From an uncultured Actinomycetota bacterium (lineage in GTDB: Bacteria > Actinomycetota > Actinomycetes > S36-B12 > UBA10799), in the NCBI GenBank assembly GCA_963732355.1, contig CAVSZD010000003.1:76370-140369 (forward strand): 64,000 bases of DNA, written 5' to 3'. Positions 1 through 64,000 of this stretch are shown piece after piece. The translations under genes were made by a program, and so were the position numbers. A model generated the notes under the pieces. It saw only the letters and a program-made list of their open reading frames with translations. It was not told the DNA's origin and ran no database searches. Position 1 is the stretch's first letter, and every line of letters starts with the position of its first letter.

Positions 1-1
1 A

Positions 2-310
2 CCCAGGGGCACCTTGCTGCCCTACGACCATGACCGGTCCGGCTTCACCGGTCCCCCGGGCCGGGAGTGGGTTTTCGACTACGTGGTGGCGGTGAACTTC
101 AACCGGGTGCCCGGGCGCAGTCCCTTGAACCTCTACCGGCCCAACCCCAAGATCAACGACGGTGGCATCTGGCTGCACGTGTCAGGGCCCGCCGCCACCA
201 GAGGCTGCATATCGGTGAGTCGTAAGCAGATGCGCAAGACCTTGCGGTGGCTGGACCCGGCCGCCGCGCCGGTGATCGTCATGGGTCCAGGTTCCGTGCT
301 GGACAGGTGA
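2..310 (+). CDS. L,D-transpeptidase (YkuD-type) C-terminal part; 5' end lies outside the window
   Basis: Frame is open from base 2. Translation contains GGIWLHVSGPAATRGCISV, the His...(S/T)xGC catalytic signature of YkuD L,D-transpeptidases. Confidence 0.6.
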   Translation, partial: PRGTLLPYDHDRSGFTGPPGREWVFDYVVAVNFNRVPGRSPLNLYRPNPKINDGGIWLHVSGPAATRGCISVSRKQMRKTLRWLDPAAAPVIVMGPGSVLDR

Positions 311-313
311 GCC

Positions 314-1282
314 TCAGGCGGGCAGCGCCTCGACGGTCCGGGGCTGCTCCTGCGGATCTTGGTGAGCAACGGCCATACCGGCTGTGATGGCGGCGGATGC
401 GTAGACGACGACGGTTTCCAGGTACAGGACGAACAGCATCGCGATCGGGGCGGCGAAGGCACCGTACTGAGGTTTGCCCACCGACCATCCGATGATGAAA
501 CTGAGCAGGTACTTCAGAATCTCGATGCCCACCGCGCCGATGAGCGTTCCGGCCAACCGTGGCCCCCTGGACGGACGGATCCCCCCGAGTTGCCCCAGGA
601 TCAGCCACACCACGAGTGCGTTGATGGCCACGGACAGCAACCCGGTGAGCAGGATCAGCAGTATGCGTGTGAAGTCCCCCTCCAGGCCCAAGAAGTCCAG
701 CACCGGTTCGGTGAAGATGCTCACCGCTACGTTCGGGATGAACGAGATAGCGATCAGCGGAGCCAGCAGCATGAGCCAACCCAGCAGGCGCACTTTGCCC
801 AGCACGAAGTTGCGCGGGTCCTTGGGAGCGCCGTAGATCAGGTGGATGGACTTACTGGCCGCTGTGATCGCGCCGCTGCCTGAATACAGCAGCACCAGAA
901 GACCGACTATGGATGTCGTCTGCCCTATCTCCATGAGGGTTTGTGGGGACAGACCTTGGTCACCGATGAGGCCCGGAAATGCGTTGCTGACGCTCTGGGT
1001 GAGCGCGTCGGCCACTCGTTCGCTGCCGAGAACTGCGGTGAGGCCGAATGCGAAAGCCAGCAATGCGAAGACAGACAAGAAGATGTAGTAGGCGGTGCCC
1101 GCGGCGAGCAGGGAAGCATTCGCGTGGCTGAATCGCAGGAACCCCCGGTAGCCGCCGCCAGCATTGGTGCTCTTCTCATCGAGTTTCTGGACCATGGCTT
1201 GGACCGCTTTGGGCTCGGGATCGATGCGCTGTCCCGGTATCGGGGGAGGGACGGCTGCGACGGCCGGGGTTGCGTCGGGCAT
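314..1282 (-). CDS. YihY/BrkB-family integral membrane protein
   Basis: 322-aa multi-TM ORF. FLRFSHANASLLAAGTAYYIFLSVFALL is typical of the YihY/virulence-factor BrkB family. Confidence 0.75.
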   Translation of the reverse strand: MPDATPAVAAVPPPIPGQRIDPEPKAVQAMVQKLDEKSTNAGGGYRGFLRFSHANASLLAAGTAYYIFLSVFALLAFAFGLTAVLGSERVADALTQSVSNAFPGLIGDQGLSPQTLMEIGQTTSIVGLLVLLYSGSGAITAASKSIHLIYGAPKDPRNFVLGKVRLLGWLMLLAPLIAISFIPNVAVSIFTEPVLDFLGLEGDFTRILLILLTGLLSVAINALVVWLILGQLGGIRPSRGPRLAGTLIGAVGIEILKYLLSFIIGWSVGKPQYGAFAAPIAMLFVLYLETVVVYASAAITAGMAVAHQDPQEQPRTVEALPA

Positions 1283-1356
1283 GCGGGTCTCCGATCTCGG
1301 CGGGGGCGCACCAGAGATCGACCGACCTGTTGCACCTGATACGGCAAACTACGCCT

Positions 1357-1659
1357 ATGTCCGCTCCCTTGGGAGCCCGCGTGATCATCGTGGTGCTCGA
1401 AGTGCTCCAGGCACTGTCCCTGCCCGCCTGGCTGTTCGGTGCCGTCTTCGCCGTTTCTGCCCTGGGGGAGGATCGGGCGAATCTCGGGACGTACGTGGCG
1501 GTGGGGGTTCTCTTGTCCTATCCGATCTGGCTCATCGGGCTGGGGGTGGGTTCGTGGATGCAGCTGCGACAAGGGCACACAGGCGTTGCGCTCGCGCTGA
1601 CGGCCCTGGCCAGCCTGCCGTTGCTCTTCTTGCTCGTTCTCACCATCTTCTCCATGTGA
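1357..1659 (+). CDS. small hydrophobic membrane protein, unknown function
   Basis: ATG at 1357 inside the 1270-1659 ORF. Three predicted TM stretches. No family recognised. Confidence 0.35.
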   Translation: MSAPLGARVIIVVLEVLQALSLPAWLFGAVFAVSALGEDRANLGTYVAVGVLLSYPIWLIGLGVGSWMQLRQGHTGVALALTALASLPLLFLLVLTIFSM

Positions 1660-1704
1660 ATCACGCCAGTGGGCGTCATCCAAGGGCCGTCGTATCCTTC
1701 GATC

Positions 1705-2877
1705 ATGCGGATCTTGGCAGCCTCGGTACTGGTCGCCGTCGGCCTTGCCGGTTGCGCCGACCACGACGGCGTCCATGATGAGGTCCCGAGCGCTGCCGAA
1801 AGCCACTCGCAGATGTCGATGGCGCCCACCCCGGATGTCCAGACTGCTGCACTGGAGGCAGGCCGCGGGGAGCGCATCGTAACTGTCGGGGTTCCGGTGG
1901 ACTTTGAGCCTGTGGCACCGCAAGGCGCGACCGATGAATACCGCTGTTTCGTGGTGGACCCGGGGACGAAGTCCGACACCATGATCACGGGCACGCAGTT
2001 CTTGCCGGGCAATCCGGCAATCGTGCACCACTCCATTCTCTACACCGTCTACCCGGAACAACTCCAGGCCGCTGAGCAGCTCGATGCTCAAGACCCGGGG
2101 CCGGGCTATGAGTGCTTCGGTGGGTCGCGGCTGCCATCTCGCGGCGGGATGCTGGCCGGACTCGACCAGGCCGACTGGATCACGGCGTGGGCCCCGGGCG
2201 GCGGACCGAACCTGATGCCCAAGGGCCACGGGATGGCGCTTCCCGCTGGCGGTCGGGTTGTGATCCAGATGCACTACAACCTGCGCTCGGAGCAGGGTGC
2301 CGACTCCACGCAGGTGCGCCTGCGGTTGACCGATGAGAAGCGCAAGCCGCTGACGACCATGCTGCTGCCGGCTCCGGTGGAGTTGCCCTGCGCGCCGGGT
2401 GAATCTGGTCGCCTGTGCCAGCGCACGGACGCCGTCGATGATGTCATCGGTCGCTTCGGATTGGACTCCGGGGCGACCATCGCGGGACTGCAGTTGCTGT
2501 GTGGAGGCGATCCGGACGACCCCCGCGCGGGGTCGGTGCAGAGGTGTGACCGCGTGATCCCCGATGAGCGCACGATCTTCGCCGTCGCGGGGCACATGCA
2601 TCTTCTCGGCCGCGAGATCTCAGTGACCCTGAACCCCGGGCGCGACGACGAGCAGGTGCTGCTCGACATCGACAACTGGGACTTCGACCAGCAGGGTGCG
2701 GTGCCTCTCGAGAAGCCCGCGATGGTCCAGCCCGGCGACATCTTGCGGGTTCGCTGCCGCCACGATGCCGGTCTGCGCTCACAGTTGCCGGCTCTGCAGG
2801 GCACCCCCGCTCGTTACGTTGTCTGGGGCGAGGGGACCACCGACGAGATGTGTCTGGCAATCCTGATCACAGGGTGA
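1705..2877 (+). CDS. lipoprotein resembling copper type II ascorbate-dependent monooxygenases (PHM/DBH-like)
   Basis: ATG at 1705 gives signal peptide MRILAASVLVAVGLAGC with an LAGC lipobox. Ordered motifs AIVHHSILY, VIQMHYN, AGHMHLLG and TDEMCLAIL match the HH..H / HxH..M copper ligands of PHM/DBH. Confidence 0.5.
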   Translation: MRILAASVLVAVGLAGCADHDGVHDEVPSAAESHSQMSMAPTPDVQTAALEAGRGERIVTVGVPVDFEPVAPQGATDEYRCFVVDPGTKSDTMITGTQFLPGNPAIVHHSILYTVYPEQLQAAEQLDAQDPGPGYECFGGSRLPSRGGMLAGLDQADWITAWAPGGGPNLMPKGHGMALPAGGRVVIQMHYNLRSEQGADSTQVRLRLTDEKRKPLTTMLLPAPVELPCAPGESGRLCQRTDAVDDVIGRFGLDSGATIAGLQLLCGGDPDDPRAGSVQRCDRVIPDERTIFAVAGHMHLLGREISVTLNPGRDDEQVLLDIDNWDFDQQGAVPLEKPAMVQPGDILRVRCRHDAGLRSQLPALQGTPARYVVWGEGTTDEMCLAILITG

Positions 2878-2901
2878 TCTCGGCAGCCCTACGATCGGGC
2901 T

Positions 2902-4329
2902 ATGGTCCTGCACACGTTCGGCGATGACGCATTGGGCACTCTGGACATGGTTGGGATCCGCGAAGAACTGGCCGCCGGACGCGTGAGCGCCGCGGAGTTG
3001 AGTGACGCCGCTCGCAAGCGACTCGAACAGGTTGGGTCGCTGAACGCGGTGGTGACGCTGACCGACGGGCAGCAAGGCTCGGACGGTCCATTCGCCGGTA
3101 TCCCGTCGTTCGTGAAGGACAACGAGGACATGCGTGGGTTCCCCACGACATTCGGCTCCCGGGCGATCCCCGACGTACCCGCCAAGGCGGATACCCGACT
3201 GGTGGAGCACTGGCGAGGCCTCGGCTTCGACATCCTGGGCAAGACCGCGCTTCCCGAGTTCGGACTGACGGCTACCACCGAACCCGAGGCGCATGGACCG
3301 ACCCGCAACCCCTGGGACCTCGACCACTCGACGGGTGGATCCTCCGGTGGATCGGCCGCACTGGTGGCTGCGGGGGTGGTGCCCATTTCCCACGCGAACG
3401 ACGGCGGAGGTTCGATCAGGATCCCGGCGTCCTGCTGTGGATTGGTCGGCCTGAAACCCTCCCGAGGCCGCTTGCCCCAGCCCGAGGCGATGGACAAGAT
3501 GCCGGTCAACATCGCCGTCCAGGGAGCAGTGACCCGCAGTGTGCGCGACACCGTCGAGTTCTACCGGGCCATGGCGGTTCGGTTCCCGGGCGTGGGTTTG
3601 CCTCCCATTTCCGCCACCGGCCACATCACCGGCCTGCGGATCGCGATGTTGACCCAAGGTGTGGCAGATCTGCCCGTGGCTCCTGTTGTGCGCGAGGCCG
3701 TCGAGTCGGCAGGGCTGTTGTGCGAGCAACTGGGCCACCATGTCGAGGCGGTGGACAACCCCTTCGGCGACCAGATCGCACGGGACTTCCTGCGGTACTG
3801 GGGGATGCTGGCCTTTGCGTTACGCAGGTTCGGATCGCGACTCTACGGCCCTGACTTCTCCCAGGGTGACCTCGAGGCCTTCACGATCTACCTGGGCGAA
3901 CACTTCGCGTCAGTGGCCACGTCGGTACCGGCATCCTTGCGCCGTCTGCGACGGTTCGACGTCGGGTACGAAGAGGCTCTGGCTGGCTACGACCTCGTGC
4001 TCTCTCCGGTTCTGGCCACACCGCCGGCTCCCATCGGCTACATCGGACCCGACGTTCCTGTGCGAACCCATCTGGTCCGCTTGCTGAGGTACGCGTCGTT
4101 CACGGCGCTGCAGAACGTCTCTGGGGCGCCGGGTATCTCGTTGCCGCTGGCCAGCACCACCACGGGGCTGCCCATCGGCATTCATTTCGCCGCCAGGTGG
4201 GGCCAGGAACAGATGCTGCTGGATCTGGCCGCCCAACTCGAACAAGCCCAACCCTGGCAACGCATAGACCGGGCGGACGTCGGGGGACAGGGCGTAGATT
4301 TACCCGTGGGGGGCGAGAGCTCCCCGTGA
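2902..4329 (+). CDS. amidase (amidase-signature family)
   Basis: 475 aa. [14 protein letters not shown] glycine/serine-rich AS motif and the KDN...GGS(I)R context. Confidence 0.85.
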
Positions 4330-4348
4330 CAACCAGCAGGGAGTTCTG

Positions 4349-5872
4349 ATGGCAACGGTGTCGATGAGTGTGCAGGATGCACTGTGGCTGACCATGGACA
4401 GGCCCAACAACCTAATGGTCGTCGACGGGTCGTTGGTCCTTCGCTCGACTCCGGACATCGACGACATCCGTGAGATCTTCGCTGGCGCCGTTGAGCGATT
4501 TCCAGTTCTGGGCCGCAAGGCGGTGAAGTCCGGGCTGGGCTGGGCCTGGCAGGATGACCCGGATTTCAACCTCGATCGCCATGTCCACGTCGTGGAGCTG
4601 GATGAAGGCATGGGCGTGGCCGATCTGCAGCGGTTCATGGCCGAGCAGCGCTCGCAGCCCTTGCCCAAGGATCGTCCGCTGTGGACCGGTTTCCTGGTGA
4701 CGCCGTTGACGCTTGCCGACGGGACGCAAGGGTCAGCAGTCATGACGCGGTTCCACCATGCGATCGCCGACGGCGTGCGCCTGACCCAGTTGCTGCTGGG
4801 CATGTGCGAGTCGGAGAAGGCCGAGGTCGGGGCGCGCGTCGCGCGTAAGGGCGTCGAGGCCACCGAGGCAGCCAGCCCTCCCGAGGAGATGGGACGGGTA
4901 GCGGCGCATGCGGCCGAGGAGGTCGCGCACGTGGTGGAGGCTGGTGTTGAAGGTGCGGCCCATGAGGCCGCAAACGCACTGCGTAATCCGCTGTCCGCAC
5001 TGGCCCACTTGCCGGGTCGCGCGCTGGGGGTGGCCAAGGCCGGAGTGCATCAGGTCGATCAGGGCTGGTCTTTGGTGCGCCACCCGGACCGGCTACTGGA
5101 CGCTCTCGAGGTGCTCGGTGCCGAGCAACACCGGAGCCTCAACGACCTGTCGTCGGTCACCAAGATCGCCCTGGCCAATTCCGATGAGACCCTCTGGAGC
5201 GGCAAGCCCGGGACCGAGAAGGCACTGGCGTGGTCGCAGGCTGTGCCCATCGACGACGTCAAAGCCATCGGCCGGGCGGCTGGGGCGACGCTCAACGACG
5301 TGCTGCTCAGTGCGATCTCAGGAGGTCTGCAGCGCTTCCTCACCGAGCACGGGGAGTCCTTGGAGGAGGTCTCCTGGATGGTACCGGTCAATCTGAAGCC
5401 GTTCGAGGACAACCTGCCGCCGGACCTGGGCAACTATTTCGCGTTGGTGTTCCTGCCGATGCCGCTGGACGAAGCCGACCCCCGGACCCGCCTGGAACAG
5501 ATGCACCACCGCATGGTGCGGATCAAGAACTCCGACGAAGCGGTACTGACGTTCGGCTTGCAGCGCATGGTTTCCATGTCGCCGAGCCAGATCGCCTTCT
5601 TCCTCACCAACTTCTTCGCCAACAAGGCCGTGGGCGTGCTCACCAACGTGCCCGGGCCGACGGGTCTGCTGCGGTTCGCGGGGGCGGACGTGGACCAGGT
5701 CGTCGGTTTCGCGCCCTGCTCGGGCAACCAGCCGATGACCGCCACGATCTTCAGCTACAACGGGGCGGTGACCATCGGGTTCGCCACCGACGCCGGGCTG
5801 CTGCCCGACCCAGAGGTCCTCGTGGCGTACGTGATGGACGAGGTCACGAGGATGCGCGAGGAAATTCTCTAG
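4349..5872 (+). CDS. wax ester synthase/diacylglycerol acyltransferase (WS/DGAT)
   Basis: 507 aa. HHAIADG active-site motif (HHxxxDG). Length and C-terminal NVPGP motif are typical of actinobacterial WS/DGAT. Confidence 0.85.
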   Translation: MATVSMSVQDALWLTMDRPNNLMVVDGSLVLRSTPDIDDIREIFAGAVERFPVLGRKAVKSGLGWAWQDDPDFNLDRHVHVVELDEGMGVADLQRFMAEQRSQPLPKDRPLWTGFLVTPLTLADGTQGSAVMTRFHHAIADGVRLTQLLLGMCESEKAEVGARVARKGVEATEAASPPEEMGRVAAHAAEEVAHVVEAGVEGAAHEAANALRNPLSALAHLPGRALGVAKAGVHQVDQGWSLVRHPDRLLDALEVLGAEQHRSLNDLSSVTKIALANSDETLWSGKPGTEKALAWSQAVPIDDVKAIGRAAGATLNDVLLSAISGGLQRFLTEHGESLEEVSWMVPVNLKPFEDNLPPDLGNYFALVFLPMPLDEADPRTRLEQMHHRMVRIKNSDEAVLTFGLQRMVSMSPSQIAFFLTNFFANKAVGVLTNVPGPTGLLRFAGADVDQVVGFAPCSGNQPMTATIFSYNGAVTIGFATDAGLLPDPEVLVAYVMDEVTRMREEIL

Positions 5873-5945
5873 TCCTGGGGCTCGCCTGACACCGGATGGC
5901 GAATGCAGCAATTGCGGGTCAGAACGCGTCTGACAGACTGGCGAA

Positions 5946-7004
5946 ATGATGCTTCCTGCTGCCGCGGTCAGCGGCGGTGAACCCACGCTGTTCGTCCCAG
6001 CCTGGATGTGGGCCCTGACGGTTGGGATCGTGGTGGTCCTCATCACCTTCGAGTTCATCCAGGCGACCCGCAACCCCCATGAGGTGCAGATCCGGGAGGC
6101 GGCGGTCCAGTCGGTCATCTACGTGGCCATCGCGATCGCATTCGGTGTCTTCTTCGCGTGGTGGAGTGCCGATCAGACGCCGGCCAACGGCGGATCCTTC
6201 GGCTTGGAGTACTTCGCCGGGTGGCTGATCGAGAAGAGCCTGTCGGTCGACAACCTCTTCGTGTTCGTGATCATCATGAGCGCGTTCGCCGTGCCCAAGA
6301 TCTACCAGCAGAAGGTCCTCATGGCGGGGATCGCCGGGGCGCTGGTCCTGCGCACGATATTCATCTTCGTCGGTGCCGCCGCCCTGCAGGCGTTCAGTTT
6401 CACCTACGTCGTTTTCGGAGCGTTTCTGATCTACACGGCGATCGGGCTCGCACGTCATCGCGATGAGGATCCGGAGTTCAGCGAGGGCAAGGTCGTCAAG
6501 CTGGCCAAGCGGTTCCTCCCGTTCACCGATGAGTACGACGGACCGCATCTGCACACCCGGATCAACGGCAAGTTCTACGGCACCCCGCTGCTGATGGTGA
6601 TGATCGCCATCTTCGCCACGGACATCATCTTCGCCCTGGACTCGATCCCGGCGGTCTACGGCGTGACCAATGAACCTTTCATCGTCTTCGCAGCCAATGC
6701 CTTTGCCCTGTTGGGTCTGCGGGCTTTGTACTTCCTGGTCGCGGGTCTGCTGGACCGACTGGTCTACCTCTCCTTGGGCCTGGCGGTCATCCTCGCGTTC
6801 ATCGGGGTGAAACTGATCCTGGTGTTCTTCGACATCCACATCGACATCTGGTTGTCCCTGGCGTTCATCATCGGGATCCTGATCATCACCACGGTCGCCT
6901 CGCTCATCAAGGTTCGAAAGGATCCTTCAGCGATCGCTCACGCGGGCACGATCCCCGGCTTCGATTCCACCAAGGAGAAGCCCAAGGGCACGCCTGAGGC
7001 CTAA
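5946..7004 (+). CDS. TerC-family integral membrane protein
   Basis: 352 aa, multi-TM. EKSLSVDNLFVF and ALDSIPAV motifs are characteristic of TerC. Confidence 0.8.
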   Translation: MMLPAAAVSGGEPTLFVPAWMWALTVGIVVVLITFEFIQATRNPHEVQIREAAVQSVIYVAIAIAFGVFFAWWSADQTPANGGSFGLEYFAGWLIEKSLSVDNLFVFVIIMSAFAVPKIYQQKVLMAGIAGALVLRTIFIFVGAAALQAFSFTYVVFGAFLIYTAIGLARHRDEDPEFSEGKVVKLAKRFLPFTDEYDGPHLHTRINGKFYGTPLLMVMIAIFATDIIFALDSIPAVYGVTNEPFIVFAANAFALLGLRALYFLVAGLLDRLVYLSLGLAVILAFIGVKLILVFFDIHIDIWLSLAFIIGILIITTVASLIKVRKDPSAIAHAGTIPGFDSTKEKPKGTPEA

Positions 7005-7005
7005 A

Positions 7006-7305
7006 TCACAGCATCCGGATCACGGCAGCGGTTGCGGCACCGACGAAGACGACCACCAGGAACGGCGCACGTAGGAGTAGAGCCACCGCTGCCGCGCCCA
7101 CCGCTGCGACCCGGGCATCGATGACGATCGCTTGACCGTCTGCGAGGGTGACCACTGCCAGCAGCGCTGACAGAAGAGCCACCGGGAACATCGGCACCAG
7201 CGCTGCTACGACACGGTTCTCAAGCAGACGTTCCGGAACCACGAATCCGAGCAGCTTGAGCAGGTAGCAAGCGACACTGCCGGCAATCACGGCCGCCCAG
7301 ATCAC
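7006..7305 (-). CDS. azlD: AzlD-like branched-chain amino acid transport protein
   Basis: GTG at 7305 overlaps the azlC stop (GTGA). About 100-aa hydrophobic protein immediately downstream of azlC. Confidence 0.7.
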   Translation of the reverse strand: MIWAAVIAGSVACYLLKLLGFVVPERLLENRVVAALVPMFPVALLSALLAVVTLADGQAIVIDARVAAVGAAAVALLLRAPFLVVVFVGAATAAVIRML

Positions 7306-8006
7306 TTGGCCCCCTTGAGAAACAGCAGTGGGACCAGTGCCGCGCAGAGCACCGGTAGGCCGACCGACAGCACCGGTGTCATGGCGACCCCCACCACGGC
7401 AGCCACCAGCGCGACTCCCAGCAAGCGACGGCTCGTGATCTGCGGCCAAAGAAGGGCGAGGAAGGCCGCGGGTACGGCCGCATCAAGACCCCAGCGGGTC
7501 GGATCGCCGATGCTGCTCGCCCCGATCGCACCTACGAGGGTGCCGATATTCCACAGCACGAAGACGCTCAACCCTGTGGTCCAGAAGGCCAGGGCGGGCC
7601 GCGGGACAGGACGGTCGTAGTGCGCAAGCGCCATCGCGGAAGACTCGTCGATCGTCATCTGCGCGGCCAGCCCGGACATCGCGGGCGAGGGTTGCAGGAT
7701 CTGACGCATTCGCAGTCCGTAGAAGAGGTTGCGCGCCCCGAGCAGTGCGCCACTGGCCACCGCGGCCATCGCGGAGCCGCCGCCGGCTAATACCGAAACC
7801 AAGGCGAACTGGGAGGCCCCGGTGAACATCAGGACGCTGAGGGTCACTGTCTGCCACAGGTTCAATCCGGAGGTCACTGCCAGTGCCCCGAACGGGATCG
7901 CGTACGCACCAGTGGTCAGCCCGATCGTGAGGGCCTCGATGACGACGCCGCGAGGTGTGTCGTCGGGGCTCTCCACGCGAGGATTCGGGGCTTCGCTGGG
8001 TTGCAT
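7302..8006 (-). CDS. azlC: AzlC-family branched-chain amino acid permease component
   Basis: 234-aa membrane ORF. GAYAIPFGALAV...MFTGASQFALV is typical of AzlC. Confidence 0.8.
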   Translation of the reverse strand: MQPSEAPNPRVESPDDTPRGVVIEALTIGLTTGAYAIPFGALAVTSGLNLWQTVTLSVLMFTGASQFALVSVLAGGGSAMAAVASGALLGARNLFYGLRMRQILQPSPAMSGLAAQMTIDESSAMALAHYDRPVPRPALAFWTTGLSVFVLWNIGTLVGAIGASSIGDPTRWGLDAAVPAAFLALLWPQITSRRLLGVALVAAVVGVAMTPVLSVGLPVLCAALVPLLFLKGAK

Positions 8007-8043
8007 GGGCGCAGTATCTCAGCGCCTGGGTACCGTTGATCCC

Positions 8044-9174
8044 ATGGTGGGCGTGCTGGTCGCAGGTGCTGCGACCGTCCTCGGGCTGGCCGCATTGGCG
8101 GCGCCTTCGGCACCCATGGCCGACGACGGCGATGTCAGTGGCTTTAGCGCTGCACCGCGGCAGAGCGCTGTCGATGCTGATTTCTACTTAGTGGATGCGT
8201 CGGGCAACTGGGCTGCGCCGCGGTGCGTGGGTGATGGCAGCAGTGGCCCCCGGGTGCAACCGGTATTCGTCTACAGGCAGGGATCCAACAACCGCTACCG
8301 GCAGTTCCGTACGGTTCTGCAGAGGTCCTTGTCGCTGACCACGGGCATCTTCGAACGCTCGTCCAACACCCGCAGGACCGTGCGGTGGGCCCACGACGAC
8401 TCCTGTCGACCAGTGATCTGGCAGGTGGGGGTGCCCTCCTCGGTGAGCCACAACCTCGTGGATCTGCGTGACTATCTGAAGTCCGCCCAGCCTCGGTTCC
8501 GCAACCCCGACCGCGTCTTCTCGCTCTGGGTGGATTCGACGACCAGCCCGGAGTGGTCCGGGCTCGGCGATGACCGCTGGTCGGCCACGTGGAGTTCCTC
8601 CTGGGGTTTCGTGTGGGTCGATGCCCACGAGATGGTCCACGCCATGGGTGCCCTGCGCGCAGACGCCCCCCACTCGACGGGTAAGGGTCACTGCTACGAC
8701 GCCTACGACGTGATGTGTTACCGGGACAACGGTCCGTCGTGGCGCAAGCTGATCGTCTGCCCAGACCCCTCGTCGCAGTACCGGCTGGACTGCGGCAACG
8801 ACGACTACTTCGCTGTCAAGCCGCGCAAGGGTTCGTGGCTGGCGAGGAACCCGGGCGCCAACGTGGCCCGCTCGCGGTTCCTGGCGAAGGTGCCGGCGCG
8901 CACGCTGCCCGCTGAGCCGGGTCCGCCCGAGGATGTCGTCAGGGACACGGTCAGCGTGCGTTGGTCGGTTCAACCCGCGACCAGGTACGACGTGGGGGTC
9001 ACCGACGGGGACGGCAGCGTCGCGTGGCTGGCCCAGGACACCGTCACCGGGAATGTGGCGACATGGGAGGTGCCGACCACCAGTCGGGTCTTCGTTCGGG
9101 CGGTCAATGACGCGGGATATTCCAAACGGGTGCGGGCCAGCATGAGTGTCGTGCCTTTCGCGCCCACCAGGTGA
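8044..9174 (+). CDS. secreted HExxH zinc-metalloprotease-like protein with C-terminal fibronectin-III-like domain
   Basis: An internal ATG at 8044 gives a signal peptide (MVGVLVAGAATVLGLAALAAPSAPMA). HEMVHAMG zinc-binding motif. The C-terminal roughly 90 aa is FN3-like (VSVRWSV...YDVGV...VFVRAVNDAGYS). The upstream part of the 7729 ORF is antisense to azlC. Confidence 0.5.
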   Translation: MVGVLVAGAATVLGLAALAAPSAPMADDGDVSGFSAAPRQSAVDADFYLVDASGNWAAPRCVGDGSSGPRVQPVFVYRQGSNNRYRQFRTVLQRSLSLTTGIFERSSNTRRTVRWAHDDSCRPVIWQVGVPSSVSHNLVDLRDYLKSAQPRFRNPDRVFSLWVDSTTSPEWSGLGDDRWSATWSSSWGFVWVDAHEMVHAMGALRADAPHSTGKGHCYDAYDVMCYRDNGPSWRKLIVCPDPSSQYRLDCGNDDYFAVKPRKGSWLARNPGANVARSRFLAKVPARTLPAEPGPPEDVVRDTVSVRWSVQPATRYDVGVTDGDGSVAWLAQDTVTGNVATWEVPTTSRVFVRAVNDAGYSKRVRASMSVVPFAPTR

Positions 9175-9188
9175 CTTACCGTGGATGA

Positions 9189-9860
9189 GTGAAAAGGCTG
9201 GTTCTTGGTGTTCTGGGGGCGTTGATCGGCCTCGTGGGTCTGGCGCTCATGGGTGCGGCGTCGATGATTCTGGCTCTGTTCGGGACCGATGGTCAGGCGG
9301 AGATCCCGATTGGGGACGTGCAGGCGGCACAGGGGCGCGCGATCGTGCTCACCGACTTCCAGATCAGCACGTCGACCGCTCTGCCCCTCGATGAGTCATG
9401 GTTCGATCTGCAGGTAGAGGTCAGCGGCGACGAACCGCTGTTCGTAGGGGTCGCGCCCAAGGCGGACTCTCTGGACTACCTGCGCGGCGTGCCCTACCTG
9501 CTGATCACCGGGATCGACAGTTCTGCAGACGACCTCGATTCCACCCAGATCCCCGGTGACGCCACACCCGCTCCGGCCAGGCAACAGACGTTCTGGACCG
9601 ATCAGCAGCAGGGCAGCGATGTTGTGGTGGGATGGCCGGTCAGTGACACCAACACGACCCTGGTGGTCATGAACGAGGACGGCAGTCAGGTTGTGGCTGC
9701 CGACGTCGGCGTGCGGGTGACGGTTGGCTGGGCCAGCGCGGCGGCCATCGGCATGCTGGTGGCGGGTCTGGTGGTCATCGTGGTGGCGATCTTCGTGTTG
9801 GTCCTGGCCTTCCGGTCATCGGACAAGGACGCGATGGGTCCCAGCGGCACGAGGGCCTAG
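9189..9860 (+). CDS. membrane-anchored hypothetical protein (N- and C-terminal TM helices)
   Basis: 223-aa ORF with a GTG start and TM segments at both ends. No family recognised. Confidence 0.4.
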   Translation: MKRLVLGVLGALIGLVGLALMGAASMILALFGTDGQAEIPIGDVQAAQGRAIVLTDFQISTSTALPLDESWFDLQVEVSGDEPLFVGVAPKADSLDYLRGVPYLLITGIDSSADDLDSTQIPGDATPAPARQQTFWTDQQQGSDVVVGWPVSDTNTTLVVMNEDGSQVVAADVGVRVTVGWASAAAIGMLVAGLVVIVVAIFVLVLAFRSSDKDAMGPSGTRA

Positions 9861-9869
9861 GCTGGGCGG

Positions 9870-10454
9870 GTGGATGTTCAGGAGACCCAGGTCCAGACCG
9901 ATCGGATCCTAACGTTCCCTAACGTGTTGTCTGCGTTGCGTCTGCTGGGCGTACCGCTTTTCCTTTGGCTGATCCTGGTCCCGGAGGCTGACGGGTGGGC
10001 GGTTCTGCTGCTCATGGTCTCTGGCTTCACGGACTGGCTGGATGGGTACCTGGCCCGCAAGTGGAACCAGATCACCCGCGTCGGTCAGCTGCTCGACCCC
10101 ATTGCGGATCGTCTCTACATCCTGGCCACTCTCGTGGGCCTGCTCATCCGGGGGATCATCCCCTTGTGGTTCGTGGTGCTTCTTGTCTCCCGCGACCTGG
10201 TGCTGGCCGTTGTGCTGGCCATCCTGAAACGGCGCGGGATCACCGGTCTGCCGGTGCATTTCCTGGGCAAGGCCGCTACCTTCTGCCTGCTGTACGCGTT
10301 TCCGCTGCTCCTGCTCGGTGCCGGATCGACGTGGTTCGCCGAGGCGGCCAACATCCTCGGGTGGGCCTTCGCCGTCTGGGGAACCGCACTGTACTGGTGG
10401 GCCGGCGCGCTCTACATCGGCCAGGCGCGGCGCATCATGGCCTCAGCACCGTGA
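9870..10454 (+). CDS. CDP-alcohol phosphatidyltransferase (PgsA2/cardiolipin-synthase-like)
   Basis: DWLDGYLARKWNQITRVGQLLDPIADR matches the DGx2ARx8Gx3Dx3D motif. It sits upstream of the DUF881-sbp-DUF881-gcvH block, as in other actinobacteria. Confidence 0.8.
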   Translation: MDVQETQVQTDRILTFPNVLSALRLLGVPLFLWLILVPEADGWAVLLLMVSGFTDWLDGYLARKWNQITRVGQLLDPIADRLYILATLVGLLIRGIIPLWFVVLLVSRDLVLAVVLAILKRRGITGLPVHFLGKAATFCLLYAFPLLLLGAGSTWFAEAANILGWAFAVWGTALYWWAGALYIGQARRIMASAP

Positions 10455-11266
10455 GTCGCCACGTAGGCGAGAACCTGCTCGACCGGCTGATTGCGGAGGC
10501 TCAGGCCGACGACTACGCACTGGCCATCGAACAATCAGGCCAGCCCACCGCCGGTGGGGGCCGCGGGGTGGTTGGTGCACTGCTCTTCGCGGTGATCGGG
10601 CTTCTGCTGGCAGCTGCCTTCTGGCAGACACAGAGTGTGCAACCCGTGGCGGCCGAACGTCGAGCGGCGTTGGTTGGTCAGATCGAGTCGGCCACGACCG
10701 CGGCCCAGGAGGCGGAACTCCGGGCCACCACACTGCGCTCGACCGTCTCAGAACTGCAGCTACTTGCCACGCGAGGGCTCGGCGACGAGTTCGCGGATCA
10801 ACTGCGGGCGCTGGAGGTCGCATCGGGCTTCGTCGGGCTCGAGGGACCCGGTGCCGAACTGGTCATGGCCGATGGGAGCCCACCGCTACCCAAGGGGGTG
10901 GACCTCGATGAGGCCACGGTGCTGGACATCGACATGCAGACCGCGGTCAACGGTCTGTGGGAGGCTGGCGCTTACGCGATCGCCATCAACGACATCCGGC
11001 TCACCTCCATGACGGCGATCCGGACCGCAGGCCAGGCCATTCTGGTCGACTTCCGGCCGCTGGAACCGCCCTACCGGATCGCCGCCATCGGCCCGGAGGA
11101 TCTGGCCAGGCGTTTCGCCCGGACCCAGGCAAGTGATGATCTGGATCAGTTGCGCAAGGACTACGGCATACAGTCGGAGGTGGTCGCCGCCGACGCGGTG
11201 ACCGTCCCCGCTTCGACGGCGAATCTGCCGACCAAGGCGGAGGTCATGAAGGGTGGTGGCCGGTGA
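10451..11266 (+). CDS. DUF881-family membrane protein
   Basis: GTG at 10451 overlaps the upstream stop (GTGA). One TM then a coiled region and conserved C-terminal domain, paralogous to 11592-12257. The 9995 start of the ORF-track entry is an antisense/overlap artefact. Confidence 0.7.
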   Translation: MSRHVGENLLDRLIAEAQADDYALAIEQSGQPTAGGGRGVVGALLFAVIGLLLAAAFWQTQSVQPVAAERRAALVGQIESATTAAQEAELRATTLRSTVSELQLLATRGLGDEFADQLRALEVASGFVGLEGPGAELVMADGSPPLPKGVDLDEATVLDIDMQTAVNGLWEAGAYAIAINDIRLTSMTAIRTAGQAILVDFRPLEPPYRIAAIGPEDLARRFARTQASDDLDQLRKDYGIQSEVVAADAVTVPASTANLPTKAEVMKGGGR

Positions 11267-11595
11267 TCGCGTTGATCGGTCTGATCGTGGGCATCGTGCT
11301 GGGCGTGGTGTTCTCCCCGGAGGTCCCCACCTGGATGGACGCCTACCTGCCGGTGGCCGTCATCGCAGGTCTGGACGCAGTGTCGGGGGCCCTGCGGTCG
11401 ATGCTGGATGGCAACTTCTCCGACAAGGTCTTCGTCATCTCCTTCCTGGGCAACGTGGCCGTGGCCAGCGTTCTGGTATGGCTCGGTGACCAGCTCGGTG
11501 TCGGGGCGCAGATGTCCACGGGTGTGGTGGTCGTGCTGGCCATGCGGATCTTCGCCAATGCCGCAGCCATCCGCCGCAAGGTGTTCAAGGCATGA
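11263..11595 (+). CDS. sbp: small basic protein Sbp (DUF1290)
   Basis: 110-aa membrane protein between two DUF881 genes. AGLDAVSGALRSMLDGNFSDKVFV motif. Confidence 0.7.
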   Translation: MIALIGLIVGIVLGVVFSPEVPTWMDAYLPVAVIAGLDAVSGALRSMLDGNFSDKVFVISFLGNVAVASVLVWLGDQLGVGAQMSTGVVVVLAMRIFANAAAIRRKVFKA

Positions 11596-12257
11596 GGCGG
11601 CGCAAATGGGGCGTGGCGTTGGTGGCGGTCCTCATCGGCATGGGTGCGGTTGCTGTCGTGCAGGGCCAGGACACCAACGAGTTCCTCGCCACGGCGCGAG
11701 AACCCGACCTTGTGCGCTTGCTCGACGACCTGCAATCGCGCCAGACCCGCCTGGACGGTGAGATCCTGCGCTTGCAGGGGGCTGAGCAGAGGCTGCGTAC
11801 GGGCACAAGTGCCGAAGCGCTGCAGGAGACCCAGGAGCGGGCCAACGACCTGCGGGTGCTGGCCGGGACCACCGCGGTGCGTGGCCCGGGGATCATGATG
11901 CGCATCGAGGGTGAGGATTCGTTCTTCGCCTCGGACCTGCTGAACACCGTGCAGGAGTTGCGCGATGCCGGCGCCGAAGCCATCGAGGTCAACGGCCGCC
12001 GGGTGGTGGTGAACACGTGGTTCAGTGACACTGCCACTGGGATCTCGGTGAGCGGGGCCGCGATCGGGGCGCCTTATCAACTGATGGCCATTGGGGGACC
12101 GAGCACAATGGCCACGGCCATGCGCATCCCCGGAGGCATCGTGGACACGGTCCAATCCCAGGACGGATCGGTGGTCATCACCGAACTGGAGAAGGTCGAG
12201 ATCCTGAGCACGGTGAACCTGGCCGAGCCTGACCCCCAGGTCATTGTGACCGACTAG
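11592..12257 (+). CDS. DUF881-family membrane protein
   Basis: 221 aa, N-terminal TM, start overlaps the sbp stop. GPGIMMRIEG...AGAEAIEVNGRRVV motif is typical of DUF881. Confidence 0.7.
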   Translation: MRRRKWGVALVAVLIGMGAVAVVQGQDTNEFLATAREPDLVRLLDDLQSRQTRLDGEILRLQGAEQRLRTGTSAEALQETQERANDLRVLAGTTAVRGPGIMMRIEGEDSFFASDLLNTVQELRDAGAEAIEVNGRRVVVNTWFSDTATGISVSGAAIGAPYQLMAIGGPSTMATAMRIPGGIVDTVQSQDGSVVITELEKVEILSTVNLAEPDPQVIVTD

Positions 12258-12267
12258 GCTTTGGGGC

Positions 12268-12654
12268 ATGACCGCACCTGATGATCGACGTTTCACCCGT
12301 GAGCACGAGTGGATTCTGTCGCTGGAGAACGGAAACTTGAGGATCGGCATCACCGACTTCGCCCAGGACGCCCTCGGTGACGTTGTGTTCGTCTCGCTGC
12401 CGGAGGTCGGTACCTCCCTGCGCGCTGGGGACGCCTGTGGAGAGGTCGAATCGACCAAGAGTGTCAGCGAGATCTACGCCCCCGTGGATGGGACGGTTGT
12501 CGCGCGCAACGACGCTGTCGAGACCGCACCGGAGACGATCAACGCCGATCCGTACGAGGGCGGCTGGCTGTACGTGCTGGAACCCAGCGATCAGGAGGCG
12601 GTGGAGTCTCTGCTCAGTGCCCAGGACTACGAGGAACTGGTCGCCGGGAAATAG
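12268..12654 (+). CDS. gcvH: glycine cleavage system protein H
   Basis: 128 aa. EHEW...GITDFAQDALGDVVFV..., lipoyl-lysine motif ESTKSVSEIYAP. Confidence 0.9.
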   Translation: MTAPDDRRFTREHEWILSLENGNLRIGITDFAQDALGDVVFVSLPEVGTSLRAGDACGEVESTKSVSEIYAPVDGTVVARNDAVETAPETINADPYEGGWLYVLEPSDQEAVESLLSAQDYEELVAGK

Positions 12655-12687
12655 GCCGCTGAAGGCAGGATTCGTCGAGGGAGTCAC

Positions 12688-13173
12688 GTGAACAACCAGT
12701 GCATACGCTGTGGGCGTCCGCTCGAGCCTGAGGACCGCTTCTGTTCGGCATGCGGTGCCCCGCGGCCCCGCGACGACACCGACGCAACAGGTGTAGTCAT
12801 CGCTGAGGCTGCGGACACCGGCCCGATTCCGGTGGTGGAGGGTCTGTCCGGCTTGACCAAGGGTATGAGTGTCATCGTCGTGCAGCGAGGCCCGGAGATC
12901 GGGCAGCGCTTCGAACTGGCAGGCCCGCGTCTGACGGTAGGACGCGCCGCGGAATGCGACATCATGCTCGACGATGTCACGGTGAGTCGCCACCACGCCG
13001 AGTTCGTGGCGCAGGGTGATGGCTGGGCGCTGGTGGACCTAGGGTCGCTGAACGGCACCTACGTCAACCGAAACTCCGTGGAGCGTCACCTGCTGACCTC
13101 CGGTGACCTCGTTCAGATCGGCAAGTTCCGTCTGCAGTACTTGCACGCCGATGAGGATCACCCGGCTGAATGA
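12688..13173 (+). CDS. garA: FHA-domain protein (GarA/OdhI-like) with N-terminal CxxC...CxxC zinc ribbon
   Basis: C-terminal FHA domain (TVGRAAECDIMLDDVTVSRHHAEF...DLGSLNGTYVN). N-terminus CIRCGRPLEPEDRFCSACG. Position after gcvH as in mycobacteria. Confidence 0.75.
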   Translation: MNNQCIRCGRPLEPEDRFCSACGAPRPRDDTDATGVVIAEAADTGPIPVVEGLSGLTKGMSVIVVQRGPEIGQRFELAGPRLTVGRAAECDIMLDDVTVSRHHAEFVAQGDGWALVDLGSLNGTYVNRNSVERHLLTSGDLVQIGKFRLQYLHADEDHPAE

Positions 13174-13841
13174 GCAAGCAGATGTTTGGAATCGGGGAGA
13201 CCGTCTCCTCCCTGCGCGCGCAGTTTCCGGATATCAGTGTGAGCAAGATCCGGTTCCTGGAGGCCGAAGGGCTGGTCGAACCGCTGCGGACGCCATCGGG
13301 GTACCGCAAGTACACACCCGCCCACGTTGACCGGATCCGGTATGTGCTGACGATGCAGCGCGACCACTACCTGCCGCTACGGGTGATCGCTGAGCATCTT
13401 GATGCTCTCGATAGGGGTCTGACACCGCCCGAACCCGCGGATTCGACACCCTCGGCAGCCGCGATCACGGCAGCCGACCCGGATCTGCGCAGTCTCGACA
13501 CCGGCGTACGGTTGCTGGCCGACGAGTTGTGTCGGGAATCGGGGCTCTCCAAACCGGAATTGACCGACGCCATCGCGATCGGTGTGCTTCCCGCGGCCGA
13601 GGTCTACTCCTTGGACGATCTGGAGACGGCTCGTGGACTCGCCGCACTGGTCGAGTGTGGGGTGCCCGTGCGTAACACCCGGCCCATGGCACTGGCGGTC
13701 AACCGTGAACTCGATCTGTACGCCACCGCCCTGGGCAAGGTCCGCCGTGGCGAGTCCGACGAAGAGTTCGCGCAGCGATCCCAGAGTCTGGCCACAGCCA
13801 TCATCAGGGTGCATGTGGCTCTGCTGCGCGCTGGTCTGTGA
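13170..13841 (+). CDS. MerR-family transcriptional regulator (FtsR/Rv1828-like)
   Basis: N-terminal MerR HTH (FGIGETVSSLRAQFPDISVSKIRFLEAEGLVEPLRTPSGYRKY). Conserved position after the FHA gene. Confidence 0.7.
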   Translation: MSKQMFGIGETVSSLRAQFPDISVSKIRFLEAEGLVEPLRTPSGYRKYTPAHVDRIRYVLTMQRDHYLPLRVIAEHLDALDRGLTPPEPADSTPSAAAITAADPDLRSLDTGVRLLADELCRESGLSKPELTDAIAIGVLPAAEVYSLDDLETARGLAALVECGVPVRNTRPMALAVNRELDLYATALGKVRRGESDEEFAQRSQSLATAIIRVHVALLRAGL

Positions 13842-13895
13842 CGGTAGGCCTCGCGTGCCGGTGGCCGCCGGCACGGTTGGGCGTAGAGTGAACGG

Positions 13896-14381
13896 GTGCG
13901 CGCGGTTGAGGTCGTCGGAGTGCGGGTTGAGATGCCGTCCAACCAGCCAATCGTCCTGCTACGGGACGCGGAGTCGGAGAAGTTCTTACCGATCTGGATA
14001 GGGGCGGTCGAGGCCACCGCGATCGCATTCGCCCAGCAAGGCGTGCAGCCCGAGCGGCCTCTCACCCACGATCTGCTGCGCGATGTCCTGGAATCGCTCG
14101 GACGCTCGGTGGTCCGGGTGGATATCACCGAGCTGCGCGACGGGATCTTCTTTGCAGAGTTGGTGTTCGACAACGGTGTGACAGTCTCCGCCAGACCCTC
14201 GGATGCGATCGCCCTTGCGCTTCGGACAGCTTCGCCCTTGTTCGCGGCCGAATCGGTCCTCGAGCAGGCCGGGATCGAGATGCCTGCCGAGGAGGAGGAA
14301 GAAGAGGCCGAGGTTGAGGCCTTCCGGGAGTTCCTGGACCATGTGACGCCTGAAGATTTCGAGGGCGGAAGCGATCAGTGA
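13896..14381 (+). CDS. bifunctional nuclease family protein (DUF151)
   Basis: 161 aa. PIVLLRDAESEKFLPIWIGAVEATAIAFAQQG is typical of the BFN/DUF151 domain. Acidic tail. Confidence 0.7.
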   Translation: MRAVEVVGVRVEMPSNQPIVLLRDAESEKFLPIWIGAVEATAIAFAQQGVQPERPLTHDLLRDVLESLGRSVVRVDITELRDGIFFAELVFDNGVTVSARPSDAIALALRTASPLFAAESVLEQAGIEMPAEEEEEEAEVEAFREFLDHVTPEDFEGGSDQ

Positions 14382-14514
14382 CTAAATCTCTACTAGAGGT
14401 TGAGGTATTCGTAGCCGTGAAGTGGGCGTGTCGGTCGCGTGGTGTGCACCGATCGCCCTACGTTGTGAGATGACTAGTCCCGCTGGGGTCACCAGGACAG
14501 CCGAGGAGAAGTAG

Positions 14515-15078
14515 ATGAACGAGGCAGCCGCCGACTCGCCAGCCGTGGCCGAAGCCGAACAGCAGGAATTGTTCGCCGATGACCGGCAGGTTCCCGACGA
14601 TGCCGGCTACCGGGCCCCGGTGGTGGCCAAACTGGTCGGGATCACCTATCGCCAGCTCGACTACTGGGCCCGCACTGAACTGGTCGAACCCAGTTTGCGC
14701 TCGGCATCCGGTTCCGGCTCGCAGCGTCTCTACAACTTCCGGGACATCGTCACTCTCAAAATCGTGAAGCGGTTGCTCGAAACGGGTGTGACCCTGCAGC
14801 AGATCCGCACGGCTCTTGAGCATCTGCGATCCAGTGGGGTGACCGACCTGTCCCAGATCACGTTGATGAGCGACGGTGCCAGTGTCTATGAGTGCCGCAG
14901 CCCGGAGGACGTGATCGATCTCGTCCACGGTGGACAAGGAGTGTTCGGCATTGCGGTGGGTGCGGTGTGGCGCGAGGTGCAGGCCGATTTGGCCTCACTG
15001 CCCGCAGAGCGCGCGCAGGGCGGTACTAGCGTTGGTGAGGACGAGTTGTCGCGCAGACGCGCACGCAAGATTGGATAA
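14515..15078 (+). CDS. MerR-family transcriptional regulator (Rv1830-like)
   Basis: MerR HTH VAKLVGITYRQLDYWARTELVEPS...GSGSQRLYNFRDIVTLKIV. Confidence 0.75.
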   Translation: MNEAAADSPAVAEAEQQELFADDRQVPDDAGYRAPVVAKLVGITYRQLDYWARTELVEPSLRSASGSGSQRLYNFRDIVTLKIVKRLLETGVTLQQIRTALEHLRSSGVTDLSQITLMSDGASVYECRSPEDVIDLVHGGQGVFGIAVGAVWREVQADLASLPAERAQGGTSVGEDELSRRRARKIG

Positions 15079-17871
15079 CCACCACGTTCACCGACCGGCA
15101 CATTGGCCCTGACCACCCCGACCAGCAGCAGATGCTGGAAGCTCTTGGTTTCAGCAGCCTCGATGATCTGATGAATGCGGTGGTCCCCGCCGACATCCGC
15201 ACCCAGGCGCCCTTGGACCTGCCAGGCCCGCTCGAGGAACCGCAGGCGCTGGAGGCACTGCGCCAGTTGGCCGGGCTCAACCGGCCGCGAAAATCGCTGA
15301 TCGGCCTGGGATACCACAACACGATCACCCCGGCGGTCATCAAACGTAACGTTCTGCAGAACCCGGCCTGGTACACCGCGTACACCCCCTACCAGCCGGA
15401 GATCTCCCAAGGACGGCTGGAAGGCCTTCTGACGTTCCAGACGCTGGTGTCGGACCTGACCGGCTTGCCCGTGGCGAACGCTTCATTGCTGGACGAGCCC
15501 ACGGCCGCGGCCGAGGCGATGGCGCTGGCCCACCGCAGCGGTAAGGGCGATGTGTTTGTTGTGGACCGTGATCTCCACCCCACGACAATGGCAGTGCTCA
15601 CGACCCGCGCAGAGCCGATCGGAATCGTCCTGCAGGTCCGCGACGTGTTCAGTGACGACCTGCCGGCTGACTGCTTCGGGGTGCTGGTCGGGTATCCCAC
15701 GGGGACTGGCGCGGTGCGTGATCTCACGCAGTTGGCCGAGCGGACGCACGCCGGTGGTGCCCTTCTGGCGGTCACAGCCGACATCTTGGCCCTGGTCTTG
15801 CTGCGTGCCCCCGGTGACATGGGTGCCGACATCGTTGTGGGATCGGCTCAGCGCTTCGGAGTGCCGATGGGGTTCGGCGGCCCGCACGCGGCGTTCTTGG
15901 GTGTGCGCAAGGGTCTCGAACGACAGATCCCCGGGCGCATGGTGGGGGTGAGCGTCGACTCGGCCGGCAACCCTGGACTACGGCTGGCCCTGCAGACCCG
16001 GGAACAGCACATCCGCCGGGATCGGGCCACCTCCAACATCTGCACCTCGCAGGTCCTGCTGGCCCTGGTCGCGGCCTTCTACGCGCAGTACCACGGGCCA
16101 AGCGGGCTGGCTGACATCGCGCAGAAGGTGCATGCAAGGGCGGCGAGCCTGGCCGCGGGGCTGCAGGCCGGCGGGCACGCACTGGTGCACGAGGAGTTCT
16201 TCGACACTGTGGTCGTGCTTCATGCCGACCCGGAAGCGGTCATCGAGGCAGCGGCGGAACGCGGTCTGGACCTGCGCGGCCTTGACGGCGCGGTCGGGAT
16301 CACCTGCGATGAGGTGACAGACGAGGAGGATGTCGCGGCGGTGCTCGACTGCTTCGGCTGTGTGCCGGTTGCACGGTCCCAGCCGGATCCCTGCTGCCTT
16401 GCAGCGCACCGAGCCCCTGCTTGCCTACCCGCCGTTCAGTGGGTATCACAACGAGACGGCCATGATGCGCTACCTGCGCCGACTCTCGGACATGGATCTT
16501 GCTCTTGACCGCACGATGATCCCCTTGGGCTCCTGCACCATGAAGTTGAATGCCGCCACCGAGATGGAGGCGATGACCTGGCCGGAGTTCGCCCAGTTGC
16601 ACCCGTTCGCTCCCGAGGACGAGTCCAGGGGGACCAGAGCGTTGATCAAAGACGTTGAGGACTGGCTGGCGCAGGCCACCGGTTACGACAAGGTCAGCGT
16701 GCAGCCCAACGCCGGGTCGCAGGGGGAGTTCGCCGGACTGCTGGCGATCAGGGGCTACCACCGTTCCCGTGGTGACCAGGGCCGAGTGGTGTGCCTGGTG
16801 CCGAGCAGCGCACACGGCACCAATGCCGCCAGTGCGGTCATGGCCGGGCTCAAGGTCGTCGTGGTCCGCTGCACGGATGATGGTGACGTCGACATCGAGG
16901 ATGTGCGGGCCAAGGTCGAGGAACACGGGGACCGTCTGGCCGCCATCATGCTCACCTACCCCTCCACGCACGGGGTGTTCGAGACGGGGCTGCGCGAGAT
17001 CTGCGAGATCGTGCACGGCGCAGGTGGGCAGGTCTACGTCGATGGTGCGAATATGAACGCCTTGCTGGGCCTGGTACGACTGCCCGAGGCCGGAGCGGAT
17101 GTCTCGCACCTCAACCTGCACAAGACCTTCTGCATCCCCCACGGGGGAGGTGGGCCCGGCGTGGGTCCGGTAGCCGTGAAGGCGCACCTGGCCGACTTCT
17201 TGCCCGGACACCCACTGGTGCCCGAAGCCGGGCCGACGGGTCAGGCTCCGGTGTCCGGCGCTCCGTGGGGCAGTGCCGGTGTGCTGATGATCCCGTGGAT
17301 GTACCTGCAGTTGATGGGTGGCGAAGGGCTCACACAGGCCACGAAGGTGGCCATCTTGTCGGCCAACTACATCGCCACCCGGCTTGCCGATCACTACCCG
17401 CTGCTGTACTCCGGCGATGGGCTGGTCGCACACGAGTGTCTTCTGGATCTACGGGGGATAACGAGGGCGACGCAGGTGACCGTGGACGACGTGGCCAAGC
17501 GGCTCATCGACTACGGATTCCACGCCCCGACCATGTCGTTCCCGGTGGCCGGAACCCTGATGGTGGAGCCCACCGAGAGTGAGGACCTTCGGGAGATCGA
17601 ACGCTTCTGCGAAGCGATGATCGCCATCCGTGCCGAGATCACCGCGATCGAGGAGGGCCGGATCGCAGTGGAGGACAGCGCCCTGCGCCATGCTCCGCAC
17701 ACCGCCGAGTCGCTGGTCAGCCAATGGGATCGCGCTTACAGTCGGCGCGAGGCCGTTTTCCCGACCGGTACCGCCGCCGCCAAGTACTGGCCACCAGTGG
17801 GCCGGATCGACAACGCCTACGGCGACCGGAACCTGCATTGCACCTGTGCGCCTGTGAGCGACTACACCTGA
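15071..17871 (+). pseudogene. gcvP: glycine dehydrogenase (decarboxylating) GcvP. The frame is broken by a +1 shift near 16355-16385, and probably by another at the 5' end (about 15079-15081).
   Basis: Two overlapping ORFs (15132-16508, 16330-17871) together give a full-length GcvP. The conserved FTDRHIGP lies upstream of the first ATG with no canonical in-frame start. The conserved [32 protein letters not shown] resumes in the +1 frame. Confidence 0.85.
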
Positions 17872-17898
17872 GGTACTGGTTGCGTAGGCTGCTCACCA

Positions 17899-19455
17899 AT
17901 GTTCAGCACTGAGACCTTGAATGTCGCCACCTATGTGATCCTCGCGGTGGCACTGGCCGGGATCTGCCGCAACCGGGGCTGGTCCTCGGCGATCCCGCTG
18001 CTCATCGCGGGGATCGTCGTGGGTCTGGCCCCGTTCGCCCCGTCCGGTCCGGCTGAACCCGAGTTGTTCCTCGTGCTGATCCTGGCCCCGCTCGTGTTCG
18101 GCGAGGGCCTGACCAGTTCCATCGTGGACCTGCGTCGCGTGAGCAAGCCCGTGGTGGCCCTTGCGGTTGGGCTGGTGGTGTTCGGGGCGGTGCTCGTCGG
18201 GATGGTGACCGCGTGGTTGATCCCCGGGATCTGGGTATCCATGGCGTTCGCCCTCGGGGCCATCCTCGGCCCGACGGATGCGGTGGCGGTCTCGGCAACT
18301 GCCCGTAAGGCCGGTCTGCCCCGGCGTCTGGTGAACATCCTCGAAGGCGAAAGCCTGGTGAATGACGGCACTGCGCTGACGCTGCTTCGCGTGGCTTCGG
18401 TGGCTGCTGCGGCCGGAAGTGTTACGGCGCTGGAAGGGACGATGATCCTGCTCAGTTCCGTGGTCGGCGGTGTTCTGGTGGGGGTCGGCACTGGCTGGCT
18501 CTTGACCCAGGTGGTCAAGCGTGGCCGGGACTCGACGGTGACCAACGCGTTGATCCTCATCGCACCTCTGCCGGTGTACCTCGCAGCTGAGGCAGTGGAA
18601 GGTTCGGGCATCCTTGCTGTCGTTCTGGCCGCACTGGTGGTGGCCCATGGAAGTTCCAACGAGGTGGAGTACACCGGCCGGTTGCAGGCCTCGGGGCTGT
18701 GGCTGACCGTCACGTTCGTGCTGCAGACCGGTGCCTTCTTCCTGGTGGGTCTGGAGATGCCGCTTGTCATCGAACAGCTGCCCGCAGATCAACTGTGGTT
18801 GTTGGCCATCGCAGTGCCCACCGTCTTCCTGACACTGGTCGCCGCGAGGTTCGCCTTCGTGTACCTCATGGCGTTGCTGAGCGGGGGCGACATGCGCAAG
18901 CCCGAGTGGCTGGTGGCCGCTTGGGCGGGAACCCGGGGGCCCGTGTCGGCCTTGGCTGCGTTCACGCTGCCGGTCACCACGCTGTCGGGGGAGGTCATCC
19001 CGGGACGCGCGATGGTGATCAGCATCACATTCGGCGTGGTGTTCCTGTCCCTTCTGCTGGCTCCGACGGTTGCCTGGCTGGCCGCACGTCTGAAGCTGGA
19101 GCAGGACGACGATTCGGCGACTCGTCGTCACGTGCGGGTGACGCTTGCCCGAGCCGCTCTCGACCGTCTTGAGGAGTTGGAGGAGCAGTCGCAGCGGGCG
19201 GGCGAACCCCTGTCGGGCTCGGTGGTACGACGTCTTCGGGAGGGCGCGGAGGCCAGGTTGGACCGTGCTGCAGCGATCGCGGAGGGGGACAGGCGTCGCC
19301 ACGAGCACATGGTCAGCGCCAAGGCGGTGGGTGTGGAGATGATGCGCGCCGAGCAGGAAGAACTGCTCAGGCTGCGCGACAGCGAGGGGCTGGCCGACGA
19401 GATCGTCCGGGAAATGCAGCAGGAGATCGACGCCCGGATCAGGGCGCTCAACTAG
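17899..19455 (+). CDS. Na+/H+ antiporter (CPA1/NhaP type) with C-terminal cytoplasmic coiled region
   Basis: 518 aa, multi-TM. ILGPTDAVAV and ESLVNDGTALTLL motifs are typical of CPA1 exchangers. Confidence 0.8.
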   Translation: MFSTETLNVATYVILAVALAGICRNRGWSSAIPLLIAGIVVGLAPFAPSGPAEPELFLVLILAPLVFGEGLTSSIVDLRRVSKPVVALAVGLVVFGAVLVGMVTAWLIPGIWVSMAFALGAILGPTDAVAVSATARKAGLPRRLVNILEGESLVNDGTALTLLRVASVAAAAGSVTALEGTMILLSSVVGGVLVGVGTGWLLTQVVKRGRDSTVTNALILIAPLPVYLAAEAVEGSGILAVVLAALVVAHGSSNEVEYTGRLQASGLWLTVTFVLQTGAFFLVGLEMPLVIEQLPADQLWLLAIAVPTVFLTLVAARFAFVYLMALLSGGDMRKPEWLVAAWAGTRGPVSALAAFTLPVTTLSGEVIPGRAMVISITFGVVFLSLLLAPTVAWLAARLKLEQDDDSATRRHVRVTLARAALDRLEELEEQSQRAGEPLSGSVVRRLREGAEARLDRAAAIAEGDRRRHEHMVSAKAVGVEMMRAEQEELLRLRDSEGLADEIVREMQQEIDARIRALN

Positions 19456-19988
19456 GTCCTGCCCTCTTCCTCCTGGGCCTGCGCCAAGAGATCGAGCTGC
19501 TGTACGGGTTCGTCCATCCAGGTCGCCTGAAGCACCGGCAGCCCAAGCTCGCGCAGGTGTTCGACCACTCGCAGGTCGTCGTCGATCACCGCCGCGATCG
19601 TGGCGTGAGCCGCTATCTGGGTGATCACGTCGGCCTTGTAGTAGCGGGCTGGCCGGCGGTCCCGGTTCGGGCGCATGTGCAGGTCGGCCTCTGGGAAGCC
19701 CTGCTCGCGCAGCCAGTCGCGGGTGTCGCGCCGGCAACGGCTGGGGCGCCCCGTGACGTACACGATCCGCGAGCCTGCGGACAATGCCTCCTTGACCGCG
19801 GCCCGACCCTGCTCCAGGACGGGGTCGTCCACGGCAGCGGAGAAGAATCCGTGCCAGTCCTTGGGCCGGGTGGCCAGGAAGTGCAATCGGTGCCGGACGT
19901 CGGCGAGCACTCCATCGATGTCGAACACAGTCACCGTCACCCCCCGACGGTAACGGCTGACAGGCACTGGTGGAATGCTCGTGGCCAT
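19452..19988 (-). CDS. HAD-superfamily phosphatase-like protein
   Basis: An internal ATG at 19988 precedes motif I, VTVFDIDGVLAD (DxDxV). Later YVTGRP and IDDD motifs. The longer 20078 start would overlap the divergent neighbour. Confidence 0.5.
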   Translation of the reverse strand: MATSIPPVPVSRYRRGVTVTVFDIDGVLADVRHRLHFLATRPKDWHGFFSAAVDDPVLEQGRAAVKEALSAGSRIVYVTGRPSRCRRDTRDWLREQGFPEADLHMRPNRDRRPARYYKADVITQIAAHATIAAVIDDDLRVVEHLRELGLPVLQATWMDEPVQQLDLLAQAQEEEGRT

Positions 19989-20433
19989 GGACTTTGAGGC
20001 TGTTAAGGCGAGTCTGCCCACCCTGGTTCCGATGGTCGCGACGTTGTCGCTGGAGTTCCTGGAACTTGACGCGAACACTGCTGTACTGAGGTTGCCGGAT
20101 CAGAAGGAGTACCACAATCACATCGGCGGGCCCCACGCCGGAGCGATGTTCACGCTGGGGGAGTCCGCCTCCGGTGCCCTGGTCCTGGGCAACTTCGCCG
20201 AGCACCTGTCCGTGGTCACGCCCCTGGCAGTCGAGGCCAACATCGCCTACAAGAAGGTCGCCATGGGCCCCGTGGTGGCCACAGCGGTGATGAGCAGGCC
20301 CGCCGATCAGATCCTGGCCGAACTGCACGGCGGTGCCCGTCCTGAATTCCAGGTGGACATCACCATCGCCGATGCGCAGGGCAACGTCACTGGGCAGATG
20401 TATGTGATCTGGACGCTCAAGCCCAATCGTTGA
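19987..20433 (+). CDS. hotdog-fold thioesterase (PaaI/DUF4442-like)
   Basis: About 148 aa. HNHIGGPHAGAMFTLGESASGALVLG is typical of PaaI/YiiD_C hotdog proteins. Start ambiguous (19975 or 19987). Confidence 0.5.
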   Translation: MDFEAVKASLPTLVPMVATLSLEFLELDANTAVLRLPDQKEYHNHIGGPHAGAMFTLGESASGALVLGNFAEHLSVVTPLAVEANIAYKKVAMGPVVATAVMSRPADQILAELHGGARPEFQVDITIADAQGNVTGQMYVIWTLKPNR

Positions 20434-20479
20434 ACCAGTCAGCGCTCACTAGACTGGGCACGTATTCGCGAAGAAGGGT

Positions 20480-22438
20480 GTGCCCGTGTCCCTTGATGTG
20501 ACCGTGTCCGGTGAGCAACGATCGGTGCCTGAGGGGACCCACGCGGGCGAACTGTTCGACGGCGACCGTGCCGTGCTAGTGGCCAAGGTCAACGGGGAGC
20601 TCAAGGACCTGGACTACGCGCTGCGACCCGGTGACGAAGTGCAGCCGGTCTCGGTGGACGACCCGGAGGGTCTGGCGGTCCTGCGTCATTCCACAGCACA
20701 CGTGATGGCCCAGGCTGTCCAGGACCTGTTCCCCGACGCCAAACTCGGGATCGGGCCCCCTGTCAAGGACGGGTTCTACTACGACTTCAGCGTGCCTGTG
20801 CCCTTCCACCCCGACGACCTGGTCCGCATCGAGAAGCGGATGGTCGAGATCCTGAAGAGCGGGCAGAGCTTCCACCGCCGGGTGGTCACCGACGCCGAAG
20901 CCCACAGAGAGTTGGCCGGGGAGCCCTTCAAGATCGAACTGATCGGCAAGAAGGGCGGCAACAGTGACGAGATCATGGAGACCGGTGGCTCTGAGCTGAC
21001 GGTCTACGACAACGTGAACCGCAAGGGCGAGGTGTGCTGGTCGGATCTGTGCCGGGGTCCGCATGTGCCGAATACCCGCTACATCCCGCCGAACGCTGTG
21101 AAACTGATGCGCACAGCTGCGGTGTACTGGCTCTCCGACGAGCACAACCCCCAATTGCAGCGGATCTATGGGACCGCCTGGCCTTCGAAGGACGGCCTCA
21201 AGGGGTATCTCACCTTCCTGGAGGAGGCAGCCCGCCGCGACCACCGCAAGCTCGGCAACGAACTCGACCTGTTCTCGTTCCCTGAGGAGATCGGCTCGGG
21301 GTTGGCGGTGTTCCATCCCAAGGGCGGGATCGTGCGCAACGTCATGGAGGACTATTCCCGCACCCGTCACATCGACGCCGGGTACCAGTTCGTGAATACC
21401 CCGCACGTGACCAAGGCGGCTTTGTTCGAGAAGTCCGGGCACCTCGACTGGTACGCCGAAGGTATGTACCCGCCGATGGACATGGACAACGCGCAGTACT
21501 ACCTCAAGCCGATGAACTGCCCGATGCACAACCTGATCTACGGTGCCCGCGGTCGCTCCTACCGGGAGTTGCCGCTGCGGCTGTTCGAGTTCGGGACGGT
21601 TTACCGCTACGAGAAGTCAGGAGTGGTCCAGGGCTTGACCCGGGCGCGGGGTTTCACCCAGGACGACGCTCACATCTACTGCACCAGCGAACAGATGCCC
21701 GCTGAGCTCGACAGTCTGCTCACGTTCGTGCTGGACCTGCTCAAGGACTACGGTCTCACTGACTTCTACCTCGAACTGTCCACCCGGGATCCGGAGAAGA
21801 GTATCGGGGCCGACCAGGAGTGGGAGCAGGCCACGCAGATCCTCTTCGAGGCGGCCAGTCGACAGAACCTGGAACTGGTGATGGACGAGGGCGGCGCCGC
21901 CTTCTACGGGCCGAAGATCTCGGTTCAGGCCAAGGATGCAATCGGGCGGACCTGGCAGATGTCCACGATCCAGGTGGACTTCCAGTTGCCGCAGCGCTTC
22001 GATCTGGAATACCAGGGTCCGGACGGCACCCGGGAGCGACCCATCATGATCCACCGTGCCCTGTTCGGCTCCATAGAACGGTTCTTCGCGGTGCTTCTGG
22101 AGCACTACGCCGGCGCCTTCCCTCCGTGGCTGGCGCCCGTGACCGTGGTGGGGATCCCGGTCGCGGATCAGCATGCGGAGTACCTTGAGCAGGCCGTGGC
22201 GAAGCTGAGGGCAGCCGGGGTGCGTGCCGAGGTCGACACGAGCGCGGACCGCATGCCCAAGAAGATCCGCAACGCACAGAAGCAGAAGGTGCCGTTCATG
22301 TGGATCGCGGGCGATGAGGATATCGCCGCCGGTGCGGTGAGTTTCCGCTACCGCGACGGGCAACAGCGAAACGGGATTCCACTGGACGAGGCCATCGCCG
22401 AGGTGGTCAGCGCCGTCGAAGACAAGCGGCAGGTCTGA
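20480..22438 (+). CDS. thrS: threonine--tRNA ligase
   Basis: 652 aa. TGS-like N-terminus, [12 protein letters not shown] editing domain, class II core (FRYE...[14 protein letters not shown]), anticodon-binding C-terminus. Confidence 0.95.
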
Positions 22439-22956
22439 TGGCCGGCGCCTCTGCGTGGGACAGGCTGTGGACCCCTCACCGGATCGCCTACATCAAGGGT
22501 GAGAACCGGCCCGACCACACAGACGCCGGCGATGACTGCCCCTTCTGCCGGGTGCCAGGTCTGGACGACGGGCCGGCACTGATCATCACCCGCGGCACCT
22601 TGGCGTACGTGGTGCTGAACCTCTACCCGTACAACCCGGGACACATGCTCGTTTGTCCGTACCGGCACATCCCCGACTTCACGCAGTTGACAGCGCAGGA
22701 GACCGAGGAGTTCTCCAGGCTCACCCAGCAGGCGATGACGACGATGCGTTCCGTGGCTGGTCCGCAGGGCTTCAACATCGGGATGAACCAGGGTTCGATC
22801 GGGGGCGCGGGCATCGCGGGGCATCTGCATCAGCACGTCGTGCCGCGCTGGGGTGGGGACACGAACTTCATCACCGTCGTGGGTGGCACGAAAACGATGC
22901 CGGCCCTGCTTGAGGAGACCAGGCAACTGCTGGCTGACGCCTGGCCGCGGAATTGA
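22438..22956 (+). CDS. HIT-family protein (Ap4A phosphorylase-like)
   Basis: 172 aa. Histidine triad GHLHQHVVPRW. Start overlaps the thrS stop. Confidence 0.85.
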   Translation: MAGASAWDRLWTPHRIAYIKGENRPDHTDAGDDCPFCRVPGLDDGPALIITRGTLAYVVLNLYPYNPGHMLVCPYRHIPDFTQLTAQETEEFSRLTQQAMTTMRSVAGPQGFNIGMNQGSIGGAGIAGHLHQHVVPRWGGDTNFITVVGGTKTMPALLEETRQLLADAWPRN

Positions 22957-22961
22957 GCGCT

Positions 22962-23894
22962 TCAGTCGCCCAGCAGCAGGGCGCCTGGAACCGGTGGAGG
23001 TTGCATCTGCGCTGACGCGATGGCCCCGGCCGGCAGCTGGGACATCAGTTGTGGCGCCAGTAGATCGGCCAGCGTCTCCACCTGCGCCCTGCCGGTCGTC
23101 GTGCCGGTCAGCACCATTACCGGGCCCAGCCGCACTCCCTCCGGGCCCGCCGCCAGCAGGACCGCGTCCGAACCGTCGCCGGGAAGGACCGTCGTCGCCG
23201 CTGGCCCGGAGCGGTCGGGCAAATGGACGGCCAGCCACCCGACACCTGCGCCGCTGCGCACATCCACGCTCGCTGCCACGGCCATCGCCCCTTCGGCCAC
23301 GGCCTCCTGCGGGGTACATCCGATGGCGTCCGCCTCATCGAACAAGGAGTTCGACTCCATACCCACGGCATCGGTGAAGTCATCGCGGGGCGCTTGGGTG
23401 GAACCATCGGGGAAGACCTGCTCGCCGGTGATGGCATCGAGGACACCGACCACGGCTTCGTCATCGTCCAGCAGGGGGAATGTCGCCGGGAGCACGTCTT
23501 CTTCGAGTACCCGGCCGGCGATGGCGGCAGCCTCGTTGATGTCCAGGGCCGCCGGTGTGAGGTCGTGGACCGCGACCAGTCGTGCCTTGCCCGCTTCGGC
23601 CAGCAGTTGCCAGTACTCCAGGAACGTGCCGTCCATTCCGGTCTTGGCGCTGACCACGTGGATCCCGGCGTCCGCGGCCGAGCAGATCGCCTGCGCCGCC
23701 GATGGGCCGAGATCGGCCGGCATGGCCACAGCCGCCACACCCGAGTCGCGCAGTCGCAGCGTCAGCCACCGGACCGCGGCGCCGTCAAGACCGAAGACCA
23801 GAGCGACGGTTGGCGTGCCGGAACCAGAAGTAGTCACGGGCTGACTAATAGCATGAGTCGGTAGCCCGTCGCCGCCCCGGAGGTAATAGCGCAT
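22962..23894 (-). CDS. acidic hypothetical protein, possibly a degenerate translational-GTPase-like fold without a P-loop
   Basis: The ORF is long (to 24278) but upstream of about 23894 it is antisense to pgsA1. Candidate starts are ATG 23894 or GTG 23837. Weak EF-G/EF-Tu-like patterning (VAVHDL...DINEAAAIAGRVLEE..., then a beta-rich part). No Walker A seen. Confidence 0.3.
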   Translation of the reverse strand: MRYYLRGGDGLPTHAISQPVTTSGSGTPTVALVFGLDGAAVRWLTLRLRDSGVAAVAMPADLGPSAAQAICSAADAGIHVVSAKTGMDGTFLEYWQLLAEAGKARLVAVHDLTPAALDINEAAAIAGRVLEEDVLPATFPLLDDDEAVVGVLDAITGEQVFPDGSTQAPRDDFTDAVGMESNSLFDEADAIGCTPQEAVAEGAMAVAASVDVRSGAGVGWLAVHLPDRSGPAATTVLPGDGSDAVLLAAGPEGVRLGPVMVLTGTTTGRAQVETLADLLAPQLMSQLPAGAIASAQMQPPPVPGALLLGD

Positions 23895-24495
23895 GCTGAA
23901 CCAGACCAATGCGCGCTCTGCCGTGGCACGAGTCGTCGACCCTGTGGCCAGGGGATTGCTCAAGATCGGGCTCTCGCCGGATGCCGTCACCATCATCGGG
24001 ACGGCCGGAGTAAGCGTGGCCGCCGCCTTCTTCTTCCCGGACGGACGATTTGTGCCGGGGATCCTCATCATCGTTCTATTCGTCTTCTCAGACATGCTGG
24101 ACGGCACCATGGCCAGGTTGCAGGGCCGCACCGGTGTGTGGGGCGCATTCCTGGACTCGACGCTGGACCGGGTCGCTGATGGTGTGATCTTCGGATCGGT
24201 GCTGATCTGGGCGGTGCGGTCGCAGTCGGTGTGGGTGCAGGCCGCCGCCTTCGTGTGCCTGGTGGGTGGTTTTGTCATCTCCTACGCCCGGGCCCGCGCC
24301 GAGAGTGTCGGCCTTGACTGCAAGGTGGGGATCGCCGAGCGCACCGAGCGCTTGCTCATCCTGCTGATACCGGCCTTCATCTACGGCCTCGGTGTTCCGT
24401 ACGTGCTCCCGGCCGCGCTGCTCGTGCTTGCAGTGCTCGTGGTCGTGACGGTGCTGCAAAGGTTCATCCACGTATACCGGCAGGCGAACGCATGA
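23893..24495 (+). CDS. pgsA1: CDP-alcohol phosphatidyltransferase, phosphatidylinositol(-phosphate) synthase type
   Basis: DMLDGTMARLQGRTGVWGAFLDSTLDRVAD motif. Followed by the PIM acyltransferase and pimA, as in mycobacteria. Confidence 0.8.
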   Translation: MLNQTNARSAVARVVDPVARGLLKIGLSPDAVTIIGTAGVSVAAAFFFPDGRFVPGILIIVLFVFSDMLDGTMARLQGRTGVWGAFLDSTLDRVADGVIFGSVLIWAVRSQSVWVQAAAFVCLVGGFVISYARARAESVGLDCKVGIAERTERLLILLIPAFIYGLGVPYVLPAALLVLAVLVVVTVLQRFIHVYRQANA

Positions 24496-25421
24496 ACATT
24501 CAGGACGAAGTCACCTACTGGGCCTACTCCACCGGTTGGCGGGTCGTGAGGGCACTGCCCGAACGCGCTGCCTACGGTCTGTTCTCGCAGGTGGGTGACC
24601 AGCTCTGGCGCCAGCGGGGCAAGGGCATCAAGCAGTTGGAGAAGAACCTGCGCCGGGTGCTTCCGGACGCATCCGAGTCAGAACTGCGTGAGGTCTCGCA
24701 CGACGGAATGCGCTCCTACATGCGCTATTGGTGTGATGCGTTCCGGATGCCGTCCTGGAGCCCGGAGGAAATCACTCACCGGCATCGTGCGGTCAACGAC
24801 CACTACCTGGCCGAGGCGCTCGACGGCGGCAAAGGGGTGGTGTTCGCGGTGCCCCACGCCGGCAACTACGACCTCACTGGCGCGTGGGCGAGTATTCACT
24901 TCGCGCAGGTCATCAGCGTCGCAGAACGGTTGAAGCCCGAGCGGCTGTACGAGGAGTTCCTGGACTACCGGCGCAGTGTGGGCATGAAGATTCTCCCTCA
25001 CGCCGGAGCCGAGGGGATCTTCGACCAGCTCGTGGACCTCGTATCGGACAACGGTCTGTTGGCGCTACTGGCCGACCGCGACCTGAGCCGCCACGGCGTG
25101 CAGGTGGAGTTCTTCGGGGAGACCGCGAAAATGCCCATCGGGCCGGCGGCCATTGCGATGATCACCGGCGCGCCGCTGCTGGCCACCGGCCTGTACTACA
25201 CCGGCCCTCGGGCGCATGTGCACGTATTCCCGCCGGTGGAACGGCCCGCCGGGGACTGGGTCGGTGCCGACCGGTTCGACGAGGACTTCATCGAGGCGGC
25301 GCAGGTGTTCACGCAGTCGATGGCAGTCAGGCTGCAGGAGGGCATCACCGACCACCCGCAGGACTGGCACATGCTCCAGCCGGTGTTCCTCGCGGATCTG
25401 GACCCCCGGCGCGCCACGTGA
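24492..25421 (+). CDS. patA: phosphatidylinositol mannoside acyltransferase (lauroyl/HtrB-type acyltransferase)
   Basis: 309 aa. PHAGNYD (HX4D) acyltransferase motif. Conserved position between pgsA1 and pimA. Confidence 0.75.
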   Translation: MNIQDEVTYWAYSTGWRVVRALPERAAYGLFSQVGDQLWRQRGKGIKQLEKNLRRVLPDASESELREVSHDGMRSYMRYWCDAFRMPSWSPEEITHRHRAVNDHYLAEALDGGKGVVFAVPHAGNYDLTGAWASIHFAQVISVAERLKPERLYEEFLDYRRSVGMKILPHAGAEGIFDQLVDLVSDNGLLALLADRDLSRHGVQVEFFGETAKMPIGPAAIAMITGAPLLATGLYYTGPRAHVHVFPPVERPAGDWVGADRFDEDFIEAAQVFTQSMAVRLQEGITDHPQDWHMLQPVFLADLDPRRAT

Positions 25422-26593
25422 AGATCGGAATCGTCTGCCCGTACGACTGGACCTCCCCGGGGGGTGTGAAGGCACACGTGCACGACCAGGCATTGACCTT
25501 GCAGCGTTTCGGTCATGAGGTGAGCGTGCTGGCCCCGGTCGACGATGATGAGTACCCGCTCGAAGATTTCGTGGTCGACGGCGGCAAGCCCGTGTCAGTG
25601 CCCTACAACGGATCGGTGGCCAAGGTCAACTTCGGCCCCGTGTCGGCGGCCCGGGTCCGCCGCTGGATCAAGGACGGGGAATTCGACGTACTGCACGTCC
25701 ACGAGCCGGCGTCCCCGACACTGAGCGTTCTGGCGTGCTGGGCGGCCAGGGGACCGATCGTTGCGACATGGCACAGTTCGCAGACCCGGTCCCGGGCTCT
25801 GTCCGCGGCGTACTACCTGGTGCAGACCGCAATGGAGAAGATCTCGGCACGGATCGCGGTCAGCGAGGCCGCGCGACAAACGTTGGTGAAGCACTTGGGC
25901 GGTGATGCGGTGCTGATCCCCAACGGGGTCACCTGCGCTGACTTCGAAGGCGCCGAGCCGCTGCCCGGGTACCCGCGCACAGGTCCGACGATCTTCTTCA
26001 TCGGCCGTATCGACGAACCGCGCAAGGGTCTGCACGTGCTGTTGGAGGCGTTGCCGGCGATTGTGGCCGCGCATCCCGGCGTTGAGGTCCTGGTGGCCGG
26101 TCCCGGGGACCAGGAGGAGGCGACCGAAGGGTTGACCGAGGACCTGCTCGGCCGGGTGCGTTTCCTGGGTCTGGTCAGCGACGCTGAGAAGGTCAGCGCG
26201 TTCGCCAGCGCGGACTTGTACGTGGCCCCGAACACAGGTGGTGAGAGCTTCGGGATCGTCCTGCTGGAGGCCATGGCCGCGGGCACCCCGGTGGTGGCAA
26301 GCAACCTCGAGGCCTTCGCGAGGGTGCTCGAAGATGGCCGGGCGGGCCAGATGTTCCTCAGCGAGGACTCTCAAGATCTGGCCCGAACGGTCAATGCGCT
26401 GTTGTCGGACCCGGGTCGTCGCGAGGAGTTGCGTCGATGCGGGCATGCCCGTGCCCGGCAGTTCGACTGGGACGTGGTGGCCAGGGAGATCGAAGGGGTC
26501 TACGAGAGTGTGACCACCACTGGCGAGCGGGTCGAGAACGATATGCGCGGCCAGTTCGTCGGCCGCCTGGCGCGGCCCCGGGACGATCTCTGA
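25418..26593 (+). CDS. pimA: GT4 glycosyltransferase, phosphatidylinositol alpha-mannosyltransferase
   Basis: GTG at 25418 overlaps the patA stop (GTGA). VKIGIVCPYDWTSPGGV N-terminus and ESFGIVLLEAMAAGTPVV EX7E region. The 24884 ORF start is an out-of-context extension over patA. Confidence 0.8.
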   Translation: MKIGIVCPYDWTSPGGVKAHVHDQALTLQRFGHEVSVLAPVDDDEYPLEDFVVDGGKPVSVPYNGSVAKVNFGPVSAARVRRWIKDGEFDVLHVHEPASPTLSVLACWAARGPIVATWHSSQTRSRALSAAYYLVQTAMEKISARIAVSEAARQTLVKHLGGDAVLIPNGVTCADFEGAEPLPGYPRTGPTIFFIGRIDEPRKGLHVLLEALPAIVAAHPGVEVLVAGPGDQEEATEGLTEDLLGRVRFLGLVSDAEKVSAFASADLYVAPNTGGESFGIVLLEAMAAGTPVVASNLEAFARVLEDGRAGQMFLSEDSQDLARTVNALLSDPGRREELRRCGHARARQFDWDVVAREIEGVYESVTTTGERVENDMRGQFVGRLARPRDDL

Positions 26594-27153
26594 TGGACAT
26601 CACCGTCGTCCTGCTTGTGCTGCTGCTGGTGGCGTTGGTCGTGCTGTACCTCTCGCAGACCGCAGCCCGCCTTGACCGTCTGCACCACCGGGTGGATGTC
26701 TCCCGGCAGGCGCTTCAGGGTCAGTTCACCGACCGGGCCAACGAGGTGCTGTCGCTGGCAAGTTCGGGCCGTCTCGATCCTGCCAGCAGCGTCTTGCTGG
26801 CCGATGCTGCGGACTCCGCTCTGGCCAGTTCGCGGGCGACCGGAACGGATTTCGATCTCGCTCGCTGTGCGGCCGAAAGTGCCCTGACCAGTGCTGTGGA
26901 GGCCGCCCTGGGCAATCCCGAGGTGACCGCCGACCTCGTCGCACAACCCGACGGTGAGCACACCCTGGCCGATGTCGCGGCCGCTGTGCAGAAGGCTGCA
27001 TGGTCGCGTCGCTTCCACAACGATGCCGTGCGGTCATGCCTGGCGGTGCGCAAACAGCGCACGGTTCGCCTGTTCAAACTGGCCGGTTCCGCGCCCCTTC
27101 CACAGACCGTGGAACTCGACGATGAGGTCCCGCTGACCCTCCGCAGTAGGTGA
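26593..27153 (+). CDS. LemA-like membrane-anchored protein
   Basis: ATG at 26593 overlaps the pimA stop. N-terminal TM ([16 protein letters not shown]), then a helical domain with RRFHNDAVR resembling the LemA YN..V motif. Confidence 0.4.
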
Positions 27154-27203
27154 GCCTTACACCTCGCCCCTACCATTGGGTCAGACGTGAAAGGAAATCC
27201 CAA

Positions 27204-28100
27204 ATGACTGACCCCACCCACGTGACCGGCTCCGCGCGAGTCAAGCGCGGTATGGCAGAGATGCTCAAGGGCGGTGTGATCATGGACGTGGTCACCGCTG
27301 AGCAGGCCAAGATCGCCGAAGACGCCGGTGCAGTGGCCGTGATGGCCCTCGAGCGGGTACCCGCCGACATCCGTTCCCAGGGCGGCGTGGCCCGGATGAG
27401 CGACCCCGACCTGATCGACGGGATCATCGAGGCGGTATCGATTCCCGTGATGGCCAAGGCCCGGATCGGCCACTTCGTGGAGGCCCAGATCCTGCAGTCC
27501 CTGGGTGTGGACTACATCGACGAGTCGGAGGTTCTGACCCCGGCCGACTACGCCCACCACATCGACAAGTGGGGATTCACCGTTCCCTTCGTCTGCGGGG
27601 CGACGAACCTGGGTGAGGCGCTTCGCCGCATCACCGAGGGTGCTGCCATGGTCCGCAGCAAGGGTGAGGCCGGAACCGGCGATGTCTCCAACGCCACAAC
27701 CCACATGCGCACGATTCGCGATGAGATCAAGCGGCTGGCCAACCTGCCAAGCGATGAGCTGTACGTCGCCGCCAAGGAGTTGCAGGCGCCCTACGACCTC
27801 GTCGCAGAGGTCGCTCGCACGGGAGCACTGCCGGTGGTCATGTTCACCGCGGGCGGGATCGCGACTCCGGCCGACGCGGCCATGATGATGCAGCTGGGCG
27901 CCGACGGCGTCTTTGTCGGCAGCGGGATTTTCAAGTCCGGCAACCCTGCCCAGCGCGCCGCGGCCATCGTGGCGGCGACCACTCACTTCGACGACCCCGA
28001 CATCCTGGCGAAGGTCTCGCGGGGCCTCGGTGAGGCAATGGTCGGGATCAACGTGGAGGAGATCCCCGAGCCCCACCGACTGGCCGAACGCGGTTGGTGA
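27204..28100 (+). CDS. pdxS: pyridoxal 5'-phosphate synthase lyase subunit PdxS
   Basis: ATG at 27204 preceded by [27 protein letters not shown]...[20 protein letters not shown] is nearly invariant PdxS sequence. Confidence 0.95.
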
Positions 28101-28699
28101 CCCCGCGGATCGGCGTACTCGCCGTTCAAGGCGACTTCCGTGAGCACGCCCAGATGTTGGCCAGTTGTGCGGCGCAGCCGGTGCTCGTGCGGACACCGGC
28201 GCATCTCGATCAAGTCCAGGGGTTGATCATCCCCGGGGGCGAGTCGACGACGATCGGTATGCTCATCCGGCGCAACGACCTCGAGGCACCGCTGCGTGCT
28301 GCCATCGGTGCGGGTATGCCCGTGTTCGGCACCTGCGCGGGCATGATCCTGCTGGCCGAAGAGGTGCTTGACGGACGCAGCGATCAGTTGTCCTTGGGGG
28401 CGATCGGCATGACTGTGCGGCGCAATGCGTTCGGCCGACAGGTTGACTCGTTCGAAGCCCCGGTGGAGGTTCCCACTCTGACTGGTCCGGCGATCACCGC
28501 GGTGTTCATCCGGGCGCCCTGGGTGGAGCGGGTATCGGACGACGTTGAAGTCCTCGCCACGGTCCGTGACGACGCAGCGACCGATAGGATTGTGGCCGTG
28601 CGCCAGGGTAACGCCCTGGCGACGTCGTTCCACCCCGAGGTGACCCAGGACAGGCGGTTCCACACCCTGCTGGTGGAGATGGTTTTGGAGGATTCATGA
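28094..28699 (+). CDS. pdxT: pyridoxal 5'-phosphate synthase glutaminase subunit PdxT
   Basis: 201 aa. [23 protein letters not shown] (catalytic Cys), FHPE motif. Confidence 0.9.
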
Positions 28700-29448
28700 G
28701 CGGCCATTCAAAATGGGCCACGACCAAGCACAAGAAGGCGGCGATCGACGCCAAGCGCGGGAAACTCTTCGCGAAGTTGATCAAGAACATCGAGGTCGCT
28801 GCTCGCACTGGCGGTGCCGACCCCGACGGCAACCCCACCTTGTACGACGCGATCCAGAAAGCGCGCAAGAACTCGGTGCCCCTGGACAACATCGACAGGG
28901 CAGTCAAACGCGGGTCGGGGGCCGAGTCCGGCGGGTCGGACTGGGAGACCATCATGTACGAGGGCTACGGGCCCAACGGGGTGGCAGTGCTGGTGGAGTG
29001 CCTCACGGACAACCGCAACCGGGCTGCTGGCGAGGTGCGCGTGGCCATGAGCCGTAACGGGGCCTCCATGGCCGATCCGGGTTCGGTGTCGTACCTGTTC
29101 GCGCGCAAGGGTGTGATCCTGGTCCCCGCCGAGGGGTTGACCGAGGACGATGTCCTGACAGCCGTGCTCGACGCCGGTGCCGAGGAGGTCGCCGACCTGG
29201 GCGGGACCTTCGAGATCACCAGCGAACCCACCGACCTGGTCCCGGTTCGGTCCGCGCTGCAAGAGGCAGGGCTTGACTATGACTCAGCAGAAGTCCAGTT
29301 CGTCCCGAGCGTGACTGTTCCGCTGGACGTGGAAGGCGCCACCAAGATCTTTCGGTTGCTCGACGCACTGGAGGACAGCGATGACGTGCAGAACGTATAC
29401 GCGAACTTCGACGTGTCCGACGAGATCATGGAGCAGGCGCAAGGCTGA
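28696..29448 (+). CDS. YebC/PmpR-family DNA-binding transcriptional regulator
   Basis: [29 protein letters not shown]-terminus, 250 aa. Confidence 0.9.
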
Positions 29449-29530
29449 GCCCGGCAGGCCACTTCTCGCGCAAAATGCGCTCGATCGATGCGCGGCGATA
29501 GCGTAAGCCAAGGTCCACCAAGGAGGAACT

Positions 29531-31195
29531 GTGCCCGTCAACCCTGAGGAGTCCAGCAAGGCGTCGCCGGAAACGGCCAAGCCTGCTGCGAAGAAGGCCC
29601 CGAGGAAGGCTCCCGCCAAGAAGTCGGCTGCGCGCAAATCCTCGGTGGCGGTCCCGGTGGCCAAGAAGGCGCCGGCCAAGCCTGCGGCGAAGAAGGCCCC
29701 GGCTAAGAAACCAGCCAAGAAGGCAACTGCGAAGAAGACTGCCAAGAAGACCGCCCGCCAGCCCTCACCGCTTCGGGGCAAGCAAGCGATGACCGAGACC
29801 AAGCGCCTGTCGGGCTGGGACTTCGCCACCTGGCGGATGGCCACCGACGACCCGGTCATGCGTTCCACGATCATCGGATTGCTGGTACTGGAGTCCAGCC
29901 CCGACTGGGAGCGGATGAAGCAGCGCTACGAGCGGGCGACCAGGTTGGCCCCGGTGCTGCGTTCCACGGTCGTCGAAGGGCCGATCGGTTTGCAGTCCCC
30001 GCGCATCGTGGTGGATCCGAACTTCGACCTGTCCTTCCACATGCGCCGCTTCAGCATGCCCAAGGGATCGACCTGGGCAGACGTGCTCGAGGACGCGCGG
30101 CGGCAGAGCATGGCCGATTTCGACCGGGACCGTCCGCTGTGGCGTGTGACGCTGCTGGAAGGACTTCCGGGTGGCAAATCGGCGCTGATCCTCAAGCTGC
30201 ATCACGCCATCGCTGACGGCCAGGGTGCGGTGCAGTTGGGTCTTGCCCTGCTTGACTTCACCCCCGACGGGGTCGACCTCGGTCCTATGCCAAACGCGCC
30301 GGAACCCGCTGTTCTGGACACCACGGGATTCCTCGAAGCGGTGATCCGCAACAACGTGGGATGGGTCGCGCGCACAGCCCAGGACGTGATCAACGGGTTG
30401 GGGCCGTTGACCATGGCGGCCGTGAAGAACCCCGGAGAACTCATCGGCCGGGTGCGGGAGACCGCCGGCTCGGTGGCCCGCTTCACCCGCATCCCGTTCG
30501 GTCCGCTCTCGCCGATCATGCAGCAGCGCAGCATCAACTACCACTTCGACACCATCGATATGGACTTTGCGGCATACAAGGCCGCTGCCAAGCGTCGTGA
30601 GCGAAGTGTCAACGACCTGTTCCTCGCGGCCATCAGCGTCGGGATGAACCGCTACCACGAGCGCATGGGCCGACCCGTGGATGAGTTGCGCATGAACATG
30701 CCGATCTCCCTGCGGACCTCCGGGGACGACGAAGGCAACGCTGTGACCATCGCACGATTCGAGATTCCGGTCTCGAACGCGATCGACGATGTCCTGGAAA
30801 GCGCGGCTGAGACCGTGCGCAACTGGCGCGCAGAGCCGGTCCTCAAACTTGCCGACAATCTCGCCGAACTCTCCCGCTTCCTGCCCCCGGAACTGCTCTC
30901 GGCAGCAGCGCAGACCTCGGACTTGACCGCCTCCAATGTTCCTGGTCCGCCGATCCCGGTCTGGCTGGCAGGCTCCAAGGTCGAGCGCATGTACCCCCTC
31001 GTGGGCACTATCGGTGCTGCGATCAACGTCACGATGCTCACGTACAACGGGATCGCCAGCGTGGGTGTCAGCACCGACGACGCTGCGGTGGACGACCGTG
31101 ACGAGCTGATCCGAAGCCTGCGGCACGGGTTCCGCGAGGTGATCGGGACGCCGGTGCTGGCCGGTAACCCTCTGACGATCCGCAAACCCGGCTGA
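29531..31195 (+). CDS. WS/DGAT acyltransferase with N-terminal Lys/Ala/Pro-rich (PAKKA-repeat) extension
   Basis: 554 aa. GTG start after AAGGAGG. HHAIADG motif. Residues about 16-76 are AKKAPAKK-type repeats. Confidence 0.8.
   Translation: MPVNPEESSKASPETAKPAAKKAPRKAPAKKSAARKSSVAVPVAKKAPAKPAAKKAPAKKPAKKATAKKTAKKTARQPSPLRGKQAMTETKRLSGWDFATWRMATDDPVMRSTIIGLLVLESSPDWERMKQRYERATRLAPVLRSTVVEGPIGLQSPRIVVDPNFDLSFHMRRFSMPKGSTWADVLEDARRQSMADFDRDRPLWRVTLLEGLPGGKSALILKLHHAIADGQGAVQLGLALLDFTPDGVDLGPMPNAPEPAVLDTTGFLEAVIRNNVGWVARTAQDVINGLGPLTMAAVKNPGELIGRVRETAGSVARFTRIPFGPLSPIMQQRSINYHFDTIDMDFAAYKAAAKRRERSVNDLFLAAISVGMNRYHERMGRPVDELRMNMPISLRTSGDDEGNAVTIARFEIPVSNAIDDVLESAAETVRNWRAEPVLKLADNLAELSRFLPPELLSAAAQTSDLTASNVPGPPIPVWLAGSKVERMYPLVGTIGAAINVTMLTYNGIASVGVSTDDAAVDDRDELIRSLRHGFREVIGTPVLAGNPLTIRKPG
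29576..29758 (+). repeat. in-frame low-complexity repeat encoding (P)AKKA units
   Basis: Reiterated GCC/AAG/AAG/GCN codon strings. The antisense strand gives the spurious FLAGAFFAAGLAG ORF. Confidence 0.7.
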
Positions 31196-31240
31196 TTCGC
31201 GTGTCGGGCACCCCCGGGCTCGAGTAGCGGGGTAGGCTTA

Positions 31241-31256
31241 CCGAACAGTTGTACGA
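31241..31256 (+). promoter_or_regulatory. putative LexA (SOS) box upstream of ruvC
   Basis: cCGAACagttGTaCGA compared with the actinobacterial consensus TCGAAC-N4-GTTCGA (from memory). It lies 14 nt upstream of the ruvC ATG. ruvCAB is SOS-regulated in mycobacteria. Confidence 0.45.
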
Positions 31257-31269
31257 TCTCGGAGGCCTG

Positions 31270-31764
31270 ATGCGCGTGTTGGCAGTGGACCCGGGGCTCA
31301 CCCGGTGCGGGGTCGCCGTGGTTGAGGCCGGATTCGACGGCAAGGCTCGGGCGGTACTCATCGACGTCATCCGCACCGATCCGGGCGCGGAACATGCAGC
31401 CAGGTTGCAGGAAGTGTTCGACGGGGTGCGGGACCGGCTGATGAGTACCCAGGCCGAGGTGATGGCCGTGGAACGGGTATTCAGCCAGAACAATGTGCGA
31501 ACGGCCATGGGCACAGCCCAGGCGGCGGCCGTGTGCATGCTGGCCGCCAACCAACTCGGCCTGCCGGTCCACCAGCACACCCCCACCGAGGTGAAGGCCG
31601 CAGTGACCGGTTCGGGGCGCGCAGACAAGGGTCAGGTCGCCTTCATGGTGTCGCGGATCCTGGGCCTGCGCGAGGTGCCCAAGCCAGCCGATGCCACCGA
31701 TGCTTTGGCGCTGGGGATTTGTCATGTGTGGCGCTCAAGGGCCAGGACGGGAGCAGCGAGATGA
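31270..31764 (+). CDS. ruvC: crossover junction endodeoxyribonuclease RuvC
   Basis: ATG at 31270 preceded by GGAGG. MRVLAVDPGLTRCG catalytic Asp motif. Confidence 0.9.
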   Translation: MRVLAVDPGLTRCGVAVVEAGFDGKARAVLIDVIRTDPGAEHAARLQEVFDGVRDRLMSTQAEVMAVERVFSQNNVRTAMGTAQAAAVCMLAANQLGLPVHQHTPTEVKAAVTGSGRADKGQVAFMVSRILGLREVPKPADATDALALGICHVWRSRARTGAAR

Positions 31765-32366
31765 TCGCGCAGATTCGAGGGTGTGTGGTCGTGCGCAAAG
31801 CTGACGAAGTGGTCGTGGAGGTCGGTGGGATCGGGATCAATGTGATCGTGACGCCGCGGACCAGTGCTGGCCTGCAACTCGGCGGTGAATGTGTGCTGAC
31901 AACAGATCTCGTGGTCAGAGAGGACAGCCTCACGCTTTACGGATTCGCCGACTCGGCTGAGCGCGAGGTCTTCCGCACAGTGCAGACAGTCACCGGAATC
32001 GGTCCTCGGCTCGCGCTCACCATGCTGGCCACGTTGTCCTCCGACCAGATCCGTCAGGCCATTGCGACCGAGGACCTGACGATGTTGTGCACAGTGCCCG
32101 GTGTGGGGCGCAAGAGTGCGCAGCGGCTCGTGGTCGATCTGAAGGACCGTCTCGCGCCGACGGTGGATGTGACGGCCGTGCAGGCGGGGGCTGGCTGGCG
32201 TGCCCAGGTACTGGCGGCTCTGACCGGCCTGGGCTGGCCGTCGGCACAGGCGCAGGAGGCGGTGTCCAGCGTCGCCTCGGGCCCGGAAGCTGCGAACCTG
32301 AGCGTGCCTGAGGCACTCAGACTCAGCCTGCAGGTCATGGACCACACGCCGGCGGTGACCCCGTGA
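31761..32366 (+). CDS. ruvA: Holliday junction branch migration complex subunit RuvA
   Basis: ATGA overlap with ruvC. MIAQIRG N-terminus and GIGPRLA...[11 protein letters not shown] helix-hairpin-helix motifs. Confidence 0.9.
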
Positions 32367-33409
32367 ACGATGCTTTGGTGTCCTCCGGTGCCGACGACTC
32401 CGAGCGGGTGGTCGAGGGTGCCCTACGGCCCACCAGCCTGGACGACTTCATCGGTCAGGGCCGGGTCAAGGACCAATTGCGCCTGGTCCTGTCGGCAGCC
32501 AAGCAGCGAGACCACGTTGCGGACCACGTCCTGCTCAGCGGACCGCCCGGGTTGGGTAAGACCACCCTGGCCATGATCATCGCAGCGGAGTTGGGTACCG
32601 CGCTGCGTTTGACGAGTGGACCTGCCATCACCCACGCCGGGGACCTCGCATCGATCCTGACTGCTTTGCAGCCCAACGACGTGTTGTTCATTGACGAGAT
32701 CCATCGGTTGGCGCGCCCGGCCGAGGAGATGCTCTACATGGCCATGGAGGACTTCCGCGTCGACGTGGTCGTCGGCAAAGGCCCGGGTGCCACTTCGATC
32801 CCGTTGGACCTCGCACCCTTCACGCTCGTCGGCGCGACGACCCGCTCGGGATTGTTGCCCGGACCTTTGCGGGACAGGTTCGGATTCACCGCGCACATGG
32901 ACTTCTACGAACCGCAGGAGTTGCAGAAGATCGTGACCCGCTCGGCCGGGTTGATGGACATCCCTGCTCAGCAGGACGCCCTGGCGGTGATCGCCTCGCG
33001 TTCCAGGGGGACCCCGCGCATCGCGAACCGACTGTTGCGCAGAGTGCGCGACTACGCCCAGATCCACGGTGACTCCCGAGTGGACGTGCCCGCGACATCC
33101 GCGGCGCTGGCGCTCTTCGAGGTGGATGAGAGCGGCCTGGACCGGCTCGACCGGGCGGTCCTGACGGCGCTGGTCACCAACTTCTCGGGCGGCCCCGTTG
33201 GCCTTTCGACCCTGGCGGTGGCCGTGGGGGAGGAGGCCGAGACCGTGGAGACCGTGTGCGAGCCCTTCCTGTTGAGGTCGGGTTTCCTGGCCAGAACACC
33301 ACGCGGAAGGATCGCCACAGCCCGGGCCTACGCCCACCTGGGGTTGTCCCTGCCATCGGCTCCTGACCAGTTGACGCTGACCGATCCGCAGGACGCCGTC
33401 CAGGGCTAG
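32363..33409 (+). CDS. ruvB: Holliday junction DNA helicase RuvB
   Basis: [23 protein letters not shown] Walker [10 protein letters not shown] Walker B. Confidence 0.95.
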
Positions 33410-33422
33410 ATAGGATCGGGCA

Positions 33423-33686
33423 GTGGAATTCCTGATGCTGGCCATTCCGCTGATCCTGTTGGGTGGACTCTGGTTGGTGATGATCCGGCCCTTGCGTCAG
33501 CGGCAGAGGGAGGCGCAGTCCGCCCAATTGGCAGTGCACGAAGGGTCCCGCATCATGACAACGGCCGGCATCTTCGGCACAGTCAGGTGGGTGGAGGAAG
33601 AGACCATCGGTCTGGAGATCAGCGATGGTGTGGTCGTGAAGTACGCGCGAGCGGCAGTAGCCGACGTGCTGGATGACGAGGGGTAG
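33423..33686 (+). CDS. yajC: preprotein translocase subunit YajC
   Basis: 87 aa, single TM then IRPLRQRQRE...G.RIMTTAGIFGTV. Upstream of secDF. Confidence 0.8.
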   Translation: MEFLMLAIPLILLGGLWLVMIRPLRQRQREAQSAQLAVHEGSRIMTTAGIFGTVRWVEEETIGLEISDGVVVKYARAAVADVLDDEG

Positions 33687-33689
33687 CCT

Positions 33690-35417
33690 GTGGCACCGAA
33701 TGCACGACCGAAGCCGTGGCGGCCATTGCTGGCACTGCTGGTCATAATTGTCGGGCTGGGGGTGTGGGCCCTGTGGCCGGGCACCTCCCATGTTCCGCGT
33801 CTGGGACTGGACCTGCAGGGTGGAACCCAGGTGATTCTGGTGCCCACACAGGCCGAGGGCACCGCGGACATCACAGACGAACAGTTGCAGCAGACCGTCG
33901 AGATCATCAGGCAACGGGTCAACGGGTTCGGTGTGGCCGAGGCGGATGTGGCCATCCAGGGTTCTGGTAACGATGCGGCCATCGTGGTGTCGGTGCCGGG
34001 GGTCAACCAGCGTGAGATCGCCCAGCAACTGAGTCAGACGGCCCTGTTGGACTTCCGCCCCGTATCCACGATCGTGGATCCCGCGATCATCGACCCGTCG
34101 ACGCTGCAACCCGCCGACACCACGCCGAACAACAACAAGAAGAAGAACAACAACTCCAACAACAACTCCAACAACAACAACTCCAATAACGACGGAGCGT
34201 CGGGCGGGGCCAGCTTTGCCGAGACGTCCCCGAGCCCGACGGCCTCACCAAGCCCCAGTCCGAGCGCTACCCAGGCGACCGACAAGACCGAGGGCCTCGT
34301 GCCGCCGGTCGAGGGCGACAGTGCCAACGACCCTGCCCTCGAGGATGCGTTGCTGAACCTGGATTGCACCGATGTGGCCAGCAGGCAAGGTGGCGTCCCC
34401 GACAACCCCGAGAAGTGGATCGTCACCTGTGACCGCGAGGGGACCGGGAAGTACTTGTTGGAGCCGGCCTTCATCAAGGGCACCTCGATCACCAATGCGT
34501 CCGCCGAACTCGCCCAGGGGGGAGCCGGTTGGGTTGTCAACCTCGAGTTCGACGCCGAGGGCACCGACGCGCTGTCGGAGATCTCCAATCGGCTCGTGAG
34601 CCTTCCCTCCCCGCAGAACCAGTTCGGGATCGTGCTCGACGGCCTTGTGGTGTCGGCACCGTTCTTCCAGCAGCCCATCAACGACGGCCGGGCGCAGATC
34701 AGCGGCAACTTCTCTCCCGAGGAAGCCAAGAACCTGGCCCAAGTGCTGAAATTCGGCGCACTGCCGCTGACCCTGAACATCGCCTCGGTGGAGACGGTCA
34801 CACCCACGCTGGGTGCCGACTATCTCAAGGTCGGACTGTTCGCCGGTGCGGTCGGTCTGTTCCTGGTGATCCTGTACCTGTTGTTCTACTACCGGGCCCT
34901 GGGAATGGTCGCTGTCGTCTCCCTGGTCATCGCGGCGATCATCACGTACTTCGTGTTCGTGATCCTTGGCCGCACGGTCGGGCTGGCCCTGACGTTGGCC
35001 GGCGTTGCGGGTGCCATCGTGGCAATCGGGATCACGGCCGACTCCTTCGTCGTGTACTTCGAACGCATCCGGGACGAGGTCCGTGAGGGCCGAAGTCTGC
35101 GTGCGGCATGTGACGCCGGCTGGGCTCGCGCCCGGAACACGATCCTGGCCGCCGACTTCGTGTCGCTGCTGGCCGCGGCCATCCTGTACTTCCTGTCGGT
35201 GGGGGCTGTGCGAGGATTCGCGTTCGTGCTCGGTCTGACCACGCTTATCGACGTCATGGTGGCCTTCATGTTCACCCGGCCCACGGTGACCCTGCTTGCA
35301 CGCAACAGGTGGTTCACCAGCGGACATCCGCTGACAGGCCTTGATCCGAAACGGCTCGGGGTCAAGGTCGATCCCGGGAAGCCGGATTCCCGCACCGGCG
35401 ACAAGGTGGAGGTCTGA
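33690..35417 (+). CDS. secD: protein translocase subunit SecD (with Asn/Lys/Ser-rich insert)
   Basis: 575 aa. LGLDLQGG motif, periplasmic domain, six C-terminal TMs. Confidence 0.9.
   Translation: MAPNARPKPWRPLLALLVIIVGLGVWALWPGTSHVPRLGLDLQGGTQVILVPTQAEGTADITDEQLQQTVEIIRQRVNGFGVAEADVAIQGSGNDAAIVVSVPGVNQREIAQQLSQTALLDFRPVSTIVDPAIIDPSTLQPADTTPNNNKKKNNNSNNNSNNNNSNNDGASGGASFAETSPSPTASPSPSPSATQATDKTEGLVPPVEGDSANDPALEDALLNLDCTDVASRQGGVPDNPEKWIVTCDREGTGKYLLEPAFIKGTSITNASAELAQGGAGWVVNLEFDAEGTDALSEISNRLVSLPSPQNQFGIVLDGLVVSAPFFQQPINDGRAQISGNFSPEEAKNLAQVLKFGALPLTLNIASVETVTPTLGADYLKVGLFAGAVGLFLVILYLLFYYRALGMVAVVSLVIAAIITYFVFVILGRTVGLALTLAGVAGAIVAIGITADSFVVYFERIRDEVREGRSLRAACDAGWARARNTILAADFVSLLAAAILYFLSVGAVRGFAFVLGLTTLIDVMVAFMFTRPTVTLLARNRWFTSGHPLTGLDPKRLGVKVDPGKPDSRTGDKVEV
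34128..34190 (+). repeat. in-frame AAC/AAG/TCC codon microsatellite (NNNKKKNNNSNNNSNNNNSNN) inside secD
   Basis: Directly visible run aacaacaacaagaagaagaacaacaactccaacaacaactccaacaacaacaactccaataac. Confidence 0.85.
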
Positions 35418-36553
35418 TGTCCAAGTTCGGTGATCTTGGCGGGAAGTTGTACCGCGGTGAGGTGTCCTACAACATCGTCGGTCGTCGCAAGACCTGGTAC
35501 ATCGTCTCGGCGCTGATTCTGCTGCTCGCACTCGGCGGTATCTTCTTTCGCGGCCTGAACCTCGGTATCGAGTTCAAGGGCGGTGCGGAGTTCTACGTCC
35601 CCAGCACCTCCTGCACGATCCAGGACACTCGTAATGCCGTGACCAGCGCCGGGGTCGAGGTGGCAGCGGTCACTGAGATCGGTTCGGACAACATCCGAGC
35701 CCAGACGCCGAATGTCACCCCGGAGGAAAGCACGGCAGTGGTTGACGCATTGTCGAGCGCCTGTGGGGTCACCGCTGACGAGATCTCCAGTCGGGACGTA
35801 GGCCCGACGTGGGGTGGTGAGATCACCCGGCAGGCCTTCATCGCACTAGGGGTCTTCCTGCTGGCCGTAGTCATCTTCTTGTCGGTGTACTTCCAGTGGC
35901 AGATGGCCGTGGCCGCGTTGGTGGCCCTGATTCACGACATCGTGATCACGACCGGAATCTACGCGCTGGTCGGGTTCGAGGTCACTCCGGCCACCGTGAT
36001 CGGTCTGCTCACAATCCTCGGCTACTCGCTCTACGACACTGTCGTGGTCTTCGACAAGGTCAAGGAGAACACCCGGGGCGTGACAGGCCAGAGTCGCTAC
36101 ACCTACAGCGAACTGGCCAACCTCGCGCTGAACCAGACGCTGATCCGGTCGATCAACACCAGCATCGTGGCGCTGCTGCCCGTGGCCTCGATCCTGTTCG
36201 TCGGCGCGGGTCTGCTGGGCGCGGGCACCTTGAAGGACCTGGCTCTGGTTCTGTTCATCGGAATGGCAGTGGGTACCTACTCGTCGATCTTCGTGGCGAC
36301 ACCGGTGCTGTGTCAGTTGATGGAACGTCAGCCAGCGATCAAGGCACTGGACGCCAGAGTGAATAAGCGACGGGCCTCCCGCGGGGAGTCCGGGCCGTCG
36401 ATGGCACAGGTGAGTTCCGGCTCCGGTGGTGACTCCGCGCCCGCTGCCAGCGGTGGTATCGCAGCCCCGGTCGATCGCCAGCACCGGCAGAGTCGCGAGG
36501 CGTCGGGCCGTTCCCAGCCCAAACGGTCCACAAGGTCCAAGCGGCGCCACTGA
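35417..36553 (+). CDS. secF: protein translocase subunit SecF
   Basis: 378 aa. Start overlaps the secD stop. GIEFKGG motif, six TMs, disordered C-terminal tail. Confidence 0.9.
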   Translation: MSKFGDLGGKLYRGEVSYNIVGRRKTWYIVSALILLLALGGIFFRGLNLGIEFKGGAEFYVPSTSCTIQDTRNAVTSAGVEVAAVTEIGSDNIRAQTPNVTPEESTAVVDALSSACGVTADEISSRDVGPTWGGEITRQAFIALGVFLLAVVIFLSVYFQWQMAVAALVALIHDIVITTGIYALVGFEVTPATVIGLLTILGYSLYDTVVVFDKVKENTRGVTGQSRYTYSELANLALNQTLIRSINTSIVALLPVASILFVGAGLLGAGTLKDLALVLFIGMAVGTYSSIFVATPVLCQLMERQPAIKALDARVNKRRASRGESGPSMAQVSSGSGGDSAPAASGGIAAPVDRQHRQSREASGRSQPKRSTRSKRRH

Positions 36554-36606
36554 GCAGATCGTCGCCCACCCCGTAGACTGACGTACCTAGGCGAGGCGGT
36601 GAGCAC

Positions 36607-38880
36607 GTGGCCAGGGAGACGCAGGCTCCGGACACCGAGGAATCGGTGCCCACTCCAGCCAGCCTTGTCCAGGACCTGCCCCGCCGCCGGCAATTGCTTT
36701 CGCGGCTGACTGGAAACACTCGCAGTTCGGTCCCGGAGCTCGAACCACTCCTGCGCACACTGCGGCAGTTCCATCCGAAGGCGAACCGGCAGGTCGTGGA
36801 GCGCGCCTACGTCATGGCTGCGTACTGGCATGCCGATCAGGTCCGGCGTAGCGGCGAGCCCTACATCACCCACCCGCTGGCCGTGGCCACGATCCTGGCC
36901 GAACTGGGTATGACGCCGACCACGCTGGCCGCGGCCCTGCTGCACGACACGGTGGAGGACACAGGCTACGAACTCGACAAGCTGCGCGAGGACTTCGGCG
37001 ACGAGGTGGCACGCCTGGTCGACGGAGTGACGAAACTGGACAAGGTCCAGTACGGGGAAGCCTCCGCGGCCGAGACGGTCCGCAAGATGGTCGTGGCCAT
37101 GGCCCGGGACATCCGGGTGCTAGTGATCAAGCTCGCCGACCGTCTGCACAACATGCGCACGATCGCCTGGCTGCCGGAGAAGAAGCAGCAGAAGAAGGCC
37201 CGGGAGACCCTCGAGATCTACGCCCCGCTCGCGCATCGCCTCGGCATGAACACCATCAAGTGGGAACTTGAGGATCTCGCCTTCGCAACGCTATACCCCA
37301 AGATGTACGACGAGATCGTCCGACTTGTGGGCCAGCGTGCGCCTTCGCGTGACGAGTACCTCGGGCAGGTGCTCAACCTGATCGACGAGGAACTGAAGAC
37401 CAACCGGATCCGCGCCAAGGTCAACGGGCGACCGAAGCACTATTACAGCGTGTACCAGAAGATGATCGTGCGCGGCCGCGACTTCGCAGACATCTACGAC
37501 CTCGTGGGCGTGCGGATCCTCGTGGACTCGATCCAGGACTGCTACGGGGTGCTTGGACTTCTGCATGCCAAATGGAACCCGGTGCCGGGGCGGTTCAAGG
37601 ACTACATCGCCAGCCCACGTTACGGCGTGTACCGGTCGCTTCATACGACCGTCATCGGCCCCGAGGGTAAGCCGGTGGAGGTGCAGATCCGCACCCAGGA
37701 GATGCATCAGCAGGCTGAGTACGGGGTGGCTGCCCACTGGCGGTACAAGCAGGGCCGAAGTGCGACAGAGGGCCCTGATGAGTTCGCCTGGCTGCGCCAG
37801 TTGCTCGAATGGCAGCGCGAGACCGAGGACCCCGACGAGTTCCTGGACAGCCTGCGCTACGAACTGGGAACCGGCGAATTGTTCGTGTTCACCCCCAAGG
37901 GCGACGTGATTTCGCTACCGGCTGGCTCGACGCCAGTGGACTTCGCGTACTCGGTGCACACCGAAGTCGGCCACCGCACCATCGGGGCCAGGGTGAACGG
38001 CAAACTCGTCCCCTTGGAGTCCCAACTGGACAACGGCGACACCGTGGAGATCTTCACGTCGAAGACCCAGGGGCAGGGACCTTCGCGGGACTGGCTGAAC
38101 TTCGTCGCGTCGCCGCGGGCCCGCAGCAAGATTCGCGCATGGTTCTCCAGGGAGCGCCGTGAGGAGGCCGTCGAGCACGGCAAGGACGCGCTATTGCGCG
38201 AGTTGCGACGGCGATCCCTTCCGATGCAGCGACTGTTGAACACCCCCGACCTGCTGAGCATCGCCGCCTATTACCGCATGTCGGACGTGAGTGCCCTCTA
38301 CGCCGCTATCGGGGAGAGCCGACTGGACGCGGCCGTCGTTGTGGATCGGCTCATCGCCGGTCGTGGGGGCGCCGAAGCGGCCACCGATGACACTGAGGAA
38401 GAGACGCCACCTCCGTCCATCCGCTCGGGGCCGAGCGGCGATCCGGGTGTGGTCGTTGCCGGGGCCGACGACGTGTGGGTACGGCTGTCCAAGTGCTGTA
38501 CGCCTGTGCCCGGCGACGAGATCATGGGTTTCGTCACCCGCGGTAACGGCGTCTCTGTTCACCGGCGCGACTGCGTCAACTTCCCCGAGCTAGCTGCGCA
38601 CAAGGACCGCCTGGTGGAGGTGGAGTGGCGGCCCAGCGCCCAGTCGGTATTCCTGGTCAACATCCAGGTCGAGGCCCTTGACCGGGCCAGGCTGCTCTCG
38701 GATGTCACCAGGGTGTTGTCCGATCACCACGTGAACATCCTGTCGGCCAGTTCCACGACCAATCGGGACCGTATCGCCATCTCGCGGTTCACGTTCGAGA
38801 TGGCCGACCCCAAACACCTGGGTGCGGTGCTCAAAGGGGTACGCGGAGTCGAAGGGGTCTTCGACGCCCAAAGGGTCTGA
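36607..38880 (+). CDS. relA: bifunctional (p)ppGpp synthetase/hydrolase RelA/SpoT homologue
   Basis: 757 aa. HD domain (HPLAVA...LHDTVEDT), synthetase domain (YRSLHTTV...VEVQIRT), TGS and ACT-like C-terminus. Confidence 0.95.
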
Positions 38881-38889
38881 ACCGCGGAC

Positions 38890-40155
38890 TTACAACGTCG
38901 AAAGGCTCTGCTCGGCGGACTCCAGCATCAGTTGCTGCTGGGCCAGGGTCTGCTGGGCCTTCTCGATGCGACCGGCGTCACCGGATTCCTGCGCGCTGGC
39001 CAGTTCCTTCTCCAGCTTGGTCACTGAAGCCCGGTAGGCGTCCACCAGACCTTGGGCGCGGTCCCGGATCTCGGGGTTGCTGCGCCGCCATGACGAGGTC
39101 TCCGCGCTACGGATGGCGTCGTCCACCGCTCGCAGCCGGGTGTCGATCTTGCGCATGTCGCCCCGGGGCACGTGACCGATTTCAGACCACTCGCCCTGGA
39201 TGTCCCGGTACGCCTTGCGCGCTGCTTTCGCGTCCTTGACGGGTAGCAGTGCCTCCGCCTTCGCGACCAGTGCCTTCTTGGCCGCCAGGTTCTGCTTCTG
39301 CTCCCCGTCGCGGGCGTTGAGGGCTGCCTTGCGGGCCGAGAAGAACTTCTCCTGCGCGCCACGGAACCGCTGCCACAGGGCCTCGTCGTCCTTCTTGCCC
39401 GCGAAGCCCGCCTTCTTCCACTGCTCCATGAGCTCGCGGAATGCGGTGGCGGTGGCCTGCCAGTCGGTGGAGTCGGCCAGCGCCTGTGCCTTGTCCGCAA
39501 GTTCGGTCTTGGCGGCGATCGCGGCACCACGTTTGCGGTCCTGCTCATCGCGGTGAATCTTGCGGGCCTTGTCGAAGGTTCTGCGTGCGGTCCGGAACCG
39601 CTCCCACAGCGCGTCAGTCTCCGAGCGCTGGTCGGAACCCGGCTTCGGGAGCACCTTCCACTGGTCGACCAGTTCGCGGAACTGGTCGCCGGTCTGCTTC
39701 CAGGAGGTGGATGTGGCAAGGGCCTCGGCTTGCTCGACGATCGCCTGCCGGGCCTGTTGGGCCTGTTCGCGGGCGGCCTTGCGCTCCTCGTCGAGGATCT
39801 GAGTGCGGATGTGCGCAAGGACCTCGAGCTGGCCGATCCGGGCCATGAGCAGGGAGATGTCGCCGACGAATCCGGGCTCTTCAAGCGCTTGTCGCGCCTT
39901 ACCGGCAACGGCCAGGGCCTCGCGGGGGGAGCACTTGTTGTCGGCCAGACGTGTGGCGGTCAGTTCCAGGGAGTGGCTCAGATCTGTGTACTTGAGCGCG
40001 TAGTAGTGCAGCGCCTCCTCCGGGGTCCCGGCGGCATACTGTCCGACCGGGCGTTCGGTGCCATCGGGAAGCCGCAGGAAGACGGTGCCGTCCTCGCCGA
40101 CGCGCCCGAACGACTCTGCCGGTGCAGGCCCAGGGGTGGGTGTCTGGTCGGTCAT
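38890..40155 (-). CDS. DUF349 repeat protein
   Basis: ATG at 40155 (MTDQTPTPG...). Several tandem helical repeats of the type W..T...F.EL...WK......D.ALW.RF. The upstream part of the ORF-track entry would overlap the PPIase gene. Confidence 0.75.
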   Translation of the reverse strand: MTDQTPTPGPAPAESFGRVGEDGTVFLRLPDGTERPVGQYAAGTPEEALHYYALKYTDLSHSLELTATRLADNKCSPREALAVAGKARQALEEPGFVGDISLLMARIGQLEVLAHIRTQILDEERKAAREQAQQARQAIVEQAEALATSTSWKQTGDQFRELVDQWKVLPKPGSDQRSETDALWERFRTARRTFDKARKIHRDEQDRKRGAAIAAKTELADKAQALADSTDWQATATAFRELMEQWKKAGFAGKKDDEALWQRFRGAQEKFFSARKAALNARDGEQKQNLAAKKALVAKAEALLPVKDAKAARKAYRDIQGEWSEIGHVPRGDMRKIDTRLRAVDDAIRSAETSSWRRSNPEIRDRAQGLVDAYRASVTKLEKELASAQESGDAGRIEKAQQTLAQQQLMLESAEQSLSTL

Positions 40156-40162
40156 GTCAGTC

Positions 40163-40996
40163 CTAGTTCTCGATCTCGGCGGTCTTGATGACGATGGGTT
40201 GGGCAGGAGGGCCGTCCGTCGCATCCGATGATCCGGGTTCCACCCCGCCTGCTGCAACGTACTTAACCACGGGAAGCCCCGAGGTCACCTTTCCGACGAT
40301 CGTGTAGCCGGCCGGCAGGGTCGTGTCCTTGTAGACCAGGAAGACCTGGCTGCTCGCGGTGTCGGGCCCACGGTTGGCCATGGCCACCGTTCCCGCTGGA
40401 TAGTTGTTCTCGCCCTCAGCGGGAAGGTTCTCGTCGGGTAACTCGAAGCCGACGTCGCCGGTCCCGTCGGCGCCGGGAGCACCGCATTGCAGCACGAAGA
40501 TGCCGGCCGTGGTCAGACGGTGGCAGAAGTTGCCGCTGTAGTAACCCTCATCGGTGAGGAAAGCGATGCCGTTGGCGTTCTTCGGCGCGGACTCGGTGTC
40601 GAGGGCGACCGTGATCCGCCCACAGTTGGTGTTGAGCACCCAGGTGGCATCCGGGCCCAGGTTCTGGTCGGCGGGTTTGGGCCACGTCCGGCCGTCGGTG
40701 CGCGGTGCGCCCGCATCCTGGCAACTGACGCCTGCGGGGGTGGCAACTGGGCCGGGTGTGCTCTCTTCAGTGGCAGAGGCAGTGGCAGAGGCCTCGGGTG
40801 AGGCTTCAGCGCTGACCTGTTCGGTGCCAGAGTCGGGCCAGACGGCCCAGGCCACGGCACCCGCGATGACGACCGCACCTGCAGTCAGTCCGATGATGCG
40901 GTTGCGCCGGGCGCGCTGCGCGGACTCGATGCGGCGCTGCTCCTGGCGTTCCGCCTTCGCGCGCGCGAGTTGTTTGCGCCGCTTCTCGCCTGACAT
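40163..40996 (-). CDS. ppiB: membrane-anchored cyclophilin-type peptidyl-prolyl isomerase
   Basis: N-terminal basic segment plus TM, then a cyclophilin core (FHRL...FVLQCGAPG..GTGD..., GTVAMANRGPDTASSQVFL). Confidence 0.85.
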   Translation of the reverse strand: MSGEKRRKQLARAKAERQEQRRIESAQRARRNRIIGLTAGAVVIAGAVAWAVWPDSGTEQVSAEASPEASATASATEESTPGPVATPAGVSCQDAGAPRTDGRTWPKPADQNLGPDATWVLNTNCGRITVALDTESAPKNANGIAFLTDEGYYSGNFCHRLTTAGIFVLQCGAPGADGTGDVGFELPDENLPAEGENNYPAGTVAMANRGPDTASSQVFLVYKDTTLPAGYTIVGKVTSGLPVVKYVAAGGVEPGSSDATDGPPAQPIVIKTAEIEN

Positions 40997-41046
40997 GCTT
41001 CCTCCTGACCCCGGACCCCCACACAGGCGGGCAGGAGTGAGTCTAC

Positions 41047-41811
41047 GTGGCCGCTCGATCCATAGCGCCGCGTGTCACGGATAGTCTTGTGTGTGTGTTG
41101 ATCGCAGGATTCCCCGCAGGCCCTTGGGGCACCAACTGCTTCGTGGTTGCCAGCGGGCCACGCAGCGAGTGCATCGTGATCGACCCGGGCAAGGACGCCA
41201 TGGACCCGGTTGAGGAGATCGTGCGCGAGCATGGCCTGCAACCGGTGGCGGTGCTTCTGACCCACGGTCACCTTGACCACATGTGGTCGGTGACGCCAGT
41301 GTGCGAAGCCCGGGACATCCCGGCGTTCATCCATCCCGCGGATCGCCACCTGCTGGCTGATCCCATGGCCGGAATTTCAGGAGACACCCGCTTGATGTTC
41401 GAGCAGATGACCGGTGGTCGCCTTCAGTTCGCCGAACCCGACGATGTGCGCACCCTCGAGGACGACAGTCCGATTGAGGTGGCGGGTTTGAAGATTGACG
41501 TTCGCCACGCCCCTGGGCACACGCCCGGCTCGACGGTCTTCCTCACCGCCGCTCAGGCAGACGTCCCGCCGATCATGTACTCGGGCGATTTGCTGTTCGC
41601 CGGATCAATCGGGCGCACGGATCTTCCCGGCGGGGACACCGCCCAGATGATGAAGTCGTTGGCGTCGGTGGTGCTCACCCAGCCCGAGGAGATGGTGGTG
41701 CTTCCCGGGCATGGGCCACAGACGACGATCGGCGAGGAGTTCGCGGGCAATCCGTTCCTGGCCCAGGCCCGCGAACACAACCTCCAGATGCCCCCTGGGC
41801 GGGGCCTGTGA
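41047..41811 (+). CDS. MBL-fold metallo-hydrolase (glyoxalase II-like)
   Basis: THGHLDHMW metal-binding motif, later HAPGHTPG and GD. Exact start uncertain (GTG 41047 or a downstream GTG). Confidence 0.8.
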
Positions 41812-43065
41812 GCAGTCTGCAAGCCCCGCGCGGCGTACCGGAGTACCTGCCACCTGCGTCCGAGGACTTCCTGGCAGTTCGCAACACCCTGGGCAGGGCC
41901 GCGCAGCTGGCCGGCTACGGGTACATCGAGCTTGCGGTGTTCGAGGACACGGCGGTGTTCGTCCGGGGGGTCGGGGAGAGCACGGATGTCGTCAGCAAGG
42001 AGATGTACACGTTCACCGATCGTGGGGACCGGTCGCTGACCTTGCGGCCGGAGGGCACTGCACCGGTGATGAGGTCGGTGCTGGAGAACGGTCTGCACCG
42101 CGGCAGTCTGCCCGTCAAACTCTGGTATGCCGGTCCGTTCTTCCGGGCAGAACGCCCGCAGCAGGGGCGGTACCGGCAACTGCAGCAGGTGGGTCTGGAG
42201 GCGATTGGGGTCGATGACCCGTTGCTGGACGCGGAGGTCATCGCAGTTGCCGATGAGGGTTACCGGCGCCTCGGTCTGCGCGGTTTCCATCTGCTACCTG
42301 TCCTCGATCGGCTGTCGGACGTGCCGCCCGGTCTACCGGGCGGCCCTGCAGGAGTTCCTGGCCGGGCTCGATCTCGACGAACCGACCAGGCAACGTGCCC
42401 AGTTGAACCCGTTGCGCGTGCTGGACGACAAACGTCCGGTGATCCAGGAGATGCTGGCGAAGGCACCCCTGCCGCCGGACTACTTGTGCGATGAATGCCG
42501 TGAGCATTTCGCGCGGGTGCAGCAGGCGTTGACGGCTCTCGGGGTCAGGTTCAGCCTCAACCCCCGCCTTGTGCGCGGTCTGGACTACTACACCCGCACG
42601 ACCTTCGAGTTCGACCATCCCGCTCTCGGCGCGCAGTCCGGGATCGGCGGTGGCGGCAGGTACGACGGGCTGATGGAATCCCTTGGCGGCCCGGAGTTGT
42701 CCGGAATCGGTTTCGGGCTCGGCACTGACCGCACCCTGCTGGCCTGCCAGGCCGAGGGCCTGCACCCCGCTTCCGGGCGCCCGGTCGAGGTGTTCATAGT
42801 CGCAGTGGGTGAGGCTGCCCGCGACGCTGGCAGCGCCCTGGCCGGTCGTCTGCGTGCCGATGGAGTCCCGGTCGACATGGCTTACGGTGGCCGCGGGCTT
42901 AAGGGGGCGATGAAGGCTGCTGACCGAAGTGGGGCCCGATGGGCCGTCATCATCGGGGAGCGCGAACTGGCCGATGGGCTCGTGCAGTTGAAGGATCTTG
43001 AGACAGGAGCCCAGTCGGCGATCGCCGCCGATCAGGTCGTGGGCCAGATATTGACAGGAGAATGA
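41808..43065 (+). pseudogene. hisS: histidine--tRNA ligase, frame broken by a +1 shift at about 42294-42298
   Basis: ORF 41808-42494 carries motif 1/2 ([33 protein letters not shown]). ORF 42127-43065 continues in the +1 frame with [21 protein letters not shown]...GLDYYTRTTFEF...GGGRYDGL and the anticodon-binding domain. Confidence 0.9.
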
Positions 43066-44810
43066 CGTTGATCAGAACGCCAGCCGGAAGCCTTCGCGCG
43101 GCCGACGCCGACCGGGAGGTGTCGCTGTCCGGGTGGGTGGCACGGCGCCGCGACCACGGAGGTGTCGCCTTCATCGACTTGCGGGACGCATCCGGGGTGG
43201 TGCAGGTCGTGATCCGTGACGAGGCGGCTCACGGTTTGCGCTCCGAGTTCTGCATCAAGGTCACCGGCACCGTCGGAGTCCGTCCACAGGGCAATGACAA
43301 CCCCGAACTGCCGACCGGGGCCATCGAGGTGATTGCCGCGGACGTGGAGGTTCTCTCAGCCGCTGCGCCGCTGCCCTTCCCGATCGACGAGCACGTCGAG
43401 GTCGGCGAGGACACCAGACTGCGCCACCGCTACCTCGACCTGCGCCGGACGTCGCAGGCCAACGCCTTGCGTATGCGTTCCAAGGTCAACCAGTTGGCCC
43501 GCGACGTTCTGTTGGCCCGCGATTTCGTGGAGGTCGAGACCCCGACGCTGACCCGTTCGACCCCCGAGGGTGCCCGGGACTTCCTGGTCCCTGTGCGCCT
43601 TCAGCCCGGACACTGGTACGCCCTGCCGCAGTCGCCTCAACTGTTCAAGCAACTGCTCATGGTGGCGGGTCTGGAGAAGTACTTCCAGATCGCGCGCTGC
43701 TACCGCGACGAGGACTTCCGCGCCGACCGGCAGCCCGAGTTCACCCAGCTGGACATCGAGATGTCCTTCGTCGACCAGGATGACGTGATCGAGGTGGGCG
43801 AGGCGGTTGCACGTGCTCTGTGGCAAGGGGTGCTGGCCCACGAGATCGGGCCGATCCCGCGCATGACCTACGCGGAGGCGATGCGCCGCTTCGGCTCGGA
43901 CAAGCCTGACCTGCGTTTCGACCTGGAGTTGACCGAACTGACCGAGTACTTCGCGCAGACGCCCTTCCGGGTGTTCCAAGCGCCCTACGTCGGAGCGATC
44001 GTGATGCCCGGCGGCGGCAGCCAGCCCCGGCGGGCGTTCGATGCCTGGCAGGAGTGGGCCAAGCAGCGTGGAGCCCGCGGGCTTGCCTACGTCACGATTG
44101 GCGAGGACGGCACCCTGGGCGGCCCAGTGGCCAAGAACATCTCCGAGACCGAACGGGACGGGCTTGTGGCCGCGGTCGGCGCGGACCCCGGTGACTGCAT
44201 CTTCTTCGCCGCTGGCAAGGCCTCCGAGGCCCGTGGGTTGCTGGCCGCGGCGCGCGAGGAGATCGCATCCCGGCTGGGTCTGATCGACGAGTCGGCGTGG
44301 TCGTTCGTGTGGATCGTGGATGCCCCCATGTTCGAGGAGATCGACCTCGACGACGGCTCAACCGCCTGGACCGCGGTGCACCACCCGTTCACGTCCCCGA
44401 ACTCCGAGTCGATGGGCAGTTTCGACACCGATCCGGGATCGGCGCTGGCATGGGCCTACGACCTGGTGTGCAACGGCAACGAGATCGGTGGGGGTTCGAT
44501 CCGTATCCACCAGCGCGACGTTCAGCAGCGAGCGTTCGAAGTCCTCGGCATCGATGAGCAGCAGGCTGACGACAAGTTCGGCTTCCTGCTGGAGGCCTTC
44601 AAGTACGGACCGCCGCCGCATGGCGGCATCGCGTTCGGGTGGGACAGGATCTGCATGCTCCTGGCAGGGGCGAGTTCCCTGCGCGACGTGATCGCGTTCC
44701 CGAAGACGGGTGCGGGACACGACCCGCTGACCGCGGCTCCGACGCCGATCACTGCCGAGCAGCGGGCCGAGGCTGGTGTCGACTTCGTTCCGGAGGACGA
44801 CGGACAGTAG
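43062..44810 (+). CDS. aspS: aspartate--tRNA ligase
   Basis: 582 aa. OB-fold N-terminus, [26 protein letters not shown] motif 2, [16 protein letters not shown] motif 3. Confidence 0.95.
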
Positions 44811-44812
44811 CC

Positions 44813-46111
44813 GTGGACCTGTTCGACCAGAATGCCCCTGCGCAGCCTCTGGCTGCCCGAATCCGTCCCGAGTCGGTGGAAGAGGTCATCGGGCAGTCGC
44901 ATCTGCTCGGGCCGGGATCACCGCTGCACACGTTGCTGAGCGATCCCGATGCCGCCACGAGTGTGGTGCTGTGGGGTCCGCCGGGGACGGGCAAGACGAC
45001 CCTGGCTCGCCTGGCCGCTGAGGTGACCGGGCGCAGATTCGTGTCGCTGGCCGCTGTGAGCGCGGGTGTGAAAGAAGTGCGCGCCGCGATCGAGGCCGCC
45101 CGGGAGATGGCCAGGATCCAGGGTGAGCGCACGGTCTTGTTCATCGACGAGGTCCACCGGTTCTCGAAGACCCAGCAGGACGTGCTCCTGCCTGCTGTGG
45201 AACACGGCTGGGTCACCCTGATCGCCGCTACCACGGAGAACCCCAGCATCAGCCTCGTGAGTCCGCTGCTTTCGCGCTCCATGCTCCTGGTGCTGCAGGC
45301 ATTGACCGACGAGGAGATCCGCCAGGTCGTCGACAGGGCGCTGGACCACCCCGAAGGTCTACCGGGTGTGTCGATCGACGATGAAGCCGCCGGGCTGATC
45401 ATTCGCTTCGCCGGTGGCGACGCGCGGCGGGCTCTGACTGCGCTGGAGGCTGCGGCGGCCGTGGGTCCGCAGATCACCGCCGACCAGGTCCGCGACATCA
45501 TCGGTCAGGTCGCCAACCGCTATGACCGCGACGGGGACCTGCACTACGACGTGACCAGCGCTTTGATCAAGAGTGTGCGAGGCAGTGACGTCGACGCGGC
45601 GCTGCACTATCTGGCCCGGCTGGTGGCCAGCGGAGAGGATCCCCGGTTCATCGCCCGGCGGCTCGTGATCCTGGCCAGTGAGGACATCGGCCTGGCCGAT
45701 CCAACGACGTTGCCTTTGGCGATCGCGGGTCTGCAGGCGGTGCAGTTCTTGGGTTGGCCCGAGGCGCGCATCACGCTCGGACATGTCGTTATCCACCTCT
45801 GCCTGAGCCCCAAGAGCAACGCGGCATACGTGGCCATCAACGAGGCGCTCGAGGACGTCAACAGCGGCCGGATCAGTCCCGTGCCGGCGATGCTGCGCGA
45901 CGGGAGCCTGAAGTCCTCTCGGGCGACCGGCGCGGGCAAGGGCTATCGCTACCCGCACGATGAGGGTGGTTTCGTGCCAGTCCGGTACGTGGGTGAACCC
46001 ATCGTCGGGCGACAGTACTACCGGCCCACCGAGCATGGCGCCGAGGCCCGAGCCGCGGCGGCGGTCGAGCGCCTGCGGGCGGCCTTTGAAGGCCAGGCCC
46101 CGACCGACTGA
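44813..46111 (+). CDS. rarA: replication-associated recombination protein A (RarA/MgsA AAA+ ATPase)
   Basis: GTG at 44813. LWGPPGTGKTTLA Walker A, LFIDEVHRF Walker B, C-terminal MgsA domain (YLARL...GEDPRFIARRL). Confidence 0.9.
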   Translation: MDLFDQNAPAQPLAARIRPESVEEVIGQSHLLGPGSPLHTLLSDPDAATSVVLWGPPGTGKTTLARLAAEVTGRRFVSLAAVSAGVKEVRAAIEAAREMARIQGERTVLFIDEVHRFSKTQQDVLLPAVEHGWVTLIAATTENPSISLVSPLLSRSMLLVLQALTDEEIRQVVDRALDHPEGLPGVSIDDEAAGLIIRFAGGDARRALTALEAAAAVGPQITADQVRDIIGQVANRYDRDGDLHYDVTSALIKSVRGSDVDAALHYLARLVASGEDPRFIARRLVILASEDIGLADPTTLPLAIAGLQAVQFLGWPEARITLGHVVIHLCLSPKSNAAYVAINEALEDVNSGRISPVPAMLRDGSLKSSRATGAGKGYRYPHDEGGFVPVRYVGEPIVGRQYYRPTEHGAEARAAAAVERLRAAFEGQAPTD

Positions 46112-46155
46112 CCACGATTTCCTGCGTAGGTCCGACCCGCCCTGCGTGGCCTCTT

Positions 46156-46192
46156 GGTGAAGAAATGCAACCTCACGTGTCACTTCTTCACC
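46156..46192 (+). terminator. stem-loop downstream of rarA (possible intrinsic terminator, no U-tract)
   Basis: ggtgaagaaAtg (46156-46167) pairs with cacTtcttcacc (46181-46192): a 12-bp stem with one mismatch, 45 nt after the rarA stop. Confidence 0.3.
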
Positions 46193-46340
46193 CAAAGGTT
46201 CGTCATGAACCAGATTGCCGACCTCGACGCTCCCTCCGCCACCGAAGATTGACGAGCCGTCATCACAAAGCTGTGGACAACCCCTCCGCAGAACAGGTCA
46301 ATACGGTTGTGGATGGCCAAAGCCCACCTACACTGGGCCG

Positions 46341-46580
46341 ATGAGTCGAATCTTCTGGGTCGGGGTCGGGGCCGCTGGCGGCATCGTCGCCTACCGCAAG
46401 GGCACACAGGCTGTGAACGGTGTGCGCGAGCGTTCGTTTCGCGAGAACCTGACCAAGGTCGCACGCACTGCCTCCAACGTGGCGGCTTCGGCCCGTTACC
46501 TGGCGGCGCTGTCCGCCGATGAGGAGCAGCAGGCAGGCGTGGTGGACATCCGCACGGCCCCCACCGCCGCCCGCGGGTAG
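46341..46580 (+). CDS. small conserved-looking membrane protein, unknown function
   Basis: ATG at 46341 (MSRIFWVGVGAAGGIVAYRKG...). One N-terminal TM. Located just upstream of alaS. Confidence 0.35.
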   Translation: MSRIFWVGVGAAGGIVAYRKGTQAVNGVRERSFRENLTKVARTASNVAASARYLAALSADEEQQAGVVDIRTAPTAARG

Positions 46581-46610
46581 CAGCCCCGGCCTGCAACTAG
46601 GCTGGCCCCT

Positions 46611-49283
46611 ATGGAATCTGCCGAAATCCGACGACGCTTCCTGTCGTTCTTCGAAGAGCGCGGTCACACTGTGGTCCCGAGCGCGTCACTTCTGCTCAAC
46701 GACCCGACCCTGCTGTTCGTCAACGCCGGCATGGTGCCTTTCAAGCCCTACTTCCTGGGCGAAGCGGTCCCGGACTACAAACGGGCAACCAGCGTGCAGA
46801 AGGTCGTGCGCACCCTCGACATCGAAGAGGTCGGCAAGACGACACGTCATGCGTCGTTCTTCCAGATGTGCGGCAACTTCTCATTCGGTGACTACTTCAA
46901 AGAAGGCGCCATCCCGATGGCGTGGGACCTTCTGACCAAGTCAGAGCGCGAAGGTGGATACGGGTTCCCCGAGGACAGACTCTGGGTCACGGTTTACGAC
47001 GATGACGACGAGGCGGCACGTCTCTGGCAGGACCTAGTGGGACTGCCGCCCGAGCGGATCCAGCGAAGGGGGATGCTGGACAACTTCTGGTCGATGGGTG
47101 TGCCTGGTCCGTGTGGTCCGTGCAGCGAGATCTACTACGACCGCGGACCCGAGTACGGCAAGGAGGGCGGTCCGGTCGTCGACGAGGACCGCTACCTCGA
47201 AGTGTGGAACCTGGTCTTCATGCAATTCGAACGCGGCGAGGGCCCCGGCAAGGAGGGCTTCCCGATCCTGGGTGAACTGCCCGCCAAGAACATCGACACG
47301 GGCCTGGGTCTGGAGCGGATGGCCGCGATCCTGCAGGGCGTGGACAACATCTACGAGATCGACACCACCCGCGCCACGATCGACACTGCCGTTGACATCA
47401 CGGGCAGGCCGTACGGTCGCAACCACGCCGATGATGTGGCGCTGCGGGTTGTGGCCGACCATTCGCGGACCTGTGCATTCCTGATCGGCGACGGGGTGCT
47501 GCCCGGAAACGAGGGCCGCGGTTACGTCCTGCGCCGCCTTCTGCGCCGAGTGGTGTTCAACATGCGCCTTCTCGGGGCCCACGAACCGACGATGGGTGCG
47601 CTGATCAGAAGTGTCATCACCTCGATGTCGCCTCAGTACCCGAGCCTGACCGGCGAAGCCGGCCGGATCGAGACGATCGCGGTTGGCGAGGAGGAGGCCT
47701 TCCGGCAGACCCTGCGCTCCGGAACGTCCGTATTCGACACGGCGGTGGCCAACACGAAGTCCCGGGGGGCGGCAACGCTGTCCGGCGCGGATGCGTTCTC
47801 TCTGCACGACACATACGGATTCCCCATCGACTTGACCCTGGAACTTGCGGCCGAGCAGGGCCTTGAAGTGGACCGTGACGGTTTCACCGAGCTGATGTCT
47901 GAACAACGCCAACGGGCCAAGGCCGATGCTGTCGCACGCAAGGCCGGGGTCACGCCGTTGACCGCCTACCGGGAGGTCATGGAGGCAGCTGGTCGCACCC
48001 AGTTCACCGGGTACGACGAGTGGGCGTCTGACAGCCTGATCAAGGGCCTGTTGCAGGACGGCGAGTCGGTGGCTTCGGTCAAGGCCGGTGAGCAGGTCGA
48101 GGTGATCCTGGACCGCAGCCCGTTCTACGCCGAAGCGGGTGGGCAGCTCGGCGACCATGGGATCATCCGTCTGGACGACGCGACCGTTCTGCAAGTGGAT
48201 GACGTTCAGACCCCTGTGCCGGGTCTGTGGGTCCACCGGGCGCATGTGCTCGAGGGCGAGGCCGCTGTCGGTGCTCGTGCGGTAGGAGAGGTCGACGTCG
48301 AGCGGCGCCGGGCCATTTCGCGGGCGCACACCGCGACCCACATGATCCACAAGACCTTCCGGGAGATGCTGGGGGAGACGGCCACGCAGATGGGTTCGGA
48401 GAACGCCCCCGGTCGACTGCGTTTCGATTTCCCGTTCCCGAAAGCTGTCCCGGAAAGCGTGCTGCGCGATGCGGAGGAACGGGTCAACACCCTGCTCCTC
48501 GAGGACATGACCGTGACCGCGCGGTACATGACCCAGCCGGAGGCCCTTGAGATGGGCGCGATGGCCCTGTTCGGTGAGAAGTACGGCGACACGGTGCGAG
48601 TGGTGTCTGTGGGGGATTGGGCCCACGAGTTGTGCGGCGGCACCCATGCCCACCGCTCGGGCCAACTCGGCGTGGTGTCCTTCATCTCAGAGGGCTCGAT
48701 CGGGTCGGGCGTGCGCCGCGTGGAGGCGCTCGTGGGCTCAGACGCTTACCAGTACCTGGCTCGTGAGCACCTGCTGGTGTCGGCGCTGAGTTCGATGCTC
48801 AAGAGCCCTCGCGAGGACCTCGTCGAGCGCGTGGGCAGCACGGTTGAGAAGTTGAAGAACGCCGAGAAGGAGTTGGCCAGGCTCAAGCAGGAAGCGATGA
48901 TGGCAAACATCGACTCGATCATCGGTGATGGCCGTCAGGTCGGGGAGTTCCGCTTGTGGACGATGCAGGCCCCGAGCGGCACGCAGGCTAAGCAATTGCG
49001 CGAGATCGCTCTGACCGGGGTCCGCAAGGCCGGATCCGCAACGCCGGCGGCGGTTCTTGCCGCGGCCGTGGCTGACGGCAGGGTCAGCCTGATCGCAGCT
49101 GTCAACGCCGCGGCCCAGGACGCGGGTCTGTTCGCAAACGATCTGCTCAACACCGCACTGCCTTCCGTGGAAGGTCGCGGCGGTGGCAAGAAGGACGCCG
49201 CCCAAGGGGGAGGGACCAAACCGGAGGGGGTGCCGCAGGCCTTCGCGGCGGCGACCGCCTACGTCGAGGGTCTGCGGTCGTAG
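46611..49283 (+). CDS. alaS: alanine--tRNA ligase
   Basis: 890 aa. FLSFFEERGHTVVPSASL, FFQMCGNFSFGDYFK, editing-domain HTATH...CGGTH motifs, C-terminal DHHA1-like domain. Confidence 0.95.
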   Translation: MESAEIRRRFLSFFEERGHTVVPSASLLLNDPTLLFVNAGMVPFKPYFLGEAVPDYKRATSVQKVVRTLDIEEVGKTTRHASFFQMCGNFSFGDYFKEGAIPMAWDLLTKSEREGGYGFPEDRLWVTVYDDDDEAARLWQDLVGLPPERIQRRGMLDNFWSMGVPGPCGPCSEIYYDRGPEYGKEGGPVVDEDRYLEVWNLVFMQFERGEGPGKEGFPILGELPAKNIDTGLGLERMAAILQGVDNIYEIDTTRATIDTAVDITGRPYGRNHADDVALRVVADHSRTCAFLIGDGVLPGNEGRGYVLRRLLRRVVFNMRLLGAHEPTMGALIRSVITSMSPQYPSLTGEAGRIETIAVGEEEAFRQTLRSGTSVFDTAVANTKSRGAATLSGADAFSLHDTYGFPIDLTLELAAEQGLEVDRDGFTELMSEQRQRAKADAVARKAGVTPLTAYREVMEAAGRTQFTGYDEWASDSLIKGLLQDGESVASVKAGEQVEVILDRSPFYAEAGGQLGDHGIIRLDDATVLQVDDVQTPVPGLWVHRAHVLEGEAAVGARAVGEVDVERRRAISRAHTATHMIHKTFREMLGETATQMGSENAPGRLRFDFPFPKAVPESVLRDAEERVNTLLLEDMTVTARYMTQPEALEMGAMALFGEKYGDTVRVVSVGDWAHELCGGTHAHRSGQLGVVSFISEGSIGSGVRRVEALVGSDAYQYLAREHLLVSALSSMLKSPREDLVERVGSTVEKLKNAEKELARLKQEAMMANIDSIIGDGRQVGEFRLWTMQAPSGTQAKQLREIALTGVRKAGSATPAAVLAAAVADGRVSLIAAVNAAAQDAGLFANDLLNTALPSVEGRGGGKKDAAQGGGTKPEGVPQAFAAATAYVEGLRS

Positions 49284-49741
49284 TGCGCAGTGGCGTGCGG
49301 CTGGCCGTCGATGTGGGCTCGGTGCGCATCGGGGTGGCACGCAGCGACGCGTCAGGCACCTTGGCGGTCCCCGAGGCCACGTTGAACGCGCGTAAAGACT
49401 GGCTGGAGGCTCTGGTCGCTCTGGCGGCCGAGTACGAGCCCTTGGAGATCATCGTGGGGCTGCCCGTCTCGCTCGACGGCCAGGAGCGGGATGCCGCAAC
49501 CCGGGCCCGAGAGAGCGCCTCGCAGATCAGCGCCAGATTGCCCGGGATCCCTGTGCGTCTGGTCGACGAGCGCCTGACAACGGTGGCAGCGCACCACCAA
49601 TTGCGCGATGCTGGGATGTCACAACGCAAGGGGCGCGCGGTTGTGGATCAAGCGGCCGCTGTCATCATGTTGCAGGAAACGCTGGACGCTGAACGCACCT
49701 CGGGACACGCCCCGGGCGCACTGATGGACGGAAACTCATGA
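49283..49741 (+). CDS. ruvX: Holliday junction resolvase-like nuclease RuvX/YqgF
   Basis: 152 aa. RLAVDVGSVRIGVARSD N-terminus, DERLTTV motif. Immediately after alaS. Confidence 0.85.
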   Translation: MRSGVRLAVDVGSVRIGVARSDASGTLAVPEATLNARKDWLEALVALAAEYEPLEIIVGLPVSLDGQERDAATRARESASQISARLPGIPVRLVDERLTTVAAHHQLRDAGMSQRKGRAVVDQAAAVIMLQETLDAERTSGHAPGALMDGNS

Positions 49742-50832
49742 GCGAACTCGGCCTGAACATGGAGGTGGAACCTCCCAGAGGCTCGGATCCGGAGAAGAAG
49801 GGCCGCGGGGCGGTCGTTTTCGCAGTGGTGATCTTCGGCGTCGTGCTGGCCGGGATCCTGGGACTGTTCCTCAAGGATCAGGTGTTCGGCGCCGAGCAGG
49901 ACTTCGCAGGCGACGGCACCGGTGAGGTGGTCGTACAGGTCGAAGCCGGCCAGACGCTGTCCGACATCGGCGTGACCCTGGCCGAGGCCGGCGTGGTGGC
50001 CAGCGACGGGTCGTTCATCGATGCGGCGGCAGCCAACGACAAGGCCCAGACCATCGCCCCCGGGTACTACACGCTGGCCAAGAGCATGAGCGGGCAGGCC
50101 GCGGTCGAAGCCATGTTGGATCCTGCCAACCGTGTCGTATCGCGGGTGGTCATCCCGGAGGGGCTGCGCCTCGACCAGGTGCTCAAGAGGTTGGAGCAGG
50201 CCACGGACATCCCGCAAGCCCGGTTGGTGGCCGCGCTGAAGGACGCCGATGCGCTCGGGCTGCCGGGATTCGCTGACGGCAACCCTGAGGGCTTCCTGTT
50301 CCCGGCCACCTACGAGTTCGCACCAGACGCGTCGGCGCGCGAGGTCATCGCCGCCATGCTGACCCGCTACAACGAAGCGGCCGACAGTCTCAAGTTCGTC
50401 CAGAGGTCCAAGAAGACCGGCTACTCGCCGTACGAGGTCATGGTGATCGCCAGTCTCGTACAGGCCGAAGGCCATCCCGACGACTACGGCAAGGTGTCCC
50501 GGGTCGTCTACAACCGACTGGCGGCAGGGATGCCGCTGCAGTTCGACGCCACGGTCAACTACGCGCTGAAGAAGTCCGAGATAAACCTCTCTCGTGACCA
50601 GATCCGCACGAAGTCCCCGTACAACACCTACGCGAACACCGGACTGCCGCCCACCCCGATCAACCAACCGGGAGAGGCAGCCATGGAGGCTGCGCTGGAG
50701 CCTGACAAGGGCGACTGGATCTACTTCGTCGCCGTCAACCCCGACACCGGGCAGACGAAGTTCACCAGCAAGTATCCGGAGTTCCTGAAGTTCAAGAGGG
50801 AGTTCGAGGACTACATCGCGGAGAACGGGTGA
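49738..50832 (+). CDS. mltG: endolytic murein transglycosylase MltG (YceG-like)
   Basis: 364 aa, N-terminal TM, ASLVQAEG and YNTY...GLPPTPI.NPG motifs. Confidence 0.85.
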   Translation: MSELGLNMEVEPPRGSDPEKKGRGAVVFAVVIFGVVLAGILGLFLKDQVFGAEQDFAGDGTGEVVVQVEAGQTLSDIGVTLAEAGVVASDGSFIDAAAANDKAQTIAPGYYTLAKSMSGQAAVEAMLDPANRVVSRVVIPEGLRLDQVLKRLEQATDIPQARLVAALKDADALGLPGFADGNPEGFLFPATYEFAPDASAREVIAAMLTRYNEAADSLKFVQRSKKTGYSPYEVMVIASLVQAEGHPDDYGKVSRVVYNRLAAGMPLQFDATVNYALKKSEINLSRDQIRTKSPYNTYANTGLPPTPINQPGEAAMEAALEPDKGDWIYFVAVNPDTGQTKFTSKYPEFLKFKREFEDYIAENG

Positions 50833-51632
50833 CCCGCAACGCGGCTGTCGTCGGTTCGCCCATTTCCCACAGTTTGTCCCCGGTTCTGCACAAAGCCGCT
50901 TATCAGGCTCTCGGGCTGGACTGGGTCTATTGGGGTCTCGAGGTCAACGAGGAACAACTGCCGGGTTTCATCGACCGGCTCGATGATTCCTGGGTCGGAC
51001 TGTCCCTGACGATGCCGTTGAAGGAGGCTGTGCTCACTCTCAGCAACGACGTGAGTTGGGCCGCGCGGGTGACCCGCTCAGCCAACACGCTGCTGTTACC
51101 GCAGCGGGCTGCGCTCAACACCGACGTCGACGGGATCGTGATGGCGTTGCGCCGGGCCGGTTTCAGCGCCCAGCCCGGGTTCACGGCCGCCATCGCTGGT
51201 GCCGGAGCCACTGCCCGCTCAGCGGTGGCCGCACTGCACGAACTCGGCGCGGGTGAGATTCACATCCTGGCCCGCAGGCCCGAAGCGGTCGATCCAGCGC
51301 GCGCTACCGCTGAGCAGATCGGGATCGATCTACAGGCACATGGGTTCGACGACCTTGCCCCGTTGGGCGCCGAGGTCGTCATCGCCACTGTCCCGTCGGG
51401 GGTGGCAGATGTGCTGACCCCGGGGATACCCGGCTCGCCCGGCTGGCTGCTCGATGTCGTGTACTCACCGTGGCCCACCGTGCTCGCGCAGGCCTGGTCA
51501 GCCCGGGGTGGTCGGATCGTCTCTGGACTGGAGATGCTGCTGGCCCAAGCCGAGCGCCAGGTTGAACTCATGACTGGACAACCCGCACCTACTGACGCCA
51601 TGCGCGCGGCGTTGCCTTCCACTCACGCCTGA
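50829..51632 (+). CDS. aroE: shikimate dehydrogenase
   Basis: 267 aa. VGSPISHSLSPVLHKAAY, SLTMPLK, NTD and GAGATARS dinucleotide-binding motifs. Confidence 0.85.
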   Translation: MTRNAAVVGSPISHSLSPVLHKAAYQALGLDWVYWGLEVNEEQLPGFIDRLDDSWVGLSLTMPLKEAVLTLSNDVSWAARVTRSANTLLLPQRAALNTDVDGIVMALRRAGFSAQPGFTAAIAGAGATARSAVAALHELGAGEIHILARRPEAVDPARATAEQIGIDLQAHGFDDLAPLGAEVVIATVPSGVADVLTPGIPGSPGWLLDVVYSPWPTVLAQAWSARGGRIVSGLEMLLAQAERQVELMTGQPAPTDAMRAALPSTHA

Positions 51633-51684
51633 GGGCTCGCGTTTCGGCCATACTCGGACAAGTACACGTGGAAAGGAATGGTCG

Positions 51685-52572
51685 ATGGCTGACATAGAGG
51701 TTCCCCAGTCTGGTGCCTCCGATATCGTCGGTCGACTGCTCAGCGACGCCCTCAGCGAGCACCCGGACGTGCAATGGCTCGGGCTGGTCTCCGAGGACGG
51801 TTTCGCTATCGCGTCCGAGGGGGCCGTGGCAGTGGACGACGATGCGGTCGCGGCGGGCGCGGTCCGGATGATGATCCAGGTGCGGACCCTGTCCAAGGCA
51901 CTCGGGCAGACGGGGACGTCGCAGATGTTCCTGGAGGGCAACGAGAGCGGCATCTGTGTCATCGACAAGGATCCGTGGGTGCTGGTCGTGGTCGGTGCGC
52001 CCGGAGTCCCCATCGGTCTATTGCGCTATGAGGCCAGGGAGATCGCAGAGGCGTTCCCGATGGGCCAGCGCGCTGCCTTGACGGCGACCCCGTACGAGAC
52101 CGATGACCAGCCAGAACCGGAGTGGTCGGTCGTTACGGGCAGCTTTCCCGACGGCTCCTTCGAGGATTCGGACCTTCAAGCAGCGGCCCCATCTGCCGAT
52201 GAGAGCGACGTGACCCGCACCGATGGTGAGGCTGAGATCCGCTGGGCCGGCGAGCCCACGGTCTTCGACGCGTCGCCAGGGTCGGACCTGTTCGGCTCGG
52301 CGGGAGCTGAGGAGATCGTGGACCTTGAGATGCCCTCCCTGGCCGACGCCACCGTGGAGGACTTCACGGGTTGGGATGCCCCGGCCCCCCTGGAACACAA
52401 TGCGATGTTCGATCTGCCTGCCCCGGACGCTGAGGTGCCGGTGTCGTTCGAGATGCCAGCTCCTGTCAGCGCGGACCAGTTCGATCTGACTGATCTGGCC
52501 CCACCGAGCGGGCCCGCGATCGACCTCCCACCGCCGGCCGGACCCGCATTCGAACTGCCGCCCCCGGAGTAG
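51685..52572 (+). CDS. Roadblock/LC7 (MglB-like) domain protein with long acidic Pro-rich tail
   Basis: The N-terminal roughly 125 aa have a Roadblock-like pattern (VQWLGLVSEDGFAIAS...MFLEGNESGICVIDKDPWVLVVV). The C-terminal roughly 170 aa are D/E/P-rich with PPSGPAIDLPPPAGPAFELPPPE repeats. Confidence 0.5.
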   Translation: MADIEVPQSGASDIVGRLLSDALSEHPDVQWLGLVSEDGFAIASEGAVAVDDDAVAAGAVRMMIQVRTLSKALGQTGTSQMFLEGNESGICVIDKDPWVLVVVGAPGVPIGLLRYEAREIAEAFPMGQRAALTATPYETDDQPEPEWSVVTGSFPDGSFEDSDLQAAAPSADESDVTRTDGEAEIRWAGEPTVFDASPGSDLFGSAGAEEIVDLEMPSLADATVEDFTGWDAPAPLEHNAMFDLPAPDAEVPVSFEMPAPVSADQFDLTDLAPPSGPAIDLPPPAGPAFELPPPE

Positions 52573-52575
52573 CCC

Positions 52576-53445
52576 ATGCTTCTGTCCGGCTCGCTCGAGG
52601 CCTTCCGCGTCCAGGATCTTCTGGGTCTGGTGGGTCGCAAGCCCGGGCAGTGGCTGATCAGTGTGAATTCCGGGCCCAAGCGGGCCTACATAGGGCTTCG
52701 AGACCGGGCTGTCGTGTGCGTCTCAGCCGACGAGGACCACGAGGATCTGGCCAGGCGGCTCGTCGTCGAAGGTGCTGTTGGCACCACGGGTCTGGCAGAG
52801 GCCATGAAGCATGCCAACGAACAGGGCCTTGGGTTGGTGCGTGCTTTGGTCGATAGCGACAGGGTGGACCCTTCCGGGATCGAGCCGATGGTACGCGCCC
52901 ACGTTGTGAGCGCGCTGGCCGCGCTGAGCCATTGGCGCACAGGGGCGTTCACCGCCGACGTCGTGGATGTGTTGCCCGACGATCTAGGTCCGGCCTTCAC
53001 TTTGGCTGACATCGGCCCCGAGGTCAGCCACCTGCTGCAGCGCTGGCGCCCCGCTTCGGACGCGCTCGGGGGCCCGAAGACGGTCATGGCCGTTTACCCC
53101 GGCCAGGTGCCCGTGCGCCTGACCGGACTGCACTCGCTCATCGACGGGCACCGCAACGTCATGGAACTCATCGAGGCCTCCGGGCACGGTGAGATCGGCA
53201 CCGTGGTGGATCTGGCCGACCTCGTCGAATCCGGGTGTGCTGCCCCGATCACGGGCAAGGTTGGAGCAGTGGAACAGCGCCTGGCGATGCTCGCGGCGAT
53301 GGAGCACTCCGGATCCAAGCGGCCCACCGAACAACCCCGCTTCTCAGTGATAGAGGGCGGCGAGAATCAGTCGAGTCCCCCTGTCGTGGCGCAGCCCGAG
53401 GACGATCTGCTCACAGCCCTGATCAAGGGGGTGCGGGGCGTATGA
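52576..53445 (+). CDS. DUF4388 (PATAN-like) domain protein
   Basis: N-terminal LSGSLEAFRVQDLLGLVGRKPGQWLISV matches the G.L..f.l.dllq...G.L pattern of DUF4388. Its stop overlaps the pilB ATG. Confidence 0.55.
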   Translation: MLLSGSLEAFRVQDLLGLVGRKPGQWLISVNSGPKRAYIGLRDRAVVCVSADEDHEDLARRLVVEGAVGTTGLAEAMKHANEQGLGLVRALVDSDRVDPSGIEPMVRAHVVSALAALSHWRTGAFTADVVDVLPDDLGPAFTLADIGPEVSHLLQRWRPASDALGGPKTVMAVYPGQVPVRLTGLHSLIDGHRNVMELIEASGHGEIGTVVDLADLVESGCAAPITGKVGAVEQRLAMLAAMEHSGSKRPTEQPRFSVIEGGENQSSPPVVAQPEDDLLTALIKGVRGV

Positions 53446-55106
53446 AGCAACTGGGCGAGATCCTCGTGTCCCAAGGCCTGATCAGCCACGACCAGTTGGA
53501 CAAGGCGCTCACCGAGCAGCGCGGGGCAGGACACTCCCTGGGCAGAGTCCTGATCGATCTCGGGATCCTCACGGAGTCGCAAGTCGTGCAGGCCCTGGCA
53601 GCCCAGATCGGGATGCGATTCGTGGATCTCACCGAGTTCACCCTCGACGGCGCGGCGCTGACGAAGGTGCCCGGCAGCGTGTGCCGTCGACATAGTTCCA
53701 TCCCCATCGGTTTTGAGAATGGCCGTCTGCTGGTGGCGATGAGTGACCCGGCGAACGTCTTCGCCATCGATGACATCCGCTCGGCCAGTGGCATGAGTGT
53801 CCAGGCCGTGGTCGCCACACGCACCGACGTACAGGCGGCGCTCGACCGGCACTACCGGGCCGACGGCGAGCTGGATGAGTTGACGACCGCTCTGGACGCC
53901 GACGAGGAGGACGAGGACCTCGCATCCATCAAAGAGGTCGTCGAGGACGCTCCCATCGTCAAGTTCGTGAACCTGCTGATCACGCAGGGTATACAGGACC
54001 GTGCCTCAGACATCCATCTCGAACCGACCGAGTTCGATCTGCGGGTGAGATATCGCATCGACGGCGTCCTGCACGAAGTGATGCGCTCACCGAAGTCCAT
54101 ACAGTCCGGGGTCATCAGCCGTCTGAAGATCATGTCGGACATCAACATCGCCGAGAGGCGTATCCCGCAGGACGGCCGGATGAGCGTGACCGCCAACGGC
54201 CAGAAGATCGACCTGCGCGTCGCGACCCTGCCCACGGTCTGGGGCGAGAAGATCGTCCTGCGGATTCTGGACAACTCCACGGCGATGCTGGACCTTGCCG
54301 ACCTGGGCTTCCGCGACGTCAACTACGAGCGATACTCGGCCAGTTTCGGCAAGCCGTACGGGATGATCCTCGTTGTGGGCCCGACGGGATCGGGCAAGTC
54401 GACGACGTTGTACGCGACCGTGAACATCCTCAACCGCCCTGAGGTCAATGTCATCACCGTCGAGGACCCCGTGGAGTACCGGTTGGCGGGGGTCAACCAG
54501 GTGCAGACCCACGCCAAGGCAGGCCTCACGTTCGCTGCAGCGTTGCGATCGATCCTGCGCTCCGACCCTGACATAGTGCTCATCGGTGAGGTCCGCGACC
54601 ATGAGACGGCCCAGATCGCGGTCGAGTCCGCGTTGACCGGCCACCTCGTTCTGTCCACGTTGCACACCAACGACGCACCGAGCGCGATCACCCGGTTGAT
54701 CGAGATGGGGATCGAACCGTTCCTGGTCGGATCGGCGGTCGACTGCGTGCTCGCCCAGCGCCTGGCCCGGCGGTTGTGCCCCAAATGCAAAGAGGCCTAC
54801 CAGCCCACGGTGGCAGCGTTGCAGGCTGCCGGACTAGCGCTGGAGCCCGGGCAGAGTCCGCCGCGGATCTACCGGCCGGTCGGCTGCTCAGTCTGTTCGC
54901 GCACCGGTTACAAGGGCCGTGTGGCCCTGCACGAGGTGCTGCCGATCACCGAACGCATCGAGCACCTGGCCGTCGAGCGGGCATCCTCTGCCACCATTGC
55001 GCTCGCCGCCCGGGAAGAGGGCATGCAGACACTTCGTCAGGACGGTCTGGCCAAGGTGCTGGCTGGCGTCACCAGTCTGGACGAGGTCCTTCGCGTCGTC
55101 GCCTGA
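53442..55106 (+). CDS. pilB: type IV pilus assembly ATPase PilB (GspE family)
   Basis: ATG at 53442 (ATGA overlap). MshEN-like N-terminus (LGEILVSQGLISHDQLDKAL), [13 protein letters not shown] Walker A, tetracysteine CPKC...CSVC motif. Confidence 0.9.
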   Translation: MKQLGEILVSQGLISHDQLDKALTEQRGAGHSLGRVLIDLGILTESQVVQALAAQIGMRFVDLTEFTLDGAALTKVPGSVCRRHSSIPIGFENGRLLVAMSDPANVFAIDDIRSASGMSVQAVVATRTDVQAALDRHYRADGELDELTTALDADEEDEDLASIKEVVEDAPIVKFVNLLITQGIQDRASDIHLEPTEFDLRVRYRIDGVLHEVMRSPKSIQSGVISRLKIMSDINIAERRIPQDGRMSVTANGQKIDLRVATLPTVWGEKIVLRILDNSTAMLDLADLGFRDVNYERYSASFGKPYGMILVVGPTGSGKSTTLYATVNILNRPEVNVITVEDPVEYRLAGVNQVQTHAKAGLTFAAALRSILRSDPDIVLIGEVRDHETAQIAVESALTGHLVLSTLHTNDAPSAITRLIEMGIEPFLVGSAVDCVLAQRLARRLCPKCKEAYQPTVAALQAAGLALEPGQSPPRIYRPVGCSVCSRTGYKGRVALHEVLPITERIEHLAVERASSATIALAAREEGMQTLRQDGLAKVLAGVTSLDEVLRVVA

Positions 55107-55169
55107 CCCCGCGGCTGCCTCAAGGCCATCCGTGGATGTGCCGACACCGACTGTGAGTCCTCGTGGAGG

Positions 55170-56317
55170 TTGTCGATGTCGGTTCAGAACATGCACGCGC
55201 CCCCGGTTCCAGCGCGGCCAACCACCGAACAGCAGGTGCAAGCCGGCGACATCAGCCTGGTCCAGGCACTTGAAGCCATGTTGGATCTCGGCGCGAGTGA
55301 CCTGCACCTGACCGCGGGTGCACCCCCGACGGTGCGCGTCGCGGGCAACTTGCAGCCTCTGACGGGGGCCCCGCGCATGGATCCCGCTGCGCTGCAACGG
55401 GTGCTGTACGCGATGCTCACGCAGGAGCAGCGGGAGACCTTCGAACAAGCACTCGAACTCGACTTCTCCTACGCGCTGCCAAGGCGTGCTCGGTTCCGCG
55501 TGAACCTCTACCGGCAGCGCGACGCTCTCGGGGCGGCCTTCCGCATGATTCCCGTACGAGATCAAAGACCTCGACTCGTTGGGCATCCCGCCGGCCGTGG
55601 CGAACTTCGCTTCACTGCCGCGTGGGTTCGTTCTGGTGACCGGACCAACCGGTTCGGGCAAGAGCACGACGCTGGCGGCCCTCATCGACATCGTCAATAC
55701 GAACCGTCACGACCACATCATGACCGTCGAGGATCCCATCGAGTTCCTGCACCGGCACCGCAACTGCCTTGTGAACCAGCGCGAGGTCGGTCACGACACC
55801 CACTCGTTCGCTGAGGCGCTCAAGCACGTACTGCGCCAGGACCCCGACGTCATCCTGGTCGGGGAGATGCGTGACCTCGAAACGATCCAGGTTGCGCTCA
55901 CCGCCGCTGAGACCGGCCACCTGGTGTTCGCAACCCTGCACACCCAGGACGCGGCGCAGACCATCGACCGCATCATCGACGTCTTCCCGCCGCATCAACA
56001 GCAGCAGATCCGCCAGCAACTGGCGGGGACTCTTGCAGGGCGTCGTGTGCCAGACCTTGTGCAAGACCGTTGATGGGCGGGGCCGTGTAGCCGCGGCGGA
56101 GGTTCTGGTCGCCACACCGGCCATTCGCAACCTCATCCGTGAAGGGAAGACCCACCAGATCTACTCCGCCATGCAGGCGGGTGCGAAGTTCGGGATGCAG
56201 ACCATGGACCAGAACCTGGCTGAGCTCGTCCGGCGCAACAAGATCACCTACGAACTCGGGGTGGACAAATGCCATCACGTGGAGGACTTCAACCGGCTCA
56301 TGGGTAGGACCTCATGA
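55170..56317 (+). pseudogene. pilT: twitching-motility ATPase PilT, frame broken twice (+1 at about 55553-55555 and +1 at about 56032-56036)
   Basis: Three successive overlapping ORFs (55170-55814, 55579-56073, 55871-56317) each carry consecutive PilT segments: GASDLHLTAG...AFRMIP | [30 protein letters not shown] | LQGVVCQTL...ATPAIRNLIREGK. Confidence 0.85.
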
Positions 56318-57534
56318 GCCTGGCCACCTTCGACTATCAAGTCCGCGACCGGAGCGGCAAACTCGTTCGCGGGCGCATCGACGCGGAGTCGGCGTCCGTG
56401 GTGGCGACGAAGCTCAAGGGTATGGGGTACGCGCCGATCTCCATCGCCGAGGCGAACGCGGGCCTGAACAAGGAACTCCACATCCCGGGGATGGGAACGA
56501 AGGTCAAGCTGAAGGACCTCGCAATATCGTCGCGCCAGTTCGCAACGATGATCAACTCCGGGCTGTCCCTGCTGCGCGCTCTGTCCATCCTCGCCGAACA
56601 GACGGAGAACAAGAAGCTCGCGGAGGTCTTCGCCTCGGTGCGGATCGCGGTCGAGCAAGGGTCCTCGTTGTCCCAGGCGCTCGGACAGCACCCCGACGTC
56701 TTCCCGCCGATCATGGTCAACATGACCCGGGCGGGGGAGACCGGCGGGTTCCTGGACACCGTCTTGCTGCAACTGGCGGAGAACTTCGAGGCCGAGGTCA
56801 AACTGCGTTCCAAGATCAAGTCAGCGATGACCTACCCGGCGGTTGTCTTCGGCTTCGCGATCATCTCGATGACTGCGATGCTGCTGTTCATCGTTCCTGT
56901 ATTCGCCGGCCTGTTCGACAGTCTCGGCGGGGTGCTGCCGCTGCCCACCCGCATACTCGTGGCGCTGTCCTCGATGCTGAAGATGATGATGCCCGTCTTC
57001 ATCGTTCTGCTCATCGTCGGGATGACGCTCTGGCGCAAGTACAAGAACGACCCGCGAGTTCGAAACGTCGTCGATCCGATGAAACTCAAGGCGCCCGTCT
57101 TCGGTTCCCTGTTCCAGAAGGTCGCGTTGTCGCGCTTCAGCCGCAACCTCGGCACGATGATCCACGCGGGCGTACCGATCCTGCAGTCGCTGGACATCGT
57201 CGCCGACACCACCGGGAACGTGGTGATCGCCAGAGCCGTGCAGGACGTGGAAAAGTCGGTACGACAGGGCGAGTCCCTGGCCGCGCCACTGGTCAACCAC
57301 GACGTGTTCCCGTCGATGGTCGTGCAGATGATGGCGGTCGGGGAGGACACCGGTGCCCTCGACGCGATGCTGCACAAGATCTCCGACTTCTACGATGCGG
57401 AGGTGGAGGCCACGACTGAGGCGCTGACCTCCATCATCGAGCCGATCATGATCGCCGTGGTGGGCGGCATGATCGGGGCCATGATCGTGGCCCTGTACAT
57501 GCCGATCTTCAAGATCTTCGACCTGATTAAGTAG
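56314..57534 (+). CDS. pilC: type IV pilus inner-membrane platform protein PilC (GspF family)
   Basis: 406 aa. Two T2SSF repeats (LSLLRALSILAEQTEN..., VPILQSLDIVADTTGN...), three TM regions. Confidence 0.9.
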   Translation: MSLATFDYQVRDRSGKLVRGRIDAESASVVATKLKGMGYAPISIAEANAGLNKELHIPGMGTKVKLKDLAISSRQFATMINSGLSLLRALSILAEQTENKKLAEVFASVRIAVEQGSSLSQALGQHPDVFPPIMVNMTRAGETGGFLDTVLLQLAENFEAEVKLRSKIKSAMTYPAVVFGFAIISMTAMLLFIVPVFAGLFDSLGGVLPLPTRILVALSSMLKMMMPVFIVLLIVGMTLWRKYKNDPRVRNVVDPMKLKAPVFGSLFQKVALSRFSRNLGTMIHAGVPILQSLDIVADTTGNVVIARAVQDVEKSVRQGESLAAPLVNHDVFPSMVVQMMAVGEDTGALDAMLHKISDFYDAEVEATTEALTSIIEPIMIAVVGGMIGAMIVALYMPIFKIFDLIK

Positions 57535-57555
57535 GCGGTTGGCGCAATTATAATA

Positions 57556-57583
57556 ATAAAAAATTAAAAAAAAAATTATTAAG
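57556..57583 (+). repeat. left copy of the terminal imperfect direct repeat (AT-A6-TT-A10-TTATTAAG)
   Basis: Compare with 60053-60074 (AT-A5-TT-A9-TAAG). Same order of elements, differing by one A in each homopolymer and a TTAT insertion. Confidence 0.55.
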
Positions 57584-57736
57584 TTTGTAAAAAAATTCGT
57601 CCTCTCCGCAAGGACAGGTGTACGTGCCGAAAGCTGAGGTTATCAGCGACGATCAATGCTCTGACGCATAGCCGTGATCGATCAGGATATTCCAATGCTG
57701 ACAGACGCTGTCGTTATAATACGCTGCCAGTGTTTC

Positions 57737-57923
57737 GGTGATGATGTAAATATTGATAGGAAAAAAATAAAATAATTAAGTTTGTTTTGAAGAAAAATGT
57801 AAATAGAGTGAAAGAGTAATTTATGTGTGAAAATGAAAGAGATTAGTTGAAAAATGTTTAATTTTGTTTGTAGTATAATTATGAATGATTATGTTTTATT
57901 AAGATAAGTGGTGTATGTTTGTT
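57737..57923 (+). other. C-free tract (187 nt, 0 C)
   Basis: Manual scan: only A, G and T on the + strand. Confidence 0.85.
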
Positions 57924-57999
57924 CAGATGCTCGATTGTGGACGTCAAGATCGTATATGTGATTCTCTCTCGACCTCAGTATGAGTCGCTGAAGAGATTC

Positions 58000-58616
58000 G
58001 AGATGGTATGTAATAAAAGAAATTTAATAAGTTAGATGAGATAAAAAATTGAAAAAAATTTTGAAGTTTATAAAAATAATAAAGAGTAATGAACGGTGAG
58101 GAAAAGGAAAGGAAGAGTGATTGGAAATAAGGATGAAAATAGAGATAGATGTAGTGATGGAAATAAAGAATGAAAAATAATTTTATATAAAGTTGAAAGA
58201 AGTTGAAGAAGGAAAGATGAATAAAATATTAGATGATAATGTGATGGATGATGTAATTAGAAAGAAGATAAATAAAATGAAAGAATTAAAGTAGTAGAAT
58301 TGTAGGAAGTATATGGAATTTAAGTAAAAAATTAGAAATAAATGATAAGAAATAATATTATTGAGAGAAGAGTGTGATTGAATGAAATGTAGGATATAAT
58401 GAATTGTAATTAAGAAAAGTGTAGAAGATTAAGGATATTAGGTGGATAAAAGATGTGAAATATGATGGATTATATAGTAGATGGAGTTTAAAAATTGAAA
58501 TGATTTAGAAAATGGATGGAAATTTAAATATGGGATAGGTATACTAAATTTGATTAGTGTTTGAGATATACTGAGAAATATAAATGATGTTGATTGAAGA
58601 AGTGGTGTGAGAATAT
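58000..58616 (+). other. C-depleted tract (617 nt, 3 C; 58095-58543 has none)
   Basis: Manual scan: C only at 58094, 58544 and 58571. Example 58101-58160 = 28 A, 21 G, 11 T, 0 C. Confidence 0.85.
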
Positions 58617-58761
58617 CCTGATGGCGATGACCAAGTGGATGTGACGGCGCGGCTCGAACGCGGCGTCATCCCAGTTTATGAATGCCGGTGTTTACAGGGT
58701 GTTATAGTGAAGTTTACGTTGAAAGGACTGGCTGTTCGAGGTAAGGCGGAGATGACCTTCC

Positions 58762-58986
58762 ATAGAGAAGTGAGATAAAAAGAGGAAATTAGTAAATTGT
58801 TTAAAGGTTGAATGGTAGTATATTGAAGAATAAGAATGTGAAAATTAGAATGTGAAAAAAGGTAAAAGAAAGTAGAAGTTGAGAAAATTTGTAGTAGTAA
58901 AGATATATTAGTGAATGAGAAAGATATAAGTTTAGGAAATGAGATAAGGATAATTTAATGATGATGGAGTAGAATTTGTTAAATTG
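58762..58986 (+). other. C-free tract (225 nt, 0 C)
   Basis: Manual scan. Confidence 0.85.
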
Positions 58987-59059
58987 CGGCGTAGTCCCGT
59001 CGATTGGGTTGCTGCGTGGCCCATCAGTGTAAGATTCTACAGCTGCCAGTCGATCAAGC

Positions 59060-59199
59060 GAATATATATAATATAGGAAATAAGTATGAGTAAAAGGATA
59101 ATATAATATAAGAAGAGATATGTTTGAGAATTTGATTATTGAAATAAAAAGAAATGAATTTGAATGAAAGAATAAGAGTTGTAGTAAGGAAGAAAAAGT
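59060..59199 (+). other. C-free tract (140 nt, 0 C)
   Basis: Manual scan. Confidence 0.85.
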
Positions 59200-59396
59200 C
59201 GTTGAACCACTTGATGTGCGGCTTCACGGAGGCATGCGAGCATTTGAAGTTCTCGTTACGTATATGATCGGCCGAGCGTTCGCGAGTCGAAACTGGCATT
59301 ATAGCCTGTAAAGAGGCTAGTGCGGAATGCTTGATGAGTATTACGCGTTATCGCGGACGCGTAGCTGTGGAACGATGGTTGCGAGGTGATGAGGTC

Positions 59397-59506
59397 TTGT
59401 GAAATTATATGTAGAAGTTGTATAGAGATATAGAATTTTAATGATTAGAGATTGAGACTGAAATAGTTATTGGAAATTTGGATAATTTAGTAAAGTTGGT
59501 TAAATG
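59397..59506 (+). other. C-depleted tract (110 nt, 1 C at 59458)
   Basis: Manual scan. Confidence 0.85.
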
Positions 59507-60052
59507 CGTAGCAGGGGTGCCAGTGCCGATCCGGTCAATAAAATATAATTATTTTCGACCGTTTCCGTCGACGAACAGGATGTGGAATGGTCAATCGAAC
59601 TGGGTTTCGTGAGCGACTGCTGATACCAGGACCGGTAGATTCAGTCGCGATTTCATGAACGTGGAAGAGGTCGCTTCATCGCGTGGGCAACGACTCGTGT
59701 TACGTGTGGATTGCTGCGATACGAAGTAACGGCGCTCCGCGGATCCCGCCTGGCGGATTTAGCCTAATCAATAGTTTCTAGCGATAACGCTGCGATTGAT
59801 CGTTCAGTAGAATGGCTGCATAGAGAAGTTACCAGTGCATGCGATGGTGTATGATTCAAGAATCAGTACAGCAAGCAGCGTAGTTTCCATTGACTCGTAC
59901 TTCAAGAACGGTATGGCGTTGGCTGAACGGAGGCAAACGCAATCGGAGCTTGGCGGATATGGTTCACGGAACTCGACGTATCTATTCTTCGCAGCAGAAT
60001 CCTGACATCTTGGTGACGGCGGTATTCCGCTGCTAAATGATGATTCGTTAAT

Positions 60053-60074
60053 ATAAAAATTAAAAAAAAATAAG
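60053..60074 (+). repeat. right copy of the terminal imperfect direct repeat (AT-A5-TT-A9-TAAG)
   Basis: See 57556-57583. It ends exactly where the tniB remnant begins. Confidence 0.55.
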
Positions 60075-60808
60075 TGACGGGCGGCGCCGGGTTCGGGAAG
60101 ACCGCGATCAGCGTCGGTTTCCTGCGCGTATACGAGCAGGAATGCGGCCGCGTACCCGGCCGCGTTCGCGCAGGAGAACGAGTTATCCCAGTTGCCTACT
60201 CCAGTCTGCTGCGCGGCGCCGGACTGAAATCGCAAATGCAGCACATCCTCGGGTTCTTCGGGCATCCGATGCCCGGTCGGCCAGCGGCGCGCAACTCGCC
60301 GACGAACTCATAAGGTCCTAATCTGTGCCGCACGAAGATTCTCTGCCTCGATCAAGCGCAAAACCTGCACGTCGGGAACCGCAAAGACGAGGAGTCGCCG
60401 CCTACCTGAAAGAGATCATGGACGCCGCGCACGTCGCGTTGATTCTCACCGGAATCGACATTGACCAGGCAGGGCCGCTGGCCATGCCGAGCAGCGGTAG
60501 GCGGCTGCAAACAGTAACGACCGGGTGCAGTTGGCCCGCCGCTTCGCCGTCGTCAAGATACGTCCCCTCGCACTAGGGTCTACAGCGTGGCAAGACCTCA
60601 TGGCTAGTATCGAGCGGCAACTCGTCCTGGCGAAAGCCCGCCCGGCGACCTATCTCAATCGTTGGCGAACCTTGTCTGGGAACTGAGCAACGGGGCGATT
60701 GGGGTGGCGTTCAACCTGCTTCGTGTCGCCGCGAACACGGCGATCAGTGACGTGATCGAGCGATCACCGGCAGACTCTGCGTGCCACCGCGAGGACCTTG
60801 GAGGCTGA
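60074..60808 (+). pseudogene. tniB: TniB/TnsC-like AAA+ transposition ATPase remnant, N-terminally truncated, with several frameshifts and in-frame stops
   Basis: Segments in different frames read, in order: GGAGFGKTAI (Walker A), IPVAYSSL..LKSQMQHILGFFGHP, SGAQLADELIRS, KILCLDQAQNLHVGNRK (Walker B-like, E replaced), GVAAYLKEIMDAAHVALILTGIDID, DRVQLARRFAVVKIRPL, LANLVWELSNGAIGVAFNLLRVAANTAI. This order is typical of TniB. A tniQ-like gene follows. Confidence 0.6.
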
Positions 60809-60834
60809 CCGACTCGGCCGTGGGAAGGTGTCGC

Positions 60835-61883
60835 ATGACCGTCACCCACTACGCACTTCTGCCCGATACGAACCTTCCGGTGGCCGTCCACCCCGTACCT
60901 GGGGAGACGTTTCACTCGTGGACGTTGCGGCTGGCCGAACGCCTCGGCGTGGAACCGATACGTGCCCTGAAAGCAATCGGATACGTGAGCAGTCACGTAC
61001 GAAGCCGCGCAAACTGACCTCCTACGGCATCACAGCCACCGACCAGTCCATCGGCGAAATGTCCCGCACAACCCGCGCCCGAAGCAGCAGTGCGAGCAAC
61101 CTGCTCACCGTGTTCGACGGCGGCCCCGCCGCCTTCGGTGACTACACGCTCGGCAAGCCAGGAGCCGTCCGCCGCCTCGCGACCCGAACTGGCTGCACCT
61201 CGGCACCAGCACCTGCTGCCGACTGCCTACGTGCAAGCGGAAACGCTTGGCACCTCACGTGGCGGCTCCCATGGCAGACCATGTGCACCGAACACGGCAC
61301 GCTGATGGTCGCGACCTGCCCCGCGTGCCGCCTGCCGTTCAACGCAGGTAGCCGCAGAGACGGCACCTCGGACCGCGCACCAGCAACCTGCCCTCCCCGC
61401 CGACAGATGCGCGAACCGCTCGACACGGAACACCGCACCCCTACCCGCCACTGTGCGGCCACCCTACGCGGACATCCCCACGACCGTCTGCACTCAACCG
61501 GCAGTCGTCGCCACCAAACCAGGTCGACGCGCTCCTGGCCGTTGGGTACCGCGACCAGAATCACGAGTGGTGGCAAGACCTCCGCACCGTCACCGCGACA
61601 CTGCTCAGCCACGGCGACCCCGCCGTGATCCTCAACTACCTGCCGGTCTACCCGACCTCGCCGAGCACTCGGTCGATGAGCACTACGCGGCCAGGAACCG
61701 CGTTGACGCGGAACGCTCCAGCATCACGAACGGCGGTGGAGACCACCGCACCGCGTCCCGCCGCCGCACCTACTGGGACACCATAACAACCCGCCCTCAT
61801 CGCCGCGATCCTGCCTTACGCCATCGCGGTACTCCACGACCTCGACCACATCCCGGAATCTTGAGCGGCGATGCCAGCCGCTG
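60835..61883 (+). pseudogene. tniQ: TniQ-family protein remnant (frameshifted; 3' limit uncertain)
   Basis: ATG at 60835 after GGAAGGTG. The N-terminus LPVAVHPVPGETFHSWTLRLAERLGV fits the TniQ pattern P.pgE...SW..RLA. The frame stops at 61017 and the next frame continues with KLTSYGITATDQSIGEMSRTT and the zinc-finger region WHLTWRLPWQTMCTEHGTLMVATCPACRLPF (61248-61340). Further frames are needed downstream. Confidence 0.5.
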
Positions 61884-62145
61884 GTGGACATTGACGCCGT
61901 GGACCTTCTCGATGAGATGGTGCGCGGTCGCGGCCACAACCTCACCACCGAGTTTCGGCAACGCGCAGCGAGCGACACGCTCATCAGCCGCCTATCCACG
62001 CGAAGCCGCTACAACCCGCTCGCCGGGCAACCGGGGCACGCGGCAACAATCCGACAACGGCTATTATCGTCACCAGGTCACAACGGCGGTAGAAATCCTG
62101 GAATCCCTGGGAGCCGTCAAGGCAGTCCGAACGGAGGCAGGCGCG

Positions 62146-62550
62146 ATGAAGCATGTGAGCCTCACCACCGAGGCGTTCCTTCTCCTCCGCCCGGACGCAC
62201 CCAGTGCGGCGACCGCGCAGAACATCACACACAACACCATGATTGGGTCGCCCGGAGGCTCCCAATCGGTGGTGGCGACCGCCACACTGCACCAGCCTAT
62301 TCCCGGGGGACTACTCGCTGGATTGGCGGAACTCGAAGCGGAATTCACAAGCCCTCACATGCGAACCGTCTACGGGGAACTGGTAGACGAAACGCGAGAG
62401 GCGGCCACCAGCGGAGACCAAGGTCGGATCGCCAAAGCCCTAGCGAAGATCAAGCACTTCCTGTCAATGGTCGCTGTCGATGCAGCGTCGCAACTCACGA
62501 TTGCCGGGGCCGCGCAACTCCCCGCCATCGTGCAGAGCCTCAACTCGTGA
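62146..62550 (+). CDS. small hypothetical protein with ITHNTMIGSPGGSQSV motif (paralogue of 63125-63556; possibly 5'-truncated)
   Basis: ATG at 62146, 8 nt after GGAGG (62133-62137). Similarity to the wHTH-like part of the third gene extends upstream of this ATG (TTAVEILESLGAVKAVR), so the ancestral start may be lost. Confidence 0.4.
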   Translation: MKHVSLTTEAFLLLRPDAPSAATAQNITHNTMIGSPGGSQSVVATATLHQPIPGGLLAGLAELEAEFTSPHMRTVYGELVDETREAATSGDQGRIAKALAKIKHFLSMVAVDAASQLTIAGAAQLPAIVQSLNS

Positions 62551-63128
62551 GCGGTCCTCAAGCGCTCTTTGCGATAGATCAGTGCATCGTGATCGCAGCA
62601 GCCGACGCTAGCGACAATCACCACGCTGACGTGTCGGTTTTCCTCGCCGCCGCAGCAGAAGCCGGAGCACGGATCGGCGTTGCCACCACGCTGCAACAAG
62701 ACCTCAACAGAGCGCCAACCGAGCGACGCGACAAGATTCTGGCATTCGTCAAAGACCAATCGTGGAAGGTGCTACCGGGCTTATTCACCCTGGACTACTC
62801 CCCGCTGCCAGATGACGACGACGAGATGGCCGACCTGCTAGCCGAGGAACCCCTCAGCGAGCAGGTCACCGACCTTATCGCAGACCCATCCCACCCCGCA
62901 TGCGACACACATGCCTACCACGACTACCACCATTACGAAGCAGCCGTACGAAACCAGGCGACGGCGTTCGTTACCAGCGACAAGAAGTTCATCAAAGGAA
63001 TGCGCCAGTTCGAGAAACTGCCCGTGCCGATCATTCAGCCCCCAGAAGCAATTTCACTGCTTCGGAGCGATGCGGTGCCGAGTCAATCAACGCCGTCCGC
63101 CCCTGAGGACACCCTGGAGCACGCATGA
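62547..63128 (+). CDS. PIN-like domain protein (193 aa)
   Basis: GTG at 62547 overlaps the upstream stop (GTGA). N-terminal ALFAIDQCIVIAAAD and C-terminal ATAFVTSDKKFI resemble the first and last acidic motifs of PIN-like nucleases. The assignment is from pattern only. Confidence 0.35.
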   Translation: MSGPQALFAIDQCIVIAAADASDNHHADVSVFLAAAAEAGARIGVATTLQQDLNRAPTERRDKILAFVKDQSWKVLPGLFTLDYSPLPDDDDEMADLLAEEPLSEQVTDLIADPSHPACDTHAYHDYHHYEAAVRNQATAFVTSDKKFIKGMRQFEKLPVPIIQPPEAISLLRSDAVPSQSTPSAPEDTLEHA

Positions 63129-63556
63129 CCAAGAAACTCACCGAACTGGAAGCCGACATACTCCAGTGGTGGCTACAAGAAGCCACCCGCGGCAGAGCAA
63201 ACCGTCGCGTCATAGCCGAGGAGTACCTGAAAGCAACCCCGGACATTGCCGCGTCCCAATTCGCATCTGCCGTCGACGCGCTGGAAGCCTTCGGTCTCGT
63301 CACGCCCACCCGCGCGTGGGGAGGACATGTGTACCGTGTTTGCCTCACGCCGCAAGCACTCATCCTCGGACGAGAAGACCAGGGTGGCCCCACCATTCAC
63401 AACACCGTGCACAACACCATGATCGGCTCGCTCGGCGGGCAGCAAACTGTTCACGAAGCCGCCAGCGCCACCGATCACGCTACGGACGGACAGGAGGGAA
63501 CGCGTACCCTGCTGGATCGTGATACGGGCACAGACGCCACGACTGCTTCGGGCTGA
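63125..63556 (+). CDS. small wHTH-like hypothetical protein with VHNTMIGSLGGQQTV motif
   Basis: ATG at 63125 overlaps the upstream stop (ATGA). 143 aa. SAVDALEAFGLVTPTRAWGGHVYRVCLTPQALILG resembles a winged-helix wing. Disordered T/D-rich tail. Confidence 0.45.
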   Translation: MTKKLTELEADILQWWLQEATRGRANRRVIAEEYLKATPDIAASQFASAVDALEAFGLVTPTRAWGGHVYRVCLTPQALILGREDQGGPTIHNTVHNTMIGSLGGQQTVHEAASATDHATDGQEGTRTLLDRDTGTDATTASG

Positions 63557-63830
63557 TCTGGCCGCCCGTGAAACGGGACAGCCGTTCCGCATCCTCATCA
63601 CCGTCAATGAACGTCTTCATGAGAACGAAGCCCCAACCCGATGGGACGTCATCGGGTAGCCGAAACACATGAGTCACGTGCGCGTCCGTGGGCACGTTCT
63701 TCAGCACCTCGGTGACCCCGGAACCCCAGTTCGCGCACAACACGATGGGGAAGTCAGCCGCACGAACGTAAGCAATAACGTCCTCCAATGACCCGAGGCG
63801 TACGGGGGCGTCGGTAGCGTTCCTTCGCAT
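63480..63830 (-). CDS. hypothetical protein
   Basis: Internal ATG at 63830 of the 63480-63992 ORF (MRRNATDAPVRLGSLEDVIAYVRAADFPIVLCANWG...). Its 3' end overlaps the previous gene by 77 nt. No family recognised. Confidence 0.25.
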   Translation of the reverse strand: MRRNATDAPVRLGSLEDVIAYVRAADFPIVLCANWGSGVTEVLKNVPTDAHVTHVFRLPDDVPSGWGFVLMKTFIDGDEDAERLSRFTGGQISPKQSWRLCPYHDPAGYAFPPVRP

Positions 63831-64000
63831 GTGGGGAATATCGGTCAGCCGCCTCTTTGGCGGACGAAGCAACAACAGCAACGACGACACGAGCGACGGC
63901 AAAGTCAGAGTCGATAGTGAAGACGCCTGCACCGCAGCCGACGTCCTAGAAGCGCTCGTCGCCATCCTGCGGGAACAACCGGACGACAACACCTTCAGCG

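Follow-up and report, generated by a model that had tools for sequence, protein, structure and literature searches.

The cytosine-poor block at 57546-60073 of the window (the whole stretch of 64,000 nucleotides that was analysed, from a contig of an uncultured Actinomycetota bacterium) is probably a data artefact and no genetic element: it would be the res, tnsA-like and tniA genes of a mobile element with C and G lost. Judged from alignments, those pieces of the block that can be mapped are colinear with the genes that related elements carry between pilC and tniB.

Composition and boundaries of the block

The intact pilC gene (406 aa; 56314-57534, + strand, as are all features below) is the last gene common to the same-species relatives, and its stop codon was confirmed at 57532-57534. 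It is followed by a junction of 11 nt with normal composition (57535-57545), where a strain-specific insertion begins at about 57536. Upstream, positions 46314-57535 share 98.9% DNA identity with the same-species L161 over 11.2 kb, and homology stops 1 nt past the pilC stop (at 57535 for L161 and at 57537 for L068). The affected zone is thus a strain-specific insertion: a look at the pilC locus of sister genomes, proposed in an earlier note on this DNA as a way of finding the block again, showed the insertion to be absent from both L161 and L068.

Across 57546-60073, seven C-poor tracts alternate with six islands of about 50% GC. The tracts, 1,358 nt in total, hold just four C (at 58094, 58544, 58571 and 59458) and are 47% A and 28% T; C is absent over as many as 449 nt in succession (58095-58543), compared with a maximum of 24 nt elsewhere in the window. 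The islands contain all four bases at 46-57% GC, and the host about 65%. Recomputation returned the tract and island coordinates and composition given in the earlier note, and the ORF gap that it reported at 57535-59053 holds even at a threshold of 50 aa, with no ORF of at least that length found there. Dinucleotide statistics reject an i.i.d. random sequence for the block. Codon periodicity was found in none of the tracts or islands (p 0.19-0.95; chi2 = 307 for pilC), which is expected, as deletions scramble reading frames, and a Pfam search of the ORFs inside the block gave no match.

The right boundary at 60073, where the block had been said to end, does not mark the end of the anomaly, since C-biased single-base deletions go on at a lower rate to about 62065. 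The GTG at 60074 does open onto the Walker A motif GGAGFGKT as described, yet it is codon 111 of tniB and no start codon.

Several classes of known element were also searched for. Rfam returned no match at E up to 10; ARAGORN found no tRNA or tmRNA in the block; islands 1-4, folded as RNA in either orientation, scored z from -1.0 to +0.45, with no fold signal; and direct and inverted repeats were limited to A-rich matches at chance level. A structured non-coding RNA, CRISPR array, retron, DGR or integron was rejected in view of the lack of any covariance-model match, repeat array or stable fold (islands 1-4 folded). Against plasmids, phages and E. coli genomes, blastn of the block produced merely two to four trivial AT-rich matches, and an exact 24-mer of island 6 was absent from the metagenome contigs searched.

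Colinearity with res, tnsA-like and tniA

In the delete-C test, every C was removed from a reference, to which the tract was then aligned, and z was computed against shuffles. Tracts 2, 3 and 4 scored 7.4, 19.0 and 9.2, respectively, while the raw, C>A, C>T and C>G models scored about 0-4; on the homologous intervals the C>T model gave z from -1.2 to 4.4, and C>A, C>T and C>G letter substitution produced no signal against the window and 80 loci. Of each tract, 79-86% can be read off its reference interval as a subsequence in unchanged order, a share that beats all 200 shuffles and all non-homologous intervals. Deaminase-type hypermutation (APOBEC, RIP, DddA) was rejected, as the C>T fit fails and the tract content of A (47%) and T (28%) is incompatible with it.

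In two reference elements, L095 and L162, the matches of all six islands and of tracts 2-5 run through res, tnsA-like and tniA in the same order as in the block, and the colinear mapping of the block stops exactly at the start of tniB homology. Tract 1 (57546-57597; 0 C and 2 G in 52 nt) reads as an A/T skeleton of the Type III res; its best skeleton match in 8 kb of L095 (8266-8348) is also in order and adjoins the island 1 match on the upstream side, but is weak and not significant alone (z 0.7). Island 1 (57598-57736) is noisy res sequence matching L095 8349-8508 (blastn E 5e-8), with 21% of C and 18% of G lost. Tract 2 (57737-57923) is res minus C, placed at L095 8509-8850 by the delete-C model only; its longest common subsequence with the reference spans 86% of the tract (z 8.1). 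Island 2 (57924-57999), again noisy res, corresponds to L095 8851-8941 (87% over a 30-nt core).

Tract 3, the longest (58000-58616), is res minus C and matches L095 8942-10010, with a longest common subsequence of 528/617 (z 15.1) and losses of 92% of C, 44% of G, 5% of A and 8% of T. Island 3 (58617-58761) is the noisy 3' region of res (L095 9999-10166, E 3e-19), and tract 4 (58762-58986) the 3' end of res plus the start of the TnsA-like gene, minus C (L095 10167-10519; longest-common-subsequence z 8.6). The TnsA-like gene continues, noisy, in island 4 (58987-59059; L095 10520-10596, E 1e-3, colinear), minus C in tract 5 (59060-59199; L162 7154-7411, z 6.2; L095 10591-10848, contiguous with the island 4 match) and, noisy once more, in island 5 (59200-59396; L095 10837-11080, z 9.2; L162 7409-7629, z 4.8).

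Tract 6 (59397-59506) has no significant colinear match to the reference elements and is unplaced; it sits where the flanking anchors suggest that about 1.2-1.3 kb of reference is missing, namely the 3' end of the TnsA-like gene and the 5' half of tniA. Island 6 (59507-60046) aligns to both references as noisy tniA, encoding a DDE (rve) transposase: 59507-59780 corresponds to L162 8932-9261 (z 10.9) and 59781-60046 to L162 9263-9599 (z 12.9), and the same two pieces map to L095 12360-13023 (z 13.3 and 13.6). Tract 7 (60047-60073), of A and T only and too short to place, lies at a gap of about 0.7 kb that, going by the anchors at L162 9599 and 10329, would have held the 3' end of tniA and tniB codons 1-110.

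A Tn7-like element downstream of pilC

Positions 60074-60838 carry tniB codons 111-369 with 12 single-base deletions. Once the 12 bases are restored, a 258-aa TniB results that has no internal stop, reaches the stop codon of its homologues and is 94% identical to the TniB of L095 (domains PF05621 and PF13401) and 96.8% to that of P0166. Protein identity to intact homologues is 94-97% and DNA identity 79-89%, with no excess of substitutions; the frameshifts of tniB are therefore not evolutionary, and the gene is not decayed as the earlier note had supposed. The N-terminal two-thirds of tniQ follow at 60918-62065, with many single-base deletions; this interval matches L162 tniQ (PF06527), a weak Pfam match is present in a window ORF, and TniQ proteins were the sole matches in a protein-collection search, which was incomplete in that it missed a 199-aa protein. 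Over 60075-62065, the alignment to L162 10329-12356 is 88.6% identical and contains 35 deletions and a single insertion, the deleted bases being 24 C, 7 T, 4 G and 3 A.

Clean sequence resumes at 62066-63556 with the 3' part of a 199-aa gene, then two intact genes of 193 aa (62547-63128) and 143 aa (63125-63556). The exact 193-aa and 143-aa proteins are also encoded on two independent short-read contigs, which hold about 3.6 kb extra between tniQ and these genes; the same element occurs on independent short-read contigs with an intact TniQ of 598 aa. Logan contigs from ERR12035938 and ERR15459710 show the gene order that would be expected of the zone in intact form: res (perhaps with mod), tnsA-like, tniA (about 737 aa), tniB (about 367 aa), tniQ (about 570-600 aa), a 207-aa gene and an SLFN/AlbA_2-HATPase gene.

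By gene content and order, the underlying element is Tn7-like, with Type III res, TnsA-like, tniA, tniB, tniQ and cargo in succession. A Walker A AAA+ ATPase of the TniB/TnsC type is present once restored, a DDE (rve) TniA/TnsB lies upstream of it, as a fragment that is unreadable as protein, and a TniQ/TnsD lies downstream. Gene order and sequences are those of the Tn7-like/Tn5053-type modules in L095 and L162, and insertion directly downstream of the conserved pilC resembles that of Tn7 at glmS, but the genes are unreadable in the window, unlike those of the intact elements. Cargo differs among copies, with Type III restriction-modification (R-M) here and in L095 and Type I R-M plus SIR2 in L162. 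Tracts 1-4 and islands 1-3 together correspond to the 3' two-thirds of the L095 res (PF04851, ResIII helicase plus endonuclease); those domains are present in the L095 homologue, whereas the window holds only their C-depleted image, without mod and the 5' third of res, and the remainder is untranslatable. The left end of the element lies within the corrupted zone and the right end beyond the window.

Pattern of base loss

In the tracts, C is down by about 91% and G by about 47%, while A and T are kept in order. The two end tracts have lost about 95% of G, and C loss ranges from about 91 to 100% across tracts; in the islands 25% of C and 16% of G are gone, and in tniB and tniQ about 3% of C, with deletions there at about 1.7% overall. 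Loss strength shifts abruptly from segment to segment. With the succession of A and T preserved, what remains in the tracts amounts to A/T/G skeletons of real genes. All along the zone the loss hits C far harder than G, which points to a single strand as the source.

Retention of a base in the tracts is independent of its neighbours: A with G or C on both sides is kept in 96% of cases, and C in 0-1% in every context. At the A and T positions of the tracts, divergence is no greater than in the flank. Half of the deletions in tniB and tniQ fall at isolated bases, outside homopolymers. Beyond single bases, the sequence also lacks four longer pieces, of 0.7 to 3.6 kb.

Origin of the pattern

The reading we consider probable is that a Tn7-like element sits directly after pilC in this strain and that the zone from 57546 to about 62065 would have undergone a strand-specific process of loss that acts on each base separately and by deletion only. 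Its source would be a low-coverage, strain-variable region of a long-read metagenome assembly, low coverage being expected at a strain-specific insertion. The contig would there be supported by essentially a single raw read, from one strand (coverage, strand and quality all being inferred), with a stretch so catastrophically bad that other reads could neither align to it nor polish it. The closest relatives are Nanopore-only MAGs made with Flye and Medaka (PMC12313526), and Nanopore MAGs under about 40x coverage still contain indels that shift reading frames, while effects specific to cytosine have been described at read level (PMC9262707). Low-coverage Nanopore-only assemblies likewise show deletion-dominated errors that break conserved genes, worst at low coverage (PMC9262707, PMC12313526).

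Here too, indels break genes otherwise under purifying selection: on the same contig the core genes pilB and pilT are frameshifted relative to L161, as is tniB relative to its homologues. Ordinary errors of Nanopore reads vary with k-mer context and homopolymers, whereas those in the zone are neither homopolymer-concentrated nor context-dependent. The loss is also far greater than in residual Nanopore errors (91-100% of C over hundreds of nt) and is strongly strand-asymmetric, with kb-scale skips. A literature search found no paper on context-independent loss of one base type that spares neighbouring A and T. To our knowledge, neither dye-channel dropout in PacBio nor Illumina chemistry fits a loss of C plus G.

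The memoryless character of the loss, with piecewise-constant parameters and very sharp boundaries, is what a script would produce, and it is conceivable, if unlikely, that the corruption arose in silico or after deposition, through deliberate or accidental damage to a copy of the public contig. The public protein collection contains proteins encoded on both clean flanks of the 352,509-bp source contig, but ORFs specific to the corrupted zone were not found in it, a negative weakened by start-codon choice and the incomplete search. Such damage would, however, leave intact res, tnsA-like, tniA, tniB and tniQ at this locus in the public record, and the relevant clusters yielded no TniQ, TniA or TnsA-like protein in intact form from the source contig, nor was an intact TniB of that contig among the 15 members of the TniB cluster listed. 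Moreover, graded C-biased deletions (about 1.7%) and kb-scale gaps appear too elaborate for a simple decoy, and a truncated PilB of 289 aa deposited from the same contig indicates that the pilB frameshifts are genuine parts of the record. We rate considerably lower a real scar in vivo, in which strand-specific removal of cytosines destroyed the integrated R-M and Tn7-like element in one event. A single-stranded DNA cytosine deaminase with uracil glycosylase and translesion synthesis skipping abasic sites might act in this way, as might resynthesis by a skipping polymerase under depletion of dCTP and dGTP. The loss is indeed strand-coordinated, specific to C and partly to G, arranged in sharp-bordered clusters and limited to a mobile element, and pure deletions without a substitution excess fit one event better than slow decay. 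APOBEC kataegis, fungal RIP and deaminase toxins are likewise C-specific, strand-coordinated and clustered on mobile DNA, but yield C>T at modest density, a model that fails for the tracts, where deletion of C approaches 100%; kb-scale gaps and frameshifted core genes point to data quality, and the same element is intact elsewhere. We know of no biological process by which about 100% of one base disappears across hundreds of nt and the A and T next to it are left alone.

Natural decay of a dead transposon through AT-biased mutation and deletional bias is more improbable still. The element is broken and shortened, and a deletional bias is general in bacteria, but restored TniB has no excess of amino-acid change despite 12 frameshifts, tract A and T positions have diverged no more than the flank, and 35 deletions to 1 insertion, C-specific and often at isolated bases, do not form a neutral spectrum. 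Least credible of all are the readings of the block as a non-coding element of foreign origin, as an insert from a vector or a synthetic construct, as a chimeric join, as a template or transcript unit specific to one strand (proposed in the earlier note and at odds with the lack of Rfam matches, fold signal and repeats) or as an insertion-edited cryptogene. The alien composition and the lack of ORFs and of matches in plasmid, phage and E. coli collections would suit them; set against this are the homology and colinearity with res, tnsA-like and tniA, the absence of Rfam families, tRNA, folds and repeat architecture, and the continuity of both junctions with the element's neighbours. The C-insertion cryptogenes of Physarum mitochondria and the U-insertion cryptogenes of kinetoplastids similarly lack one nucleotide type in a functional sequence, but they are organellar and eukaryotic and would not also miss kb-scale segments and half their G; no sign of transcripts or editing machinery is seen here.

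With a data artefact as the preferred reading, the earlier suspicion of one pointed in the right direction, although the colinearity with res, tnsA-like and tniA argues against a chimera, vector or synthetic insert. The proposal of a foreign non-coding element gives way to these same genes with almost every C and roughly half of G deleted. Nor did the block replace tniA and the 5' end of tniB, as had been suggested: tniA itself is there, corrupted, alongside kb-scale gaps. The reported lack of likeness to the transposon remnant on the right is borne out in composition and not in sequence, the block being contiguous with that element. The remark that such AT-rich DNA would attract Lsr2 silencing loses its point if no DNA of this form exists.

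Implications

For quality control, the case matters in that a 4.5-kb zone of a long-read MAG contig (57546-62065) takes the place of real genes that span about 12 kb or more. Annotation would turn such zones into AT-rich non-coding DNA and pseudogenes, and tallies of pseudogenes, 'decayed transposons' and xenogeneic islands would come out too high; alignment after deletion of one base offers a cheap screen for them. A scar in vivo, if true, would be a bacterial counterpart of the RIP and APOBEC genome defences that leaves deletions in place of substitutions, and the sequence, if real, would reveal a hitherto unknown DNA-level process stripping cytosines from mobile DNA. As biology, the block is most likely unimportant, as no 'alien mosaic' remains when its sequence is taken for res, tnsA-like and tniA short of C and G.

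Results

Base counts in the block between the pilC stop and the tniB remnant (57546-60073) gave four C in 1358 nt, summed over its seven tracts (57546-57597, 57737-57923, 58000-58616, 58762-58986, 59060-59199, 59397-59506 and 60047-60073), and the six alternating islands (57598-57736, 57924-57999, 58617-58761, 58987-59059, 59200-59396 and 59507-60046) are of 46-57% GC. The alternation of C-poor tracts and four-base islands described in the earlier note was thus borne out, as was its absence of ORFs from 57535 to 59053, where none of at least 50 aa was found. The longest run without C is 449 nt in the block versus at most 24 nt elsewhere in the 64-kb window. The tracts consist of ~47% A, 28% T and 23% G, with G nearly gone as well from both terminal tracts. 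No codon periodicity was detected in any tract or island (for comparison, chi2 = 307 for pilC), and a Pfam search of the ORFs inside the block returned no match. Dinucleotide counts show too little GG and CC and too much CG for i.i.d. random sequence, which rules out this identity for the block.

Readings of the block as a structured non-coding RNA or a known element found no support: it contains no Rfam family at E up to 10, no tRNA or tmRNA and no repeat architecture, and the predicted folds of islands 1-4, taken on both strands, are no more stable than those of shuffled sequence. Comparison of the block with plasmid, phage and E. coli collections yielded no meaningful similarity, and the metagenome collection contained no copy of a 24-mer of island 6.

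The host is a Nanopelagicales-type actinobacterium. Its 46314-57535 region is 98.9% identical to a locus of the same species (L161; ENA ERZ25039462 contig_32292) and 89.5% identical to that of an MFD MAG (L068), with homology ending one and three bases, respectively, past the pilC stop; this break marks a strain-specific insertion in the window's strain, starting at ~57536. Neither relative carries the block, which the earlier note had proposed to look for in sister genomes; both harbour instead, in this order 3′ of pilC, DUF222, a phosphatase, pilin genes, pilD and pilMNO. In L095 (Ga0208938_1001123), a carrier of a related transposition module whose PilC is 79% identical to that of the window, pilC is followed by Type III mod, Type III res (858 aa), a TnsA-like gene, tniA (rve), tniB and tniQ, and the right flank of the window aligns with these tniB/tniQ genes from 60075 (L095 13755). 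Compared with L095, the window also lacks mod and the 5′ third of res. A closer relative of the module, L162 (TniB 96.8% identical), encodes TnsA-like (244 aa), TniA (737 aa), TniB (367 aa) and TniQ (572 aa) proteins, with a Type I restriction-modification (R-M) system upstream.

Islands 1-4 match L095 colinearly at 8348-8437, 8871-8900, 9999-10166 and 10530-10596, respectively; the spacing between these anchors in the window is only 0.55-0.64x of that in L095. Global alignment of tracts 2-4 with the L095 intervals gave no signal under raw, C>A, C>T or C>G models (z ~0-4); with all C removed from the reference, the three tracts scored z = 7.4, 19.0 and 9.2, and their colinearity became visible. 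By an assumption-light measure, 79-86% of each tract is an in-order subsequence of its homologous interval (z 4.6-15.1), a share reached by none of 200 shuffles and by no non-homologous interval. The remaining pieces were placed by alignment tolerant of C/G deletion: tract 5 and island 5 fall in the TnsA-like gene, and islands 6a (59507-59780) and 6b (59781-60046) in tniA (z 11-14 against both L095 and L162). The best A/T-skeleton match of tract 1 lies directly 5′ of that of island 1 (z 0.7), while tracts 6 (110 nt) and 7 (27 nt) had no placement and sit where ~1.2 and ~0.7 kb of reference, respectively, are missing. As judged from these alignments, the tracts are the same genes as in the related elements, with C deleted; the colinear matches to res, the TnsA-like gene and tniA contradict the proposal of a foreign non-coding element.

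Loss was scored per zone as the fraction of reference bases deleted. The tracts have lost 542 of 598 C (91%; those not counted as deleted are mostly alignment mismatches), 283 of 609 G (47%), 4% of A and 6.5% of T, with 12 insertions; the islands 25% of C, 16% of G, 13% of A and 8% of T, with seven insertions; and the right flank (60075-62065) 3.1, 0.8, 0.8 and 2.4%, respectively, with two. Retention is unaffected by neighbours: A with G/C on both sides is kept at 96%, C at 0-1% whatever the context, and G beside C no less than elsewhere. When the right flank was aligned to L162 separately, with affine gaps, 35 deletion events and one insertion were counted, with C making up 24 of the 38 deleted bases, about half of which are isolated and outside homopolymers. 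Together, the zone spectra, the context independence and the 35:1 ratio point to a deletion-only, per-base, strand-asymmetric process (C loss far above G loss) of piecewise-constant strength. Loss reaches far past the block, to ~62065, beyond which the sequence is clean again.

Insertion of N at 12 deletion sites in 60074-60838 restored an uninterrupted 258-aa TniB that shares its stop with the L095 protein and is 94% identical to it and 96.8% to an intact homologue (P0166), the DNA being just 79-89% identical. A pseudogene with 12 frameshifts acquired by age would, given the usual substitution-to-indel ratio, hold many non-synonymous changes too. No such excess is seen, which contradicts evolutionary pseudogene decay of tniB, called decayed in the earlier note. 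The GTG at 60074 is codon 111 of tniB and no start codon.

The exact 193-aa (62547-63128) and 143-aa (63125-63556) proteins also occur on two independent short-read (Logan) contigs, from ERR12035938 and ERR15459710, in the order TniB′, TniQ (598 aa), 207-aa gene, SLFN/AlbA_2-HATPase (516 aa, minus strand), 199-, 193- and 143-aa genes. The tniQ start lies 5870 nt from the 143-aa gene there versus ~2205 nt in the window, thus ~3.6 kb is missing near 62065. A row of three small genes (~199, 193 and 143 aa), each overlapping the next by 4 nt, occupies 62066-63556; the 199-aa-type and 143-aa genes have the motif 'HNTMIGSxGGxQ' in common, and a Pfam search of the window ORFs over all three returned no match.

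Discussion

The corrupted zone coincides exactly with the strain-variable insertion. In the core flank, four indels relative to L161 were found in 11.2 kb, all single-base (53378, 55244, 55549 and 56031; region 52576-56317), splitting pilT into three frames and pilB into two (289 aa + 623 aa). Since the public protein collection lists the truncated 289-aa PilB on the 352,509-bp source contig, frameshift errors or pseudogenes are already part of the deposit, which is an indel-prone assembly. The L068 pilC has its own single-base indel (~10376) that yields two ORFs (10001-10828 and 10386-11222), indicating that such errors are common among assemblies of this family. The closest relatives were assembled from Nanopore reads only, by Flye --meta followed by one round of Medaka (PMC12313526), and Nanopore MAGs below ~40x coverage retain frameshifting indels, with cytosine-specific effects at the read level (PMC9262707).

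A chain of inference makes a low-coverage, single-read assembly error the most likely cause of the block. An insertion present in a minor strain would be of low coverage, and the contig path across it could rest on a single raw read of a single strand; such a path would account for the strand asymmetry, for the raw-read-like deletion rate (~1.7%) in tniB/tniQ and for a catastrophic stretch beyond alignment and polishing by other reads. The main weakness of this explanation is that, to our knowledge, no documented Nanopore error mode drops one base type regardless of context. A real cytosine-removing event is a highly improbable origin. Corruption in silico, also unlikely but less so, stays a rival to the single-read error: ORFs specific to the corrupted version were not found in the protein collection, where the word-indexed search also missed the expected 199-aa protein of the Logan contigs, and neither were intact TniQ, TniA or TnsA-like proteins from the source contig, as looked for in the relevant clusters. 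The anomaly is genuine in the sequence string, yet most probably no feature of any genome.

In two lineages whose PilC proteins are only 79% identical (the window and L095 5706-15702), a Tn7-like module (TnsA-like, TniA, TniB and TniQ) directly follows the pilC stop. Cargo around the same transposition module is variable and includes many defence genes: Type III R-M (L095 5886-10320 and the window), TIR, Type I R-M and SIR2 (L162 250-6878 and 13877-15649), Fic (related locus L163, 8323-9675) and SLFN/AlbA_2-HATPase (Logan contigs). The presence of the module in two lineages and its absence from L161 and L068 suggest that a TniQ-guided element attaches at a site 3′ of pilC. What underlies the block is an ordinary Tn7-like element that carries restriction-modification genes as cargo and is inserted 3′ of pilC.

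Follow-up and report, generated by a model that had tools for sequence, protein, structure and literature searches.

A C-excluding 2.5-kb block at a Tn7-like transposon junction in an uncultured actinobacterial genome, possibly derived from poor long reads

Exclusion of one base from one strand of DNA is an established laboratory device: a G-less or C-less cassette is a template that is transcribed with one NTP omitted. Our literature search for one-strand base exclusion turned up this laboratory use alone, and we know of no earlier case of natural DNA that excludes one base from one strand at the scale described here. The sequence in question is a block of about 2.5 kb in a 64-kb stretch of DNA from the metagenome-assembled genome (MAG) of an uncultured soil or sludge actinobacterium; the whole 64-kb stretch that was analysed is called the window below. 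Like the laboratory cassettes, the block lacks one base on one strand over hundreds of nucleotides. Unlike them, it has no defined promoter, finds no sequence match among plasmid records, and is A/T-rich with several tracts and stray C's, whereas the classic cassette is C/T-rich.

Strand-coordinated hypermutation, as in deaminase clusters, fungal RIP or 8-oxoG damage, also gives base loss from one strand in patchy tracts, with intermediate segments whose skew has the same sign. The block differs from it in that deamination leads to T-rich DNA whereas the tract is A-rich, no parent sequence was found in a merged alphabet, and the neighbouring sequence is not hypermutated. Rho utilisation (rut) regions resemble the predicted minus-strand transcript of the block, which would have more C than G, be G-free with 24% C, and be unstructured. 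However, this transcript would be 48% U with CC depleted (odds ratio 0.59), and the locus is not conserved. The position of the block recalls a Tn7-like insertion downstream of a conserved gene, with tniB and tniQ fragments oriented as pilC, but tnsA, tnsB, the 5' part of tniB and recognisable transposon ends are replaced by the block.

Long-read data sets are known to include junk reads, random reads and read glitches (PMC6966772). The block is like such junk and glitches in Flye/Medaka assemblies in having no homology, a random-like sequence, occurrence in one assembly and a place at a mobile-element junction. Strand-asymmetric homopolymer deletions at a raw-read rate lie alongside it, and it is shorter than the true sequence that was replaced. 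Typical read junk as described is of low complexity, whereas the block is non-repetitive, and we know of no citable junk signature in which strict exclusion of one base over 449 nt alternates with balanced segments.

Composition of the C-free tract and of the surrounding block

A preliminary description of this DNA had reported 617 nt with three C, including 449 nt with none, and our recount gave identical figures. The tract at 58000-58616 is composed of 294 A, 175 T, 145 G and 3 C (fractions A.476, T.284, G.235). The three C's are at 58094, 58544 and 58571, and the longest run without C is 58095-58543 (449 nt). The C-free stretch is really in the sequence as given. The interval 58101-58160, described as 28 A, 21 G, 11 T and no C, was also reproduced exactly. 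In the rest of the window G+C is 64% and the longest C-free run is 24 nt. At the C frequency of the window, a run of 449 nt lacking C has a probability of 4e-73, and still of 1e-25 if C were 12%; a pattern of 200 nt with no C was seen in 0 of 100 shuffles of the window. These counts uphold the earlier view that the tract shows base exclusion beyond mere low G+C, with a GC skew of +1 and a purine-rich plus strand. For the seven tracts together, the total of 4 C was confirmed, while our own boundaries gave a summed length of 1,362 nt in place of 1,358 nt. The dinucleotides of the tracts are biased, with odds ratios of 0.59 for GG, 1.33 for TG and 1.22 for GA.

Per 205 codons, the plus-strand frames of the tract hold 22-35 stops. 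The frame that begins at 58001 is saturated with stops over its 206 codons, as described, with 22 stops by our count and not 23. On the minus strand each frame has 4-10 stops, all of them TAA, which is a necessity of the base composition; this bears out the statement that minus frames can stop at TAA alone, and canonical start codons (ATG, GTG and TTG) are also absent in any frame. RNA transcribed from the minus strand of 58000-58616 would contain 24% C and 0-0.5% G, so C would far exceed G.

The tract belongs to an anomalous block at 57541-60073 (2,533 nt, about 35% G+C), in which C-free AT-rich tracts alternate with segments of about 50% G+C. The block is the sole compositional outlier in the window, and its features are as follows.

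57546-57597, plus strand: left terminal A/T-only tract, 52 nt (A 63%, T 33%, 2 G, 0 C)
57559-57574, plus strand: 16-mer AAAAATTAAAAAAAAA within the left terminal tract
57598-57616, minus strand: terminator-like hairpin followed by a T run, matching the consensus (1 site versus 1.7 expected in shuffles, not significant)
57737-57923, plus strand: C-free tract, 187 nt (A 40%, T 39%, G 21%)
58000-58616, plus strand: main tract, 617 nt with 3 C by recount
58762-58986, plus strand: C-free tract, 225 nt
59060-59199, plus strand: C-free tract, 140 nt
59397-59506, plus strand: C-poor tract, 110 nt, with one C at 59458 between the C-free parts 59397-59457 and 59459-59506
59507-60046, no strand: largest mixed segment, 540 nt, 50% G+C, more G than C
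57598-57736, 57924-57999, 58617-58761, 58987-59059 and 59200-59396: other mixed segments
60047-60073, plus strand: right terminal A-rich tract, from which the C-free run extends over 60047-60077 (31 nt)
60055-60070, plus strand: second copy of the 16-mer AAAAATTAAAAAAAAA, within the right terminal tract

In the mixed segments C makes up 22% and is depleted relative to G (345 G versus 256 C, p = 3e-4), whereas the flanks of the block have at least as much C as G.

Junctions of the block with pilC and the transposon remnant

The block is flanked on the left by an intact pilus gene and on the right by the remains of a Tn7-like element.

56314-57534, plus strand: pilC, type IV pilus / T2SS protein F, 406 aa, an intact ORF whose exact protein is in a public collection
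60074-60835, plus strand: tniB fragment, Tn7-like TnsC-type AAA+ ATPase, with many 1-nt deletions
60836-61855, plus strand: N-terminal part of tniQ, about 340 codons, repeatedly frameshifted, with homology to relatives stopping near 61855
62547-63556, plus strand: two intact cargo genes of 193 aa and 143 aa, with exact copies in two independent Logan contigs

pilC is the last gene common to the window and its sister genomes. The closest of these (L168), in which the pilC orthologue is assigned to Pfam T2SSF, is 98.96% identical over 39756-57535 and then carries a DUF222 gene in place of the block. In a relative with 89.5% identity (L068) and in another (L008) homology likewise stops and the block is not there. 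The left homology break lies at 57535-57537, 1-3 nt past the pilC stop codon; the strain parts from its 99%-identical sister right where the start of a Tn7-like element is expected. Indels in the left flank occur at about 1 per 10 kb. Frameshifts split genes of the window that are intact in the sister genome, and pilB and pilT are frameshifted in this strain. Of ten proteins of the window, nine have exact entries on a public NCBI/ENA contig of 352,509 nt, which also carries the exact pilC protein. The contig name of the closest sister ('contig_32292') and the MAG name of L068 ('MFD00905.bin') are in the Flye / Microflora Danica style. Those genomes were assembled by Flye from Nanopore reads alone and polished once with Medaka (PMC12313526).

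On the right, homology to tniB begins abruptly at codon 110 (Walker A). The fragment has homologues with PF05621 and PF13401 (E = 6e-97), and the tniQ fragment was identified by tblastn (E = 1e-52); a gene call in the public record (P0055) matches the tniQ piece with 100% identity. Relatives have the order tnsA-tnsB-tniB-tniQ followed by defence-type cargo. No similarity to TnsA or TnsB was found by tblastn anywhere in the window, and transposon ends were not found. The block thus fills the place of about 3.5 kb comprising the element end, tnsA, tnsB and the 5' part of tniB, and it falls about 1 kb short of the tnsA-tnsB-tniB 5' region in relatives. Another stretch of roughly 3.6 kb is missing by comparison with the short-read-type Logan contigs that share the exact 193-aa and 143-aa cargo genes: the C-terminal part of tniQ, a 207-aa gene and a 516-aa SLFN/AlbA_2 gene. 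One of these contigs, 7.6 kb long with an intact tniQ and genes of 207, 516, 199, 193 and 143 aa, comes from a run (ERR12035938) that also holds the exact 295-aa allele of this strain; the second run with contigs for this comparison is ERR15459710.

The 1.7 kb to the right of the block has raw-read-like accuracy. Alignment of 60074-61782 with a related locus (L081) gave 27 deletion events but a single insertion, each 1-2 nt long, which corresponds to about 1 indel per 60 nt. C accounted for 18 of the 30 deleted bases. Among homopolymers of at least 4 nt, 6 of 10 C runs and 0 of 5 G runs were shortened, a difference that rests on small numbers (about p = 0.04). Substitutions C-to-A and G-to-T in this adjoining 1.7 kb numbered 33 versus 16 in the reverse direction, compared with 108 versus 142 in the left-flank control. 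The remaining tniB is still 64% G+C, and the sequence is good again at 62547-63556.

Searches for relatives and biological signal

The block has no homologue among plasmids, phages and E. coli genomes. The sole matches were AT-rich stretches of 41-57 nt in Clostridium phage and Cetobacterium sequences (E = 1e-4 to 5e-3), and the two such matches in the plasmid search were judged to be due to chance. An exact 41-mer had no match in viral contigs, and a degenerate M/K/G 41-mer, which would also catch an unconverted parent, had none in metagenome contigs. Long minus-strand ORFs had no match among 5.8 billion proteins. In 165 related loci (1.8 Mb) there was no C-free or G-free run of at least 40 nt, the cut-off being at least 45 nt in loci L081-L165. 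Exact look-up of nine ORFs in or overlapping the block gave no gene call in the public record, and the public-record calls that match the window near the block, pilC and the tniQ fragment, are both flanking.

The block might be non-genomic, that is, synthetic DNA in the sample or library, or an addition made to the record in silico. Laboratory cassettes and probes are designed with base exclusion and three-letter alphabets; the block is random-like and sharply bounded, and its ORFs are missing from the public-record gene calls. Matches to plasmids, vectors and adapters are nevertheless absent. The stray C's, the mixed segments with G in excess of C, and the non-independent dinucleotides are unlike a design, and the adjacent raw-read-like errors favour a cause in sequencing over a separate insertion. 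We consider a non-genomic origin improbable.

Neither ORFs nor protein domains, RNA families, repeats or periodicity were found in the block. The largest mixed stretch (59507-60046) has no ORF above 56 aa, no Pfam match in six-frame translation, and no similarity to the tnsB 3' end or the tniB 5' end of relatives. Periodicity at 3 nt or 10.5 nt, which the preliminary description had brought up, did not appear over whole tracts. A coding origin of the tracts was rejected on the absence of whole-tract period-3 and of Pfam matches; one local period-3 bump at about 58090-58300 came from a sliding test of low power, in which even a converted tniB control was weak. DNA curvature or helical periodicity was likewise dismissed, with none at 10.5 nt. 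Rfam gave no match to the block at the gathering score or at E <= 5, and tRNAs were also absent. Folding z-scores of the mixed segments were between -1.1 and +0.5 against shuffles, except for 1 of 12 at -2.7. A repeat array or cassette structure was rejected too: tandem and dispersed repeats are absent and short matches are at chance level. Repeated and inverted k-mers occur as in first-order Markov simulations, and all tri- and tetranucleotides have |z| < 2 relative to the Markov-1 expectation. The block fits a first-order random model.

A functional base-exclusion element, acting as an insulator of transcription or translation or as a Rho-loading zone with more C than G between the pilus operon and the transposon, would draw on the predicted properties of its RNA. 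Both transcripts, C-less from the plus strand and G-less from the minus strand, would be weakly foldable, and the block would be untranslatable because plus frames are saturated with stops (22-35 per 205 codons) and the minus strand has no start codons. The minus-strand RNA with 24% C and about 0% G would be an extreme case of C exceeding G, the left edge has a terminator-like hairpin on the minus strand, and the block has 17 promoter-like sites versus 8.6 expected. However, the number of terminators is at chance and promoter-like sites are expected in AT-rich DNA; the tract transcript would be U-rich rather than C-rich, with CC depleted. Motifs, repeats and structure are absent, and there is no conservation, as the sister strain and all relatives are without the block. 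The adjoining genes are wrecked, which leaves nothing obvious to insulate. We regard such a function as highly improbable.

The idea of a natural counterpart of the C-less or G-less cassette, raised when the tract was first described, found no support in these results: the block has no homologue, the sister strain lacks it, and it is first-order random. It is weakened further by the neighbouring sequence of raw-read quality, in which the errors have the same polarity, with C lost from the plus strand.

Possible origins of the block

Our preferred reading, held at somewhat better than even strength from the sequence and its comparisons, is that the block is junk: one or a few long reads of poor quality supplied it, and it was carried into the consensus at a transposon junction that varies between strains. 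We favour an artefact most because the block looks like random-like filler and lies where what is probably a long-read metagenome assembly is strain-specific and of very low quality. The platform of the poor reads was probably Nanopore. The region of the element may have been bridged by a single read or very few poor reads, possibly while the assembler was resolving a repeat or a strain bubble with them, and polishing would then have had nothing to correct with. Plentiful reads of the sister strain would have polished the consensus up to the exact point of divergence, so that the junk would seem to start precisely at the junction. The basecaller may have emitted hardly any C where the signal was worst and shortened C homopolymers where it was better. 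The polarity is constant throughout: the tracts have no C, the mixed segments have less C than G, and next door C is the base preferentially deleted.

Several points speak against an artefact. We know of no documented basecaller failure that gives balanced A, T and G without C over hundreds of bases. The mixed segments hold 22% C and yet are equally unrelated to the genes expected there. No adapter sequence was found that would mark a chimeric join. If the island-bearing strain dominated the sample, adequate coverage would be expected and the frameshifts would be real pseudogenisation. The asymmetry between homopolymers comes from few runs (about p = 0.04), and the same 16-mer at both ends of the block would equally fit a real element with terminal direct repeats.

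This last observation fits the proposal that the block is real, non-functional DNA, foreign or made de novo, that replaced the end, tnsA, tnsB and the 5' part of tniB of a decaying Tn7-like element. The base exclusion would then have been left behind by a process that acted on one strand in the donor, such as untemplated or biased polymerisation or extreme strand-specific transversion mutagenesis. The two breakpoints are sharp, their context is that of a mobile element, and the 16-mer forms a direct repeat at both block ends. The neighbouring tniB and tniQ have each lost both ends, which resembles a decayed remnant, and the frameshifts of pilB and pilT make real local decay conceivable. The dinucleotide biases (GG 0.59, TG 1.33, GA 1.22) show that the tracts are not independent random draws, and their composition is that of host DNA in which all C became A and 30% of G became T. 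A donor or parent is, however, absent from all collections searched. The 99% identity of the sister up to the junction leaves little time for decay in situ, and the remaining tniB still has 64% G+C. Deletions of 1-2 nt only, at 1 per 60 nt, with an asymmetry between C runs and G runs, are unlike natural pseudogenes, none of which shows such a pattern to our knowledge. We also know of no polymerase or mutational process that gives kilobase-scale exclusion of C with an A-rich product. Real non-coding DNA usually has an excess of repeats, and there is none in the block. Replacement by real DNA of this kind is unlikely in our judgement. The further claim that the block is a real chromosomal, strain-specific, non-coding insert of 2.5 kb, gained together with the transposition genes of a Tn7-like element or instead of them, whether the fossil of an untemplated or base-restricted polymerase product or a selected spacer that is unfoldable and untranslatable, we consider very improbable.

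An artefact here would mean that kilobase-long pieces of non-biological sequence can enter public long-read MAGs at mobile-element junctions that vary between strains. In scans of composition such pieces will pass for striking new biology. Three signs could be joined in a cheap screen: exclusion of one base on one strand, the lack of a homologue, and adjacent 1-nt deletions that affect the homopolymers of one strand only. A real block would be a natural counterpart of the laboratory C-less and G-less cassettes and would raise questions of synthesis or selection.

We also considered the block as a hypermutated or mis-called copy of the missing tnsA, tnsB and tniB 5' part, in which C became A and G became T through chemistry cross-talk or transversions of the 8-oxoG type. 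Merging A with C and G with T is the only merging that gives a balanced two-letter composition, and C-to-A plus G-to-T is the sole substitution type that fits the composition: simulated host DNA with all C converted to A and 30% of G to T has A.485, T.278 and G.237, compared with.476,.284 and.235 observed. The adjoining 1.7 kb also has the mild excess of C-to-A and G-to-T. The alignments, however, gave no trace of a parent. Two-letter identity with L081 along the colinear diagonal was 0.489, which is chance. Gapped alignment under an error model scored 21 versus 19.8 +/- 2 for shuffles, while a simulated positive control scored 335. Two further loci, L166 and L082, scored 30-31 versus about 25 +/- 2 under the same model, with controls at 377 and 77. 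Two-letter 28-mer matches in the window and 80 loci numbered 14 versus 10.6 expected, and no TnsA or TnsB remnant was found by tblastn. A converted copy of tnsA, tnsB and the tniB 5' part is refuted for the relatives that were compared, in tests with positive controls, and in general such a copy is hardly credible.

Simpler routes from host DNA gave the wrong composition. Decay by C-to-U deamination had been called unlikely from the start, and we agree: a T-rich product is expected whereas the tract is A-rich (48% A, 28% T), and no parent sequence was found in any merged alphabet. Host DNA stripped of every C would consist of G to about 48%, compared with the 24% observed.

Composition of the block

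A recount found A 294, T 175, G 145 and three C (58094, 58544 and 58571) in the 617 nt of 58000-58616, and placed the 449-nt run without C at 58095-58543. The three C, the length of the C-free run and the composition of 58101-58160 (28 A, 21 G, 11 T and 0 C) were as claimed in the preliminary description. Six more C-free or nearly C-free tracts were located between 57546 and 60077. The claimed total of four C in the seven tracts was correct, but their length is 1,362 nt with our boundaries instead of 1,358 nt. Likewise, the frame starting at 58001 contains many stops as described, but 22 rather than 23. The minus strand of 58000-58616 has no ATG, GTG or TTG codon. Three of the four stray C's were in an ACT context (tatACTaaa, tatACTgag and gagACTgaa; sites within 58540-58575 and 59455-59461), which are too few to judge.

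The reported tract is part of a single 2,533-nt block (57541-60073), the sole compositional outlier within the 64-kb window. In the block, AT-rich C-free tracts (A 38-51%, T 28-39%, G 21-25%) alternate with mixed segments, which have 46-58% G+C and more G than C (345 vs 256, p = 3e-4). In the block flanks, C is equal to or above G. Outside the block the window has 64% G+C and C-free runs of at most 24 nt. A 449-nt run without C has a probability of 4e-73 at the C frequency of the window and 1e-25 even with C at 12%, and shuffles of the window gave no C-free stretch of 200 nt. Each end of the block is an A/T-only tract, and the two share the 16-mer AAAAATTAAAAAAAAA.

No ORF wholly within the block was longer than 81 aa, and a 153-aa minus-strand ORF (59804-60265) crosses its right edge. 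The block contained no tRNA, no Rfam match even at E <= 5, and no repeats or arrays beyond chance, and six-frame translations of 59200-60073 contained no Pfam domain. Period-3 and period-10.5 signals, which the preliminary description had proposed to check, were absent over the whole tracts. Folding of the mixed segments was no better than that of shuffles (12 folds, z from -1.1 to +0.5, with one at -2.7). Tracts and mixed segments were both first-order Markov-like: repeated and inverted k-mer counts were equal to simulations, and all tri- and tetranucleotides were within |z| < 2 of the first-order expectation. Neither consisted of independent draws, as seen in the tracts from GG 0.59, TG 1.33, GA 1.22 and TA 0.86, and in the mixed segments from CC and GG 0.68 and CG 1.40.

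Relatives of the block were searched at several levels. Searches of plasmids, phages and E. coli genomes with blastn gave only chance AT-rich matches of 41-57 nt. An exact 41-mer was not found in viral contigs, nor was a degenerate 41-mer, matching either the tract or an unconverted parent, in metagenome contigs. The long minus-strand ORFs of the block had no match among 5.8 billion proteins. No C-free or G-free run of at least 40 nt (45 nt for L081-L165) was present in 165 related loci (1.8 Mb).

The preliminary description had compared the block with laboratory C-less or G-less cassettes. Their defining property is common to the block, but their sequence and context were not found in it, and a literature search returned only such laboratory templates. 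To the best of our knowledge, nothing biological that can be named works like this block. A genuine natural insert excluding one base from one strand is very unlikely in our estimate, and a functional base-exclusion element is still less credible. Tests for membership in hypermutation clusters, rut-like regions and structured RNAs were all negative.

Junctions with pilC and the Tn7-like element

On the left, the block adjoins pilC, which is intact (406 aa) and the final gene of a type IV pilus cluster. When PilC was searched against one genome per species, a set without the window, the closest relatives were uncultured Actinomycetota labelled Nanopelagicales. By exact protein look-ups, nine of ten proteins of the window were public entries on an NCBI/ENA contig of 352,509 nt. 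The look-ups also revealed a sister genome, whose contig (L168; ENA contig_32292, 711,799 nt) was 98.96% identical to the window over 39756-57535, ending one base past the pilC stop. Beyond pilC, L168, the GTDB representative (L068; MAG MFD00905.bin) and a further related locus (L008) go on to a DUF222 gene in place of the block, so the block is strain-specific.

At the right-hand edge, matches to other sequences begin abruptly at 60074, within a TniB-family ATPase at its codon 110 (Walker A). After tniB, about the N-terminal third of TniQ follows to ~61855. Relatives carry complete Tn7-like modules, tnsA-tnsB-tniB-tniQ with cargo, and these pieces therefore place a Tn7-like element directly after pilC and co-oriented with it. 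No similarity to TnsA or TnsB was detected anywhere in the window. The block lies where the element end, tnsA, tnsB and the 5' part of tniB are expected, a region of ~3.5 kb in relatives vs 2.5 kb here. The cargo in the window is as follows.

61951-63556: three small cargo genes (~199, 193 and 143 aa)

Exact copies of the 193-aa and 143-aa genes were found in two independent Logan contigs (short-read-type; runs ERR12035938 and ERR15459710), and one of the two runs also has the exact 295-aa allele of this strain. In both contigs, tniB and the cargo are separated by a complete tniQ (598 aa), a gene of 207 aa and a minus-strand SLFN_AlbA_2/HATPase_c_4 gene of 495-516 aa. About 3.6 kb of these contigs, including the C-terminal half of tniQ, is skipped in the window between ~61855 and ~61951.

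Origin of the block

The 1.7 kb after the block was compared with L081, a related locus with a Tn7-like module (86% identical). Twenty-seven of the 28 gap events were deletions in the window, all events were of 1-2 nt, and C accounted for 18 of the 30 deleted bases, with an indel rate of 1 per ~60 nt. Homopolymers of at least 4 nt were shortened in 6 of 10 cases for C and in 0 of 5 for G, which are small numbers. C-to-A and G-to-T changes were in mild excess (33 vs 16), with no such excess in the left-flank control; the left flank had only four single-base indels against L168 in 17.8 kb aligned. Deletion sizes in real pseudogenes span a broad spectrum. Slippage in duplex DNA does not distinguish a C run from a G run, but long-read data of a single orientation can. 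The sequence from 57541 to ~62000 thus forms a bad interval between two good stretches, in which garbage is followed by raw-read-quality sequence, a skip, and exact sequence again.

The base that is missing from the tracts is also under-represented in the mixed segments and preferentially lost from the adjacent genes, always on one strand, and this points to a single technical cause. All testable sequence-level properties agreed with an assembly artefact, and together with the negative class tests this indicates that the block is most probably not a real feature; a long-read source may be inferred. Close relatives were assembled from Nanopore reads only, with Flye and one Medaka polishing (PMC12313526), and long-read data are known to include junk reads, random reads and read glitches (PMC6966772). 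We consider it moderately probable that the block represents junk of one or a few poor long reads fixed in the consensus, and some other non-genomic origin is quite unlikely. Because the transposon region varies between strains and probably recurs within the community, only one poor read or very few would have bridged it. Up to the exact point of divergence, the consensus would have been polished by plentiful reads from island-free strains, so that the junk seems to begin at the junction. In the worst signal the basecaller would have given essentially no C, and in better signal it would have under-called C in homopolymers.

Several points count against an artefact. Although C is present in the mixed segments, they show no more relation to the expected genes than the tracts do; the gene calls that tie the window to the public record are all flanking ones; no adapter sequence marks a chimeric join; the homopolymer asymmetry is one of small numbers; and we know of no citable basecaller failure with exactly such a signature. 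In addition, the shared 16-mer could be the terminal direct repeat of a real element. Some weight therefore remains with real but non-functional foreign DNA, although as an unlikely explanation.

A/C and G/T are the classic confusable pairs of sequencing chemistries. A simulation that converted every C of host DNA to A and 30% of its G to T gave A, T and G at.485,.278 and.237, matching the observed.476,.284 and.235, as if the block were a corrupted copy of the missing transposon genes. Direct alignment in the merged alphabet, however, did not recover the tnsA, tnsB and tniB 5' sequence. Two-letter identity (A/C vs G/T) along the colinear diagonal to tnsB 3'/tniB 5' of the closest relative was 0.489, and gapped alignment under the error model scored 21 vs 19.8 +/- 2 for shuffles and 335 for a simulated positive control. 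Alignment to two other relatives was also negative, and merged-alphabet 28-mer matches to the window and 80 loci were at chance level, leaving this explanation barely tenable. Deletion of every C from host DNA was rejected, as it would leave ~48% G. Deamination of C to T, already regarded as an unlikely origin, was excluded by the A-rich product.

Other observations on the flanking genes

The four indels against L168 (53378, 55244, 55549 and 56031, in the pilB-like/pilT region 52576-56317) split an 843-aa PilB-like ATPase and a 345-aa PilT into several ORFs, while pilC is intact; they reflect either the assembly or genuine decay of this strain's pilus operon. In the final 3 kb before the junction (54700-57535), divergence from L168 climbs from ~1-5 to 17-35 differences per kb, which might mark a recombination tract that came in with the island, or falling consensus quality. 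A GGCAGT/GGCAGA hexamer repeat at 40772-40778 varies in length, the window being 18 nt shorter than L168. Far from the block, at 15132-17871, a gene of 912 aa in two sister contigs is divided by a frameshift into 458-aa and 469-aa calls in the source contig. Compared with the window and L168, L068 itself shows single-base indels in pilC (near 10376, window 56689) and adjacent genes, which fits with Nanopore-type errors in that MAG.

The Tn7-like element starts 1-3 nt past the pilC stop (57535-57540) in the orientation of pilC, suggesting the pilC 3' end as a candidate TniQ-directed attachment site. Related elements in six other loci (L082-L085, L166 and L167) do not adjoin pilC. The 199-aa and 143-aa cargo products look like paralogues, with an HNTMIGSxGGxQ motif after a winged-helix-like N-terminus; no Pfam family was listed for the counterparts of the cargo genes in the Logan contigs. 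The three small genes may belong to a defence or addiction module carried by the element. A related Tn7-like element in a Logan contig of ERR13731222 (L166, 7240-9759), with 76% nucleotide identity to tniB and tniQ of the window, carries CBASS-like cargo directly after tniQ, with a faint Pfam SMODS match and a ThiF/E1-like gene.
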